Part shown: positions 1-64,000 of the stretch, in pieces | How the letters are laid out: every line of letters starts with the position of its first letter | Numbering within the stretch: the stretch's first letter is position 1 | Assembly: GCA_951406725.2 (NCBI GenBank) | Contig: OX597828.1 | Coordinates: forward strand, 5,146,001 to 5,210,000 | DNA length: 64,000 nt | Direction: 5' to 3' | DNA from: Octopus vulgaris | Lineage: Eukaryota | Made by a program: the position numbers and the translations under genes | The notes under the pieces: generated by a model | Seen by the model: the letters and a program-made list of their open reading frames with translations, nothing else | Told to the model about the DNA's origin: nothing | Database searches by the model: none

Positions 1-37
1 AACGAAACTAATTAAATCTAGATGCCGTTGGGATGGC

Positions 38-870
38 GTCTCAACCGTTTCGAGCAACAGCTTTCTTCAGGTTTGCGATGAAATAGAAAGAAAAGGAAGA
101 TACAAGTATTTTTTTTTTGATCCTGTGGATTATCTCTTTTGACAGCTACTTAGAGAACACGAAACAGCTGAAGACTGAAAGCGTAGACAGGAAATAGTAG
201 TGGGTAAATGATAAAGCAGAAATTACTATATTTACAAAGAAAGAGAAACATTTTTTTTAAAACACAACGGTGGCATGATCCCAAGGTGGCATGATTCTTA
301 CGCTTCCTTGAGCGGACCAATCAAGTGCAGAGATACAGTGGTTAATGTATAGCCAGTCGTGTTGAAGTTGGTGATGACAAGTAGACCTGTCATATGTTGA
401 AGTTTACAAGGAATGTTTTCTCGAAAGCATTCAGGCGGCCTATTAATGTATACTGAGGTCGCTAGAAGCCTAGCATAAATTTTGTGAGACGTAGGGCAAC
501 TTATAGCTGCAGTGCTGTAACTACGTGTTGTAACTACAACGATCCAACTTTTAAATCCTTGATTACGTAATTTAAGTAGGTGGTAGCCATGAAGGCTATT
601 CGAAGTTTCTCTGATTCTTTACAAGAAGAAATGATACAGGAGACACAATGCTGATGAAGATGCTTTCGGATAGAGTTTAGAATTAAATCTGTAAGTATCA
701 GGAATGCGGATAGTGTAGGAGAGAAGTGTCACTGAGTGGCATGAGGGACTGCAAAATTTTCACATTCTAATAAGAAATCGAAATCGATGATTGCGAATCG
801 TATAATGGTTTCAGTGTGCTTGAGGTGAGAGGAAATAGTGGAGCTGCAGTAAGAGACGGTGAATTTCTAA
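38..870 (-). mobile_element. Degraded Penelope-like element 3' region with decayed hammerhead motif
   Basis: Minus strand gives broken peptides resembling a PLE GIY-YIG C-terminus (NFNTTGYT, LGIMPP). Downstream at 38-72 the minus strand reads CTGAAGA-AAGC-TGTT-GCTC-GAAAC. Confidence 0.45.
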
Positions 871-986
871 TGGCTGAAGGTGGCTATTAGATATTGTAGT
901 GTGGTGATATCAACAACTGCAAAGATGGTTATACATACACATGCCTTTGCATGTGTACATGTATTTATGTATGTATATGTAGAAAT

Positions 987-987
<1 letters not shown>

Positions 988-1064
<77 letters not shown>

Positions 1065-1073
1065 TTATATATA
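988..1073. repeat. (CA)n(TA)n microsatellite
   Basis: Directly visible dinucleotide runs. Confidence 0.95.
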
Positions 1074-1677
1074 TCCATACAAATTAATACACATATACGT
1101 CATTAAAACTCTATTGGGAAATATTTTCTTAAAACCCCAAGCGGTAGTAAACTAATTGAAAGCAAGCATTACGTTCCGTTCCGAATTACTTCAATTATAC
1201 CTGAAGTCGGTTTTACAGGCAGGTAGGGTTCGTAGAGGCATGGAATGAATGAAGTTTTTATGATTCCGACACACTACGTTTAGCAACCGAGCACTTCATT
1301 TCACTTTATGAGTTTTGGACGCGGTTGAATTTTCTGTAAACGAACTCAATAGATTATGAATAAATCCACCATACTTTCTTCAATACATACATACATACAT
1401 TCATACATACATACATACTGTTGTGTGGAAGTAGAATACCCCTATTTGGTTGGCTCCTAATGGACTGTGCCACAATATAAATGGACATGCGTAGAAAGTG
1501 TGGGGAGAGAAGCGCCTCACAATTTTGGGGGATTGTTCCACATTGTTATTATATATTTTTGTAGGTCTCCCCGCGCGGATAAATCAAGATTCATTAAATT
1601 GTTAAATTCTTGGATTACTAAAGTGTTGAATTCTGTCGCTGTTTTTGCCTGTTTTGGAGATAATTTCTTTCCCAGTT

Positions 1678-3007
1678 ATGGGTGAATTGGTGAAAGGAGG
1701 TGAAATGGAGCGTGTCGCAAGTTATCTATCCACAACTACACAATGTATTACGACGAACACCTTTGAAGTTCGTGAGATAAAAACAGACACAAAGGAATGG
1801 AAAAAAGGAAACACACTGTTACAAAAGGAAGGGGCCAGGTTAAAGCTGAACCAACCAGAAGAAGTGACGAAGAATGTAGCAAGGAAAACTGTTATGTACA
1901 GGACGTTATCAAACGCTACCAAAGAAATAGAGATTGTCCCAATAGAGGCAATTGAGGAATGTCTACGTGAAAGGACTGTCCACATTCTATACAAGTGGAA
2001 GAAAATACGATACCGTAGATGTTAGGTTCTCCAGTGAGGAGGACGCTATTAACCACTCCATTGAGTCGATAAGAGTGCCCCCGAGATCGAAGAGGCATGC
2101 ATGGTGGAAGCAGTCATGCACGGAATGGAGAAAGGTGCAAGGATTCTGAAGATAACCAGAACGAAGAAAGTTAATTGCTGGTGCTACGACCTAGAAATGT
2201 CAATTCAAGTTGGGCTAAAAGACCTACACGGAATTGTAGAAGAGATTCTTCTACCAGAAGATATTACGCTAAGAGTGGTGGTGAAGGTTAGATCACCAAT
2301 ATGTTTTTTTGTGTGGAGTAAGGGGACACATGAAGGCCAAGTGTCCCCAGAAACACGAGGAGGAAATAACAGAAAAAAATTCAAGAAGAAGAGAGTACAA
2401 CCATATAGGAGGAAATGGAGGAGCAATTTACGGTGGTCAAAAGAAAAATGGACTTAGAATCACCACAAAAATGCCCCAAGGAGAAAAGAGAAAGACAAAG
2501 GAAGACGAGAACAAGAAAGAAAAGAGAAAAAATGGAAAATCAAATGAAAAAATCAAGTGAAGTGCGAACGCACGAAGCGTCGCCTTCAACTAGCATGGAA
2601 CAAAGAGTACGAAAGAAGAAAGGAAACGAAAGAGACAGCGAAGTAGAGACGGAGATAATTGAGACGGACGAAGAGAGTGGTGAAGGATATCAGAGAATGA
2701 TGCCTAGAGGGAGAAACTTAAGAAACCTCATAATATATGAAAAAAGTGTCGAAATTGAAAAGAGAGTAACAAAAATGAAATATGTTATCAGAGTAAAAAT
2801 GGCAAATCTTGAAGGTAAGAAGGGCGTGCTGTTGGAGAGAGAAAGAGGGGAGTGGTTAGGAGAACTATTTGGAAAAAAAAAGAGTTGAAATATCACCACT
2901 TCAGTTTAGATACGACGAGCTGCCGCTTGTAATTTTTTACGATATAGTACAGTATTCGTTGTAATTTTGTGTTAAATAAAAAGATACAAGACTGTAATTA
3001 AAAAAAA
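1678..3007 (+). pseudogene. Frameshifted LINE ORF1/gag-like retrocopy with CCHC zinc knuckle and polyA end
   Basis: Overlapping ORF fragments from ATG 1678 to 2888. Removing one T from the T-run at 2304-2310 restores CFLCGVRGHMKAKCP (CX2CX4HX4C). A Lys/Glu/Arg-rich tail follows, then AATAAA near 2975 and an A-run at 3000-3007. Confidence 0.65.
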
Positions 3008-4573
3008 CCCAGTAAAATGAAACTACTTGCTTTGTGGGGGAAAGTAAGTAATTTCATTCTCATTTTCATCATATTCATAATACATCCGATATGTATTTAT
3101 ATGAACCCCAATGTCTTATTTTGTCTGTCCTCGTGGTGTCCCCTCTTTACAAAGGCTATGTGCCTAAATAGAAGAAATAGAGCTGTGTAAAGCCGGTTGC
3201 GTATTGTCGAGTGCAAATTCAAATATTGTGTATCTTGAGTAGAACGATTTGCGAGAAAGTTATTTATCATGCCGTTATATCGTACGTGGAACGTGCGATA
3301 CAACGCACACATACATACGTGTGTGTGTGTGCGAATTTAAACAGGTTTCATTGGTTTACAAGTAGATCACACCAAATCAATTATCATCAATAGAACAAAA
3401 TCCTTTTTAACTTAGGCACACTGGTTTAATCGCTCTGTGTACTTCATTGATAATATGATTTATCAACAAGGGATGAATTGTATGTCTGCTTTGATGAGGA
3501 TAAATGTCAGCTGAAAAAGAAACAAAATGTGAATTCACAAGTAAGTATGTCTAGCATTGTACTGATTCTACAAATCCATCGCCTTGATATATAACACTTA
3601 TTTAAACTTCTACTTAATACACATCGCACGGTCACCAGTATCTTCTAACAATTTACAAGGTAGTATAATTAACAGTAAAGAAAAAATAGCTTGTATTACA
3701 CAATCTACGTATCCTGCCTGTTATATTTCGAAGAAAAATATGTACGGGAAACTCACCTCAAGTAGTTTCTTTCTTTTCTGAAACCCTATCTTTCTTTACC
3801 AAACGAACAAAATAATGCTGGCTAAGTTGACGGGCTATTAATTCAATTCATGAGCATGTTGAAATAAATATTAAAAGTACTTGATATATATCACAATTAT
3901 ATCCATCATTTTATATCTTTCTTAATAATTAACAGCTAGACAAAATTTAAATAACGAGTAATTAACGGTTTTGAATATGATCAATTATGTATAAAAAGTA
4001 ATAGCAAAAATGTCTTAAATGCACTTCTAGACAATAATACACATACCATTTTAGAGATTGTTAAGAGGCTGTCAAGATATTAAAAGATAAATTGATGTTT
4101 TAACTATAAGATTGCCTTAAGGTATGAACATTTGTCAGATGATTTACGCAGAAAGAAAAGATGACAAAACGAAAATTCAATGAATAATTTGGAAACTAAC
4201 ACACAGAAAAGAAAAAAAAGAAGTAATGAGGAAAACAAAAGTCATGCAACTCAGACAAAAGCATAACACATCAAGATTTACGTGAATTCATAGGCAATAT
4301 TCAAAAATATATGTCAAAGCTAACAATTGGTAGAATATTTCATGCTGTTTCAAACTATATCACATTACTTATGCAATTATATTCTTCAACCACAGTCTAG
4401 TATATAAGTTAATTGATACCAGTATTTTTGGGTTTGTTTTTGAAAGTTTGAAGCCTGTGTTTTTCTTTTGTTTTTTGTAAATAAAATCATAGTCAATGGT
4501 AGGATTTCAAACTATCTCTTAAAAGGATAGTTTTAGCCGCCTAAAATCTTTTCCTTTCTTACAAACTTAAGTA

Positions 4574-5861
4574 TTGGCTCATCCCATAAATAATGCGGTT
4601 TTTTAAATTGCATGAGACAAAAAATCGGAGGGGGGACTGGATAAATTACCTTCTTTAACATGCTACAAAAGCAGGTAGTAATTATATCTTCTCTTTATTC
4701 TTAGTGCAAAGTTTGAAGATTGCAGTTCGATTTTAACAGTTATTTGTTTCAAAGCTATAATGGAAGTGAGAAAGGAGTATATTCGGCATATTTTGCTTTA
4801 TGAGTTCAATAAAGGCAACAACGCAACGGAAAGTGCGAGGAATATCAATGTAGTATATATGGGAATTGGACAATAAGCGTAAGCTAGTGTCAACGGTTGT
4901 TCCAGAAATTCCGACCGGGAAACTACAGCCTAGAAGATCAACCTCATTCTGGAAGATCTGTAGAGCTCGACGAGGACCTCTTGCAAACCCTATTAGAAGA
5001 AAATTTCATCGTAACTGTTGAGAAACTAGCAGAGGAGATTGAATTTAGCCATTCAACCATTCATCGATACGAGCGTGCCATCGGAGAAGTCAGCAAATTG
5101 GGTCAGTGGGTTACCCGCAAACGTCCCGAGACTAAACACATGCAGAGAATGAATGTCTGCCCTAATTCACTTTCATGTCTCACGAATGAAACATTTTTGG
5201 ACCGAAAGTGACTGGTGACGAGAAATTGGTTCTCTATAAAAATGTCAAGCGCCGAAAACAGTGGGTAGGGAAAAAGAGACAGTGGGTAAGCACACCCAGG
5301 TTAAAGAAGGTCTTCACCTACGTAAGGTGTTGATATCTGTTAGGTGGGATATGAAAGGTTTAGTCCACTTTGAACTTTTCAATCCAAACCAAAAGATAAC
5401 AAAGAATATCTACTGCGAACGCTTAAGTCAGCGCTAGAAGTAAAACAATCATCTTTGGCTTCAAGACGAAAAGTGATCTTCCATCAGAATAATGCTCAGC
5501 CACATACAGTGAGGAAAATAATCCAAAGGCTGGAGCAATTTGAGTGAGAAATGATGCCCCACTCATCCGTATTCGCCAGACGTTTCTCCATCGGATTATC
5601 ATTTATTCCGGAGTTTTCACAATCATTTGGATGGAAAAATATGAATTCTGTAGACGAAGTCAGAACAGAACTGGACGAGTATTTTTCGTTACGGACAAGT
5701 GATATTTTGGAAGGGGCGGGGGCCTTGCAAGTGTACCAGATAAATGGGAGAGCATTTTTAAAAATGGAGAGTATATTTTAGATTAAACAAGAACTTTGTT
5801 TATCTTAATTTGAAAAATAAAATAAATAAAAAAGAACAGCATCATTTATAGGATGAGCCAA
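4574..5861 (+). mobile_element. Full-length (1288 bp) mariner transposon, transposase inactivated
   Basis: TIRs TTGGCTCATCCCATAAATAATGC and GCATCATTTATAGGATGAGCCAA, with TA on both sides. ATG 4760 gives MEVRKEYIRHILLYEF; motifs VTGDEK, FHQNNAQPH and PYSPDVSPSDYHL lie across frameshifts and stops. Confidence 0.95.
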
Positions 5862-6061
5862 TATTACCAGAAATATTTAAAGAGGAACATGTTTCCCCTG
5901 TAGAAAACACACTTTAGCATTATGTTCTATTTATAACTTCCAAAATATACCCGAATGAAATAATGCATTTGGTCATATTTTTTGCGTCACAAGTTATAAA
6001 AACGATATTCCATCAAAATATCATTTATATGAATACAGCAACGTGTGTAAGTGTGTGCGTG

Positions 6062-7193
6062 TAAATTGTCCTTGCACAGAGGCCATCCGGATTCCCGCTT
6101 GCGCCCTGAGCAGGGATTAATCTTCTCTCTTCGCTCTTTTACGCCATTTGGTCTCAACTCTCCTCTCCCCTTTTCATCTAACCTCCCCCCGACTCCTCTT
6201 CAGTCCTTCATCTTTTCACCCCTACTCTCTTTCCCTCCTCTTCCCTTCTTTCCCTTCTTTCCCTTCTTCCCTCTTCTTCTTTCTTCTTCCCTCTTCCCCT
6301 TCTCTCTTTCTCTCTGCTCCCTCACTCCTCTTCTCTCCCCTCCCCTCCCCCTCCTCTCCTCTCCTCCCCTTCTCATCTCCCTCTCACCTCCTCCTCTTCT
6401 CCCTTCCTTTCCTCTCCCCCTCCTTATCCTCTCCTTCCTTCTCCTCTCACTCCGCATCCCCTCCCTCACCCTCATCTCTCTCCCATCCCCTCCTCCTCCC
6501 CTTCACCTCTCCTCTCTCTTCTCTCCCTCTCTCACTCTCCCCACAACCCCCACTCTACCCCAAACCCCAGCCGAACCCACACCCCACATGGGCTTTCCCC
6601 ACTCTCACCCCCACCTCCCCACAACATCACACCATACGACATTACACATCACATCACAACACACCACCCACAGCACACCGCCCACATTACACATCACATC
6701 ACAACACACCACCCACTGCACACCGCCCATTTACCCATCCCCACATCTTTACACCTACACATACATACACATCTCATATCACAACACACCACAACACACC
6801 CATCCCCATATCTCCACACCCACACATACATATATACACACGTCCAGACCACCAGCCCTCTTTCACACGCACATACATACTCTCTTATACACACACGCAC
6901 CTTCATGTTGGGGCGAAGTCACTTGACCCTGTTATCTCCCCTACTACCCCTCTAGCGTCTAATGTCTGACCTCTGATCTCTGACTTCTGCCTGAAATCAG
7001 AACGCCATTTTAACCGTCAGCTCCTACACGCATTTTTTCTCTCTTTGTTTCTTTTCTGTGTATCTTTCTGTCGAAGAGCGTAGGCTTGAAACGTAAAAGA
7101 CTTGTTTTATTTCTATTCCTGAACGCCATACTAATACAATTGTTTGTTTGTACTCCACCTGCCTTCGTCTTTTGTTTATTTTCGTAAACCTTC

Positions 7194-7196
<3 letters not shown>
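6062..7196 (+). mobile_element. Penelope-like element 3' end: GIY-YIG tail, low-complexity UTR, terminal repeat with hammerhead variant
   Basis: Peptide RLRPEQGLIFSLRSFTPFGLN matches the PLE C-terminal E..LI..L....P.GLN pattern. CT-rich and CA-rich tracts follow, then an HHR-like motif at 7063-7100, ending at (TA)n. Confidence 0.65.
7063..7100 (+). ncRNA. Minimal type I hammerhead-like motif, A6U core variant
   Basis: TCTTT-CTGTCGA-A-GAGC-GTAG-GCTT-GAAAC-GT-A-AAAGA: stem I TCTTT/AAAGA, stem II GAGC/GCTT, palindromic ACGT stem III. Confidence 0.6.
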
Positions 7197-7259
<63 letters not shown>

Positions 7260-7343
7260 TAAGTATGTATGTATATATAAAAAAATTAACAGAATGAAAT
7301 AAAAATCCAAGGCTATTAAATATTTCAGAACATTTATAAATAT

Positions 7344-7391
7344 CTCTTACAGCTGCTTCCGGAATATTTTATATATCCTTTCATCGGAGAC
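7344..7391 (-). ncRNA. Decayed type I hammerhead motif (U4C core)
   Basis: Minus strand TCT-CCGATGA-AA-GGATAT...ATATTCC-GGAAGCAGCTGTA-AGA. The GAAAC box is mutated; the CAGCTG palindrome remains. Confidence 0.5.
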
Positions 7392-8081
7392 GGTGTTTAA
7401 GCAATAGTTATTCTAGATAAGATATGAAATAGAGAGTGAAGTGGAGAAAATAGACGTGAGATATGCAGTGATATTGTATCTGCAGTTCCATTATTTAGGC
7501 AGAATGGTATACATATAAGATTCCTGTAGCTTGTGAGTAAGTTCCAATTGTATTTAAAATTGGTCATTCCAAGCATAGAGTTTGTAAACGGTGTTATTGA
7601 ATCGAGGGTTTTTTTGAAGTGACTTAAAAGTTGGTAATGTGTTTGTAAGGTCAAATCAAAAACGTATATGTATGTGTGTGTGTGTGCGTGTAATATACGG
7701 TGTTCGCTCTATTCGTACCAAGTTGAACTAACATTCTCATAGCTTCACTGATAGAATAATGCAATGTCGAACTACTTTGCCATAGAGCCGCATCGTGACT
7801 ATCTATTTAGTTTATGTTCTCATACTTGACAGCCACAATGAATCCATCTATTATGCTTTACTTGTTTCAGTCAATTATCTGCAGTCATGTTGGGGTACCG
7901 CCTTGAAGGGTTTCAGTCGAACAGATCAACCTCTGAATATATATTAAGCCTAGTACCTATTATATGGATCTCTTGCCGAACCACTAAGTTACGGGGACAC
8001 CAGTTGTCAAACTGTAGGGGGTGGGGGTCAAACACGGGCTCAAATACACTCACACACAGAAGTATACATACGTATATGTAT

Positions 8082-8645
8082 AAACCATAGATTCTAGTCT
8101 TGCCAAGCTGAAGGTGAATGATTCGCTCCCTTACTCACTATTTATCGGACACATTTTCTGTTGTTGACCAGTTGCAAAAGATGTTTTTCTCGGGTTAAAA
8201 TGTAGTAACATAGTTCTTTTTAGAACAGCCATGATATAGTGGAAAAAAAAGTTACCGTCTAGTAGCATTACTACTTATATCTCGTTTAGAGACTTTGTAA
8301 ATAGCTACTTTGCTCGTTAGGGGATCAGCGGCTGTCTGCTTCCTCTGTGTTTATATATTGTGGTTGACTGCCATCTGTAGTCGGTAGATATCCATTACCG
8401 ATGAAGCGTAAAGACCCAGAAACCATTGTCTACTGGTCTTGCAAATCTAGAGGGGAGTGATTTGCTCCTCTACTCATACACAAGCTGTGTGTCGTTGACC
8501 AGCTGGAAAAGACGATTTCCTGGGGTACAAATGTAGCAACATAGTTCTTTATAGAACCGCCATTTTATAGTGGCATAAAAACATTACCGTCTAGTATTGT
8601 TACTTATATCTCGTTTCAAGATTTTAGAACTAGCTACTTTTCTCT
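8082..8645 (+). repeat. Diverged tandem repeat (about 340 bp period) with hammerhead at the unit junction, Penelope terminal repeat-like
   Basis: 8095-8315 aligns with 8433-8645 (GTCTTGC, TTGACCAG, AAATGTAG.AACATAGTTCTTT, TTACCGTCTAGTA, TAGCTACTTT). HHR at 8392-8436: CCATTA-CCGATGA...GAAACCATTGTC-TACTGG. Confidence 0.7.
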
Positions 8646-8799
8646 CGGACAATTATGGTCCCTGTTATTGTATATGTTTTCATTCCTGTGCATTAACAGC
8701 ATTAGAGCATTTCAGCTCTTATTTCTAGTAATTTAGGTATTTTTAACACCTTAAATGCAGAATTAGGTACTTAAGTTGAGACACCAGATTTCAGTACGG

Positions 8800-9790
8800 T
8801 ATTATCCTTACAATAAGGTGATTAAAATCAAAATAAGCAACAAGAATATCCAGAGGTAATGCAGTACAATCGTTTCCAGTAACTCCATTTAATTGAACAA
8901 TGCAACCATTACATCAATTCAAATGCAGAACAATCCTTAGCTATATAAAGATATAGAATTAAATTAAATTAACACAGATGGATATATTACTATAATTTTA
9001 CATAAAACCTCCAAGAATTTAAGGAGATAGACAAAGAACATACTGTCTCCAATTCAGGTTAGGCGCTACTAAGGTATCAGGAAGCAAGACTCGTTATAAA
9101 TCTAGCTTGTCACTGTATTTTGGGGTCAGTTTTAATTTATAGTCTTGTTTATCAAATCTTTGTCTTTCAAATCTAAGGCCAAAGACCAAGGAGCAGTGTC
9201 TGTTAGGAAGGGTTTAAGGAAGTCAACAGAAATCCAATAGGTATCAAGATTAATTTGAAGCAATATAATGAGAATTAGTAAAGGAAATCTTAAAACAAGA
9301 TGTTAGCTGACAATTAAAGGGGGAAGCCACTAGCAGACCATTGATAACGATACAGGCGAAATTTTATCATGGGGTACCATAGTTAAATACTTTAAACAAT
9401 ATTGCCATATTGTATAAATTTAAAATTTAGGGTTATTCAGAAGGTTATTAAGAAGAATATCATAACAAAGGGATAAAATTTTTTGAATACTTTTGAGTAT
9501 ATACCAAATTTTAGCACAATAGGGGAAGGCAAAGAAATTACATAGAAATAGTTTAATATTTATACATATTATATACTGAAATACTAACTTATTAGATGGT
9601 ATCTGTGAAGATTGATCATTGGTATTCATACTTAGCTTCTATAAAACAACACCGGTATCCTCACTACTTAAAATAAACTGCTTAGATTATAATTTAATAG
9701 ATATTTAGTTAGCATGTTCCTTTGCCTCAGTACTCCTATATTAATTACCAATAGATACCAATGGTCAATATTCACAGATACAATCTAATA
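8800..9790 (-). mobile_element. Highly degraded Penelope-like RT remnant
   Basis: Broken minus-strand similarity to the G..MGSP..ANI region at 9300-9345. The 3' half of an HHR (GCTG...CAGCCGAAACGTT) lies adjacent at 9827-9856. Confidence 0.35.
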
Positions 9791-9865
9791 GGTTAGTATT
9801 TAAGTATATAATATGTTTGTTGTTAACACAACGTTTCGGCTGATATACCCTCCAGCGCCTTTTTC

Positions 9866-9957
9866 TTCTTATTATTATTATTCAAGTCACTGCCTGGAAT
9901 CGAATTCGGAGTCTTGGGAGTTAGTAGTAGCCCGCGCTCTTAACCACTACGCCATAT
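9866..9957 (-). mobile_element. Short tRNA-derived SINE with (TAA)n tail
   Basis: Minus strand GGCGTAGTGGTTAAGAGCGCGGGC (A box) ... AATTCGATTCC (B box-like), then AATAATAATAAT. Confidence 0.65.
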
Positions 9958-11427
9958 GAGGACAAATATCCGTCAAATGTAGATAATGTAAATTATGTTC
10001 TTTGATCCTGTTTTCTCTTTGATTTGCTGTCACCGGGATATGCTATGTCGATCCTCTTCCTCCTCCTCCCGCCTCCTCATCATCATCAGCATCAGCATCA
10101 TTGGTGTCGCTTTTCTTTTGTTATAATGTAGTTTATTCTGCATTTGGTTAAATTTCACATAAAAAAAATTATCTTTAATATTCTTAACGGCACATTTCTT
10201 ATAATGATAATAATTGGGAAAATTTCTATGCTTTCTCTTTCACTCAAATTTAATGACGTAAAAAAGTTAGAATGTTTCTCTTTAGAAAGGAAGTCTAACT
10301 TATTATGAAACACAAAACCTATCTGCCCACTTAAAATAATTGTTACAACTGCTTTTATTCTTGATTATTGCTGATCTCTAATACTAGTCGACGGAGTTAC
10401 AATGATACCCAAGTGTAAGTGGTTCACTTGAAAATTGAAAATGGCTTGTAGAACTGCAATCATTGGAAATGTACTTTTTACACTACTCCGAAAACGCAAA
10501 GTACTTAACCTGGTATCAGGAAACTGCAATAAAATTATTTTATTTTATTAAAGTTGTTGAGTTGTGGTTTTCATGTTTTCCAATAGGTATTATCCGTGTA
10601 TAGGCAGTCAAATATATTTTAAAAAAGAAAGCATTCTGGGTAAATTTCATTGAATAAGGAAATTCGCCAGGGGTTATATTATTTACTACGATATTCACAG
10701 TTTTACTTCAGGTTGGCACAGATACAATACACACAGGAAGAAAAAAATATTAAACTTTACTGTGAGTACTTAAACCCTCTATATTCAATTGTTCAACAAT
10801 TGCAGAATCCAATGCTGTATTTGAATGCACCTGGTCGATAGAAGAAGTGCCATTAAATACAGTGGAATCTATTTAACTGAATATACTTATACAGATACGA
10901 CAGTTGGTCTGGTGCCTAAGAAAACAAAAAGAATATTGATATATTTTAAATCCATAAACGGTTAACCAATTGGACGGTGAGATCGTTACATTTTGGAAAG
11001 AAAGCAAAGTTAAAAGCAATTGAAAACTTATATAGAAGAAAATGTTATAGTTAAAGGTATTACATAACTTCTATAGAAATATTGAAAAAATACATAGACA
11101 GTTTCCATCATGCAATTTGCATATCTCGTGCATGACTTTCCCTTTGATGGCCAATTTTATTCACCAATTCTAGAGATCTCCTTACACCAATAAATTTATC
11201 TAACATTCAGACTGAGAGTCTGTTGCAAATGGCTCCAGCACAACTAGTTTCGTGCTGTAGCAAGTAATGCATTACGCTTGAGGATTATAATGACTTGCAT
11301 GGAGACCTGAGGAAATGGTTTCCACGAGATCAATTAAACATTTATAATGAAATTATGCATGCCCTAGCTTTCTTCCAAATGATTCATCTACATATGTATA
11401 TGATTCTGCGTGAGCATGTGCGTGTCT

Positions 11428-12306
<879 letters not shown>

Positions 12307-12315
12307 AGAGAAAGA

Positions 12316-12390
<75 letters not shown>

Positions 12391-13583
12391 CACACAAACA
12401 CATACACACACACATATACGTAAATGCTGAACGAGTAAATGAGTGATCAACACCGCATTGGTGATTATATAATTTCTTTTGTGAAACACCGCAGGCACAC
12501 ACACGCTCACACACATATAAAGACACACGCATATATTTTTATACATATTTATATACAAAAGAACTTGGCTTTACTTCAGAGCGTTGAACAAAGAGAAAGA
12601 CACACACACACACATATTCATGGATATATATATTTCTATGTAAGTATATATATTATAAAGAGAGAGAAAGAGAGAGAGCTTGATAAATAGATAGATTTTC
12701 ATATAAATGCATGTCTGTATATTTGTATACATACTTTTGTATACATGAAAATATACGATTGACAATGAATAATTGAAAATTCTATTAGTATACATTTGAC
12801 GAAGTTATTTGAATAGACATTGTATCACATGATTCAAATATAAAAAGAATCATTATTTGTGATTTGTATATTATTGCAAACTTGTTGCGTATATTCGTTA
12901 TATCAAATATATGAAATGGTTCATCAAATTACCTCTGACTTCCACAAAATGTTGTTATGAGCGTTCCAAGTTTTAGCGAACAAAAATCGTTATCATAAAT
13001 GCCTACACTGTTTATAATATATATTTGAATACACGCGCACAATGCATCCACAAATAAAACCACTAAATTTAATAGCTATGAACTCACACGTGGCTTACCA
13101 ACAAAACTACCTCCCCACTTTGGTATCGAATACTTTACACCCTTTTTATCCGTACTTGTATTCTTAGATATACATACGCAGCTGAATTATGTTAGTCATC
13201 TTATGTTGAACTTTGAATAATTTTACAACTTTAGAATATAGAATGTTCATAAGAAATCAAAGAAACGCAAATGAAATGGTATATGACCCGTTCAAAGCCT
13301 ACTTACAAATGAATGTGTTAACATCACCGTATGTACTTATAAACTTTAGTAATTTGTCCTCACACTTCATCATTAATTAGCAGAAATAATTTTCTTCGTT
13401 GAACACACATTTACGTCAGTGCATTAACGTCAACACATATGATATTATACAAACACACACACCCGTACACACCCGCACGCACACACACACACATAGGTAT
13501 ATATACATATATAATGCTTACATATAAAGTCTCTCTTGTCCTTATATGTATGTATATATTATTATTATTATTATCATTATTAT

Positions 13584-14082
13584 TGAGTGAGAGAGCCATC
13601 AAAGTGACACTGGGGTAAAATATACGAAGCCCAATATACCCATCATGACTACCCGTCTGATAAGGGTACACCAGGCACATGCATCACAACCATATGTGCG
13701 CGACATGGTGATCTCATATCAAGATAAACAGCACATGACCTTGCAGGTGGCGCCCAGTTAGAATTTTCTTCAGGTTGAGTAGCCCATCCTGCTCAAAAGG
13801 TCCCTGATTAAGGGTTGTTTAAGGATGTTGAAAGAACCACCCATGTTTCCAAAGGTGAATTATTCAAACCCCAAAGAATCCCTCTCAACACATGGCTATG
13901 ATGCTCCCCCACTACTTCTGCTCGTGATCAGAGATGTACATATCGTCAGCCACTAAGGGACATGCTCAACTGGTTAAAGTCAAACAACTGACAAGCAAAT
14001 CTGTGGTATTGAGCAGAATATTTGCTGTAGCCCATCTTTTATACCAAGACAAAACAATGTACATGATAACACTTCCATGATA
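13584..14082. mobile_element. Interspersed repeat embedded in (ATT)n microsatellite (family C)
   Basis: Homologous to 33695-33790 and 35370-35812; flanked on both sides by ATT runs. Confidence 0.75.
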
Positions 14083-14092
14083 ACACTTATTA

Positions 14093-14141
<49 letters not shown>

Positions 14142-14194
14142 AAGTCTTATTATGCCTGACGAAACAAAAACACTGCATGAAAGTACAGTATGAA

Positions 14195-15260
14195 ACCAAT
14201 GATTTTTCATCTATCGCGTAGACTTGCAAGGCCCCTCTTCTAAAATTCCATGAATATGTGTGTGTGTGTGTCTTTCTCTTTGTTGAGCGCTCTGAAGTAA
14301 AGCCAAGTTCTTTTGTATATAAATATGTATAAAAATATATGCGTGTGTCTTTATATGTGTGTGTGTGCGCGTGAGTGTGTGTGTGTGCGTGAGTGTATGT
14401 GTGTGAGCGTGTGTGTGCCTGCGGTGTTTCACAAAAGTAATTTCACAAAAGTAATTCTCCAGTACTGTTCTGACCTCGTCTACAGGATTCATATTTTTTC
14501 CATCCAAATGATTTTGAAAACTGCGGAATAAATGACAATCAGACGGGGCAATGATACAATCAGATGGTGGGTGGGGCATCATTTCCCATTCAAGCTGCTC
14601 AAGCCTTTGGAATATCATCCACGATGTATTTGACCGAGAATTATCTTGATTGAAGAATAACTTTCTTTTGAAACCAAAAATTGTCGTTTTCCTTCTAACT
14701 CTGACCTAAGCCGCTCACGCTGCTCATAGTAGATCTGCTTTGTTACCTTTTGGTTTAGGCTTAAAAGTTAAGAGTGGACTAAACCTTTCATATCCCACCA
14801 AACACCTTACGTGCGTGAAGATCTTCTTTAGCCTGGGGTGCTTACCCACTGTCTCCTTTCCCTACACACTGTCCTTTCCCTACGCACGGTCCTTTCCCTA
14901 TCCACTGTCTTCAGCGCATGGCACTTTTGTAGACCATTTTTGAGACCATTTCTCGTTACCAGTCACTATTCGGTCCAAATAATGTTTATTCGTCAGACGT
15001 GACTGCAAAGTAGATTAGACATTCACTCTCTGCGCGCGATTAGTCTTGGAAAATTTGTGAGGAACCGTTGACCCAATTTGCTGTCCATGAATGGTTGAAT
15101 GACCAAATCCAATTGAATGACCAATTCTATGCTAGTTCCTCCACATATACGACAGGGTTCTGCTTGAGGAACTCATCGTTGAGCTCTACAGATTTTCCAG
15201 AACGAGAATCGTCTATTAGGCTATAGTTTCCGGCTCGGAATTTCTGGAACGAATGCAGGT
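14195..15260 (-). mobile_element. Degraded mariner copy related to 4574-5861
   Basis: Minus-strand peptides FQKFRAGNYSLIDDSRSGKSVEL, VTGNEKW and LEWEMMPHPP..IAPSDCHLFRSFQNHLDGK. Interrupted by an inverted local copy at 14247-14435. Confidence 0.9.
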
Positions 15261-16619
15261 AGTTTAACCCGTTCCCTCCGACGTTTAGTTCATCGCAATT
15301 GAAAGAAAAACGCTTTATTTCTGGGATGACGCAATATGATATTAATGACACAAATGCGGAATACTCAAGCATTACGCCATATTGCTTCATAAAATTTTCC
15401 CAAAATTGAAACGGTAATCATTTTAGAGTGTAACATTAATTGTAGTGTGAATGGGACATGGTAACCATAAATGGTAAATAAGCTTCAAGATGGATAATTA
15501 TCTAAGTACGATAACATGTTAATACAGTCTAATATAGAAAGCCCATGAAAATTGTAGCTGGGTAAGATCAAGAAATGAATGTTTGAAAACTTGAATTTGG
15601 TCAATAAATATAAAATGTTCAGTATTATCTTTACTTGCAAATATGATTTATTTTCAATACAATCTATGAATATTTATCAAACTAGTAGTGTGGCATTTCT
15701 ATCGGAAATTAATCTGAAATTAGGGTGCACAATAGTATCAAGCAAAATTTATTTCTAAATGTGAATTTTCAAACAATGATATAACTATTGGTTCTAGATT
15801 TTTTTGCTTCCTTTCAGTTAATTAATTAATAATTTTTTAAAATTAATTTGACGAAGTTCAAGATTTCCTAAATTTCTTGACGTTAACTCAACTATCTCCT
15901 TTCTAATCATGTTTCAGTTCCTTTGAGAACACGTTCTACAGAAGAAATGAAGAGACTAGCCTGGCAGTGTTTCACTGAAGAGCAGAATGAACTCATTTAT
16001 TGCATCCTTGCGTGTTCTTAACAAGCCTAATAGCGTAAGGTTGCGTAGTATGAAGTGGATAAGCTATAAGGACAAGATTATCAGCATAGGCAAGATCTGA
16101 GAAATGCATATTGTGCTGGCAGTTTTATCACTTCTAATAATCATGAAGCTTTTGATTAGACGGCATCAATCTTTGCCTAATGATATAGACTACCACAATT
16201 ACAAAGTGAGATGAAGCATTTTGCTGGATCCTTATAGTGGGAAACATTCTGTTTCGACTACACCTCTTTGCAACAAACGTAATTGCATGACATAAATTAT
16301 ATCGACGGCTTTGATGATCTCATCTAGCATATAGCATTTCAACAGAATATATAATATACCTCTTCGGATGATATCTTCAAAAGCATAGAGAAATCCACAA
16401 ATTTAATTTACATGCACACTCTGCTCGCTTCTACATATTTCCTAAGGGTAAAGATGTGTAGTAAGGTTGATCTAGATTTGTGAAGGGCATTTCGATCCGT
16501 TTCAATGTGGTTTTAAAACAAACGTAAAATCTTTTGCGTCGAGTTGAAGGTTTTGCAATGTGTTGGAAACTTATTTACTTTATTCGTCAAATTACAACAA
16601 AAACACCCTAGAGGTCAAA

Positions 16620-17200
16620 GTGGAAGTCATCTTGTTGCATCATCTGATGTCACTTTTCTGCCATTTCTTTGATGCCACGCTGATATTAGTTATTGTCTTG
16701 CGAGGCGAAGAGCTTCACTGAAGCTTCTGTCTTTACTTGATTGATGAAGCTTCGCGAGGGCAAGAAGTGAGCCATAAATCAGATCAAATAATAATCTTAA
16801 GGAGCTAGGTTCTCGCTATATCCTAGGTGCGGCATCAGTTCGATTCCCTCAAGTTTCTGAACTTTATTCCTGATCATTCGATTGGTAGGATGTCTTGCGT
16901 TGTCTTACTCAGAAGAGTTCGATTTTTTTAAACTATCGCCGGGTTGTTTTGCAGCATAATGTTATGTGCCCATTTCTGCTGTTGGAATACAGGTTGGCAT
17001 CGATAGTTCGACCGTCCAGAAGTAACTCGTAGTGAATTATCCTCTCATAATGCTTTCAGACACAAAGCATCACCTTCTGTTCAAACTACCGAAAGCTGGC
17101 CCTTTATTTAGCCACTAATTATGTACGTTAAGAATGTGGAAAAATACCTTCCTCGGATTTCATGGACAAAAGTTCGTGAAAAGCAAAACATATCTGCAAC
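16620..17200 (-). mobile_element. Old mariner transposase fragment (different family)
   Basis: Minus strand KVQKLEGIELMPHLGYSENLAP*DY and RGIKEMAEK resemble the YSPDLAPSDY region and C-terminus. Confidence 0.65.
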
Positions 17201-17397
17201 ACAGGTTTCGACTTGTTTATTCATGATCCTGATTTAATAAACAATATTTTTGTTCTTGGAATTAGTGTATCGGTTAAAGATATGCATTTAGAGCATTGCT
17301 AGTAAATATTTTGGATATATACAAGCTGAAGAATCATATAATCTAATTCAATAGTTGAACAAGTCATTATGAAATTTAAAGATCTACCAAACTCTAA

Positions 17398-17556
17398 ATG
17401 GGTAGTGACTGAGTGGTAAGACGTTTGCTTCGTAACAACAAGGTTCTGGGTTCAGTCTCACTTCGTAGCACCTTGAGCAGGTGTTTTCTACTTGAGACCC
17501 GGGCCGACCACAGCCATGTGAGTGGATTTGGTACGCGGAAATTGAAAGAAGACCAA
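17398..17556 (+). mobile_element. SINE family A, 5' part
   Basis: GTGGTAAG...GGGTTCAGTC...GTGGATTTGGTACGCGGAAATTGAAAGAAG. Confidence 0.8.
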
Positions 17557-17577
17557 TGTGTATATATATATGTAATT

Positions 17578-17750
17578 AATCCAAACATGAAAACACAAAG
17601 AGAAAGCACAACAACGTGGAAGAAATATAGTGTTATTGGACGCTCAGGAAAGGAGAGAAAGAAGATTTAACGTTTCGAGCGGAGCTCTTTGTCACAAACA
17701 TAGGAAAAGGAAAGATCCAAGGAAGGGAAGATGGAGGAAAAAAATCTCCA
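17578..17750 (-). mobile_element. Penelope terminal repeat fragment with decayed hammerhead (related to 7060-7196)
   Basis: Minus strand TTT-GTGACAA-A-GAGC-TCC-GCTC-GAAACGTT-AAA at 17666-17698, followed by TTCCTGAGCG as in the 7.1 kb copy (TTCCTGAACG). Confidence 0.6.
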
Positions 17751-17773
17751 ACTATATATATATATATATATAT

Positions 17774-18297
17774 ATCGTGACGTATATTTGCCCTTTGAAT
17801 ATGGTTAACCCGTAAGGGTGGATGCTACTGTAGTTTGTAGCCCCAGGAAGACACCTCCTCCAGCTGGCTATAGACATACTTTCTGTGGCCTATCAGTATT
17901 TGTGAAGGGAAGTCATCCTTCCCGTCTTCAACTTATGATACACACGGACTCGAGTTTCAAGATATTGACCTATCATCGGCGTGTGACAATCATAGTTGTC
18001 GACGAGAAGTGAGTTTCCCTCACAAATACAAATCCTGTTTCCAGTATCGATTGACACTGATATTGAAAAAGTGAAATCAAACAATGATAAAGCGAGTTAT
18101 AAACAGTAGCGGTAACACATCGTGACGTATATTTGCCATTTGAATATGGCTAACCCCTGAGGGTGGATGCTACTGTAGTTTTTAGCCCCAGGAAGACACC
18201 TCCTCCAGCTGGCTATAGACACACTTTCTGTGCCCTATCAGTATTTGTGAAGGCAAGTCATCCTTCCCGTCTTCAACTTATGATACACACGGACTCG
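17774..18297 (-). repeat. 1.5 tandem units (345 bp period) carrying a type I hammerhead
   Basis: 17774-17952 is nearly identical to 18119-18297. HHR on the minus strand at 17941-17985. Confidence 0.85.
17941..17985 (-). ncRNA. Minimal type I hammerhead ribozyme (U4C core, GUC site)
   Basis: CACACG-CCGATGA-T-AGG-TCAATA-TCT-T-GAAAC-TCGA-GTC-CGTGTG: perfect 6 bp stem I and palindromic stem III ACTCGAGT. Confidence 0.8.
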
Positions 18298-18712
18298 GAA
18301 GATTCTGGAAGGACTGGTACCAAACTTTGAAATAAAAAGCTATATCAGACTACGAACAGGATGTCACTGTGCTGTCCCCCACTATAACGACTGCTTCATC
18401 TCTTCAAGGACGATGTACTGCAATAGCTTGGGTTTAAAGCGCCCACAGCTGTTTAACTCTCTGCCGAAGTATCTGAGGAGCCTGCATGCAGTAGATGTAG
18501 ACGTTTCCAAACGTGAACTTGACCTCTGGCTCGCCGAGATCCCGGAGGAGCCAATATCTAAGCAAAAAACTCAAAAGAGGGCAGTAACTTCGAGCTCCAT
18601 CCTTCACCAAAAACCGCTCCGACAAAGGTGGAAAGTGGAAATATGATCACAATGGCGGTGCTCCAGCATGGCCAAAGTCATTGGACTTAAACATATAAAA
18701 GAATAAAAGAAT
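18298..18712 (+). mobile_element. 3' end of a CR1/L2-group LINE
   Basis: Peptides KILEGLVPN and PQLFNSLPKYLR...KRELDLWLAEIPEEP are typical of the ORF2 C-terminus. Tail GGCGGTGCTCCAGCATGGCC then (AAAGAATA) repeats. Confidence 0.7.
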
Positions 18713-21700
18713 ACATATATACACCGAGAGAGAGAGAGAGAGATATAGAAAGAGGGTGAGTGAGTGAGAGGGGGAGAGATAGTCACATGCATACACACAT
18801 ACATATTGGAAAATTAACACAAATATACAAACCAATCAATTCCAAAATAAGATCAGAAAGTTTAAAATATAATTATATTGTAGTTTAAAATCTATTCGTG
18901 AATATTTTCTAATTCCTTATAAGATAGAATACAATAATATATTAGTAGAAATGTTCAAATAAATCAGTGTACAACGTTCTTTTTCTGACTGATGCAATAA
19001 TTGCTTTACAAGAGTCTTTTTTTTTATGAAATTCTTCAGATACGCAAAGCATGTATGTAATCTTGCTGCAACTACTGACTGGTAAATTAGCACAGTTACA
19101 ATTGCATGCAATATCGACATTTATGTGATAGTCATGTACTCTAAATAATAAATAACAAGAGATATTAAGTAATGAACACACGCAACACTGCATGTATATG
19201 AAGATATTCATACACACTATTGATATAATGCATATTTTCGCATGTGTGTGTATAATTATATGTGTGTAACATTCAAATATGTTTGCACATATAGTAATCC
19301 AGAATATGCATTGGTACATTTATATAATTACCGTTTCTAATATCACACACAATCATGAATTCAAGTAGTTGCTTTTTTGCCGATACCCATGCTTTCCTTT
19401 TTTTAATTTTTCTACTCTTTTTTAATCTGTTGTTTTTTTTCTGAATCCTAGATCATGCGTTCTTTCGTGATCCAAAAAATTGTCTGTTGTCTTCAGCCAA
19501 AAGAATGAACAAGAGACAAGCAAACATTTAATTGAATCGATTCACAGTAAATACTGACGTGATTATACCGAAGTGAATTGACATCAATAATCAGTATTAA
19601 ATGTTTTAAAAGTGGTCGCTCTTAATTCATGTTTTCTCAATGTCGCATGCTTTGCTCCATGTTTTATGTCTAGAGATGGTTTAAACGTATTAACCCTATA
19701 TTTTCCTATGTCAAATTTGGACATCGATTTACTACACTTTTCTTATGCCGAAAGCCCAGAAAATTGTCGATATACATATTTCTGGAGTAAATAATTAATA
19801 TTCCAATTTTCTATAGATTTCTGTGACAAACACTCCAGACTAGAGTTAATCTCCTTGATCGAGCTTGGATAGATTTATTTTAATTCACTTACGTTGTAAA
19901 TGCTCTTTGATAATCAATGAACAGTATGACTAGTTTCCTTATTCGTCTGAAGTCAAAACAGCGAATAACCAATATTGTTATGATTTCGCTTACGAGACTA
20001 TATCAAAAACAATTGATAAATAATTTATCAGTTTGTATATTCAATAGTGTTCGTAATTGGACCAACAGAATCTTTGGAGATTGTTCACAGCGTGTTTTGA
20101 ATGAATCATGCGTGACGCCATTTGCATTCATTTCTCTATTTTATGTTGCGGACGATTTTATCCTAAAATATTTCCATCCATTGATCTCCGAATCCGTATT
20201 GACTTCAGAAATGAATAAACTAGGGAATATATTACGTTCGTTATGATTTCAAATACACTACTGAGGCATATAAATCGGAATACCTACAATAAAATCATTG
20301 ATTGACCTTAGTAACTAACATAGAGCAATCTTCTTTTTTAAATGGTGAAATAATCATACAGTATTTAGTAACGTCTCTTATAAGCTGTCAAATTTGTGGA
20401 AATAAGTTTACCATTCGTTCGACTGGAATATTCTGACTACAATTGATTAGAAGACATACATATTAAGAGATTGAACATGACAGCTATGCTCCTAAACACG
20501 ATGAGTGATGACAAGCCTAGATTATTTCCATTGAGTTTCTACTAAACCCGCTATAGACCATTGACAAGTGTTTCGTGTACATGTGTACTGTATGACATAT
20601 AACTCATTTTGTTTCACTGCTGGATACGTGGTTCTTCAGCCTTTCTTTTTCGTTAAAGCAGTTGAGAGTGACACAAATGTTATAGTATATTATTTCACAG
20701 ATTAATCTAAAGCTCTAAAGCCTTTTTTTAAATTTCTATCTTCAAGATCCTTATACACACAATATCTAAGTCGCGCATTAGTAATTGGTTATTTTTTTTT
20801 TATTATTTACAGTAAAATAAATGTCAATTTCAATGCTGACATTTCAGCAACCAGGCTATTGAAATGAAAATGTTTTGAAGTTGGATAATTTGGATATAAA
20901 ATATTCATTGATCATATTTAAAAATATCATCGTCTGGTCTTTTAATAAATATAGTTTACTCTTCCACACAAGTAATCGATCCATGAATTATTTCATTTTT
21001 ATTTTTACTGTACGACTCGTCGTCTTCAGTTTTGATTCTTATTTTAGTGAAATCATTCAATAGAATTACCAAAGACTTAAATTTTTTTATGAATGAAATT
21101 TTTGAACATTATATTTTTTATTAGGTTTAAATGTGCAGTATCAGAAATATATTAAGAATATTAGTAATAATATTGTAATTTCTGAACAAATTAATATCGT
21201 CGTTCACAAAATTATCAAAGAGCACACCTGTTCGATTGTTTACATTGTCTCTATTACTTTAAAATATTCTGCTTGATTTTGCCAGTAAAATTTGCTGATA
21301 TCTACCCTGTTACGTTTTAAATATTTATATTTTTAAATGCTAATGTCAAATAAAACAGAATTACATCCAACGCAATCATCGTAATATGATATTTAAATAT
21401 ATTTAAGGAAAGAGAAGTAACTAGAAAAAACAGTGTCGACTCTATAATTGTGCTGCAATTTAACCTAAAATATTATTTTCTTGTATGTTCGTATATTATC
21501 TGCTTGCACTTCGTGTTTAGTCTTTTAGTACACCATAGTGAAAGAGTAATATGCATAGGAACATTCTATTGATTTTCTAGAGTATAAGTTAAATTGAAAC
21601 CAGTGTATATATTGGCGGAATGCAGGAACATTTCTGCATAATATTATTAATGTTTTCATCATCATGCTTTCATCACATCGAATGTTCATTTCAGAATTAC

Positions 21701-24700
21701 TGAGGAGAAATGTCGCTTAAAAACTAACAAACCGACGAAGCAAACAGTATGTGGTTGATAACCAAGTAGAAGGTGTAGCTACGTCCCTTCTCGAATTACA
21801 TTCCTTCCGTCTTCGCAGAGAAAAGAAAATTTGGTACGCTGTATAATAACAAAACCATGAAAAATACCCATCGACAAACCATAAGAAATATCTAACTGAA
21901 ACCACTTTTTATCTAACTGAAACCGCTCATTCAGCCGAATTACTGCTTAAAAAATAATGGGACCCTGCACTGGAACTGAATCTAGATTGGAACCACGAAA
22001 GACATTCTTATTTTATATAATGTATGACACTTAAGAATTTTCAATATACAATCAGCTATATTTCTCTTCACAATTATCTGATCTTAATATTTAAAGTTCC
22101 GTCCTCTGCAAGAGAGCGTTAACAAAAATTCAAATGTTGTAGAACACTCGTGATGACTTCTGTGCAAAATCAATGAAAACCTGCACTAAGCATTACATAT
22201 ATCTTAAAACGTTTCGCAATGGAAGGAAATTTCATCAAACGTTAATTTAGCTTATCGCAAAGAGTATAAAATCTAACTATTCAGAATTTTCCTCTTGAAT
22301 GAAAAACAGAAACATTCGAAGACATCGTTGACTTTCTTGTAAATATATAAAGAGAAATGTTCAGAACTGCAAACTTGATACTTCTTCAGACGCAGTCCCT
22401 CAAAATTTCGATTCCAAACTTTACTAGATCCTCTACTGAATTTCAATTGCATATGGATATTGTTGAAAATCTGATGCCTCTAAAAATTATGAGATTAGGC
22501 TGTATATAAATACGTCACCTTTGAGATATCCAAGCAGCTTACAAATTCCACTTTAATTCTCATTTCTTCTTGTTTGATTCAAATAATCAATTTTTCCCAC
22601 CCAAATGAATTCTATTTGGTTAAGAAAATAAGTACCAGGGTTATACATTCAAAATATGCTTTCAGTTCTAATGAAATCGTATCACGCTTGCTCCACTATT
22701 TAAATTTTATGAAACTGGGTATCACGTCATCCCGCTTAATCTTTTGATAATACGCGTATTCATAACAATACATTTATTACAAACAAAAAAGTTACATTGT
22801 TTGCTTTCACCCTTCTTGAAATTTTAAATTATTATGTAGTATCACATAGCATGATATCATAAATACCTGTTATATAACAGTGTATAATCTTCTTCCAAAA
22901 TGTTGATATTTTGAGTACGAATATAACATTTTTCACGTAAATACAAAATAAAAGAGAAAACAAAAACCTTTTCCTTTCCAATAATTTGATACATTTGCGT
23001 CCAAAATATTAAACAAAGTCCTCAATATTATATATTTGTGTATGCTGCATTGCATAAAAGATTAGCTGTTACAGTGCAAGCTCATTCCGCAGGATGGAAG
23101 TTTAGTCTTCATAAAAGTCTTGTCCACTATAAATTTCTTAACGCGAAACGTATATTCTCTTTGACTTACACATTCATTTATTTCTATTTAACATGAAATT
23201 TCATATTATGGTAACATTCCCAGGAATGTAACGTTTCCATGACTTAGGGAATGCCACTGTTTTCCTTTTGTATAAACACTTTTCACTTCTCTGTAAATAG
23301 GAAATTCATATATTTGTAATTTGTACAGAAATTCAATAAATATTAGCAGGAAAATTAATGTGTAGTGCTTTAATTATCTTTGAACTTAGTCATAAATGGT
23401 ATAATAAATATCCAAAATTAATTTTTCCTTTAATTTTGTAGCCATGGAAAATTAGCTGAAAATAACGAATTTTGTAACGAAGCATAAATCATTTAAAGAA
23501 GAAAATATTATTTTTTTAGTTTTTTTTGTACTTTATGAACTTTAAATAGAAAAACAGAAATTCTACATATTATTTACTGACTTAAAAGATTATTCGATGT
23601 GCATATGGTCAGTGTTATATGTATATTTATCGCATTAGAAATGATACGGCTAAAATTATTATATGAATGCATATCATAACCTCTAAAGTAGGGAATAAGG
23701 CTCAATTTGCAACGGTGTATGGTTGTAATAATTTGGTTTAAAAGTAGTTGTGATCAGATAAAAATCTGCTGAGGTCTTCCTAGCGAATATTCTAAGCGCA
23801 CTTTCTTTATATTACATTTAAAAGAGATAAGTATTGATATCTTATGACGTTTGAACAACAAGTTCTTTACATACATTCAATAATTCAACAACATTCTTTT
23901 GCAAACAGTAGTCTTTGACAAAGTTGGACGATATTCGAACAAAGAATCAGGAATTTAGTTGATAAAATAAAATATCCATTCAAGATACAGCATGTAACTA
24001 TAAGATTGAGTTAAGATCTTATAGATTGTATTATTCTGTGAAACAAGATATGTATTCATGTCAAGCATGCGAATTAGTTGTTAGTAGATATCGAATGTTT
24101 TGAATATCTGTGTTTATGAGATTATGTTGTGAAATTATTTAAATAAAATTCAGTTGAATGATATTGCAAGTAATTCTTAATACTAAATATTAATGCTTTG
24201 TATGTAGCCAGCAGACAATACAGGAATAGTGTGAAATAACAGAAAAAATAATTTCATCCGAGTAGTCAGAATCGAAGAGGATTATAGTTAAATAAATTTA
24301 AGCTAAGCCAATATGTAAGAATGATGGTTTGAATTGATTTATTGATTTAAAATGTAAGAAATTTAATTAATACTTATACTGAATATTTGTACAGTTTACT
24401 GAGGAAGAAGTTGCTAAGACTATAACTTTCACTGACTCTACTTGAACAATGATATGTACATACTTTATGTTCAGTTTGAAGACGTAGGGTAGATGACGCT
24501 CTAATCAGTAGCCAGTGGAAGAAAGCGCTTGTTCGTGGAATTGAGGTCTAGTAACATTGAGAATAACGAGAGAACGATAGACATGCTGCTGGAATTTGGG
24601 TGGAGATGATGCTTAAGTAGGATTTCTGAGAGAATCGATTGCAGTACAACGTTTAGATCAGACCAGATGATTACGGTATACAATATGTTTGCATATTAAG

Positions 24701-24885
24701 CATTAATTCCAGGTGTAAGACAAGTATACTATTGCGTATATTACTTAAGTTTCGTAATGACCCATCGGTTTATTGTAAACTGAAGTATTTTCTTGAATTG
24801 TGTTATTGTCGTGTAGTATTTATTATGCTGTCAATGTGTGAACACTAGAAAAAGATTATCAAATCTTAACATTTGTAGCCATAGA

Positions 24886-25048
24886 CGCCGGTGTGGGTAT
24901 GTGGTAAGAAGCTTGCCTCCCAACCACACGGTTTCATGTTCAGCCCCACTGCATGGTATTTGGTATTTTGGGCAAGTATCTTCTATAGCCTCAGGCCGAC
25001 CAAATACTTGTGAACGTATTTGGTAGACGGAAACTGAAGGAAGCCGTC

Positions 25049-25050
<2 letters not shown>
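24886..25050 (+). mobile_element. SINE family A, 5' part
   Basis: GTGGTAAGAAGCTTG...TTGGGCAAGTATCTTCT...TTTGGTAGACGGAAACTGAAGGAAGCCGTCG. Confidence 0.85.
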
Positions 25051-25147
<97 letters not shown>

Positions 25148-25449
25148 CACTGGCGAAAATAAATTTAAGATCGATGATAAAAGTTCAATATCTTTCAAAA
25201 TATTTTGTTATTAACACCATAGACATTATTTTTATCGTTTACACATTATGCAGAATTTATTTCTCGCTCGAATGATGCAGACAATAACTATTTTTATACA
25301 ACTTGAAGAATTCTAATGAGGGAACACATACGCCATAGAAACCGGGAAACCAGGTCCATGAGCCTGGCTAGGCTTGAAAAGGTGCATAAATAAAAAATAT
25401 ATAATTTCTCCATCCATTATATATATGTATACAATATGTTTGCATATAA

Positions 25450-26010
25450 GCGCAGGAGTGGCTGTGTGGTAAGTAGCTTGTTTACCAACCACATGGTTCC
25501 GGGTTCAGTCCCACTATAGCCTTGGGCCGACCAAAGCCTTGTGGGTGGATTTGGTAGACGGAAACTGAAAGAAGCCCGTCGTATATATGTATATATATAT
25601 ATGTATGTGTGTGTGTTTGTGTGTCTGTGTTTGTCCCCTTAGCATTGCTTGACAACCGATGCTGGTGTGTTTATGTCCCCGTCAACTAGCGGTTCGGCAA
25701 AAAGAGATCGATAGAATAAGTACTGGGCTTACAAAAGAATAAGTCCCGGGGTCGAGTTGCTCGATTAAAGGCGGTGCTCCAGCATGGCCGCAGTCAAATG
25801 ACTGAAACAAGTATGTGTGTGTGTATAGGTATATGTTTATGCATGGGTGTGCCTTTGTGATTACGTTTGTTCCCCTACCATCACCGATGCTAGTTTGCTT
25901 ACGTCCCCGTAATTCAGTGATTCAGCAAAAGAGACCGATAGAATTAGCACTAGGCTTGCAAGGCAGTGCTGCAGTACAACCACAGTGAAATGACTGCAAG
26001 AAGTAAAGGG
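25450..26010 (+). mobile_element. SINE family A near-complete copy (25450-25813) plus an older 3' half (25850-26010)
   Basis: High similarity to 11930-12306 with a short internal deletion in the head. Confidence 0.9.
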
Positions 26011-26850
26011 ATGCGAAAACATTTAGGCGCAGACAAAAAGGATTGCGAAACAAATGATGTTAGCATAATTTCTCATTATCGACGAAAGTATCAAGGTCCC
26101 GTCTCAGACATGATTCGTATCCTGGGTACTCGCTTCCTTGAATGATGTTTATTAAATTCAAGTTATCATAAAATATTTCATTAGACCTTTAAGTGTCTTT
26201 GAGTGGGAGATTTCCATTTAATGATGAATTTCGTTCGAGCACATGAAAGCACAATACAATATGTATGTATGTGTTTGCGTATGTGTGTGTGTGCGTGCGA
26301 GTGGGTGTGCGTATGTGTGTGTGCGACCGGAGAGAGAGGAGGAATGAAGGAGGTCATCCTGGGAGCTCCTCAGTTTCACGTGTCCGGATGGTGTAATAAA
26401 CGATTGTGAGATCATGCGTGTGTGTACGTACGTGTGTGAATGTTTATGTATGTTTGTGCATGTATGGTTCGTCGGTGGACTATGTTCTCACGTATGAATG
26501 CTTGTGCCCTTGTGCTTTTCTGCGTGCATGTGCGTAATGCATTTGAGGAATAGGTCTAAATTTGTGTATATGTTGTGTGTATTATTGTGGCTGTGTGTCG
26601 CCTTGTGGTGTGTATATGAGCCTGTGTAAATGACTGTCTGCATGCAGGCTTATGATTTTGAACCTACGTATGCATAGTTGTGTATCGAGATGTATACACC
26701 CTACAGAATTGTGCATTAACTTTTCTGGCGGGTGTATAGTATGTATAGTCCTAGCAGTACTTGTGGGCATGTTTGCGGAGGAGATCTTCGAAGCTTAAAT
26801 TAATGTGGAGCTAAACCAATTTGTTTTGAAATGTATATATACACAGAAAC

Positions 26851-26896
<46 letters not shown>

Positions 26897-27239
26897 GAAA
26901 ATGTGTTGCTATATATATATAGATAGATAGATATAGATAGATATATTGATATGTGTGTGCGTGTATCTATATATATAGATGTGAGTGTGTGTGTGTGTGT
27001 GTATGTGAGAAAAGAGAGAGGGGCGAGGAAAATAGAGGAGAGAAGGTAGCTGACTAAATATATGTTGGTATACTAGGATGTATTTTGCAACAAAGATAAC
27101 TGTATGAATAGCTATATGAGAGAACTATACATACTTAGATATAAGCAGGTGGCATCATGGAAATAAAAATAGTCTGTAGCAACTATTTGCAGAGAATCAC
27201 TAAACATTGTTAAATATATTAATATGTATTTGAATACAC

Positions 27240-27321
<82 letters not shown>

Positions 27322-27954
27322 GATCTCTTTAGAGTTGAATGGAAAGTTATTCATACTTGGACCAGCGTTGTGTATTCATTTCAAAAGCAAAGAAAAGCGA
27401 AAAAATAACTACGTATAGGTTTTTACATAAATACACACACACACACGCACACACATGCATAATACATACATACATGCATACATACGTGCATATTATACAC
27501 ACACACAAACACTTATGTAGTTATACATGTATGTATTCTTCTGTACCTACACAGTAACTAAAAATATATGTATGAAATTTTTCAATTCAATCCATCTAAT
27601 ATACAAAATATTCATTCCTGACTCAATAGAGACAGGTTTAACAAGTGACGTCGGCAAAATAACATAAATTGATTTTTCTTGTTTACCGAACGTCTAAGCT
27701 ACGTGAATGAAAATTATGTCAAGTTTAAAATGCAACAAAAACGAATAACAAATAAATTCAAACTCATTTAGACGGGAATTATCCATCGGAGCATTCTCTC
27801 GCACACACTTCTTCTTTTCTCCATGCAAGACGTTACATTAATATAATGGTTCCTATATACATGTATAGACACATATATACACACACATCTGCACACATAC
27901 ATATATATTGGAACAGAGGAGAAAAAATAAATACGCACACATACACGCATATAC

Positions 27955-28032
<78 letters not shown>

Positions 28033-28841
28033 TGTATGTATGTATGTATGTATGTATGTATATCCCTACGAGAGTAAGTTCATTTCTAATATAGGTTTTC
28101 TTAAACATTTGTATATATCTTTAGTGTTGTCGGATAAAATATAAACCTATGAAAATACACCAACGCATGAAATAAAATTTTCGGTAATAGTTTCCCGCAA
28201 TATTACAATAGGGCACCCTTTGAAGCTTAATAGCATAGCAGACCAGTCGGTAGCTAGCGGTTTAGTTATAGTAGACAGAGCAGAATTCGAGGGTAAGAGA
28301 AATACTTTTAGAAATTTTAATCACACTAGCACGACATCGTTTTCAGCATTTCATTAGTGCCATTTCATTAGTGCGGTCAAATCAGAGACAGGTTTGGACA
28401 ACAAGGGTTTGCTAAGGATGATCAATGGCAGTGCATGGTCTACGACAGTACTTTTATTTGCTCTGGGATTTACAGAGATTAGCGATAGCCGCAAAGATAT
28501 TGTTTTGATCTGACGTCTAGCCATCTTTATAGTTATTCGTTTGTAAAATGTGCAAAAAATGCAATCTGTAACATACGCACTAATGCGGACATGTAAAATA
28601 ATTTATAATGCTCTATAATAACTTATTTTTGCATTATGTTGGCTGCGAAACGGCCGTCATCCTATATTCTATATACTCCTCATGAAGTAATCTTCACTGA
28701 TTGGATTTGCCGGATTTCAACTGCATAGGACAATACATCAGATTCCTATGTATTAGCTTACTATATGATTTGTAGCTTGGTTCACTAAAGAAATATTTTG
28801 TGATTACCACAGGATTACATAAATCCAAATATATATACGTA

Positions 28842-28878
<37 letters not shown>

Positions 28879-29651
28879 GAATGTATTACGCCTTATAACA
28901 GAAACAGCTGTAAATTTATAAAGTTCATAGTATAACTGTTTATCCCTTTGTCCCTCCCGATTTCTCATAACCGTTCCCTACTCCACTGACAACTCGTATT
29001 GACGCATATGTACATCGAGTTCTATCACTAGGTTATTAATATTGCAATGCCCAAGCGAAATTCTAATATATACCATATTAAAAAAGAAAGTTTAGAACAT
29101 GTATATACGTATCCTTCTTATGATATAAGAAAATATTAAAGTTATTAAACATATATTTAACAAGTCTTTATATGCATATGTTGAGTAGTATTTTGCGAAG
29201 GATGGCTGTAAGGTATAAGGTTTAAATCTACAGGAGGAATATACCATATTTACTGGCGAATAAATATACCAGAAAATTGCTCTGGGTCTAATCACGGTTA
29301 GGAAGCCGTATGAGCATAAATTCGCTTGGTAAATTAATTGTTATGAATAAGATACAATAAAATATTGGAAGTAAGCCAAAATAACATAAATTTACGAAAA
29401 GTCGGCTAATGTATATCGGCATTTACGTGTTGCGTTTACATCATTTCATTGTATCTCCTCCTGCAGTTTATGCAACTTACACCTGATATGCTTTACATTA
29501 TTTAATGAGTCTTTATGACATTTAAGGAATATTAAACTTTAATCCACCTGTCATTTATTTGTCCGTGAGTCGATGACAACGCGGTGGCATTAAACCGAAA
29601 TTGCGAACTTCCTGCCAAAATCTGAAACCAATACTACGAACTCTTCAAAAA

Positions 29652-29862
29652 GGCGGTGAGCTGGTAGAATCGGTGGCACGTCGGGCACAATCTCTAGCGG
29701 TGTTTCGTCCGTCATTACATCCTGAGTTCAAATTCCGCCGAGGTCGACTTTACCTTTCATCCTTTCAAGTTTGATAAAATGAGTACCAATTGAGCTGTAG
29801 GGTTGGTTCATTCGACTTACCCGCTTCTCCGACGTTGCTGGACTTGTGCTAAAAATTGAAAC
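29652..29862 (+). mobile_element. tRNA-derived SINE, family B
   Basis: GGCGGTGAGCTGGTAGAATCG...GAGTTCAAATTCCGCCGAGGTCGACTTT.CCTTTCATCCTTTC; recurs at least seven times in the window. Confidence 0.85.
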
Positions 29863-30299
29863 CAGTATTACGAACTTATTATTTAAGAAAGTCTGTGAGT
29901 TACAATATTTTTGATCTTATAATTATTCATTTTATAGTTATTTGAGTATTCTATAATATCAGCAATATTAAGTCTTGCAGAAGAGGATAATGTACTCTAT
30001 ATTTATTAAAATACAATGATATTCGGGGTCTGGAGTCTATGTCTTGTCTTATATTTTAAATAAGTTTGTAGGTATTCATTTATTCGGTGTTTCTTTTTTG
30101 CTTTTCTGTGTCTTTTTATTTTTTATTTTTTTTGCACGGACTGCATTAAATAATGTTACGTTCCTTTATACCGTTTTGATATTCTCTTTTCTTTTTCGAG
30201 AATGCTATTTATTTTTAGGTGAAGTATATCGCAAATCTCCTTTGTGGGCCTATCTGGATATGAATTGCTAGATTGCTCAATCTCAGATATGTCAAGCTG

Positions 30300-32330
30300 G
30301 ATTAGATTAATTCTTAATCTACATTTTAAGTTAGAATTTTAACATTTGGATTCTGAGAGTTGTTGCTGTTGTATTCCACCATTTTATAGCGATATTGTAC
30401 ATGTTTTATATTTTTACAGCTTTTAACTTAATACTTACGTTGGTATTCAAACTCTAGAGATTTAATTTCGATAATTTACTTCGTTAGTTTTATTTTAAAA
30501 AAATCTAAATAACTGTAAAATTATTGGCTTCTATCTTAATAATATCAGGTTTTTAACAATGTTTAGTCTTAGATATATTGATAGTTACAGTATTATGCTG
30601 GTTAATTACATTAAATGCTTCCATACTAGTAGTACCATTTTTTCTCGCTTATTTGCAATATTTGTACGTTTGGAGCGTTAAAATGTGCGGTATATTACTG
30701 CGTCTTCTATGTGTGTAGAATTTAGAGTTGTCTCTGTTAATAGATGTAATAAACTGGATCTTACCCTTAAAAACACATTTCACCAGAACATAGTTATTAT
30801 TAAATGTCATTAAGTATTGAGTCGCATAAAGATCGCTTAGATATTTCTAGAAGAAATATTTCTTAGATAATTTCTTATAGTTTTCTTTTATGGTTAGAAT
30901 TTTTGCGTAGTTACTTACGACTTTCAAATCTATATTGAAATCCAGAATATTTACCTTTCTTTCATCCAAACGGAAAGAGCCAGAGAGATAATAATTTTAA
31001 AGAAGTTTACTAGTTTCTGCGTTGTCTCTTTGGGGCTAAACGATTAGTTGTTTATTGTTGATAATGCGTCATCGACATATAAACCCCCATCAAGTTCTGC
31101 GAAATAAGTTTAACGTTCCTATAACAGAAAGAGTTCAACCAAAGTCTGATAACTTGCGCAGAGTCTGATGAGCCCATCAGGTTAGTTTTTCCTGGTGCTG
31201 CTAATTCATAAGTCTCTATTAAGCTGGATTGAAATTTATCTCGCTGAAATCATAATGTTGATAGCTTCTTTCAAATATGCTAGACTTTAGGAGCAAATAT
31301 CAAAGATTTGTGGAGAAGAATTAATAAAATAGAAGCGTAATATTTATTGATATCGACTGTCACTAGTCTAAAATGATATCTATCTTCAAATGCTCTCGCT
31401 AGGAAGTAAACTTGGAAAAACTCTTATGTGCAGGAGGAAGCTGTCTATGGGTATTAACATATGACATAGGTCTGAGCGTATATTTTTTTTTACACGCGAT
31501 GGAAGATTTTTAAAGTTTCACTTTGAAGCCTGAAGGCTTGGAAAGCTCTGACATTTTTCAACAAATTAGTGCATTTGAGGAGATTTGAGAATTTACCTTG
31601 GTGAAACGAAGTTCGCATCTATTTAAGCTATCCTTCGTCTCAGTTGTTGAGGTATTGCCTTCAAACCATCTCTAGTTGCTTTTATTTAGCCTTCTCTCAG
31701 GATGGGAGACAGTGCTCATGATTAGCTGTTTGAGTAAGGTATCCTTAAAACGGTCACCTAGACTGAATGCTTACAAGAAAGTCATCCGCGTTAAAACACT
31801 TGCATTTCCAGGTGGTGATGTTAAAATAGATGACTTAGCTATGGCAATATTTAAACAAATAACACAGCACCGGAACAAGGGCAACGCATACCGTAAGACA
31901 TTTTATACTTCCACTAAAACAAAATCTTGGATTTATACTTCCAAAAACTGTTGGATACTTGAACATCCTTGGAATGTTCCGATGCCGTAACTTACTAAAC
32001 CTGATCTAAATGAGATTATGTAAATCCAAGTCACATAACAAGCATAAGTTTCAAAATCGCTTGAGCGATTATTGCAAAGTGAAATTTTACTTCTCTGCCG
32101 CCAAGAACTTCTATGTTTCCAACACACGATTTTAATTCATATAAATTTTGCATATAAAGCTTTATTGAGGACAACTCCAATGTAGAACCTCTGAACGGCT
32201 TCACTAAGCTGAAGTTTATTATTTGGGATGCATTGCAGTCTTGCATGCTCAACCGTCCGCATATGTACTCAATTATTGTTGTAGCTGGTGGTGAACTTAT
32301 ATAGTAATACCTTGACTAAGATTTTGATAT
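30300..32330 (-). mobile_element. Degraded Penelope-like RT pseudogene
   Basis: Minus strand MGSSDSAQV (31150-31178) and GGLYVDDAL (31065-31092) match the MG..D.A and GLYRDD motifs of PLE RTs. Outer boundaries are approximate. Confidence 0.6.
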
Positions 32331-33128
32331 ATACTCATACAAAATTTAAGGAATTTCGCTTTTCTTTCGCTTTCTTTACAAGGAATGAAACTTCCGAATA
32401 GAAACTCCCTTAATTTAGTTGCCTAATCTCTATCAATACATCATCAGTGAAGTGAATTTCCTAGTGAACTTCACCTTTTCCAGGTCAAAGCGTCGTAGCA
32501 TGTATACACTGACATATATCAATGTAGGTATTAGGTATACTTATGTCTTTAAATTGATGTAATATTTTCCAAATAAGTATAAATTATATACGAAATAGCT
32601 GGAGGTTGCTGCAGTTTAATATAATATGATATCCTGTATATTAGCATACATATAATTTCAGTGAATGCACCAAATAATATGTTAACATCAACGTGTACTA
32701 GAAAGCATTTTATATAAATTACTTCAGATCACGATGTTCTACATAACATCTTCGCCATCTTTGATAAATATGCAATGTGTACGTTTGGAAATACATCGAG
32801 TACAATTATATTTGTTTGATGGCCAGGTTATGTGACATAACTACGCAGTATTCGTTACCAAATAAAGATTGATGAGTTACCTAATGATAGAGAGTTGAAT
32901 CATATGTTACTGCGAAAGTAATTTCCATTTAGGTATTCAGATTAATCTTTAGCTGCGTTTCTTTGCTTAATATCCTTTGCACTGGTAATCTGCTAATTCT
33001 ACAGCAAATATTATCTACTCAAAAATAGAGACTGAACAAAAGTTTCTAACTTCACTAAATTTATAACGCATTTTCAATGAACATGTGTGTGTGTGTGTAT
33101 TTACATATACAGAGATATATATATATAT

Positions 33129-33169
<41 letters not shown>

Positions 33170-33569
33170 AAGAGAGAGAGAGGGAGAGAGGGAGAGAGAG
33201 AGAGAACGTGGTAGTGTGGCAGTAAGCAAGCACAGAAATTATGATTTCTATAGAGAACAGATGAGATCTTAAATTGATATATTCCAAGTATATATGATCG
33301 TTAATAGAATTCATGTTTTATCGTTCTTTTCGCCTTTTGTTTCAAATCCGTATCCCATTAATTATTGCCACAGCTACTATTTCTGACCCAAACATTAACC
33401 ACTCTACATTCAAATTTACATTTATGATTGACCTAAGAAAGTAAACATTTCGTGCTCATCACATTTTAATCGGTGTGAATAAAATATAGTGGTTTAAGTG
33501 TAACCGCATTATTTTATGTATCTGTCTTATTTCCTTCCCTGAATTGTTTTCTCTGGAATTTATTTACTG

Positions 33570-33790
33570 TTGTGATCATCATCATTGTTATGATCATCAT
33601 CATGATAATCACCATCATTATCATCATCATCATCATCCTCATCATCACCATCGTCATCATCATCGTCGTCGTCGTCATTGCTTTTATTATTGACTGGGAG
33701 AGCAGTGCATGCCATCAAAATGACAATTTGGTGTCGAATAAAATATACGAAGCTCAGTATACCCATCATGAATACACGTCTGATAAGGGC
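33570..33790. repeat. (ATC)n microsatellite followed by truncated family C element
   Basis: ATC/GTC runs, then GAGAGCAGTGCATGCCATCAAAATGACA...GTCTGATAAGGG matching 13590-13667. Confidence 0.8.
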
Positions 33791-33990
33791 CGAGGTGAGC
33801 TGGCAGAATTGTTTGTACACCGGGCAAAATGCTAAGCGGCATTTCATGAGTCTTTACGTTATGTGGGCAAAATCCCCCAAGATCGACTTTGACTTTCATC
33901 CTTTCGGAGTGGACTAATTAAGTACGAATTATGTACGAAATAAGTACGAATTGTGCACTGGGATCGATATAATCCACTTACCCCGCACCC
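33790..33990 (+). mobile_element. SINE family B
   Basis: GGTGAGCTGGCAGAATTG...GTCGAC-like...CTTTCATCCTTTCGG. Confidence 0.8.
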
Positions 33991-34014
33991 AATTTCTAAC
34001 TATAGTATTATTTT

Positions 34015-35283
34015 TCTCCCTCATATTAATTTTTTCATCATTTGGAATTGTAAAATCAATTCTCTGACATTTTCTATTCTCTTTATCTAGTACTACTGAA
34101 TTGCGACTTCTAGCTTCTATTACTCTATCATTCTGAATATTAAAGCCCCACGACATCGTATATTTCTTACCGTCTGGTACTTTCCTAGGTTCATATTTAT
34201 ACCATTTATCAGAATATTCAAATCCTAATTTTCTACATAGCTCCCAGTGGTTTACTCTCTCTAGATTGTCATATTCTTTCTTGTATAATTTCTAGGCCGA
34301 CATGCTAAATTATCTTACTATATAAGTAACACTTTCCTCTTTTGATTTGCATAATTTACATTGGGAATCTACTTGGGTTTTGTCTATCTTGGCTTTTATC
34401 CAAGTAGTCCTTAATGGTTGATTTCGTACAGCTACTAACAGACTTTCTGTCTCCCTCTTCAGCTTTCCTTTCTGCAAACTTAACCATGTCTCGCTTTTAC
34501 AATTTTGATGCAACTATCCTTGGAAATGTACCATGCAACGCCTTCTCCTGCTAGTCAGATAATTTCTGTTCTTTTTTCTGGTTTTCAAGTCCGTCTGAGT
34601 TTTTGATATCCCTATGTCTTGCTGTGAATCTAGAAGCTTTTAATAAATTTTCTTCACTATTACCAACATACGAGTCTATATCAACTCTAGCTCCCTCTAC
34701 GCAGTCTTCTACTGATATTAACCCTCTTCCGCTTTCCTTTCAATGTAGGCATGATCTTTCTACTTCTGCCCTTGGATGGAGTCCTCCATTCATATTGAAT
34801 TCCTTCCTACTTCTATCTAGCTTTGCTATTTCAGTTTTTGTCCACCTACAGAAGCTGCTGAGCATCTAAGTAATGATACTGCCCGTGTCTTTACAACCTT
34901 CACTAGATTCGAACAATTTAACTTTGACTTCATTAGCTTCCTCACCTTTCTGATGTATTCGTTTTCAATTTTCGTTTTCATTTCTGTTGTCAGATTCTAA
35001 TACTCCTGTATACTCATAACTCTCTCCTCCTTTCAATGATTTTAATGTCTGGCTATCTGGTTATTGGACACCTTCACTGTTGACTACTTGTCCCCTTCTT
35101 ATGACTAATAATTCACGCTTATCTATGCCAAATTCTATGCCTATATCTTTGCTGAAGAGTCTTACAGTCTGTATTAAGGAATCTATCTCTTTTTCATTCT
35201 TACTAAAAAGCTGCAGATCATCCATGTAAAGTAAATGGTAAATTTTTCCATTACTATTTCTAAACTGATACCCTTCTTTTGCA
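34015..35283 (-). mobile_element. Dong/R4-like non-LTR retrotransposon relic (RT C-half, CCHC region, restriction-like endonuclease)
   Basis: HLLYMDDLQLF...IGIEFGIDK, LKRETESLLVA, CKLCKSKEESVTYI and IEAR...KCQRIDFTIP. The 5' junction abuts (TAA)n/(GAT)n. Confidence 0.85.
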
Positions 35284-35285
35284 TT

Positions 35286-35363
<78 letters not shown>

Positions 35364-35369
35364 CAAATA

Positions 35370-36103
<734 letters not shown>

Positions 36104-38439
36104 CACTAACCTTGCTCTTTTTTACCTGGGTAAAATATCGTTGTCTATGGCCCGGTTTAACAATTAAACTCTGTTGAGTTTATAAAAGATTAGAAAGGAT
36201 TGTTTTTCATGTTTTCATATTGCACGGAATTATTACTAAAAACCATTTGAATGTTTTCATTTATTCATCTTTTTTTTCATATTTATTGGAAAAAAATATT
36301 TTCAAAAACATCTTTCTCGCTAACCGTGATTCAATGCAACATATCGACTAGACAGGTTCCCGCAATGAACAATACATTTGCACAAGCAAAACAGAAAAAT
36401 GAAAACAGCAATTTTAAATGAAAATTCAGCCATTGAAAATATAATGATGTATCTGGTGTTTTTGACACATACAAGAGTTTAGTTAGAGAGTCACGCAACA
36501 GTGACAATGACAATGGCAAAACTCGCAACATAACTTTTCACTCACGCACTCTCATATGCCAAGTAAATCAGGGAGGTCTGAATGCAAGTAGCGTTCTTTT
36601 GGACATATAGTTTTGACAAAAATTGAATTGTAAAAACAGTTTTTTCAAGCTTGGTAAAAAATTAAGTCGACAGTCTTTCGCGCCGAAAGATTGGCCATAC
36701 GTTTTATGCGATTTTTAAAAATGAATTGACACAGATCCTTGTCTATTGAATAACAAATTTAACACTTCTTCATTTTCTACAAATATTCCTTATTCTTGCT
36801 TAACAACGTATCCATTCACACACACACAAACACACACACACGCACACACACACACACACACATACATAAAGTAAAGCATTCTGAAAATGCACATAAATTC
36901 GTCACTGTATTCTCAGTCGACACTGAAAGGGAATAAGATAAAAAAGCACAAACATAACTCAAATACCACATTGGGTTAATAGAACAAACACAACTTTGCA
37001 TACATAATACACTACATGTGTCTTTGACGATCACAGCCTGCCCAGACTCGAAATCTCTTCGATATATAAACAATACATGATGTGTAATAACATGTTCTCC
37101 GTATACCTCTCTTACACACTACTTGTCAACTCAACAAAGATACCAAAATTGAATGACCACTTGTATATGCAAGGGGTAATTTTTTCTTACCAAATTAAGC
37201 TTCAGTTAATACAGAGCCCGTCACCGCCTCAAGACTATGTGGAAACACGCAGACGCATACTCTACGCCAAATATTTTTATTAGAACAATATTTTGTAAAC
37301 AATGTATTTCTCAATCACTTAAAACATTAATAACCCTACTAGTTCTAAGTCCTGTACTGGAATGTCGGGAAGAACGAGCCGAGTTTACGTTCTTTTCGGG
37401 GCACCGAAAAAAATCAATAGGAATACAAACATTAGACTGAGGTTTGGAGACAATGCAATGCCTTGACTGGTACGTCGTATCCTGTACGATTTGTCACTAA
37501 GTGTCGAACTATAGGTAATGTTTTTGTCTGTTAAACACAGACTTGGTATAAACAAAGTCTTTCGGGCGAATACATTTATTACTTGTTCATAGCTAACCAG
37601 GACTTTCACAGAAAGAAGAAAAAGAAAGAATCTAGCCCTTTATCGAATAAAGTAGAACTATGGAATACGTATGTAATACGTATTGTAATATTAATATAAT
37701 AATCAATGTAGGGATTACAACTCCTTTGCAGCCAATGCAATCCTGAATGCTATGACCTATTATTCTTCTCCAACTCCAGTCACATAAGTTAGAATTACGA
37801 AAATTACTCAGGTTACTACACATCAATATATCATCTATCGTAAGTATATAAACCGGTTTACATCAACAACTTTGCATGTGAGAGATAAGATAATAAATAT
37901 CGGACTTCGATGTACAGTATTATTTGGTTAGATCAAATATCGTTATATATAATTTTACCATTCATTCACCTTGTCTTGACAACTTAGGCGCAAGAAGATA
38001 TTTTATTTCAGGTTGTTCCTTTCTGTTAGCAACTGATACATCAATATAATACTTAACACTCTATATAAAACTTGAAAGAGAGTCTTTAGATAAATATTGA
38101 TTCATCTTATTGGCACAAGACCAATCATCTGTAGACGAGTTATATATTGAAATCTGGATATTAAATTGTTAAAAGGTAAGGCAATTCATCATACGTTTTG
38201 AATTAAAAGTATAAGACACTGTAACTGGTTAAAGTATGCCTTGGTCCAGCAGTCTATCATTCTGTCATTCCTACATAGTAAAAATGGTTAATGATAAACT
38301 GCAGAATTGACAGGTGATACTCAAAATATATAGAGGAATTCCATTTATTTGGTACTACAGGTAGCATAAAATGTTAACCACACGTAAATTTCTATGAGGA
38401 TAAACGAATATCATCTTGATTACTTAATCTCGTATGCAA

Positions 38440-38484
38440 GACAACTGTTATTATTCGGTTTTATTATGACCTCATCAGTGCTGC
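38440..38484 (-). ncRNA. Decayed hammerhead motif
   Basis: Minus strand CTGATGA-GGT-CATAATAAA-ACC-GAA-[TAATA]-ACAGTTGTC; an insertion disrupts GAAA. Confidence 0.45.
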
Positions 38485-38677
38485 AAAATTTAAATTGTTT
38501 AAATAATATTTAACCTGATATCAATTACATACGCAAAGAAATGTCTAATCTGTTTTAACAGAGATAGATTATGAAGAGAATTGAAAAAGCGGACATAATT
38601 TTTAAGCAGTTCCAGGGACAACTTTACGCATGCTTTAGTTCTTATTAGGGAACACATGCTGGGAGATAGAGACAGAC

Positions 38678-38814
<137 letters not shown>

Positions 38815-38827
38815 CAGACGGATAGAT

Positions 38828-41128
38828 ATGTTTCTTTATTAGCCACACAGGGCTGCACACAGATAGAACAAATTACAAGGTAGAGCTTTTCTTTTGGGGG
38901 TAAAAAAAGGAGAGTGGTGGTTTTCGATCAAAAGGGATCGTAAAAGGAAAGAAAAAGGACAAAAAAAAGGGGAGGGGTTAAAAAAAGGGGGAGGGGAGAA
39001 AAAAAATGAATAATAGGGATCGTTATCACAGAAATGTCAATATGAAGTGTAAAGGGGAGGACAGGTGAGGTTTACCCGTGGAAAGAAAAGCCTACGGAAA
39101 AGACCACGGTAACCTCGGTCAATGAAGTCACATGTTATATTTTTTTTTTTTTTTTTTTTTTTTGCAAATAAGCAACTCTCTGTATTAATTTTTATGGTTC
39201 ATAGAATCATAGTCAAGGTGGCTTCGTTATTCATACGTGCCATCCTTGCTACATTCACCCATCTTTTTTTAAAACATTCACTAGACAAAACTTGCCTCTC
39301 TACTCTCACTTTCCTCTTCAAGTGATACTTGAAGAAGTTGATGAGAGATTGACCAGAGAGGAAAGTGTTTGTCTCTAATCCTTTCAGGCGCGTCCACCAG
39401 ATACATTCTTTCGCCATAGCCACAAGTATGATAAAAATAGCTCTTCCTTCCCGTTTGAAGGAAGGAGGCGTGACGATATTAACGATAGACTCGGCTGATA
39501 AACCGACACGTCCCACACGTGACAGCAGTCGTTCGACATAAGCCCACAGGTCGGAAATTGCTGGACACTGCACGATTGCGTGCAGAGCGGTTTCGTCGCT
39601 CTGACCGCATCTCGGGCAGGTCGGCCCCGTGTTTCTCGAGCCATGCCTATAGAGCTTATCCCGAACGGGTAGCGCTTCTCGGTAGCACCGCCAGGCCAGG
39701 GATCTCTGGAAGTTGTCCATAGGTCCCGGGCCGAAAGTCGTTTGAAACAGGCGGGTCAGGTATTCCTCGTCGACGCCCAGGTGTGCCCCGAGCTCGTCGT
39801 CGTACCTCCCCTCCACTAATCCCCTATAGAATGCTTTGGTTGTGTTGAAGTCACTCAAGGTCGACCCGGGACGGCAGAGTTGCTTGAGAGCAACGCGACA
39901 CTCGCGGTGCCAATCGCCCTTCCTCGGCCTCTTTTTGATCCACGACTGTAGTTCGGTCATGGAGACGAGTTGCGGGAATGCGTGCCTCACAAACGGCGAC
40001 CACACCTGTTCACCGTCGTCTACATAGAGCCGGAGATGTCGCAGTCTCAGCGCGTGTCTGCGCATCATCAACCACGGCATGCCCAGCCCTCCTTTTAACG
40101 GGTGTTGACAGCAAATGGATCGCCTGACCATCGGGACGCATCCTTTCCACAAGAAGCGGAAGAGAATGCGTTCTAGTTTGGTGATGGTAGGGTCGGGACA
40201 AGGTACGACGGTCAGGCGGTAGTAGATGATGGACGCGATGTACGCGTTCACCACCTCCGCCCGACCTTTTAGGGACAGTTTCCTCTCGGCCCATTGCTGG
40301 GCGAGAGTGACCACCCTACTCGTTATCTCGTTCCAGTTCTTCTCCATTTGGAGGTCCGGACCGAACCAGACCCCGAGCAACTCAACCGGGCCGTCTGTCC
40401 AGCGTCCCACGACGGAGGTACTGGTGGACGGCATGGGCTTGCTTCTCCAGGTGCCGAGCCGCAAGCCCACTGACTTTTCCCGGTTGATTTTTGCTCCTGT
40501 CACCGCTTCGTAGTCTTTCAGTGTCTCGCCGACCCGCTCGATGTGCTCGTGGCTTGACACTATGACGGTGACGTCGTCCGCGTATGCAGACACGCTCGTC
40601 CCGCATCCTAATTCTCGCGGGATGCCCCTCAGAGTCGCCAGCTTCCGCAGTAGTGGCTCAAGAGTCAATACGTATAGAAGCGCCGAGAGGGGGCATCCCT
40701 GACGGACCGAACGTGCAATGTCGAAGGGTCTCGATAGATGTCCATTTACGCGAATTACCGAACGGATGCCTCTGTACAAGGCAGCTATCCAGCCGCGGAA
40801 GACAGGACCGAAACCAGCCGCTCTCAGGACCGCCTCCAAGTATCCTACCCTATCAAAGGCTTTCGATTGATCCAAGTTGATCAGGACCCCACCCATGCCA
40901 GGTTTGTTAACTACCCTGTCTATCATGTAGCGCATCAGATGGAGGTTGTCATGGATGCTCCGGCCCGGCACAGCGCACGTTTGTGCGTTGTCGACCAGTT
41001 TCTCCATGACAAGCGCCAACCTCTTGGCTAACACCTTTGTCAAAATTTTCAGGTCTGCATTGAGCAGAGTGATTGGCCTAAAGTTATCTATAATGTTTCC
41101 CTTGTTTGGATCTTTCTTCAGCAGAGTT
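38828..41128 (-). mobile_element. Young 5'-truncated L1/Tx1-clade LINE inserted in a (GATA)n array
   Basis: GC- and CpG-rich open ORF2, about 370 bp 3' UTR ending AATAAAGAAACAT. Both ends join (TATC)n directly. Confidence 0.92.
39199..41043 (-). CDS. LINE ORF2 fragment: reverse transcriptase plus C-terminal zinc finger (endonuclease lost by truncation)
   Basis: 614 aa ORF with LDQSKAFDRV, VRQGCPLS, YADD, GGLG and CPRC...H....C. The frame continues upstream (NFRPITLLNADLKIL) to the junction near 41128, so there is no true start codon. Confidence 0.9.
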   Translation of the reverse strand: MTKVLAKRLALVMEKLVDNAQTCAVPGRSIHDNLHLMRYMIDRVVNKPGMGGVLINLDQSKAFDRVGYLEAVLRAAGFGPVFRGWIAALYRGIRSVIRVNGHLSRPFDIARSVRQGCPLSALLYVLTLEPLLRKLATLRGIPRELGCGTSVSAYADDVTVIVSSHEHIERVGETLKDYEAVTGAKINREKSVGLRLGTWRSKPMPSTSTSVVGRWTDGPVELLGVWFGPDLQMEKNWNEITSRVVTLAQQWAERKLSLKGRAEVVNAYIASIIYYRLTVVPCPDPTITKLERILFRFLWKGCVPMVRRSICCQHPLKGGLGMPWLMMRRHALRLRHLRLYVDDGEQVWSPFVRHAFPQLVSMTELQSWIKKRPRKGDWHRECRVALKQLCRPGSTLSDFNTTKAFYRGLVEGRYDDELGAHLGVDEEYLTRLFQTTFGPGPMDNFQRSLAWRCYREALPVRDKLYRHGSRNTGPTCPRCGQSDETALHAIVQCPAISDLWAYVERLLSRVGRVGLSAESIVNIVTPPSFKREGRAIFIILVAMAKECIWWTRLKGLETNTFLSGQSLINFFKYHLKRKVRVERQVLSSECFKKRWVNVARMARMNNEATLTMIL

Positions 41129-41130
41129 GG

Positions 41131-41762
<632 letters not shown>

Positions 41763-41939
41763 AGGCTGGTTGAAGAGAGAATCGAATGAACAAACTCATC
41801 TTCTGAAGAAGGAAGGCTGGGAAAATTGAACCGCAGCAGCCCCTCCCTCCGTGTTTGTTCTGTGCCAGTCTGCATAGTTTTGCTAAACTTATACTACTTG
41901 CTAAGTCTGATTTTAGGCCTTCCTCATTTTTTTTTGCCA

Positions 41940-42700
41940 TACCCTACATCTGTTAAAAGAAAGCTCTCAAGTTTGTGTCTTCTAAATACATGACCAAGGA
42001 AGGCCCATTTTCTTTTTATGCTAGAATTTAACAACCTCTCCGGGCAATTTACGTTGCGAAGGACCAGTTCATTAGTTCTTTCATTTGTCCAGTTTATTCT
42101 GAGACTGCGTCTAGAACACCATTGTTCAAATACTTCTATTTGTTATATTTTATCGATATTCTTTATAGAGCAACATTCAGCTTCAGAATTGGCTATGCTT
42201 AATATCAATGAATTGAGTTCTATTTTGCTCGCAATGAGATGGCCTTGTTCTTTCATATGCTGATCAGTACTACAATGCCGGGCCTTCTCTTGATTTCGTG
42301 AGTGTCATTATAGTCTCAGCAGAAAGATTAGCAAAGTACAGAAATTCTTTTACGTTTTGGATATAGTCATTATTTTTTATGTAATCTTGCTCACAGTTTC
42401 TATTACTTTTAGTTACTTACATTACTTTTATTATTTGGGGTTTAGATGAAGCCCAATTTGAGTACTTGCGTCATTTACACTGTTAACTTCATCATGTAGT
42501 TCTTGCATGCTGTTGGCTATGAAGACTACATCGTCTGCATACTTGAGATTTGTGATGACCTTGTCCATTAACTTTGTGAAACCATACAGTGTCTCTCTTA
42601 TTATTACCTAGGAATATGTATTAAAAAAAAGTGCAGAGTAACGATTTAGCTCCAGCGGACACCTTGTTCAGTGTCAAACAAGTAAAATGGTCCATCTTTA
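41940..42700 (-). mobile_element. RTE-like LINE RT relic
   Basis: Minus strand NLKYADDVVFIANSMQEL...IGLHLN at about 42440-42555. Confidence 0.7.
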
Positions 42701-42817
42701 CGTTGCTTTGCCTTCAGCATTTAAAGGTCGATACATAAATATCAGTTAAGTTTTAGGCTAGATGTAAGCGACTAGCCTCCTCCTCCAAAATTTCGGGGCT
42801 TCTGCTTATAGTAGAAA

Positions 42818-43325
42818 TTGGCGAGCAGGCAGAAACTTTAGCTTGCCAGGCAGGATGGTTAGTGGTATTTCGTCCTACGTTCAAATTCTGCCGAGGTCGG
42901 CTTGGCCTCTTATCCTTTCGGGGTCGATAAATTAAGTACCAGTAAAACATTGAGGTCGGTGAAATCGACTAACCCCTTCCCAACAAATTTTCAGGCTCTG
43001 TGTCTTTGGCGGAAAGGATTATTGTTATTGCTGTTGTTACTGTTGTTAAATCGGCAAACTGGCAGAATCATTAGCATGCCGGGCAAACTGCTTAGCGACA
43101 TTTAGTCTGTCTTAACGTTCTGAGTTCAAATTCCGACGAGGTCAACTTTGCCTTTCATCCTTTCGGGGTAAATAAAATTAGTACCAGTTACCTATTGGGG
43201 GTGAATGTAATCGACTATCCTCAATTTCAGGCCTTGTGCTTATAGTTAATAATATTAGTCGATGAGCGGGCAAAAGAAAACGCTTTGTAGCATTTCGTTC
43301 TGTGCTCAAATTCCGCTGAGTTTGT
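42818..43325 (+). mobile_element. Tandem cluster of SINE family B copies (42818-43020, 43052-43245, fragment near 43260-43325)
   Basis: Repeated TTCAAATTC.G.CGAGGTC...ATCCTTTCGGGGT motifs. Confidence 0.85.
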
Positions 43326-43358
43326 CTTTGTCTTTAGTCATCTCCAAACCAATAAAAC

Positions 43359-43425
<67 letters not shown>

Positions 43426-44165
43426 TGGGACTCGACTCGTGACCGAATAAGGCCACATCCGAAAAGATAACTTCACTCTACAATCCACGAAACGTAACAT
43501 CTTGTCTTCCTCATCATTTATAACCTCTCATTAAAGCTCCTTATGCCTTCAAGGAACTTACAAGATATTCACACCGATCAAAGAGCAACCACTTAGTAGC
43601 AACTCCACCAGTTGGATGTTGGAGCTTACTATATTAATTCAGACCATCACGCACATGTCATTAATATATAAAATAGAGTATAATATAATATTGTTTTATC
43701 CTTTTAATAATCTGAAGTGCGACATAATGCACATACAACATACATACAGACATACATACATACATACATACATACATACAAACACACATACATACATACA
43801 CACATACATACATACATACATACATACATACATACATACATACATACATACATACATACATACATACATACATACATACACACATGCATACATACATACA
43901 CACAAACATGCATACATACATACATATATACATACATACACACATACATACATACATCATTTTTGTTCATTTTCTATTGCTAGACAAAGGCGTCAGCATG
44001 TTCCATCCACCAACGACGGTCTCGTGTTTTCTCATCCATATTTGGGTGGCGAAGAATTTTTAACAATCCTCATTCCAACGTCTTTTTATTCTGGGCGTGA
44101 TGTCCAGTGTGTCAATCTGATATTCCATGTAATATAATATAATATAATATATATATATGTATGCA

Positions 44166-44202
<37 letters not shown>

Positions 44203-44215
44203 CTATACATGCATG

Positions 44216-44257
<42 letters not shown>

Positions 44258-44289
44258 CATGCATATGTATATATCTATGTATGTGTCTT

Positions 44290-44462
44290 TGTGTCTGTGT
44301 TTGTCACACACCACCGCTTGATAACCAATGGTGGTGTGTTTACGTCCTCGTAACTTATTGGTTCGGCAAATGAGCCCGATGCAGTAAATACCAGGCTTTA
44401 AAACCCTTGAAGGTAGTGCTCCTTCATGGCTGCATTCAAATGATTGAAACAAAAGATAAAAG
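44290..44462 (+). mobile_element. SINE family A, 3' half
   Basis: GTGTCTGTGTTTGTC...GGTGTGTTTACGTCC...GGTTCGGCAAA...AAATGATTGAAAC. Confidence 0.75.
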
Positions 44463-44506
44463 ATATGATGACAGTTAGTTAGTTAGACAGACATATAGAT
44501 AGATAG

Positions 44507-44657
<151 letters not shown>

Positions 44658-45047
44658 GATATGTATAAGTATGTACGTATTTCATTATATTATAAATCCG
44701 TGTCTCGAGTGAAAACTTATTCCTAAATAAGTATATCGAGAGTGGGTATGTGCTTTCAAATTCGACTAAAATATATCCATTATATTAACTCTACCCTTCT
44801 TGTAGATGTCTTGAAAGCATATATCTATATATGTATATATGATTATACTTACGAACACAGCCACCATACATATATATGTATATATACATTCATGTATAAT
44901 TACTTGTATATATGTGGTGCATATTTATATATATGCAGATATGTTTGGTTTTCGCTGAAACGAAAATAATTGCAGCGTGGAAGGTTTTTGTAAGCCATTT
45001 AAGAAACACACAAAAGCCGTTCGATTCACTTCAACATTTAAGTTTAA

Positions 45048-45097
45048 TTTGTCAAAATATTTTCGTCGCTAAAATCCGCGACCTGTTCACTGACAAA
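45048..45097 (-). ncRNA. Hammerhead-like motif with G3-C8 core (left arm)
   Basis: Reverse complement of 45738-45787. Confidence 0.65.
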
Positions 45098-45737
45098 AAT
45101 CCGTGCTGCATCTGAGAAAGTAACAGTTAGTTCGTCATATATATGTACGTATGTATGTGTGTATGTATGCATACACATATGTATGCATGTATGTATGTAT
45201 GTATGTATGTATGTATGTATGTATGTATGTATGCATGTACATACATACGCCTGTGTATGTATGTATGTATGTATGTATGTATGTATGTATGTATGTATGT
45301 ATGTATGTATGTATATATGTATGTGTGTGTATATGCACGCACATACACACTATAAACATAAAGCTATAAACCTGTAGTGATGGATAGATGTAGAGTGATA
45401 TTATTGTGATGAGTGGTCACTCTACATCTATCCATCACTACAGGTTTATAGCTTTATGTTTATAGTGTGTATGTGCGTGCATATACACACACATACATAT
45501 ATACATACATACATACATACATACATACATGCATACATACATATATACATACATACATACATACATGCATACACAAGCGTATGTACGTACATGCATACAT
45601 ACATACATACATACATACATACATACATACATACATACATACATACATGCATACATATGTGTATGCATACATACACACATACATACGTACATATATATGA
45701 CGAACTAACTGTTACTTTCTCAGATGCAGCACGGATT

Positions 45738-45787
45738 TTTGTCAGTGAACAGGTCGCGGATTTTAGCGACGAAAATATTTTGACAAA
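45738..45787 (+). ncRNA. Hammerhead-like motif with G3-C8 core (right arm)
   Basis: TTTGTCA-GTGAACA-G-GTCGC-GGATTTTA-GCGAC-GAA-AATATT-T-TGACAAA: 7 bp stem I, 5 bp stem II, palindromic stem III. Confidence 0.65.
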
Positions 45788-45864
45788 TTAAACTTAAATG
45801 TTGAAGTGAATCGAACGGCTTTTGTGTGTTTCTTAAATGGCTTACAAACACCTTCCACGCTGCA

Positions 45865-45901
<37 letters not shown>

Positions 45902-45936
45902 TTATGTATGCATGTATAGTTATATATATATATATG

Positions 45937-46004
<68 letters not shown>

Positions 46005-46028
46005 TTTGGATTTACTCCCTAATATTTC

Positions 46029-46068
<40 letters not shown>

Positions 46069-47135
46069 TATATGTAAGATAAGAACATCTTCAATATTAT
46101 TAAGATTAATTTCATTAAGATTTCTTGAATGGTTGTAAAGTCTCAGACTAGGAATAATATAATTAGTGTTTTTTAAAATATTATTTCAGTTCTACTATCT
46201 GAAGAAGAAAATACCAGAGGTCCCGAAGATTATTTTGTGTTTTATACTTGCAATTTAAGCTTTTGAAATTTGTTGAAAGGTCTCGAAAAATGAACTAAGT
46301 TTAAGCTGAAGTTAAAATGTCATATGCAATACGTAGTGTGTTATCTGAATTTGCTTGCAAGAGGTCAATATTGTCAAAGTTTTACCGTCGAAATTTTACA
46401 TGTAGCATTTATGATAAATTAGCAAAAATAAAATAGCAACATGAACTGAATCGTTAATGAGATGCTTGCTTGTAGATTATTCTTGGTCATTGTGACCTTG
46501 CATATTTTTAATGTTGCATTATTTGGCATGTAGATTCGATTCTTATTTTAGTATTCAAGCTATCTGAAGATCACTTGCATATCAGGAAGCTACGTTTCAA
46601 TCCATTGTAGAATTTACGAGAATAAACACTTTCTTGTTCATTCTTTGTTTACTTAAAAGGAAGATGTTAAGAAACGAAACGATAAATTCTTCCATTGATA
46701 TGCTTTGTTTATATCATAACATATTATATTATCTCTCCGAATAATACAACTGTAAATTTCCGATTCCAATGGTTTGATCTAATGACTTTGAAATAAAATG
46801 GACTTATCATTAAAAATGGATAACGACAAATTTATTAGTAACAGCTAAGAGCTTCTTTCATGGCATCAGTTTGTGTTTTTTCCTGAATGCATTAAAGTAT
46901 TTTCTTCCCTCCCTTACACATGTATGCCAGCAATAAAAATTTGTTAATCAACACATTACGTAAAATACAACGAAGCATTTTCGACAATCGTGGCATTATG
47001 TTTCGTAGTGTTCGTTTCTTATCCAAACCCTTACTTCAAACGTGTTTTAATCAATATTATTTGCTTCGTTGTGATTTAAACCACATAATCGCGTTGATTA
47101 ACTCCATGGAAGGAATCTCTTTCTATGCGTATATA

Positions 47136-47219
<84 letters not shown>

Positions 47220-47499
47220 TGACGTTTTAGATAGTTATAAGTTTAAGTTTTGAAGGAAACACAGAACGGAATTAGGTCGGGAGCTAATAAGAGATAATAA
47301 TACTAGGAAATGCGTTTGCATTACAGGAATTGTTGAGAGTTAGTAGTTACGAATTACGAATTAAGAGCTAAGCATATAATGCAAACATTATAAATTTTGG
47401 AACACTTATTTGAGCTCGAAAAAAGCAATCAAAGCTATGAGTGGGATAAAAATATTATCATTCGTTTTTAAGACATTGATTGCTCAAAATATTTATATG

Positions 47500-47716
47500 G
47501 TGAGCGTGCTGAAAAGTTCCTGGCTTTAAGGATATCATGAAAATGCTGTTTCACAGTCCAAACTTCCGAGTTCTTTTATAGGGTTGAGAAAAACTGAAGG
47601 GCCGCTGCAATATGTGAGTGAATCTGGGAGGGAAATATGTTGAATAAAATCATAATTCACTGGTCCTCCTGCATTTAATTTTACCCCAAACCAGGACTTT
47701 TCAGCACAACCTCGTA
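47500..47716 (+). mobile_element. Mariner-derived MITE / internal deletion derivative
   Basis: Inverted ends GTGCTGAAAAGTTCCTGG and CCAGGACTTTTCAGCAC. Internal remnant KLKGRCN..NLGGKYVE* resembles a mariner C-terminus. Confidence 0.75.
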
Positions 47717-48599
47717 CGTATAGATAAGTTGCTGACAGAGGAAACGAACAGTTGTGGAGACAGTAGAGGCAAATACAGATTTATGGGTTTTTTAGAAACG
47801 GTAGATATTTTAATCTTAGTAAAGTTTTAAACTAGAAAACAGGCGCTTGAAAATGTATACGTGTGCTCATAGAAATTCTCTGACCACAAATATCACATTT
47901 TCGTAATACATTATTTCTACGAATTATCCCACTACAAATACATATTAAAAACACATAGAGACGCATATATATAGATGGATAGAATATATTGATTTCAAAT
48001 GTTGAAACAAGTCCACTAATTTCGGGGTAGGAGATAAATGAATCACATCAACCCCAGTAAAGATGGAGCTGTCTTGCGTATTTTTGCCTTGTGCTTTCGG
48101 TACGTATTATAGCTACCTGATTATGCATTCGTTAGCGATCCTTCTGACGAGCTACATATACCATTTTCATTTATTTGGTCATTAATAGCGTAACTCGAGT
48201 ATAAGCTTAACTAATTTTTTATTCACTCTAGTGTTTATTAGCAGCATGCGTTAAGGGTTAGAGTTGGGTTCATTTTTTCATGGTTTGGGTTTAACTGCCC
48301 TTTTTAGCATGCAAGAGGTCCTGTCAAGAGCCTTCTCTCTGTCTATAAATCTTTATACACACTTATTTATAAAACTATTTTGTCTTATGACTTATATTAA
48401 GCATGCAAACCACTGGTAATAAATCATTTTAATTTTTTACCCCCAAACTTATATAAATATTTAAATTTCTCCCCCGCTTCTAATTCTTAGCAGGCCGTCT
48501 TTCTCTCCGCCTCCTCCGCTGAATACAACCGCAGAAGGCAGCAGCAGCAGCGACAACGGCGGTCATCAGTCAAATTTCACACTTATATATATATATATA

Positions 48600-49208
48600 C
48601 TAGATTACCCGTGGCCCGTTAGGTCACATATATTTCAAGGGACCTTGAAAAACTCGGAAACCTGTGGTCCGATTTACGCGAAACTTGTTTTATTCTGTTT
48701 GTATTCACATTTCAATGGTACTTTACATCCAAAGTCCCTTCCCATTGTGTGCCGGTTTGGCTATTTATAATGGTACCTTAAACAACCACGTATCTCGGTA
48801 ACTCTTGCTTGGATTCGCGTGAAACTTGCTTTATTCCATTTGTATTCACAATGATACCTTAGTTTCAAAGTATGCACGTGTTTGGCTCTATTCAATTACA
48901 GTCAAGCACGCATATAAGCAAATACACCAGCAGGTAGTCATAAAGATACCTGAAAATGCTGCGTAACTCGAGAACCCATGGTTCCGATTTACGCGAAACT
49001 TGTCTTATTCTGCTTGTATTCCCATTTCAGGAGCGTCTTACTTTCAGAATATTTTAGCACTTTGCGTCGCTTTGGCTGTATTAACTTACAGACAAGCACG
49101 CACCCAAGCAAGCTCGCAAACAAAGCTCTCCAAGTGTTCCCAGTAAAGAGTAATAACTCCAATAATTCCAATAACTCCAGACAAGCACGCAAGCAAGCAA
49201 TCTCTGAC

Positions 49209-49225
<17 letters not shown>
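48600..49225 (-). mobile_element. Non-autonomous Helitron-like element
   Basis: Minus strand ends GTGACCTAACGGGCCAC (hairpin) GGGTAATCTAG then T. (GCTT)n near the 5' end; three internal repeats GATT..CG.GAAACTTG..TTATTC at about 48670, 48812 and 48985. Confidence 0.65.
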
Positions 49226-49239
<14 letters not shown>

Positions 49240-49523
49240 ATTTCAACAATTGAGGGTAAAATTAATTAATTATTAATCAATTTCACCAAGTGTTCAGTAT
49301 GCAAAGGGACCATTTAAGGCGAATTCAAATTATTACATTATATAAAAGGGCTTAGTAAAATAAATTACTTTGCCGCATACTGAACTCATTAGAAATAGCA
49401 GCTAAAAAACTTTTTTAAAGCTATTTCTAATACTTAAAGAAAATCTCTCTCATTTAGTGTTTGCTTAACTCAACTCACAAAAGTTTGGGGGTAAGGACAT
49501 CAAAAAATCAAATGCAAAGGTTA

Positions 49524-49580
49524 TTTGAGAACGTACGTTTCAAGATTAGTCAATACGACACTTCTATCATCAGCTCAGAA
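49524..49580 (-). ncRNA. Type I hammerhead ribozyme, copy 1
   Basis: TGAG-CTGATGA-TAGAAGTGTCGTATTGACTAATCTT-GAAAC-GTAC-GTT-CTCA; stem III palindrome ACGTACGT. Confidence 0.8.
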
Positions 49581-50084
49581 ACTCCTTGGTTTGGATTTGA
49601 AAACACTGAAAGTAAGAACATACCCTTTCGGCTTCTCATCGCTTTCGAAGATCTGCTCGTAACTAACAGTGCCTACAAACTCAAATAAGCAAGCGAAGAA
49701 TTTCTGTTCTCCCCTTTCCACCAGCGTGGGTTAAAATCATCAAACACTATGCTTATTTCGGTAAAATCCGAAGCATTAATTAGAGGTAGATTAATTATAA
49801 TTTCAACAATTGAGGGTAAAATTAATTAATTATTAATCAATTTCACCAAGTGTTCAGTATGCAAAGGGACCATTTAAGGCGAATTCAAATTATTACATTA
49901 TATAAAAGGGCTTAGTAAAATAAATTACTTTGCCGCATACTGAACTCATTAGAAATAGCAGCTAAAAAACTTTTTTAAAAGCTATTTCTAATACTTAAAG
50001 AAAATCTCTCTCATTTAGTGTTTCCTTAACTCAACTCACAAAAGTTTGGGGGTAAGGACATCAAAAAATCAAATGCAAAGGTTA

Positions 50085-50141
50085 TTTGAGAACGTACGTT
50101 TCAAGATTAGTCAATACGACACTTCTATCATCAGCTCAGAA
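50085..50141 (-). ncRNA. Type I hammerhead ribozyme, copy 2
   Basis: Same sequence as copy 1. Confidence 0.8.
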
Positions 50142-50550
50142 ACTCCTTGGTTTGGATTTGAAAACACTGAAAGTAAGAACATACCCTTCAGTATGCGGCA
50201 AAGTAATTTATTTTACTAAGCCCTTTTATATAATGTAATAATTTGAATTCGCCTTAAATGGTCCCTTTGCATACTGAACACTTGGTGAAATTGATTAATA
50301 ATTAATTAATTTTACCCTCAATTGTTGAAATTATAATTAATCTACCTCTAATTAATGCTTCGGATTTTACCGAAATAAGCATAGTGTTTGATGATTTTAA
50401 CCCACGCTGGTGGAAAGGGGAGAACAGAAATTCTTCGCTTGCTTATTTGAGTTTGTAGGCACTGTTAGTTACGAGCAGATCTTCGAAAGCGATGAGAAGC
50501 CGAAAGGGTATGTTCTTACTTTCAGTGTTTTCAAATCCAAACCAAGGAGT

Positions 50551-50607
50551 TTCTGAGCTGATGATAGAAGTGTCGTATTGACTAATCTTGAAACGTACGT
50601 TCTCAAA
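50551..50607 (+). ncRNA. Type I hammerhead ribozyme, copy 3 (inverted arm)
   Basis: Same sequence on the plus strand. Confidence 0.8.
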
Positions 50608-50765
50608 TAACCTTTGCATTTGATTTTTTGATGTCCTTACCCCCAAACTTTTGTGAGTTGAGTTAAGCAAACACTAAATGAGAGAGATTTTCTTTAAGTA
50701 TTAGAAATAGCTTTAAAAAAGTTTTTTAGCTGCTATTTCTAATGAGTTCAGTATGCGGCAAAGTA

Positions 50766-50850
<85 letters not shown>

Positions 50851-51009
50851 GCTCCTTTTCATTTTCATCTTCTCTAGACAGTTTCCAGTTTCCCTGTATC
50901 CGATGAAGAGCCATGTCGAAAACTCATTTCTGTTGATATTTTTCTAATTCTATCTAAACTTTCACTGAGCGTCAATCTAATATATTGGCTGTAAACGTGT
51001 CTAATTGAA

Positions 51010-52358
51010 TGAGTGTGTCCAGAAAAGTACAGTGCTTGCGTTGATGGTGACTGGAAGGACAACACTTATAATGAAAGATAGAAGAAAGGGGAATATTGTG
51101 GGAAACTACCGTCCCATACCATGCCTAAACATAATCTGGAAGATACACAGTGGAATATGTGCGTCTAAGACATACCTTCCTGGAACAGGATGAAATACTA
51201 CCAAGATAACAAAAAGGATGTAGGAAGAGTTCTTAGAGTACTAAGGATCACTTGGTCATCGATAAAATGTTTTGAGGCATTGTTATAAACATCATACGAA
51301 CATGTCTATGGTTTGGTTTGACTTTAAGAAGCCATATGATATGATGCCTCATTCTTGGATCGTTGAATGCCTGCACAATGTTTGGTGTTGCTGAAAACAT
51401 CACGGATTTTCTGATATATAGCATGAAATAGTGGAAAACCAAATTGTACTTAAGTAATGTATTCCTTTGAGAAGTTAATATTAAAATGGTAATCTTCCAA
51501 GGTAACTCGTTTTCTCTGTTACTTTTTTGTAATTGCACTAATACCCATAACGATGACACTTAGAAAAGTTAAGATGGGTTACCGATGTTGTATGAAAGGC
51601 CCATCATTGAACTGCTTGATATTCCTTAGCCAAAAACAGTCCAGATATGTGGTAGAGAGATCGGTATGGAATTTGAGATTAGCAAATGCTCAGTACTTAA
51701 TATGAAAAGAGGGAAGAAAGCATCCTGCATAAGATTACGGTTACCATCAGGAGAGACCATGGTTGAACCAGACGGTAGTGTGTATAGATATTTAGGGATT
51801 TTGGAGCTACACAGAGAAATGAAAGTCAAGGTCAGCGAGGCGTATAAAAAAAGTGAAAATGATGTTGAAATCCAACCTAAATGCCAAATGGCATTACTGC
51901 AATGAATATCTGGGCAGTTATGGAGGTCAGATAGGAAATATCAACACTAGATGGGAGGAAGAGAAAGTTGATGACGCTGCATGGGGCGCTACACTCTAAA
52001 GCAAACGTAAACAGATTGTATATGAAAGGAAATAATGGTGGCAGGGGACCAATTAGTATAGACCATTGTATAAGGAACGAAAGGTGAACGCTTGCCGACT
52101 ATTTGATAAATAGTGATGAAAATCTGCGGCAATATGCCGCGAAAGATATAGGTGTAAATGCAGATGAAATGATTGGCAAGGAAGAGTTTAACCAAAGAGC
52201 TGAATAGAAGAGAAAAGACGACCTTCTTGAAATGAGAATGCATTGACAGTTTGAAAGGAATACACAGGACGTTAAGGATAATACAACATCGTGGGTATGG
52301 CTTGAGCGAGGTGATTTGAAGCGTACCACTGAAAGCCTGATCATTGCTGTACAAGATG
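51010..52358 (+). mobile_element. Second Dong/R4-like LINE RT relic
   Basis: GRTTLIMKDRRKGNIVGNYRPIPCLNIIWK, GIFQG-like IFQGNSFSLLLF, IGMEFEISKC, YRYLGILE and WLERGDLKRTTESLIIAVQD. Confidence 0.85.
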
Positions 52359-52387
52359 CACACATATGTGTGTGCGTGCGTGCGTGC

Positions 52388-52419
<32 letters not shown>

Positions 52420-52908
52420 AGTAGTAGTAGTAGTAGTAGTAGAAATTATCTGCTAGCCCTCTAGCTTGACTATTGCGAATAATATTGTTTACAAAATAAG
52501 CGAAATACAAAGCATAATAAATATTCGATTTCCGAGGTTTTGGTCAAGAAACAACTCACCTTTGTGCTTAGGATTAACTTATAGCTAAAAATTGATTTGC
52601 GTTCTGCGACAGCTGCTTCTGATTATATGCATGCATGCATGAAAGTATACATGTATATATCTATGTATGTAAGGAGAGAAATGTGAGGCAGTAAACGAAA
52701 TGGTCACATTTTCCTCTAACCGGTTTGTCATAATTGATCTTTTGCTCGCTCTGTCAATAGTGAGATGTAGATCTACAGAAATGATGGTGTCTACTCAAAG
52801 TGGTCGGTGTTTATACAATATTTTGGACTTCTCTATCGTTTCTGGCTTCGTTCTGTCATGTCTGGATGTCCATGTGTTCGAATGTTAATATACTGAAATT
52901 AGCGTCAA

Positions 52909-52946
<38 letters not shown>

Positions 52947-53067
52947 GCATGTATATAAGACGGGCTTCTTTCAGTTTCCATCTACCAAATCCACACACAA
53001 TACTTTCGTCGGTGTAAAGATATATAGAAGACACCATATGGATATATATATATATATATAGAGAGAG

Positions 53068-53114
<47 letters not shown>

Positions 53115-53361
53115 CAGATAGATAGATAGATAGATAGATATAGATAGATAGATAGATAGATATAGATAGATAGATAGATATAGATAGATAGATAGATATA
53201 GATACATATAGATATATATATATATAATAATTTGTAATTATATACATACTTACGACTAGGGTTCGGCTTCCACCTGTCTCTTCTATGCATATATATATAT
53301 ATATATATATGCATGTATGCATACTTAGACACACACACGCACACACACACACACAAACACA

Positions 53362-53440
<79 letters not shown>

Positions 53441-54096
53441 TATTTATATTATTATTTGATTGAACGTCACGCATCCAGTTCCAAGTAACTTTATCTTAAT
53501 CTTTTTGATGCGACTCTACTCTATACTATTTTCTCTCCCATCTTTTTCTCCCCTTCACCGTCTTCTATCTGTCGCTCTCTCTCTTCCCTCCTTCCTCTCT
53601 CTCTCTCTTTCTGGCATTGCTCACACGTGACTCTCGTACATTTTTCGTATCCTCACGTGATCGTCGTACTTCTCCTTCAAGACTGTACAAAACACTGGAC
53701 GCATTCTCCCTCTCACTTCTATCTTGTCTCTTTTCAACGAAAACATTTCTCCAACATTCGCTATTTTAACCTCGTCCTGGTCTAACGACCGTCCATGTTC
53801 GTTTTCGTTCGGCTTCCTTGTACGTCTCCAATGTCCTGTTTTTGTTTCCAACTTTGATCCTCCATAAATCCAAAATTTTATTTTGGTACTTATGGGAGTA
53901 ACTGTCGTCGAAGACTCATATTGTCGTTGAATGTTTGAAATGAAGGGTAGATAGACAGCCGAGATCTGATGAAGGGTCGATCTTTATGTTACTCTTCCTG
54001 TTTTCCGTTCGTTTCTCTCGTTGCTTGCGTATTGAACTCATTTGTTTTCGTATTTCATATTGTTTAATGTTGGCGACGTCCTGTATCCATATATGC

Positions 54097-54178
<82 letters not shown>

Positions 54179-54749
54179 TCACACACAATGCATGTATACA
54201 TTTATACGTACTTAACTATATCCTAATAAACATTTTGTATTTTTTGAATGATCTAATATAAACTCTTTGGAAATAAGTTTAAACTTTTCTACTCTAAAGG
54301 TTAATCTGAAACCAATGCATTCTTTCAATGCATACTACAAACTTACTTTCATGACTGTAATTGAGATTTAACATTTAAATTGAGCAACACATAATTGTTT
54401 TTATTGATTGAGTAAATTACATTGCATTCGAATAAAAAAAAATTTTCTTGCTCAAGATATGAAGGTCGGTCACTGATTATGCTTTTCTTTAGCGAATTAA
54501 CCTTACAAACTTAATTCCTACAATTACCAATCAATTTACCCGAATTATAATACAAACTCGTACTTGCCCAAGTGTAACATCTGCTTTCCTCAGGTATGTA
54601 TTATTAAAGAACAATGTAAAAGTATCTGAAATTAGTTAAGTTTCTCAGTATAATTTTCTACTAAATTCATTTTTTTTTAAATGCATGTTTAACTTGTCAT
54701 ACTGGTTTCAAATATTGCTTTAACTTAAAATATTAAAACATCACTCAAT

Positions 54750-54952
54750 GGGATGAGTTGGCAGAATAGTTAGCACGCCGGTCAAAACCCATAGCGGCAT
54801 TTTATCCGTCTTTACGGCCTGGTTTCAAATTATGCCGAGGTCCACTTTGATTTTCATCCCTTCGGCGTCGATAAAATAAGAATTAGCTGGAGTTCGTTTT
54901 CATTGACTTATCTCTCTCTAGGAATTGCTGACCTTGTGCCAAAATTTGAAAC
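54750..54952 (+). mobile_element. SINE family B
   Basis: GAGTTGGCAGAATAGTTAGCACGCCGG...TTCAAATTATGCCGAGGTC...TTCGGCGTCGATAAAATAAG. Confidence 0.8.
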
Positions 54953-57780
54953 CCATATTATAGCATCTCTCGTGATGAAACGACTCCGATGTTTTACTAT
55001 TTGTACTATTTTCTGATCCTGTTGATACTGTATACGCTGTGTTATTTGATATCTATTTAAAAGTGGAACGCTGCATATACAAAATCAATGCATAAAGACA
55101 GTTATCTAATTTCTATTTCAGTTGAACCGACTTTATGGAACCAATTATTCACAAAATTACATTTCTTTCGTAGACATTGTCATTGTAATATCGCGTGTCC
55201 CAGCATGGCCGCAGTGAAATATCTGAAACAAGGAAAAGTATGAAAGAATAAATGAATAACGTTAAATTGCATATAATCGTAAGTCACTCGTAAATCCGAG
55301 CTACTGTTATTCGTCTTCGAATCATATGATGAGAAATACATTGTATATTTAGTGGACGATGTCACATTTCTTTAGATTAATTCAATTATATGAAGTAACA
55401 TTATGAATGGAGGAAACCGGATTATATCTTCGAAATAAATAGTGTTGCGAAAACTGAGACAATTAGTCTTCATAAGAAAGTCTTCCCCCGTGCACTCTGC
55501 ATGTTAGATAATCTCTGTGACAAGTGAAGACGTTTAACTATCACGGAGCTATATTCACATATGATGAGAAATAGGAAGCTGAGTCGGATGCTATACCTGC
55601 AGATGGGAACGCAGTAATACGCCAGCTTCACCATTTGATCCTCAGGACACGAGAGGTTCGCAAAAATCCTAAAATTAATATCTTCGATAATGTTTTCGTG
55701 CTTGTCCCCACATATGGTGAAGAATGTTAGGCAATGACTAAAAGCGTACAGTGGCGAATATAGATCGCTAAAATGAAGTTCCTCTCGAAGATCTCTTGTG
55801 TAACGTTACTCGACAATTTAACGAATTTTTCCACTTCGAAGTGGCACATTCTCCTTGAGGCGTTTCAACTCCGATACTACTAACATGTGCTTAAAATGTC
55901 GCAGGAAGAAATAACTAGGCTGATGCTTCATGTCAAGCAAATTGACAGAAACCCTACTGGGTATATTATCAAAAAACAAGATTGTTGGTTAATATGTATA
56001 ATCTCAGTTGTTCACATTTAGGAATCTAACGGGTAAAAGTAATGACGATTGCTTCCGATAGGACTCTATACGGGAGGTTCCTGATAACGACCCTTCCTGG
56101 AGTTGGCAGAAAATAGAGGGATGCATGGATGAATGGACGGACGGACGGATGGACTGATGGATGGATGGATGGAGTAACGGATTTTGTGTTATATTTCGTA
56201 TGCTTTAAATTCAACCGCAAAACCTCCTACGGTTTACCCACATAAAGAAATTAATAGCAACTGTTGAATGCTAGAAATACTTATATGCCATAATAAACCT
56301 CAATAACAATATTTTAAAGCACGACTTCAAAATGAAATATAAAGATTGAAACTGCCCGCAGAAGTGGCAAAATACACAAGTCCTCGACCTAATATTTCAG
56401 ATATTAATATCTACTGAAATGATAAAGCGAATTATTACTGAACATTTAGAATGGTGACTGATTAATGATTGCAGAAAGTAGCTTAACGCATATTCAATCT
56501 CAAATCTAAAGTGTGCAAACGTTAAAAAATTAGAAGTGCGGCAATGTAGAGGGATAAAATGACATTTGTTTTTATTATCAAACTATATGGTTTCGTTTTA
56601 AAGGAAATACATTTATATCAGTTTATGGAAAAGAAAGTATATTCAAATAGAAATTATAAAATTATCATTTAAAAGTTCATTTTGGATCACTTCACATAAT
56701 GCTCCATTGAATATACACAGTATAATTGCCAAATGAGAACAGTAATTATTGTTTTCAATACATTCAAGTATTATGAATATGATGTAGAGATAAGTGCTAC
56801 AGGGTTCTCAGGTTTTACTATCACAAATAGTTCTCTGCTGTATAATAATAATTATGTGTCATCTATCTCAAGCCTTCCTCAAATGTCGTTAATTTTCGAT
56901 CTTTCAAGATACTACTTCACATATTTCTCAGCCCCGGCTCAATAAAATCATTCACTCCAGGAACCTCGTAATACTTTTTGGCACACAATCCTCCCTCATC
57001 AGATTTGCATTCTTGTATAATTCTTCCAAGCACAAGTGAGTTGGAGAGCGCTACAGATAGGGCTGTTGAATTTGAACATCAATGCCAACAATATACCCGA
57101 GCTTGGTGAGTTTTCATAATTTATTGCTATTATCCCACACCTCTCCAGCTAATTAATGCAAATAAATTATATTGTTATGAATATTAAAAATTATTATTGA
57201 TTTTTAAAAATCTTACTGATAAAATGATTACTTGTTCAAATTAATGAGAAAACGATAATTAACAAAATTTAGAAATAAAGGATGAATAATATAAAAGATG
57301 ATGAAAGAAAGCAAAGAAATACATATTACAGTAAAATGAACAGATGAAAGCGGAAGCTGTGAAGGACTGCCATTAAGAAGTGTACAAAATTGAAAGGAGG
57401 TGAATGGATGATATTAAATTCTGAAAACATAAGTATTTTAACACACAGTATTCAATTTCTTTGTGAAAGGTATTGATCTGTGATATGCCATATCATTATT
57501 GTCTCAACAAGTATGTTAAATGTTACAATATAAATGTCTGGTATAAAATGAATCTAATTTTCGTAAATATAGCCAAATTAATATAACCTAGTGTATTTTC
57601 GGTTAATGTATGCAAAACAATGTATTTACGTATGAATGTTTGGTTATCTGTTTGCTGACATACATAAATACATACGCACACGCTCACACATACACGCACT
57701 CACACACTCGCACATACACACATACACACACTCTCACACTGGCGCGCGTGTATACATACATGTATAAATTCATATATGCA

Positions 57781-57837
<57 letters not shown>

Positions 57838-58739
57838 ATTGCATTATTGCACTGTTTCTTCCTCATCTCTCTTAGAATATATGTCTATGTCTGCGTGACA
57901 GTGTATTCTTGTATGTTTGGGCATAGTTATTTAGTATCTATTTAATCATACTGCCGACAGATGCTAAGTATGCAAATTCTGGCCAACCGTTAGACCTACC
58001 GTTAGGCCAACCGTTAGACCTTTTCTTTTTGCGCTCAATTTAGATAGATATTACGACAAGGTCTCTATAGATGTATGCTGCAGTTCAAGGGAATGGAGAT
58101 ATACAACTTTCTACATATAAAGGAACTATAAAATTTGATAAGGTTTTTCAGTATATGTGTTGGACATAGTTTTCTTTTATTAATATACAATGTAAATTGG
58201 TAGTATTAAATATATGTAGGCTGTTATAGTAACCATGTGAAACTATATAACGGGTTTAGTCACATAGGTTGTACAAAAGCTTTGAGAGAGGGAGTAAGAG
58301 TGAGAGAGAGAGAGTGTGAGAGAGTGTGAGAGGATGAAAAACGAATGAATAAGTCGTAATAACTACAGGTATTTTATGAACAAAAACGGACCGTAATTGT
58401 CGTTTGAATAGATAATTAGTAACTAAATATTACTGCTTGAAAACGCATATCCTAGGGTCCAGAGTAGTGAGTGCTTCAAAATCCTTCAAATTCTCTTATA
58501 AAGTAGAACTTAGTATTCCCAAATCTAAGTAATCGGAATGGTTGACTAAAATGTTCATCTTGCGGTTCGATGCATACTGCATCTGTTAACTGGAGTCAAA
58601 TGTCTGCGATGTACTCTCAAATTTGATGCAACACGTTAAAGTTGATATCTGTTAATAGAAATAATTTAAATAAGAGAGCATGATCACTATTTCCACGCTA
58701 GGGGATTCGTCTTATACGACAGGACAGTCAAACAATAGA

Positions 58740-59150
58740 ACCTATTGGGAAGATAACGCGTGAAATTCCACTTTCCTCGTAGACATGCTGTTAAAGCCGT
58801 CACAAAGACTACTATTTCTAAGCTTTATCATAGATGTACAACACGTTTTCTGCATTGTGCCCTCGCTGCAGTACAAATGTATATTCACAACATAACTACT
58901 CTTCTCTTCGGTGTACACAATAAACGGATTGGGATGGACTTGATCAGACCATTGCTAAAGAATACAAGGCCAAACATTGTTGGGCAGTATTATTCATTTA
59001 ACTCCATTAACTACCTTTCTTTCAATATTAATTTATATTGCTGTTGGACCAACCTCCCACTATACCAATTAACTTTACAAGGCACCAACATAACACACAA
59101 TATTAATGCGACTACAACAACCAATGAACACTAGAGCAACATCTGAAAGC
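58740..59150 (+). mobile_element. Possible very old Penelope-like RT remnant
   Basis: Weak resemblance of the 124 aa ORF (FHF..RH, SINYLSFNI) to PLE RT motifs; catalytic residues absent. Confidence 0.25.
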
Positions 59151-59782
59151 GCAACGCCTTTAAATCTTAAACCAATAGTTCGAAAATAATAGCAGTTTGT
59201 TTCGTATGTGCTTCAGGGGTAGCAAATTACGAGACATATTTTTTCGAAGTCGACTGAGATCTTCACGTAAAATTAAGATGATTGATATAACAGACCAGAT
59301 TAATCTACCCCGGATGTAATTTCTCACCCGAAAATGTCTTATTAAGAATATACTTAAATACTTACAAGTACGAAGTATATACTGTGCGAATGTAAAAAAA
59401 AATATGTATTCATGCATGTATATATACATACACACACTTATGGGCAAGTACTATTATATACATACATGCATACACACCAATATATATATGCACAATGTAT
59501 GTAGGATTAGATACATACATACATACATTAAGGCGATGTTCAAGCATGGCCGCAGTCAAATGACTGAAACAAGTAAAATGATAAAAGAATGTGTGCAGTG
59601 CATAAGATTATATGTATACATGTATATGAATGCATCGGTGCGCATCCGTGAATAAGTGAGTGTCTGCATACATATACATATATATATATATAACTACATA
59701 CACATATATACATGGATATACATACATATATATATATACATATATATACGTACAAGCATGCATATATATATATGTATGTATA

Positions 59783-59813
<31 letters not shown>

Positions 59814-59864
59814 CATACATATATATATATATATTTACACACACACACATATATATATATATGA

Positions 59865-59918
<54 letters not shown>

Positions 59919-60167
59919 CTAATAAGGGTGAAAAATTAGATATTAATTTAATAATAGCATCAATTTAACACCAAGTGGTTTAGCGCATAAAAACCAGGGA
60001 TACAATAAAAAATCATACTTAAATATAAGAGAGTCACCACTATATGGTCGACTCTAGCGCTAAAAATAGATCGGCTATAGTATTAGCCATTAAAAATTGT
60101 TTCCAAGGAGAATTAAGACAACATTTAACGTAAACGAGGCAAGTGAAAAACAACGAAAATATAGATT

Positions 60168-60244
60168 AACTCTGGACAATTGTTTCGCTATTAATGTAAT
60201 ATGCAATTTTACTTACACAACATCTATAGTTCATCAGCAGAATT
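60168..60244 (-). ncRNA. Type I hammerhead ribozyme with long stem II (left arm)
   Basis: Reverse complement of 60500-60576. Confidence 0.8.
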
Positions 60245-60499
60245 TGTCTAAAATACAATTTATTAAATCGCACGCTAAATTTCAACACAACGTCAAACAC
60301 AACGTCAATTTTTCACCCTTATTTGTAATTTTAATTATACTGCAATAAATATTTTATGCAGTATTCGTTTCCGGAAGTCTTATCGTAGTTGTGGCGGAGG
60401 AATTTGAATCATGACTGCCAGTACAATCGATTAAACCGTACGTGTGTTTGACGTTGTGTTGAAATTTAGCGTGTGATTTAATAAATTGTATTTCAGACA

Positions 60500-60576
60500 A
60501 ATTCTGCTGATGAACTATAGATGTTGTGTAAGTAAAATTGCATATTACATTAATAGCGAAACAATTGTCCAGAGTT
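60500..60576 (+). ncRNA. Type I hammerhead ribozyme with long stem II (right arm)
   Basis: AATTCTG-CTGATGA-A-CTAT...ATAG-C-GAAAC-AATT-GTC-CAGAGTT; stem III palindrome ACAATTGT, GUC site. Confidence 0.8.
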
Positions 60577-60724
60577 AATCTATATTTTCGTTGTTTTTCA
60601 CTTGCCTCGTTTACGTTAAATGTTGTGTTAATTCTCCTTGGAAACAATTTTTTTAGTGGCTAATACCATAGCGGATCTATTTTTAGCGCTAGAGTCGATC
60701 ATATAGTGGTCACTCTCTTATATT

Positions 60725-60783
<59 letters not shown>

Positions 60784-60838
60784 TGATGATTTCTTTTGAA
60801 TGAATCAGTTCTAGTCCTGTAGAAGCTCCTTCTATAAA

Positions 60839-60921
<83 letters not shown>

Positions 60922-61776
60922 TATATACATACGTACATATATGCATGTATCTGTTCGTGTGAACATGTATGGTGATATCTATAGATACGTACATTGATCA
61001 AGAATATGCTTATATTACTGATTTCCAATTATTGAAAAACCTTGTTCTGATTTTAATCCTACTCAATAAAAATCAATATGACGAGTAGCGACTAAAAAAA
61101 GGCGTTTCTATTGTTTTAATAATTCGCAGCTTCTCGTTGCGTTATACTTTGCTTACAATGGAACTCATTGTCAGTGAGGAATAAGAATTTTTGTATAACT
61201 TAATATAGTCATTAACGTGTAAGTGTTAGGCTTTATATCGTCTTATGATGTAGAAATTCGCTTTGATATCTACATCAGGTTTTCCTGACATTGGCCTTTA
61301 GTAAATTTTGATCGATATATTTGCTATAGTTTTCCTATCTATTCATTTGAATAGCCACATAGGAAAATGCGTGCTTCTCAACAACAGGGTCCCGGGTTTG
61401 TTCTTACTGTGTGAATTCTTGTGCAAATATCATTAACAAGATCTTTTGTATAGTCCTTAACTTGTGGTTGTGATCTGGTACAGGAACTGTAGCCAAGCGA
61501 ATCAGATGCATTGCACCTATGAGTTAAACGCAAAGAATATTCTGGCACCGTGTCATACTGGCTGTGCTTGATACCTAAGTTAACGGTAGATATGTTTATG
61601 CTAACCTAGATTTAAAGTTTTGCATGTTACTTCTTCAACATAGGAATTTCAGTGACATGTATAGTGGGCAAGAAAGATGAAAAGTCGGTGACAGAAAACA
61701 ACGGTGGGATGATTACAAGCCATTTGGGAAAGCAGTTCGTTCTCTTTGTCCCTCTTCCTTTCTCTCCCGCATATAC

Positions 61777-61998
<222 letters not shown>

Positions 61999-62292
61999 GG
62001 ATAATATATCTAGGTAGGTAGTGTTTAAGCACTGTATTATAATCCGAAGTTATGGTTAACCGTATCAAATGTTAAGGAATAAACTACTGCTATTCGAACT
62101 AAACATTCTCAATGTATTTCATCCATGAGTAAATAGTGGACTTACTTCACTGGATTATAAACTCTTTACTGAGTGTATATCCAAGAGAATAGTTTAGACA
62201 GTTTTATAATTTAGTAGGGAGACGAATAGCGTTGAGTGCAAAGAATAACTGAACAGTTAGAAACAAGATCTGGCTATCAAATCTTTCTTTAA

Positions 62293-62468
62293 ACACAAGG
62301 CTGGAAATGTTTGGAGTGGGTCCAGTCGACTAGATCGACCCAGTACGCAACTGGTACGTGATTTATCGACTCCGAAAGTAGGAAAGGCAAAGGCGACCTC
62401 AGCGGAATTTGAACTCAGAACGTAAAGTCACTAAGCATTTCACCCGACGTGCTGGCCTTTCTGCCAGC
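62293..62468 (-). mobile_element. SINE family B, inverted
   Basis: Reverse complement of GCTGGCAGAA...GTTCTGAGTTCAAATTCCGCTGAGGTCG...GTCGATAAA. Confidence 0.8.
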
Positions 62469-62479
62469 CTGAGACGTTG

Positions 62480-62733
62480 ATATGGCCATAAAATCAGCTA
62501 TCATATCGACTAAGGTTTTAACTTCGAGTCACGAATGTTAGATCCTAAACTAGGTGAGTATATATTTTATCCACAAGCCTGGATGATCGTAAACGAGGTC
62601 AGAATACATTTCGTCCACCAGAATGGTAGATGAAATACATTCTGACCAAGTTTAAGATCTAACATTAATGAATCGAAATTCGAACCCTGTAGTTATGTTA
62701 GGGTCAACCTGTTAATGGATTTTATAGCCATGT
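62480..62733. mobile_element. Fold-back MITE-like element
   Basis: Nested inverted pairs ATGGCCATAAAATC/GATTTTATAGCCAT, AATGTTAGATCCTAAACT/AGTTTAAGATCTAACATT and GGTCAGAAT/ATTCTGACC. Confidence 0.65.
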
Positions 62734-63025
62734 TAGGTTTCTGACTTCCTTATTCTATGTAGTCATCACTAAGCGCCCCTACTAAAATGTTAGACTGTCT
62801 AAAACATTATACATTAGTTCGCTTCAAAGTTTAATAGTGGCAACAGATAAAACTGGATGTAAATAAAACCACATTGCAAGGTATCCATGCAGCAGAAACA
62901 TATGTCGGACAGAGATTTAAATTGAATGTGTTTTATAAATCACAGTAATAAGAAAAAAACTGTGTAGATGTATTATTATCCTTATTCATTTGAACTGTGT
63001 TTCATAGGTGTGTGTATTATGTATG

Positions 63026-63230
63026 CGACGAGCTGGCAGAATCGTTAGCGCGCTGGACGAAATGCTTAGCGGTATTTCGCCTGTTGCTACGTTCTGTGTT
63101 CAAATTCCGCCAAGGTCGACTTTGCCTTTTATCCTTTCGGGTCGATAAATCAAGTACCAGTGAAACAGTGAGGTCGATTTGATCGACTGTCTCCCAAATT
63201 CCAGGCCTTGTGCCTTTAGTAGAAAGGATT
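63026..63230 (+). mobile_element. SINE family B
   Basis: GAGCTGGCAGAATCGTTAGCGCG...GTTCAAATTCCGCCAAGGTCGACTTTGCC...AGAAAGGATT. Confidence 0.85.
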
Positions 63231-63914
63231 ATGTATGCATGTATGTATGTATGTGTGTGTATGTATAAACATGTTAATACTTGTTCATGCTTGTGTGTAT
63301 GATTGATTTTGCGTTGATTGTTGTAAGCAATGGATGCTACGTTATAATTTCTGTAAACACCAATGTTTTCAATATACTGTAGCTAAAATTCGGACATGGT
63401 CTTTTTCAGCGGATGTTGTTTTAGTTTTCGGAGCAAAGAGAATTAGTAATTCGATTTCATCGTTGCTTACATTTATTTTAAGCATCGAAGATAATTGCAT
63501 TTGCATAAAATGAATGCGTTAATTGATAGCTTTCTCTGCAGTATATTTGCATGAAAAGATTACTATTGCAAACATTCGAAACGCATATTAATAAATTAAT
63601 AACTAAATGCCAATTTTCTTGCGTACTTCATCGATGTAATTTATCAAACATATGTCTCAAATATGTTATTAACCAATTAGTATTTCTTAATTTTAAACAT
63701 TTTGCGTTGCACACGGAATTTCACCTTTATTTTTATATGTATTTCCTTGTCGCCTTTTCTTGAATTTTGTTTAAAATTGTGAGACAGAAAACTTCTTATG
63801 GAAGGATTATAGTGCGTAGTATCTGCATCATACCTTACTCTCGAAAGATTCATCAGTCAATGACACAGCAGGATTTGTCATATAAATTTGATGTTATTAT
63901 ATTTTTTCTTTTAC

Positions 63915-64000
63915 GCTCTTATTTTTTACAGTCATTTGACTGCAGCCATCCTGGATCACCGACTTTAGCCGAACAAATCGACACCGGGACTTATTCTCTC
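63915..64000 (-). mobile_element. SINE 3' tail shared with family A, cut by the window edge
   Basis: CAGTCATTTGACTGCAGCCATCCTGGATCACC is the reverse complement of the family A tail. Confidence 0.7.

Follow-up and report, generated by a model that had tools for sequence, protein, structure and literature searches.

The three palindromic loci of the window (the whole 64,000-nt stretch of Octopus vulgaris contig OX597828.1 analysed here) are insertions of three different, very abundant families: one is the 3′ end of a coding Penelope-like element (PLE; family C, at 45 kb) and two are non-coding (family A, at 49 kb, and family B, at 60 kb). The palindrome with its two hammerheads is a by-product of insertion and not the element itself. 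Each locus is very probably one insertion made by a PLE reverse transcriptase (RT)/GIY-YIG enzyme, and the best explanation overall, which we regard as reasonably probable, is PLE insertion into (TA)n with both target ends priming on one RNA.

As first noted, all three loci are long inverted repeats, with arms at 44968–45239/45596–45867 (99% identity) plus 45254–45398/45417–45561, at 49358–49944/50187–50773 (587 nt, 100%), and at 60092–60301/60443–60652 (99%) plus 60015–60096/60650–60731. They also lack an RT ORF, the longest ATG frames being 111 (45 kb), 58 (49 kb), and 29 aa (60 kb); the predicted TA preference is borne out by insertions adjoining (TA)n, and the hammerheads lie on the minus strand at left and the plus strand at right in all three. 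Outward-facing motifs are present in every arm, yet they number seven, not six, and the loci do not form the single double-hammerhead class that had been proposed, because they belong to three separate high-copy families (1362, 2148, and 1695 candidates for A, B, and C in a first look at the genome). The 10 kb flanking the window on each side have no match to families A, B, C, D, or E. The proposed relationship with PLEs holds: the 45-kb locus is a PLE 3′ end and the other two families are retrozyme-like. The description as non-autonomous retrozyme-like PLE derivatives suits the 49- and 60-kb families but not the 45-kb locus, whose family is autonomous. The features of this locus are as follows.

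44954–45398, minus strand: left arm of family C, derived from the 3′ terminal region of an autonomous PLE (the matching sequence in L076, L074, L063, and L062 is the 3′ UTR lying downstream of their RT/GIY-YIG ORF)
44954–44967, minus strand: part of the family C tail in the left arm, 14 nt of about 58 nt (from the tail classes)
45048–45097, minus strand: hammerhead, type I minimal, with a G3:C8 core, stems I and II of 7 and 5 bp, and an additional nucleotide after A9
45399–45416, no strand: 18-nt spacer at the inversion centre
45417–45869, plus strand: family C right arm, short (tail-less) end, then (TA)n
45738–45787, plus strand: hammerhead, type I minimal, G3:C8 core, predicted cut after 45780 (folding z −3.5)

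The 45-kb locus is identified from its sequence as belonging to an autonomous RT/GIY-YIG PLE family, of which it represents the 3′ end, truncated and inverted. Its left border lies at 44954, beyond the 44968 first given, and the hammerhead core reads GUGAACA (a G3:C8 swap) instead of the expected CUGANGA; the G3:C8 core is found in 90 of 95 family C segments, which are partly redundant. The locus is mostly microsatellite. This copy has itself lost the PLE ORF; in the coding partners, ORFs with YVDD and, at the C-terminus, GIY-YIG lie directly upstream of the same terminal sequence, the longest open frame of the family (L085/L283) having 1025 aa with YVDD and YQIKC...YIGET. The GIY-YIG Pfam match of L074 scores 24.2 bits (cut-off 22.6), and a 441-aa piece from L076 matched no Pfam family. 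Candidate PLE coding sequences number 10,147 in a first look at the genome. Family C has the single ORF of EN+ PLEs, with RT and C-terminal GIY-YIG endonuclease, together with a hammerhead inside the terminal repeat, 5′ truncation, an adjoining inverted copy, and a tail on one arm. Presumably it resembles the Nematis clade. It carries CQSNCAVC at 896 in the linker, and IKC..C and HAVDCH in the endonuclease, in line with the CX2-5CxxC linker and CCHH-type motif given for Neptune/Nematis in the available text of PMC8557442. No named PLE reference is among the 120 homologues listed.

Family A, at 49 kb, has a different organization.

49236–49795, minus strand: full 560-nt unit, whose full (tailed) end adjoins (TA)n at 49236
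49236–49333, minus strand: tail of about 98 nt with a 15-bp hairpin, both strands of which are the shared terminal motif
49526–49577, minus strand: hammerhead copy 1, with a stem I of 4 bp and a stem III that is palindromic
49796–50188, minus strand: second unit in tandem, 5′-truncated, unit positions 169–560
50087–50138, minus strand: hammerhead copy 2
50187–50773, plus strand: inverted arm, unit positions 412–560 then 1–438, with a 2-nt overlap with the left arm; then (TA)n
50554–50605, plus strand: hammerhead copy 3, predicted cut after 50601

The locus is palindromic, as first described, but is actually a partial tandem of the 560-nt unit plus an inverted arm, with three hammerheads; the inverted arm stops at unit position 438, 24 nt before the usual short end (~462). 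Family A is non-coding (longest ATG frame of 58 aa in a doubled unit; 33% GC), and its arms contain up to 9 seamless tandem units with one type I hammerhead each. One-armed insertions represent 17 of 49, and the number of hammerheads per insertion (n = 49) is 0 in 16, 1 in 9, 2 in 16, and at least 3 in 8. The fixed polarity expected genome-wide is observed in this family, two-armed insertions being minus-then-plus in 74 of 74 cases. Among 106 loci screened for target duplications, most of them with flanks of pure (TA)n, there is one clear 17-nt case (L208) and a few candidates of 14–15 nt. A small inverted composite (unit positions 328–459 and 482–556), without hammerhead, has the same junction at several loci.

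Family B, at 60 kb, spans about 59915–60731, a revision of the borders first proposed.

59915–60301, minus strand: left arm, unit positions 114–500, its full tailed end adjoining (TA)n and the tail spanning about 59915–60012
60168–60244, minus strand: hammerhead, 7-bp stem I, long stem II with an inner hairpin (mirror of 60500–60576)
60307–60731, plus strand: inverted arm, unit positions 478–500 followed by 1 to about 403, its short end adjoining (TA)n
60500–60576, plus strand: hammerhead (supported by covariation), predicted cut after 60569

Its 500-nt unit is also non-coding (longest ATG frame of 82 aa in a doubled unit; 31% GC), and tandems are mostly of 1–2 units, with two hammerheads in 8 of 44 matched loci; per insertion (n = 25), there are 0 hammerheads in 11, 1 in 11, and 2 in 3. 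The terminal motif said to be common to the 49- and 60-kb loci is real, and corresponds to both strands of the tail hairpin. Exact matches to the tail motif number 4053 and 405 (1 and 0 for reversed controls).

A type I hammerhead descriptor has 6 matches in the window, when 0.13 are expected from 15 dinucleotide shuffles of it (maximum 2). Five are in the 45- and 49-kb loci and one is a background match at 63.6 kb. The descriptor missed both 60-kb motifs because their stem II is offset; these were identified by reading the sequence and are supported by covariation over 40 family copies. No Rfam hammerhead family is among the matches listed (150 of 210). In family B, the core and stems are conserved and covarying, with 37 compensatory cells against 11.8 in shuffles (none of 500 reaching 37), counts that include shared descent, the 6 pairs with two-sided change being reached by 25 of 500 shuffles. 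The family B hammerhead thus appears to be under selection. The motifs of both non-coding families look PLE-minimal; that of family A has no hammerhead fold on its own (z +0.57) and is predicted not to be free in the circular monomer. It had been suggested that the paired motifs act as dimers. This is not sustained, since two outward-facing motifs on opposite strands cannot be paired as a cis dimer by one transcript, and the prediction for read-through RNA is that the antisense arm pairs with the entire sense motif. The tail was considered as a degenerate second hammerhead and rejected, as family B has no core there and the tail folds as a hairpin. Inner arm ends do not peak at the predicted cut site (the bin 261–280 has 10 of 181, its neighbours 7–12), hence there is no genomic sign of cleaved monomers as templates.

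The ends of the insertions follow a rule. Among family A two-armed insertions in genome order, 31 of 32 combine one full and one short end and none has two full or two short ends (31/31 versus one half, two-sided p = 9e-10). The same combination is found in 10/11 and 8/11 cases in family B and, for diverging pairs of the coding families, in 16/16 for C and 9/9 for E, one converging C pair (L091) being left out. The short end falls ~98 nt (A and B) or ~58 nt (C) upstream of the full end. Such fixed ends imply that the same RNA was likely copied from both ends of the DNA cut. The template sequence is common to both arms; median divergence is 0.35% across arms (48 insertions) and 3.5% between insertions, and tandem units within one insertion are seamless and near-identical. 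The arms always diverge outward, centres and lengths vary among copies, and joints show overlaps of 0–7 nt or small gaps, only L282 and L333 being centred on a natural palindromic 6-mer.

Twin priming, that is, priming by both target ends on one RNA, has to be weighed against fold-back, in which one cDNA or antisense RNA would snap back and copy itself, the far end would be resolved at the other site, and the arms would become unequal through later central deletions. A similar route is put forward in the self-priming hypothesis of Arkhipova et al. 2013 (PMC3846280, available text), where junction palindromes are interpreted as self-priming, and the tail is attributed to endonuclease resolution in the available text of PMC8557442. 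Near-perfect hairpin junctions (inner ends within 4 nt), which make up 15 of 69 junctions, are simply explained by fold-back and count against twin priming; a template common to the arms also agrees with fold-back, as does the possibility of templating 18 of 30 simple insertions from one arm. Variants common to both arms in the inner register of L219 fit fold-back or later gene conversion equally well. The other 12 of 30 can be templated by neither arm (8 clearly, 4 borderline at 15–21 nt), so that the fold-back route in the pure form first proposed fails, and an extra template or a one-sided deletion is needed; the non-overlapping arms of L175, L177, L183, and L274 also count against pure fold-back. 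All 12 cases could result if an unstable palindrome centre underwent asymmetric deletion, and fold-back with central deletion stays a live rival. It fits less well with the longer arm being either one (the short-end arm in 26 of 69), with the many hairpin junctions having a 0–3 nt spacer and little natural self-complementarity, which make poor primers, and with a 2-nt deletion in L206 that both left-arm units have and none of the three right-arm units shares (1 of 48 insertions). We therefore lean towards twin priming and consider fold-back unlikely, if still a serious contender.

One could also take the palindrome with two outward hammerheads as the mobile or functional unit, either MITE-like or a ribozyme-bounded cassette releasing a hairpin RNA. 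Each of the three loci of the window has two arms, both containing a hammerhead, and the composite described above recurs with the same junction, but it lacks the hammerhead, and centres, lengths, and hammerhead numbers differ between copies (from 0 to at least 3 in A, 0–2 in B), while motifs on opposite strands cannot function in a single transcript, and their sequestration is predicted. This reading is already contradicted for families A, B, and C, and we deem it very improbable. A MITE or foldback DNA transposon was rejected: the ends are unequal by rule, the centres vary, and many copies are one-armed. Perfect fold-backs are a known long-read artefact, and no contig covers a whole locus. 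Nevertheless, substitutions and microsatellite length distinguish the arms, the ends follow a sequence-specific rule, and in contigs of other public runs there are many distinct internal joints as well as loose (TA)n ends at the two end classes (50335, 50234–50240); that the palindromes are long-read or assembly chimeras is more improbable still. Contigs of runs guessed to be RNA contain family A pieces and scattered other repeats, and bridge nothing locus-specific.

Under twin priming, a staggered two-strand cut would be made in TA-rich DNA and both cut ends would prime reverse transcription on the same RNA, one starting at the full end and the other ~98 nt (A and B) or ~58 nt (C) upstream. 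The two start sites would flank the tail hairpin, presumably bound by the enzyme, and the two cDNA ends would then be joined with the overlaps or small gaps noted above. The outward polarity of the hammerheads would follow from target priming and is silent on any two-ribozyme design. L1 twin priming, reportedly described by Ostertag and Kazazian in 2001, is said to have both target ends priming on one RNA, giving a head-to-head inversion with short junction homology. In L1 the second site varies and there is no overlap between the arms, whereas here the site is fixed and the arms usually overlap (L175, L177, L183, and L274 do not), and overlapping arms require a repeated or circular template or strand displacement. 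For A and B the template may be a hammerhead-processed circular or multimeric RNA, copied in trans; between a circular and a linear multimer we see the case as evenly poised. A PLE protein assayed in vitro nicks both strands, extends them, and uses two internal RNA start sites (PMC11167929). More tentatively, a PLE dimer might sit on one ~98-nt tail hairpin, with one target end per fixed start site, and copy the same hammerhead-processed circle from both, yielding multi-unit head-to-head arms.

Much of this architecture is already in print for PLEs (inverted head-to-head copies, one-sided tails, (TA)n targets, and opposite-strand hammerhead pairs), and double-hammerhead palindromes do not stand as a new system. 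The EN+ PLE insertions in the available texts of PMC3846280 and PMC8557442 are alike in 5′ truncation, partial tandems, an adjoining head-to-head inverted copy, a tail on one arm, a hammerhead in the terminal repeat, and (TA)n targets that hide duplications. The tails described there are of 30–40 bp, against ~58 nt (C) and ~98 nt (A and B) here, where the one-tail rule has almost no exceptions; family C belongs with these insertions as a coding element, whereas A and B have no ORF and their partner was not found among the sampled loci. In what is available of PMC8557442, the formation of tandem and inverted PLE copies is an open question. The minimal PLE hammerheads of Cervera and De la Pena 2014 (PMC4209133, available text) share the extra nucleotide between 9 and 10.1, the palindromic helix III, and the dimer architecture, and differ in having U3-A8 where family C has a fixed G3:C8 core, and a G10.1-C11.1 pair absent from the A and B motifs; dual motifs on opposite strands, 100–700 bp apart, are considered there as probably derived from truncated PLEs.

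Families A and B resemble the metazoan non-LTR retrozymes of PMC7229834 and of the 2026 preprint of Li, Clavereau and Pollet (10.64898/2026.07.22.740005), as far as their available texts go, in having tandem units that are non-coding and low in GC, each with one type I hammerhead and palindromic helix III; a mismatch at the helix II base is shared with axolotl HHR_Amex2. Their units (560 and 500 nt) exceed the 150–450 bp of PMC7229834 but are within the 51–972 bp of the preprint. PLE mobilisation is proposed in both. Inverted two-armed insertions are absent from their main texts (one never uses "inverted" and the other has it only in a reference), and "tail" does not occur in that of the preprint. 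For A and B, self-cleavage and circular RNA are putative. The strictness of the end rule, the long tail hairpin common to two otherwise unrelated families, and the copies that fold-back cannot build (12/30) were not found in the openly readable literature searched, and neither was twin priming in PLEs; the end rule or the families themselves may be described in Arkhipova 2006, Evgen'ev and Arkhipova 2005, Repbase, or bioRxiv supplements. The octopus hammerhead and retrozyme records found do not describe families A, B, or C by title or abstract, and a text search of the supplement of PMC8557442, where line breaks can hide a match, did not find the tail motif.

No autonomous partner whose own 3′ end carries the A/B tail was found in the genome sample, which comprised 90 loci of families C, D, and E, another three coding loci, and 30 loci with GIY-YIG. 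The tail motif is present in 3 of the 90 (L159, L113, and L084), which were rejected: in L159 and L113 it belongs to a separate neighbouring A or B insertion, and in L084 the A-like end sits on the opposite strand. The 30 GIY-YIG loci have only two short AT-rich matches to it. A variant tail pattern has 27 matches, whose letters were taken to be those of A variants, and the two such loci checked (L367 and L384) contain no PLE ORF. Two tail matches in a metagenome scan are due to chance, inside unrelated genes.

The young, short, high-copy families A and B represent a compact template of 500–560 nt, with two fixed start sites around a hairpin, and lead to a clear-cut prediction for an in vitro PLE assay, namely one full end and one short end per insertion. 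If the reading of a PLE dimer on a circular template is true, the inverted repeats and the one-sided tail of PLEs would be explained at once. Animal retrozymes, for which the mobilising enzyme has so far been argued from co-occurrence and pLTR kinship, would be tied to PLE enzymes by an insertion footprint, and thousands of genomic insertions would be records of the PLE integration step.

The original prediction of a single class of element at the three palindromic insertions did not hold, as these fall into three separate families (counts are first-look candidates genome-wide):

45 kb: family C, a coding Penelope-like element (PLE); 1695 candidates
49 kb: family A, a non-coding unit of 560 nt; 1362 candidates
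60 kb: family B, a non-coding unit of 500 nt; 2148 candidates

Long inverted repeats are found by sequence comparison at about the stated positions, and no reverse transcriptase (RT) frame was found within any of the three loci, as claimed. In family C, the 45-kb terminal sequence is preceded elsewhere in the genome by an ORF that encodes an RT domain and, at its C terminus, a GIY-YIG domain (L062, L063, L074, and L076, with open frames of up to 1025 aa), and the 45-kb locus is therefore a 5′-truncated copy plus an inverted copy. In its linker and zinc-finger motifs, this family agrees with the definition of the Neptune or Nematis clades given in PMC8557442. The proposed non-autonomous, retrozyme-like nature stands for A and B, which have one hammerhead per unit, and fails for the 45-kb locus; A and B are apparently two new retrozyme-like families and C one PLE family. 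The likeness between A and B is confined to the last ~60 nt (73%), and the terminal motif predicted to be common to both is indeed shared and makes up the two strands of a hairpin. No autonomous partner bearing the A/B tail was found in a sample of coding loci. Diverged relatives of the A tail and the B tail occur close together (L367 and L384), which suggests that non-coding units with this hairpin form a larger group.

Every arm contains a hammerhead, and the total is seven because the 49-kb locus, where a partial tandem is joined by an inverted arm, holds an extra unit. A type I descriptor gave six matches in the window (0.13 expected from 15 shuffles), five of them in the loci at 45 and 49 kb and the sixth, a stray, at 63.6 kb. 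Both 60-kb hammerheads escaped it and were confirmed by reading and by aligning 40 copies of the family, in which 93% of cells are paired and 37 are compensatory (11.8 in shuffles), with only six pairs showing two-sided change, as many as 25 of 500 shuffles also attained. The 45-kb core has a G3:C8 swap. This swap occurs in 90 of 95 partly redundant family C segments (including window 45738-45787), a natural variant in an abundant young family; in a PLE ribozyme, the C3G/G8C double mutant retains partial activity in vitro (PMC11167929). Just right of the 49-kb locus, a degenerate hammerhead-like string (CCGAUGA ... GAAA, 50890-50930, plus strand) folds poorly (z +1.5). As for the proposed double-hammerhead design, palindromic stems III are predicted to pair between two copies (A −12.2, B −7.8, C −4.6 kcal/mol), but the outward-facing motifs sit on different strands. 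Folding predictions for plus-strand read-through RNA have the sense motif completely paired with the distant arm (36/36, 44/44, and 66/66 nt). A dimer in cis could form only in tandem units, such as the 49-kb left arm. Long dsRNA is expected if transcription of a locus spans both arms.

Two-armed insertions follow a nearly strict end rule. The first 100 of 2121 internal 18-mer matches, in genome order, gave 49 family A loci on one contig, 32 two-armed and 17 one-armed, plus one further cluster cut by the locus end; 16 have no hammerhead, nine have one, 16 two, four three, and four at least four. The predicted minus-then-plus polarity is fixed in 32/32, and likewise in the 19 and 23 two-armed insertions of two other sets. 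The TA preference is also confirmed, with (TA)n or TA-rich flanks nearly throughout the sampled copies; L208, from family A, has a clear 17-nt duplication. Outer ends in family A are either full (position 560, with tail) or short (near 462), and 31 of the 32 two-armed insertions have one of each, with no full+full and no short+short. The other sets give 18/19 and 20/23, the latter including one short+short and several copies of a single composite, which are not independent of one another. In family B the rule is followed by 10/11, in a set chosen by tail motif and therefore incapable of showing short+short, and 8/11, where the sole "full+full" (L032) is a classifier slip, its arm continuing to position 39; the end offset is ~97 nt. 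The rule extends to the coding families C (16/16, tail ~58 nt), E (9/9, ~30-40 nt), and D (1/1 readable, ~30 nt). L193, L195, L323, L329, L339, L341, and L348 all carry a small inverted composite that joins A-like pieces 328-459 and 482-556 at an identical junction and lacks a hammerhead, and two-armed products can therefore undergo secondary amplification.

Other elements accompany these families. All 72 scored matches of family D (L141-L170, L286-L290; hammerhead core CCGAAGA) are 100% identical, with stop-free, mostly 775-aa frames, and from its sequences this PLE family looks very recently active. A further PLE family (L403, L408) has numerous open frames of 781 aa, and its 3′ region contains internal repeats. 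Within the window we note:

39199-41463, minus strand: stop-free frame of 754 aa starting in a microsatellite; its later part presumably a LINE reverse transcriptase, from its motifs
4888-5211, 14211-14705, 18284-18646, and 33929-35438: frames resembling remnants of LINEs and of mariner transposases

Median divergence across arms is 0.35%, versus 3.5% between insertions, and full units are 0.18% apart, equally within and across arms, versus 0.72% to the nearest unit elsewhere; these distances indicate that one template sequence gave both arms. If one arm had templated the other by fold-back, as predicted, one should be contained within the other. Among 30 simple insertions (a complex one was excluded), the full-end arm could template 15 and the short-end arm three, but 12 can be built from neither, four of them missing by only 15-21 nt, and some arm pairs have no overlap at all. 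If endonuclease resolution and later deletion followed it, fold-back might still account for these, since a one-sided deletion at the palindrome centre could mimic independent synthesis. Near-perfect hairpins also occur at 15 of 69 junctions, though often with spacers of 0-3 nt at sites with little self-complementarity. We consider this route the less likely one. We favour twin priming, in which both target ends would prime reverse transcription on the same RNA, because a fixed one-of-each end rule needs coordination and because nicking and extension of both strands by a PLE protein, with two internal start sites matching the tail, have been demonstrated (PMC11167929).

Multi-unit arms of A and B are seamless, near-identical multimers. 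These may stem from rolling-circle copying, as proposed for retrozymes in PMC7229834; a homogeneous array transcribed into linear RNA would fit too. Inner ends of family A arms show no pile-up at the predicted hammerhead cut, which agrees with circular or uncut RNA templates and gives no evidence for in vivo cleavage. Within the arrays of L202 and L207, private variants recur in alternate units (3 and 5; 2 and 4), which suggests a multimeric template or later duplication of two units at a time.

The feature is real, and its anatomy is mostly known already. Inverted 5′-truncated PLE copies with one-sided tails and (TA)n targeting have been described (PMC8557442; PMC3846280), as have self-priming (proposed in PMC3846280), minimal hammerheads on opposite strands 100-700 bp apart (reported in 2014, PMC4209133), and non-autonomous Chlamys PLEs (PMC8557442), and a 2026 preprint (10.64898/2026.07.22.740005) deals with the retrozymes of animals as non-autonomous derivatives of PLEs. 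The tails described in PMC8557442 have 30-40 bp, whereas those found here reach ~98 nt (A, B) and ~58 nt (C). No report of the strict end rule, of ~98-nt tails, or of twin priming in PLEs was found in a literature search that took in few subscription papers. The quantitative insertion footprint of families A, B, and C is useful for testing the mechanism of PLEs.

Follow-up and report, generated by a model that had tools for sequence, protein, structure and literature searches.

Layout of the locus

The window analysed here is a stretch of 64,000 nucleotides from Octopus vulgaris (contig OX597828.1, positions 5,146,001 to 5,210,000 of the forward strand), and all coordinates below are positions within it. 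Between two TA runs, it contains a repeat unit of 560 nt, a partial second unit in the same orientation and an inverted arm. The sense strand of unit A was set by the orientation of its hammerhead motif, and its GC content is 33%. The features are as follows.

49220-49239, no strand: left target run, (TA)10, with a 4-nt overlap with the unit end
49236-49795, minus strand: unit A, a complete 560-nt repeat unit without an open reading frame (ORF)
49236-49357, minus strand: one-sided 3' extension (tail) of 122 nt, found at the left end only and missing from the outer end of the inverted arm
49526-49577, minus strand: type I hammerhead 1, core from 49573 to U17 at 49530, predicted cut between 49530 and 49529
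49796-50188, minus strand: unit B, a 5'-truncated second unit of 393 nt
50087-50138, minus strand: type I hammerhead 2, core from 50134 to U17 at 50091, inside the 242-nt spacer between the inverted arms
50187-50188, no strand: head-to-head junction of the 5'-truncated ends, with a 2-nt TT microhomology and no filler
50187-50773, plus strand: inverted arm, 5'-truncated, 587 nt (one unit plus 27 nt)
50554-50605, plus strand: type I hammerhead 3, core start at 50558
50773-50846, no strand: right target run, (TA)37

The tandem amounts to 1.7 units and thus offers a single pair of hammerheads on the same strand, whose cores (50134 and 49573, minus strand) are spaced by 561 nt. Unit B differs from unit A in two places over 393 nt (an extra A at 49977, and G49463 versus C50024), both private to unit B. 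The inverted arm is the exact reverse complement of 49358-49944 (587/587), that is, a contiguous substring of the direct arm; it spans the A/B junction (49795/49796) and has the unit A allele at both diagnostic sites. An initial annotation of this DNA had described such a tandem-plus-inverted layout, with three identical hammerheads, those on the same strand about 560 nt apart, and with an inverted arm that runs over the unit junction and shares the diagnostic bases of the first copy. Our measurements agree with it on each of these points, and an 81-nt stretch bearing the hammerhead is identical in all three copies. The right end that it gave, 50773, is also ours; its left end, 49237, is 49236 here, with an uncertainty of about 4 nt that arises from the match between the end of the unit and the TA run. 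The same overlap hides any target-site duplication. No further copy of the 560-nt unit was found elsewhere within the 64-kb window.

When the ribozyme is taken as sense, both outer ends of the element are 3' ends and both lie inside TA runs, 294 nt (left) and 172 nt (right) past the predicted cut. By arithmetic, the 5' ends fall at monomer positions 463 and 146. Neither is at the cut site, which is passed intact in three places; thus, a cleaved linear monomer is ruled out as the template. The arms show no difference over 587 nt (95% upper bound, 0.5%) and units B and A show two over 393 nt. Judged by these sequences, the insertion is young compared with its neighbours, a 345-nt tandem (95.5% identity) and element D (95.9%), both described below, which sustains the earlier view of a very recent insertion, although the identity of the arms could be inflated by conversion between them or by polishing.

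Directly to the left of the target TA run, nested and diverged direct repeats of 57-106 nt (73-83% alike) occupy 48600-49210. They are probably an older non-autonomous element, the end of which has what we take to be a Helitron-like look.

Hammerhead motifs in the element and in the window

The three hammerheads all have a 4-bp stem I, an intact core (CUGAUGA and GAAA) and a GUU cleavage triplet; stem II begins, at its base, with a U.U mismatch and then 3 bp, and stem III comprises 2 bp with a palindromic GUAC loop. The features of type I are all present, namely C3-A9, G12-A15.1, U16.1 and H17 of the core, and three helices in register. The mismatch (U10.1.U11.1) is described as a natural hammerhead variant (PMC3088659), and GUU is listed among the active cleavage sites (PMC3138052). 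A 37-nt pattern of the core occurs exactly three times in the window, but never in 100 shuffles. With a full type I descriptor, there were four matches in the window, compared with a mean of 0.057 in 300 shuffles; elements C and D, listed below, escaped it, because it allowed no more than 40 nt for stem II and required C3-G8. A widened descriptor gave nine matches, eight of them with a palindromic helix III (shuffle means, 0.14 and 0.02, respectively). The match at 36305 is non-palindromic and was taken as chance, given the shuffle mean of 0.14.

The hammerhead model of Rfam did not match the element, either at the gathering threshold or at E values up to 10, and at the gathering threshold Rfam had no match in the window, so that three other hammerhead elements were missed as well. 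Eight weak Rfam matches at 48500-51500 (CRISPR repeat, miRNA, snoRNA and histone stem-loop) were put down to chance similarity with an AT-rich hairpin and with TA runs. The ribozymes are therefore predicted from the descriptor, covariation and published motifs of Penelope-like elements (PLEs), without support from Rfam. Over three motifs of the window, 25 of 27 cells are paired and six of nine pairs are changed on both sides; part of this result is circular, as the descriptor that selected two of the three motifs in the alignment requires the stems. The active hammerhead fold lies 4.8-8.9 kcal/mol above the minimum free energy (MFE) fold, and the 345-nt family is similar (7.7 kcal/mol); folding energy was rejected as a test of ribozyme activity, because it penalises the 345-nt motif alike. 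The upstream hairpins were inspected by eye for a second ribozyme or a SECIS-like motif, an idea that was then dropped, and the widened descriptor found none there. For an axolotl retrozyme with the U.U mismatch, cleavage is reported to be weak in the monomer and stronger in the dimer (PMC7229834). The predicted cleavage in the octopus element would probably be weak and dimeric through the palindromic helix III, or aided by protein.

The matches of the widened descriptor belong to four elements, the 560-nt element and three others. These others, and a relative of one of them, are as follows.

8082-8644, plus strand: older relative of the 345-nt family (score 80, compared with 35 +/- 7 in 200 shuffles)
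17777-18298, minus strand: 345-nt partial tandem of 1.5 copies that are 95.5% identical; the 3' end lies in (TA)n
about 44934-45867, hammerhead cores at 45090-45055 (minus strand) and 45745-45780 (plus strand): element C, inverted head-to-head, in (TA)n
59917-60730, hammerhead cores at 60237-60175 (minus strand) and 60507-60569 (plus strand): element D, inverted, in (TA)n

The units of the four elements are mutually unalignable. Comparison of the 560-nt unit with those of the other hammerhead elements gave local scores of 38, 81 and 38 (shuffle means, 38, 68 and 39), and homology to them was rejected as not significant. All seven 3' ends of the four elements lie within 5 nt of a TA run of at least four units, a zone that makes up 4% of the window, although one of the seven (the long end of element C) is defined by the TA run itself. 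In element C, the outer arms are identical at 169 of 170 positions (99.4%), and both arms contain a minimal hammerhead, made up of a 7-bp stem I, a 5-bp stem II, a palindromic helix III and U17, in which the core has G3...C8 instead of C3...G8. In the hammerhead literature that we consulted (PMC11167929; PMC4209133; PMC3088659), U3-A8 is given as the natural swap and G3-C8 appears only as an engineered one; thus, the predicted core of element C is possibly an unreported natural variant. The arms of element D are identical at 280 of 292 positions (95.9%), and its hammerhead has a long stem-loop II, a palindromic AAUU and GUC. Because its right arm starts with the last 23 nt of its tail, a permuted unit of about 500 nt is implied. 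In the hammerhead of the 345-nt tandem, position 4 is a C, U.U forms the base of stem II, and there are a palindromic UCGA and GUC; the 3' end of this tandem is 170 nt past the predicted cut, and its 5' end falls in the second copy, about 6 nt upstream of the predicted cut there. The older relative has a period of about 339 nt, copies that are 75% alike, and a degenerate hammerhead at 8398, also with C at position 4. Taken together, these elements suggest that hammerhead repeats are dense in octopod DNA and are missed by Rfam.

Two further observations concern similar structures. A degenerate hammerhead-like core to the right of (TA)37, at 50900-50935 (plus strand), failed both descriptors. 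Imperfect palindromes of 200-260 nt, with 71% arm identity, lie at 9564-9816 and 62498-62701, and no hammerhead was found in them.

Class and insertion of the element

The longest stop-to-stop frame within the element is 76 aa, and that on the sense strand is 51 aa. The six internal frames of at least 55 aa had no match in Pfam. Of the sense frames, the one of 51 aa was compared with proteins of 91-2000 aa, and no relative was found for it. In the window, Pfam found no GIY-YIG domain or PLE reverse transcriptase (RT) among 250 frames (249 non-repetitive frames of at least 55 aa and one long ORF); its matches were mariner remnants, one ORF for a LINE RT, a small RT fragment, and matches below the threshold. 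An ORF for a telomerase-like RT and GIY-YIG between the repeats, as in an autonomous PLE, is absent. The linear unit folds with an MFE of -144.1 kcal/mol (z = -4.59; 0 of 100 shuffles were equally stable), and the circular monomer with z = -4.9 compared with 60 shuffles.

The coding remains elsewhere in the window are of other kinds. A frame of about 640 aa at 39199-41130 (minus strand) has RVT_1 and zf-RVT domains of the LINE type and starts at an (ATAG)n array; the best match of its RT is from Argonauta hians (66%). Two decayed mariner copies (4682-5686 and 14447-15250) are about 69% alike, and the first has matches to HTH_48 and Transposase_1. Broken non-LTR RT-like fragments lie near (TTA)n and (CAT)n arrays at 33690-35440, 13557-14153 and 51000-51900; their frames had no match in Pfam, and from their motifs we presume them to be of the R4/Dong type.

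The element thus has type I hammerheads in consecutive units (unit B is partial, yet the whole ribozyme is present in it), no coding capacity, a low GC content and a monomer that is predicted to be highly self-paired, and we regard it as a non-LTR retrozyme, that is, an ORF-less derivative of a PLE. The class, architecture and ribozyme type have all been published already. The initial annotation likewise proposed a retrozyme-like unit, and the ORF-less head-to-tail repeat with type I hammerheads agrees with this. However, it set a PLE repeat against a retrozyme as opposing explanations. Li, Clavereau and Pollet (2026, bioRxiv 10.64898/2026.07.22.740005) argue that animal retrozymes are PLE derivatives that lack autonomy, and thus the two are one class.

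Like the animal non-LTR retrozymes (PMC7229834; bioRxiv 10.64898/2026.07.22.740005), the element consists of an ORF-less head-to-tail unit with one type I hammerhead each, a GC content below 50%, a highly self-paired monomer and a short palindromic helix III. It shares U.U at the base of stem II with axolotl HHR_Amex2, and its 560 nt falls within the range of unit sizes in the preprint (51-972 bp). It differs from them in that circles of 170-400 nt were shown for animal retrozymes, whereas the octopus element is a larger candidate with only 1.7 units. Plant LTR retrozymes are also non-coding and flanked by hammerheads, with a proposed circular RNA intermediate. However, these have a type III ribozyme, true LTRs, PBS/PPT and a 4-bp duplication, whereas the element has a type I ribozyme with an open helix I in a tandem-plus-inverted arrangement. 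The non-autonomous Chlamys PLEs, such as MRC1 (PMC8557442), are non-coding PLE derivatives too, with pseudo-LTRs, head-to-tail copies and microsatellite targets, but they are green-algal, mostly lack canonical hammerheads, and have 3' ends resembling those of their autonomous partners.

A partial tandem, an adjoining inverted 5'-truncated copy, a one-sided tail of 30-40 nt and a bias toward microsatellites are hallmarks of PLE insertions (PMC8557442; PMC3846280). The tandem with its adjoining inverted copy is present at the locus, and the target is (TA)n or AT-rich at both ends. The one-sided tail measures 122 nt in this element, compared with about 100 nt for element D and about 35 nt for element C. 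Such an anatomy supports the reverse-transcribed origin put forward in the initial annotation, and the arms of 953 and 587 nt over the unit junction likewise support its claim of a template longer than one unit. The insertions of Penelope and Poseidon (Arkhipova et al. 2013, PMC3846280; Frangieh et al. 2024, PMC11167929) resemble the element in having two direct repeats with an adjoining head-to-head inverted repeat, an optional tail at one end, a microhomology junction and two internal start sites. They differ in the shorter tail and in having an ORF start inside the ribozyme; moreover, the target-site duplication of the octopus element is hidden by (TA)n and there is no palindrome at its junction. 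The integration signature of inversion, tail and (TA)n target is also seen in PLE clades without canonical hammerheads (PMC8557442).

We therefore consider, with a probability of about 0.8, that the element is a recent insertion of a non-autonomous 560-nt hammerhead repeat that was mobilised in trans by an endonuclease-positive, (TA)n-targeting PLE. Our best guess for the partner would be an element of the Hydra clade. According to our own count from the table in PMC8557442, U.U flanks stem II in 14 of 25 Hydra families, U17 occurs in 10 of 25, and both occur in 8 of 25. The same source reports that almost all Hydra families insert in (TA)n, that one family is from Octopus bimaculoides, and that one has an attached inverted 5'-truncated copy. 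The Hydra-clade PLEs (Hydra-1_Obim and Penelope-13_HM; Craig et al. 2021, PMC8557442) resemble the element in target and in a hammerhead near the 3' end, and differ from it in carrying an RT/GIY-YIG ORF; the element has a longer loop II and the 122-nt tail. A comparison by eye of the unit with the 3' end of Hydra-1_Obim revealed no likeness, and a motif search, as distinct from an alignment, did not find three short motifs of the unit in the supplement of PMC8557442. Since no autonomous partner was found in the window and Hydra-1_Obim looks unlike the unit by eye, the partner is inferred from the ribozyme type and the target only. Neptune and Naiad elements are also tied to microsatellite targets, and cephalopod Naiads are described as long inactive. 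In O. vulgaris, 336 recently active Penelope-like insertions have been reported (PMC13282606).

In the mechanism that we propose, a tandem donor locus would be transcribed into multimeric RNA, and the PLE protein would nick both strands of a (TA)n run. Reverse transcription would begin at two internal positions of the RNA, 294 and 172 nt past the cut, which are separated by 122 nt, and cDNAs of 953 and 587 nt would be copied through uncut or religated ribozyme sites; alternatively, the second arm could be produced by fold-back copying of the first cDNA. The two truncated ends would then be joined at TT. Twin priming of the L1 type was rejected, because the L1 model predicts arms without overlap, whereas the inverted arm here lies wholly within the direct arm. 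In line with the proposed steps, when the PLE protein of the anole was purified, both strands of AT-rich DNA were nicked and extended by it. It starts at two positions within the RNA, which set the limits of the tail, and it uses uncleaved RNA, with no need for the ribozyme to cut (PMC11167929).

Three other explanations of the locus have to be weighed. The 560-nt units could be the pseudo-LTRs at the 3' end of a truncated autonomous PLE and never have been mobile alone, and short truncated PLE insertions with hammerheads on opposite strands, 100-700 bp apart, have indeed been described (PMC4209133). However, the sequence upstream of unit A, in the sense direction, is the 3' end of the same unit and not an ORF, and the coding remnant that we looked for in the unit was not found, so that such an origin is very unlikely. 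We think it equally improbable that a single or tandem unit was inserted first and that the inverted arm arose later, by an inverted duplication at the DNA level during repair at (TA)n. The perfect containment of the arm in the direct arm and the 2 nt of microhomology at its junction would suit this explanation. Nevertheless, no flanking DNA is inverted together with the element, the same outward inversion and one-sided tail recur in two unrelated hammerhead elements of the window, and such inversions are published for PLEs (PMC8557442; PMC3846280). An assembly or library artefact, such as a fold-back read or a collapsed repeat, has to be considered for a perfect 587-nt inversion between microsatellites, the more so because PLE structures of this form are known to trouble assemblers (PMC8557442). 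Even so, we hardly believe in it: the flanks differ on either side, there is no N in the window, and the inversion is confined to the element. Furthermore, elements C and D have the same form at 99.4% and 95.9% arm identity, which a read artefact would not produce, and the recurrence of the inversion marks it as a signature of integration.

The template and what the locus may mean

If the 560-nt repeat was mobilised by a PLE as proposed, the template may have been an uncleaved linear multimer, toward which we lean, or a circular RNA of 560 nt, formed by cleavage at two hammerheads and ligation and then copied by rolling reverse transcription. The latter would leave the class of the element unchanged, and we regard it as possible but clearly the less probable of the two. 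The intact passage of the cut site suits a circle as well, since it excludes only the cleaved linear monomer, and the circular monomer folds well. Circles were shown for the retrozymes of coral, mussel and axolotl, including the axolotl ribozyme with the U.U mismatch (PMC7229834). Moreover, circles or rolling reverse transcription were proposed for PLEs in 2014 (PMC4209133), and element D likewise has a permuted unit.

However, a single circle predicts identical copies, and both variants are in unit B, which would occur with P = 0.065 under random later mutation (0.34 for any one copy). This gives a weak lean to a linear donor, although the homopolymer indel of unit B could be a sequencing error. 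The initial annotation took the shared bases of the first copy as support for a circle; since a circle would make all copies alike, the position of the variants does not bear this out. It also described the arms as longer than a unit and permuted. They are longer than a unit, but the inverted arm is contained in the direct arm, so that the arms are not independently permuted, and one uncleaved dimer transcript, or fold-back copying of the cDNA, explains both. A circular template is thus not established, as any uncleaved tandem transcript would do. Furthermore, for the anole PLE, unprocessed RNA was reported as the main substrate, with no reads ending at the cut site (PMC11167929); eight of nine predicted Xenopus retrozyme dimers did not cleave in vitro and one did (bioRxiv 10.64898/2026.07.22.740005). 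The published animal circles, of about 170-400 nt (PMC7229834), are smaller than 560 nt, although genomic units reach 972 bp (bioRxiv 10.64898/2026.07.22.740005).

In a bolder reading, the locus would directly record how a (TA)n-targeting PLE, having primed both target strands from two internal sites separated by about 120 nt, copied a circular RNA of 560 nt by rolling reverse transcription. We hold this to be doubtful. If it were true, octopod genomes would hold several unrelated, recently active and unannotated families of hammerhead circles, four of them within 64 kb and one with a natural G3-C8 swap in its core. The circles of animal retrozymes would then be tied mechanistically to PLE integration, and the locus would offer a near-identical, fresh substrate for tests of a circle against a linear multimer.

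Judged by titles and the beginnings of abstracts, none of the papers listed in a literature search deals with an octopus Penelope hammerhead element, and the words ribozyme and retrozyme are absent from the main text of a 2026 repeat annotation of Octopus vulgaris. The text of the retrozyme preprint leaves inverted arms and tails undiscussed, and the insertion of animal retrozymes has so far been inferred from their co-occurrence with PLEs and from sequence likeness (bioRxiv 10.64898/2026.07.22.740005). Of interest at this locus are the length of the tail, the fact that an ORF-less unit bears PLE scars, and how densely such elements occur. Because the locus is young and has two allele markers, the question of the template is testable through the donor locus. 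An ORF-less hammerhead repeat that bears the scars of PLE integration, together with two elements in the window that are alike in this respect, provides modest but direct support for the mobilisation of animal retrozymes by PLEs.
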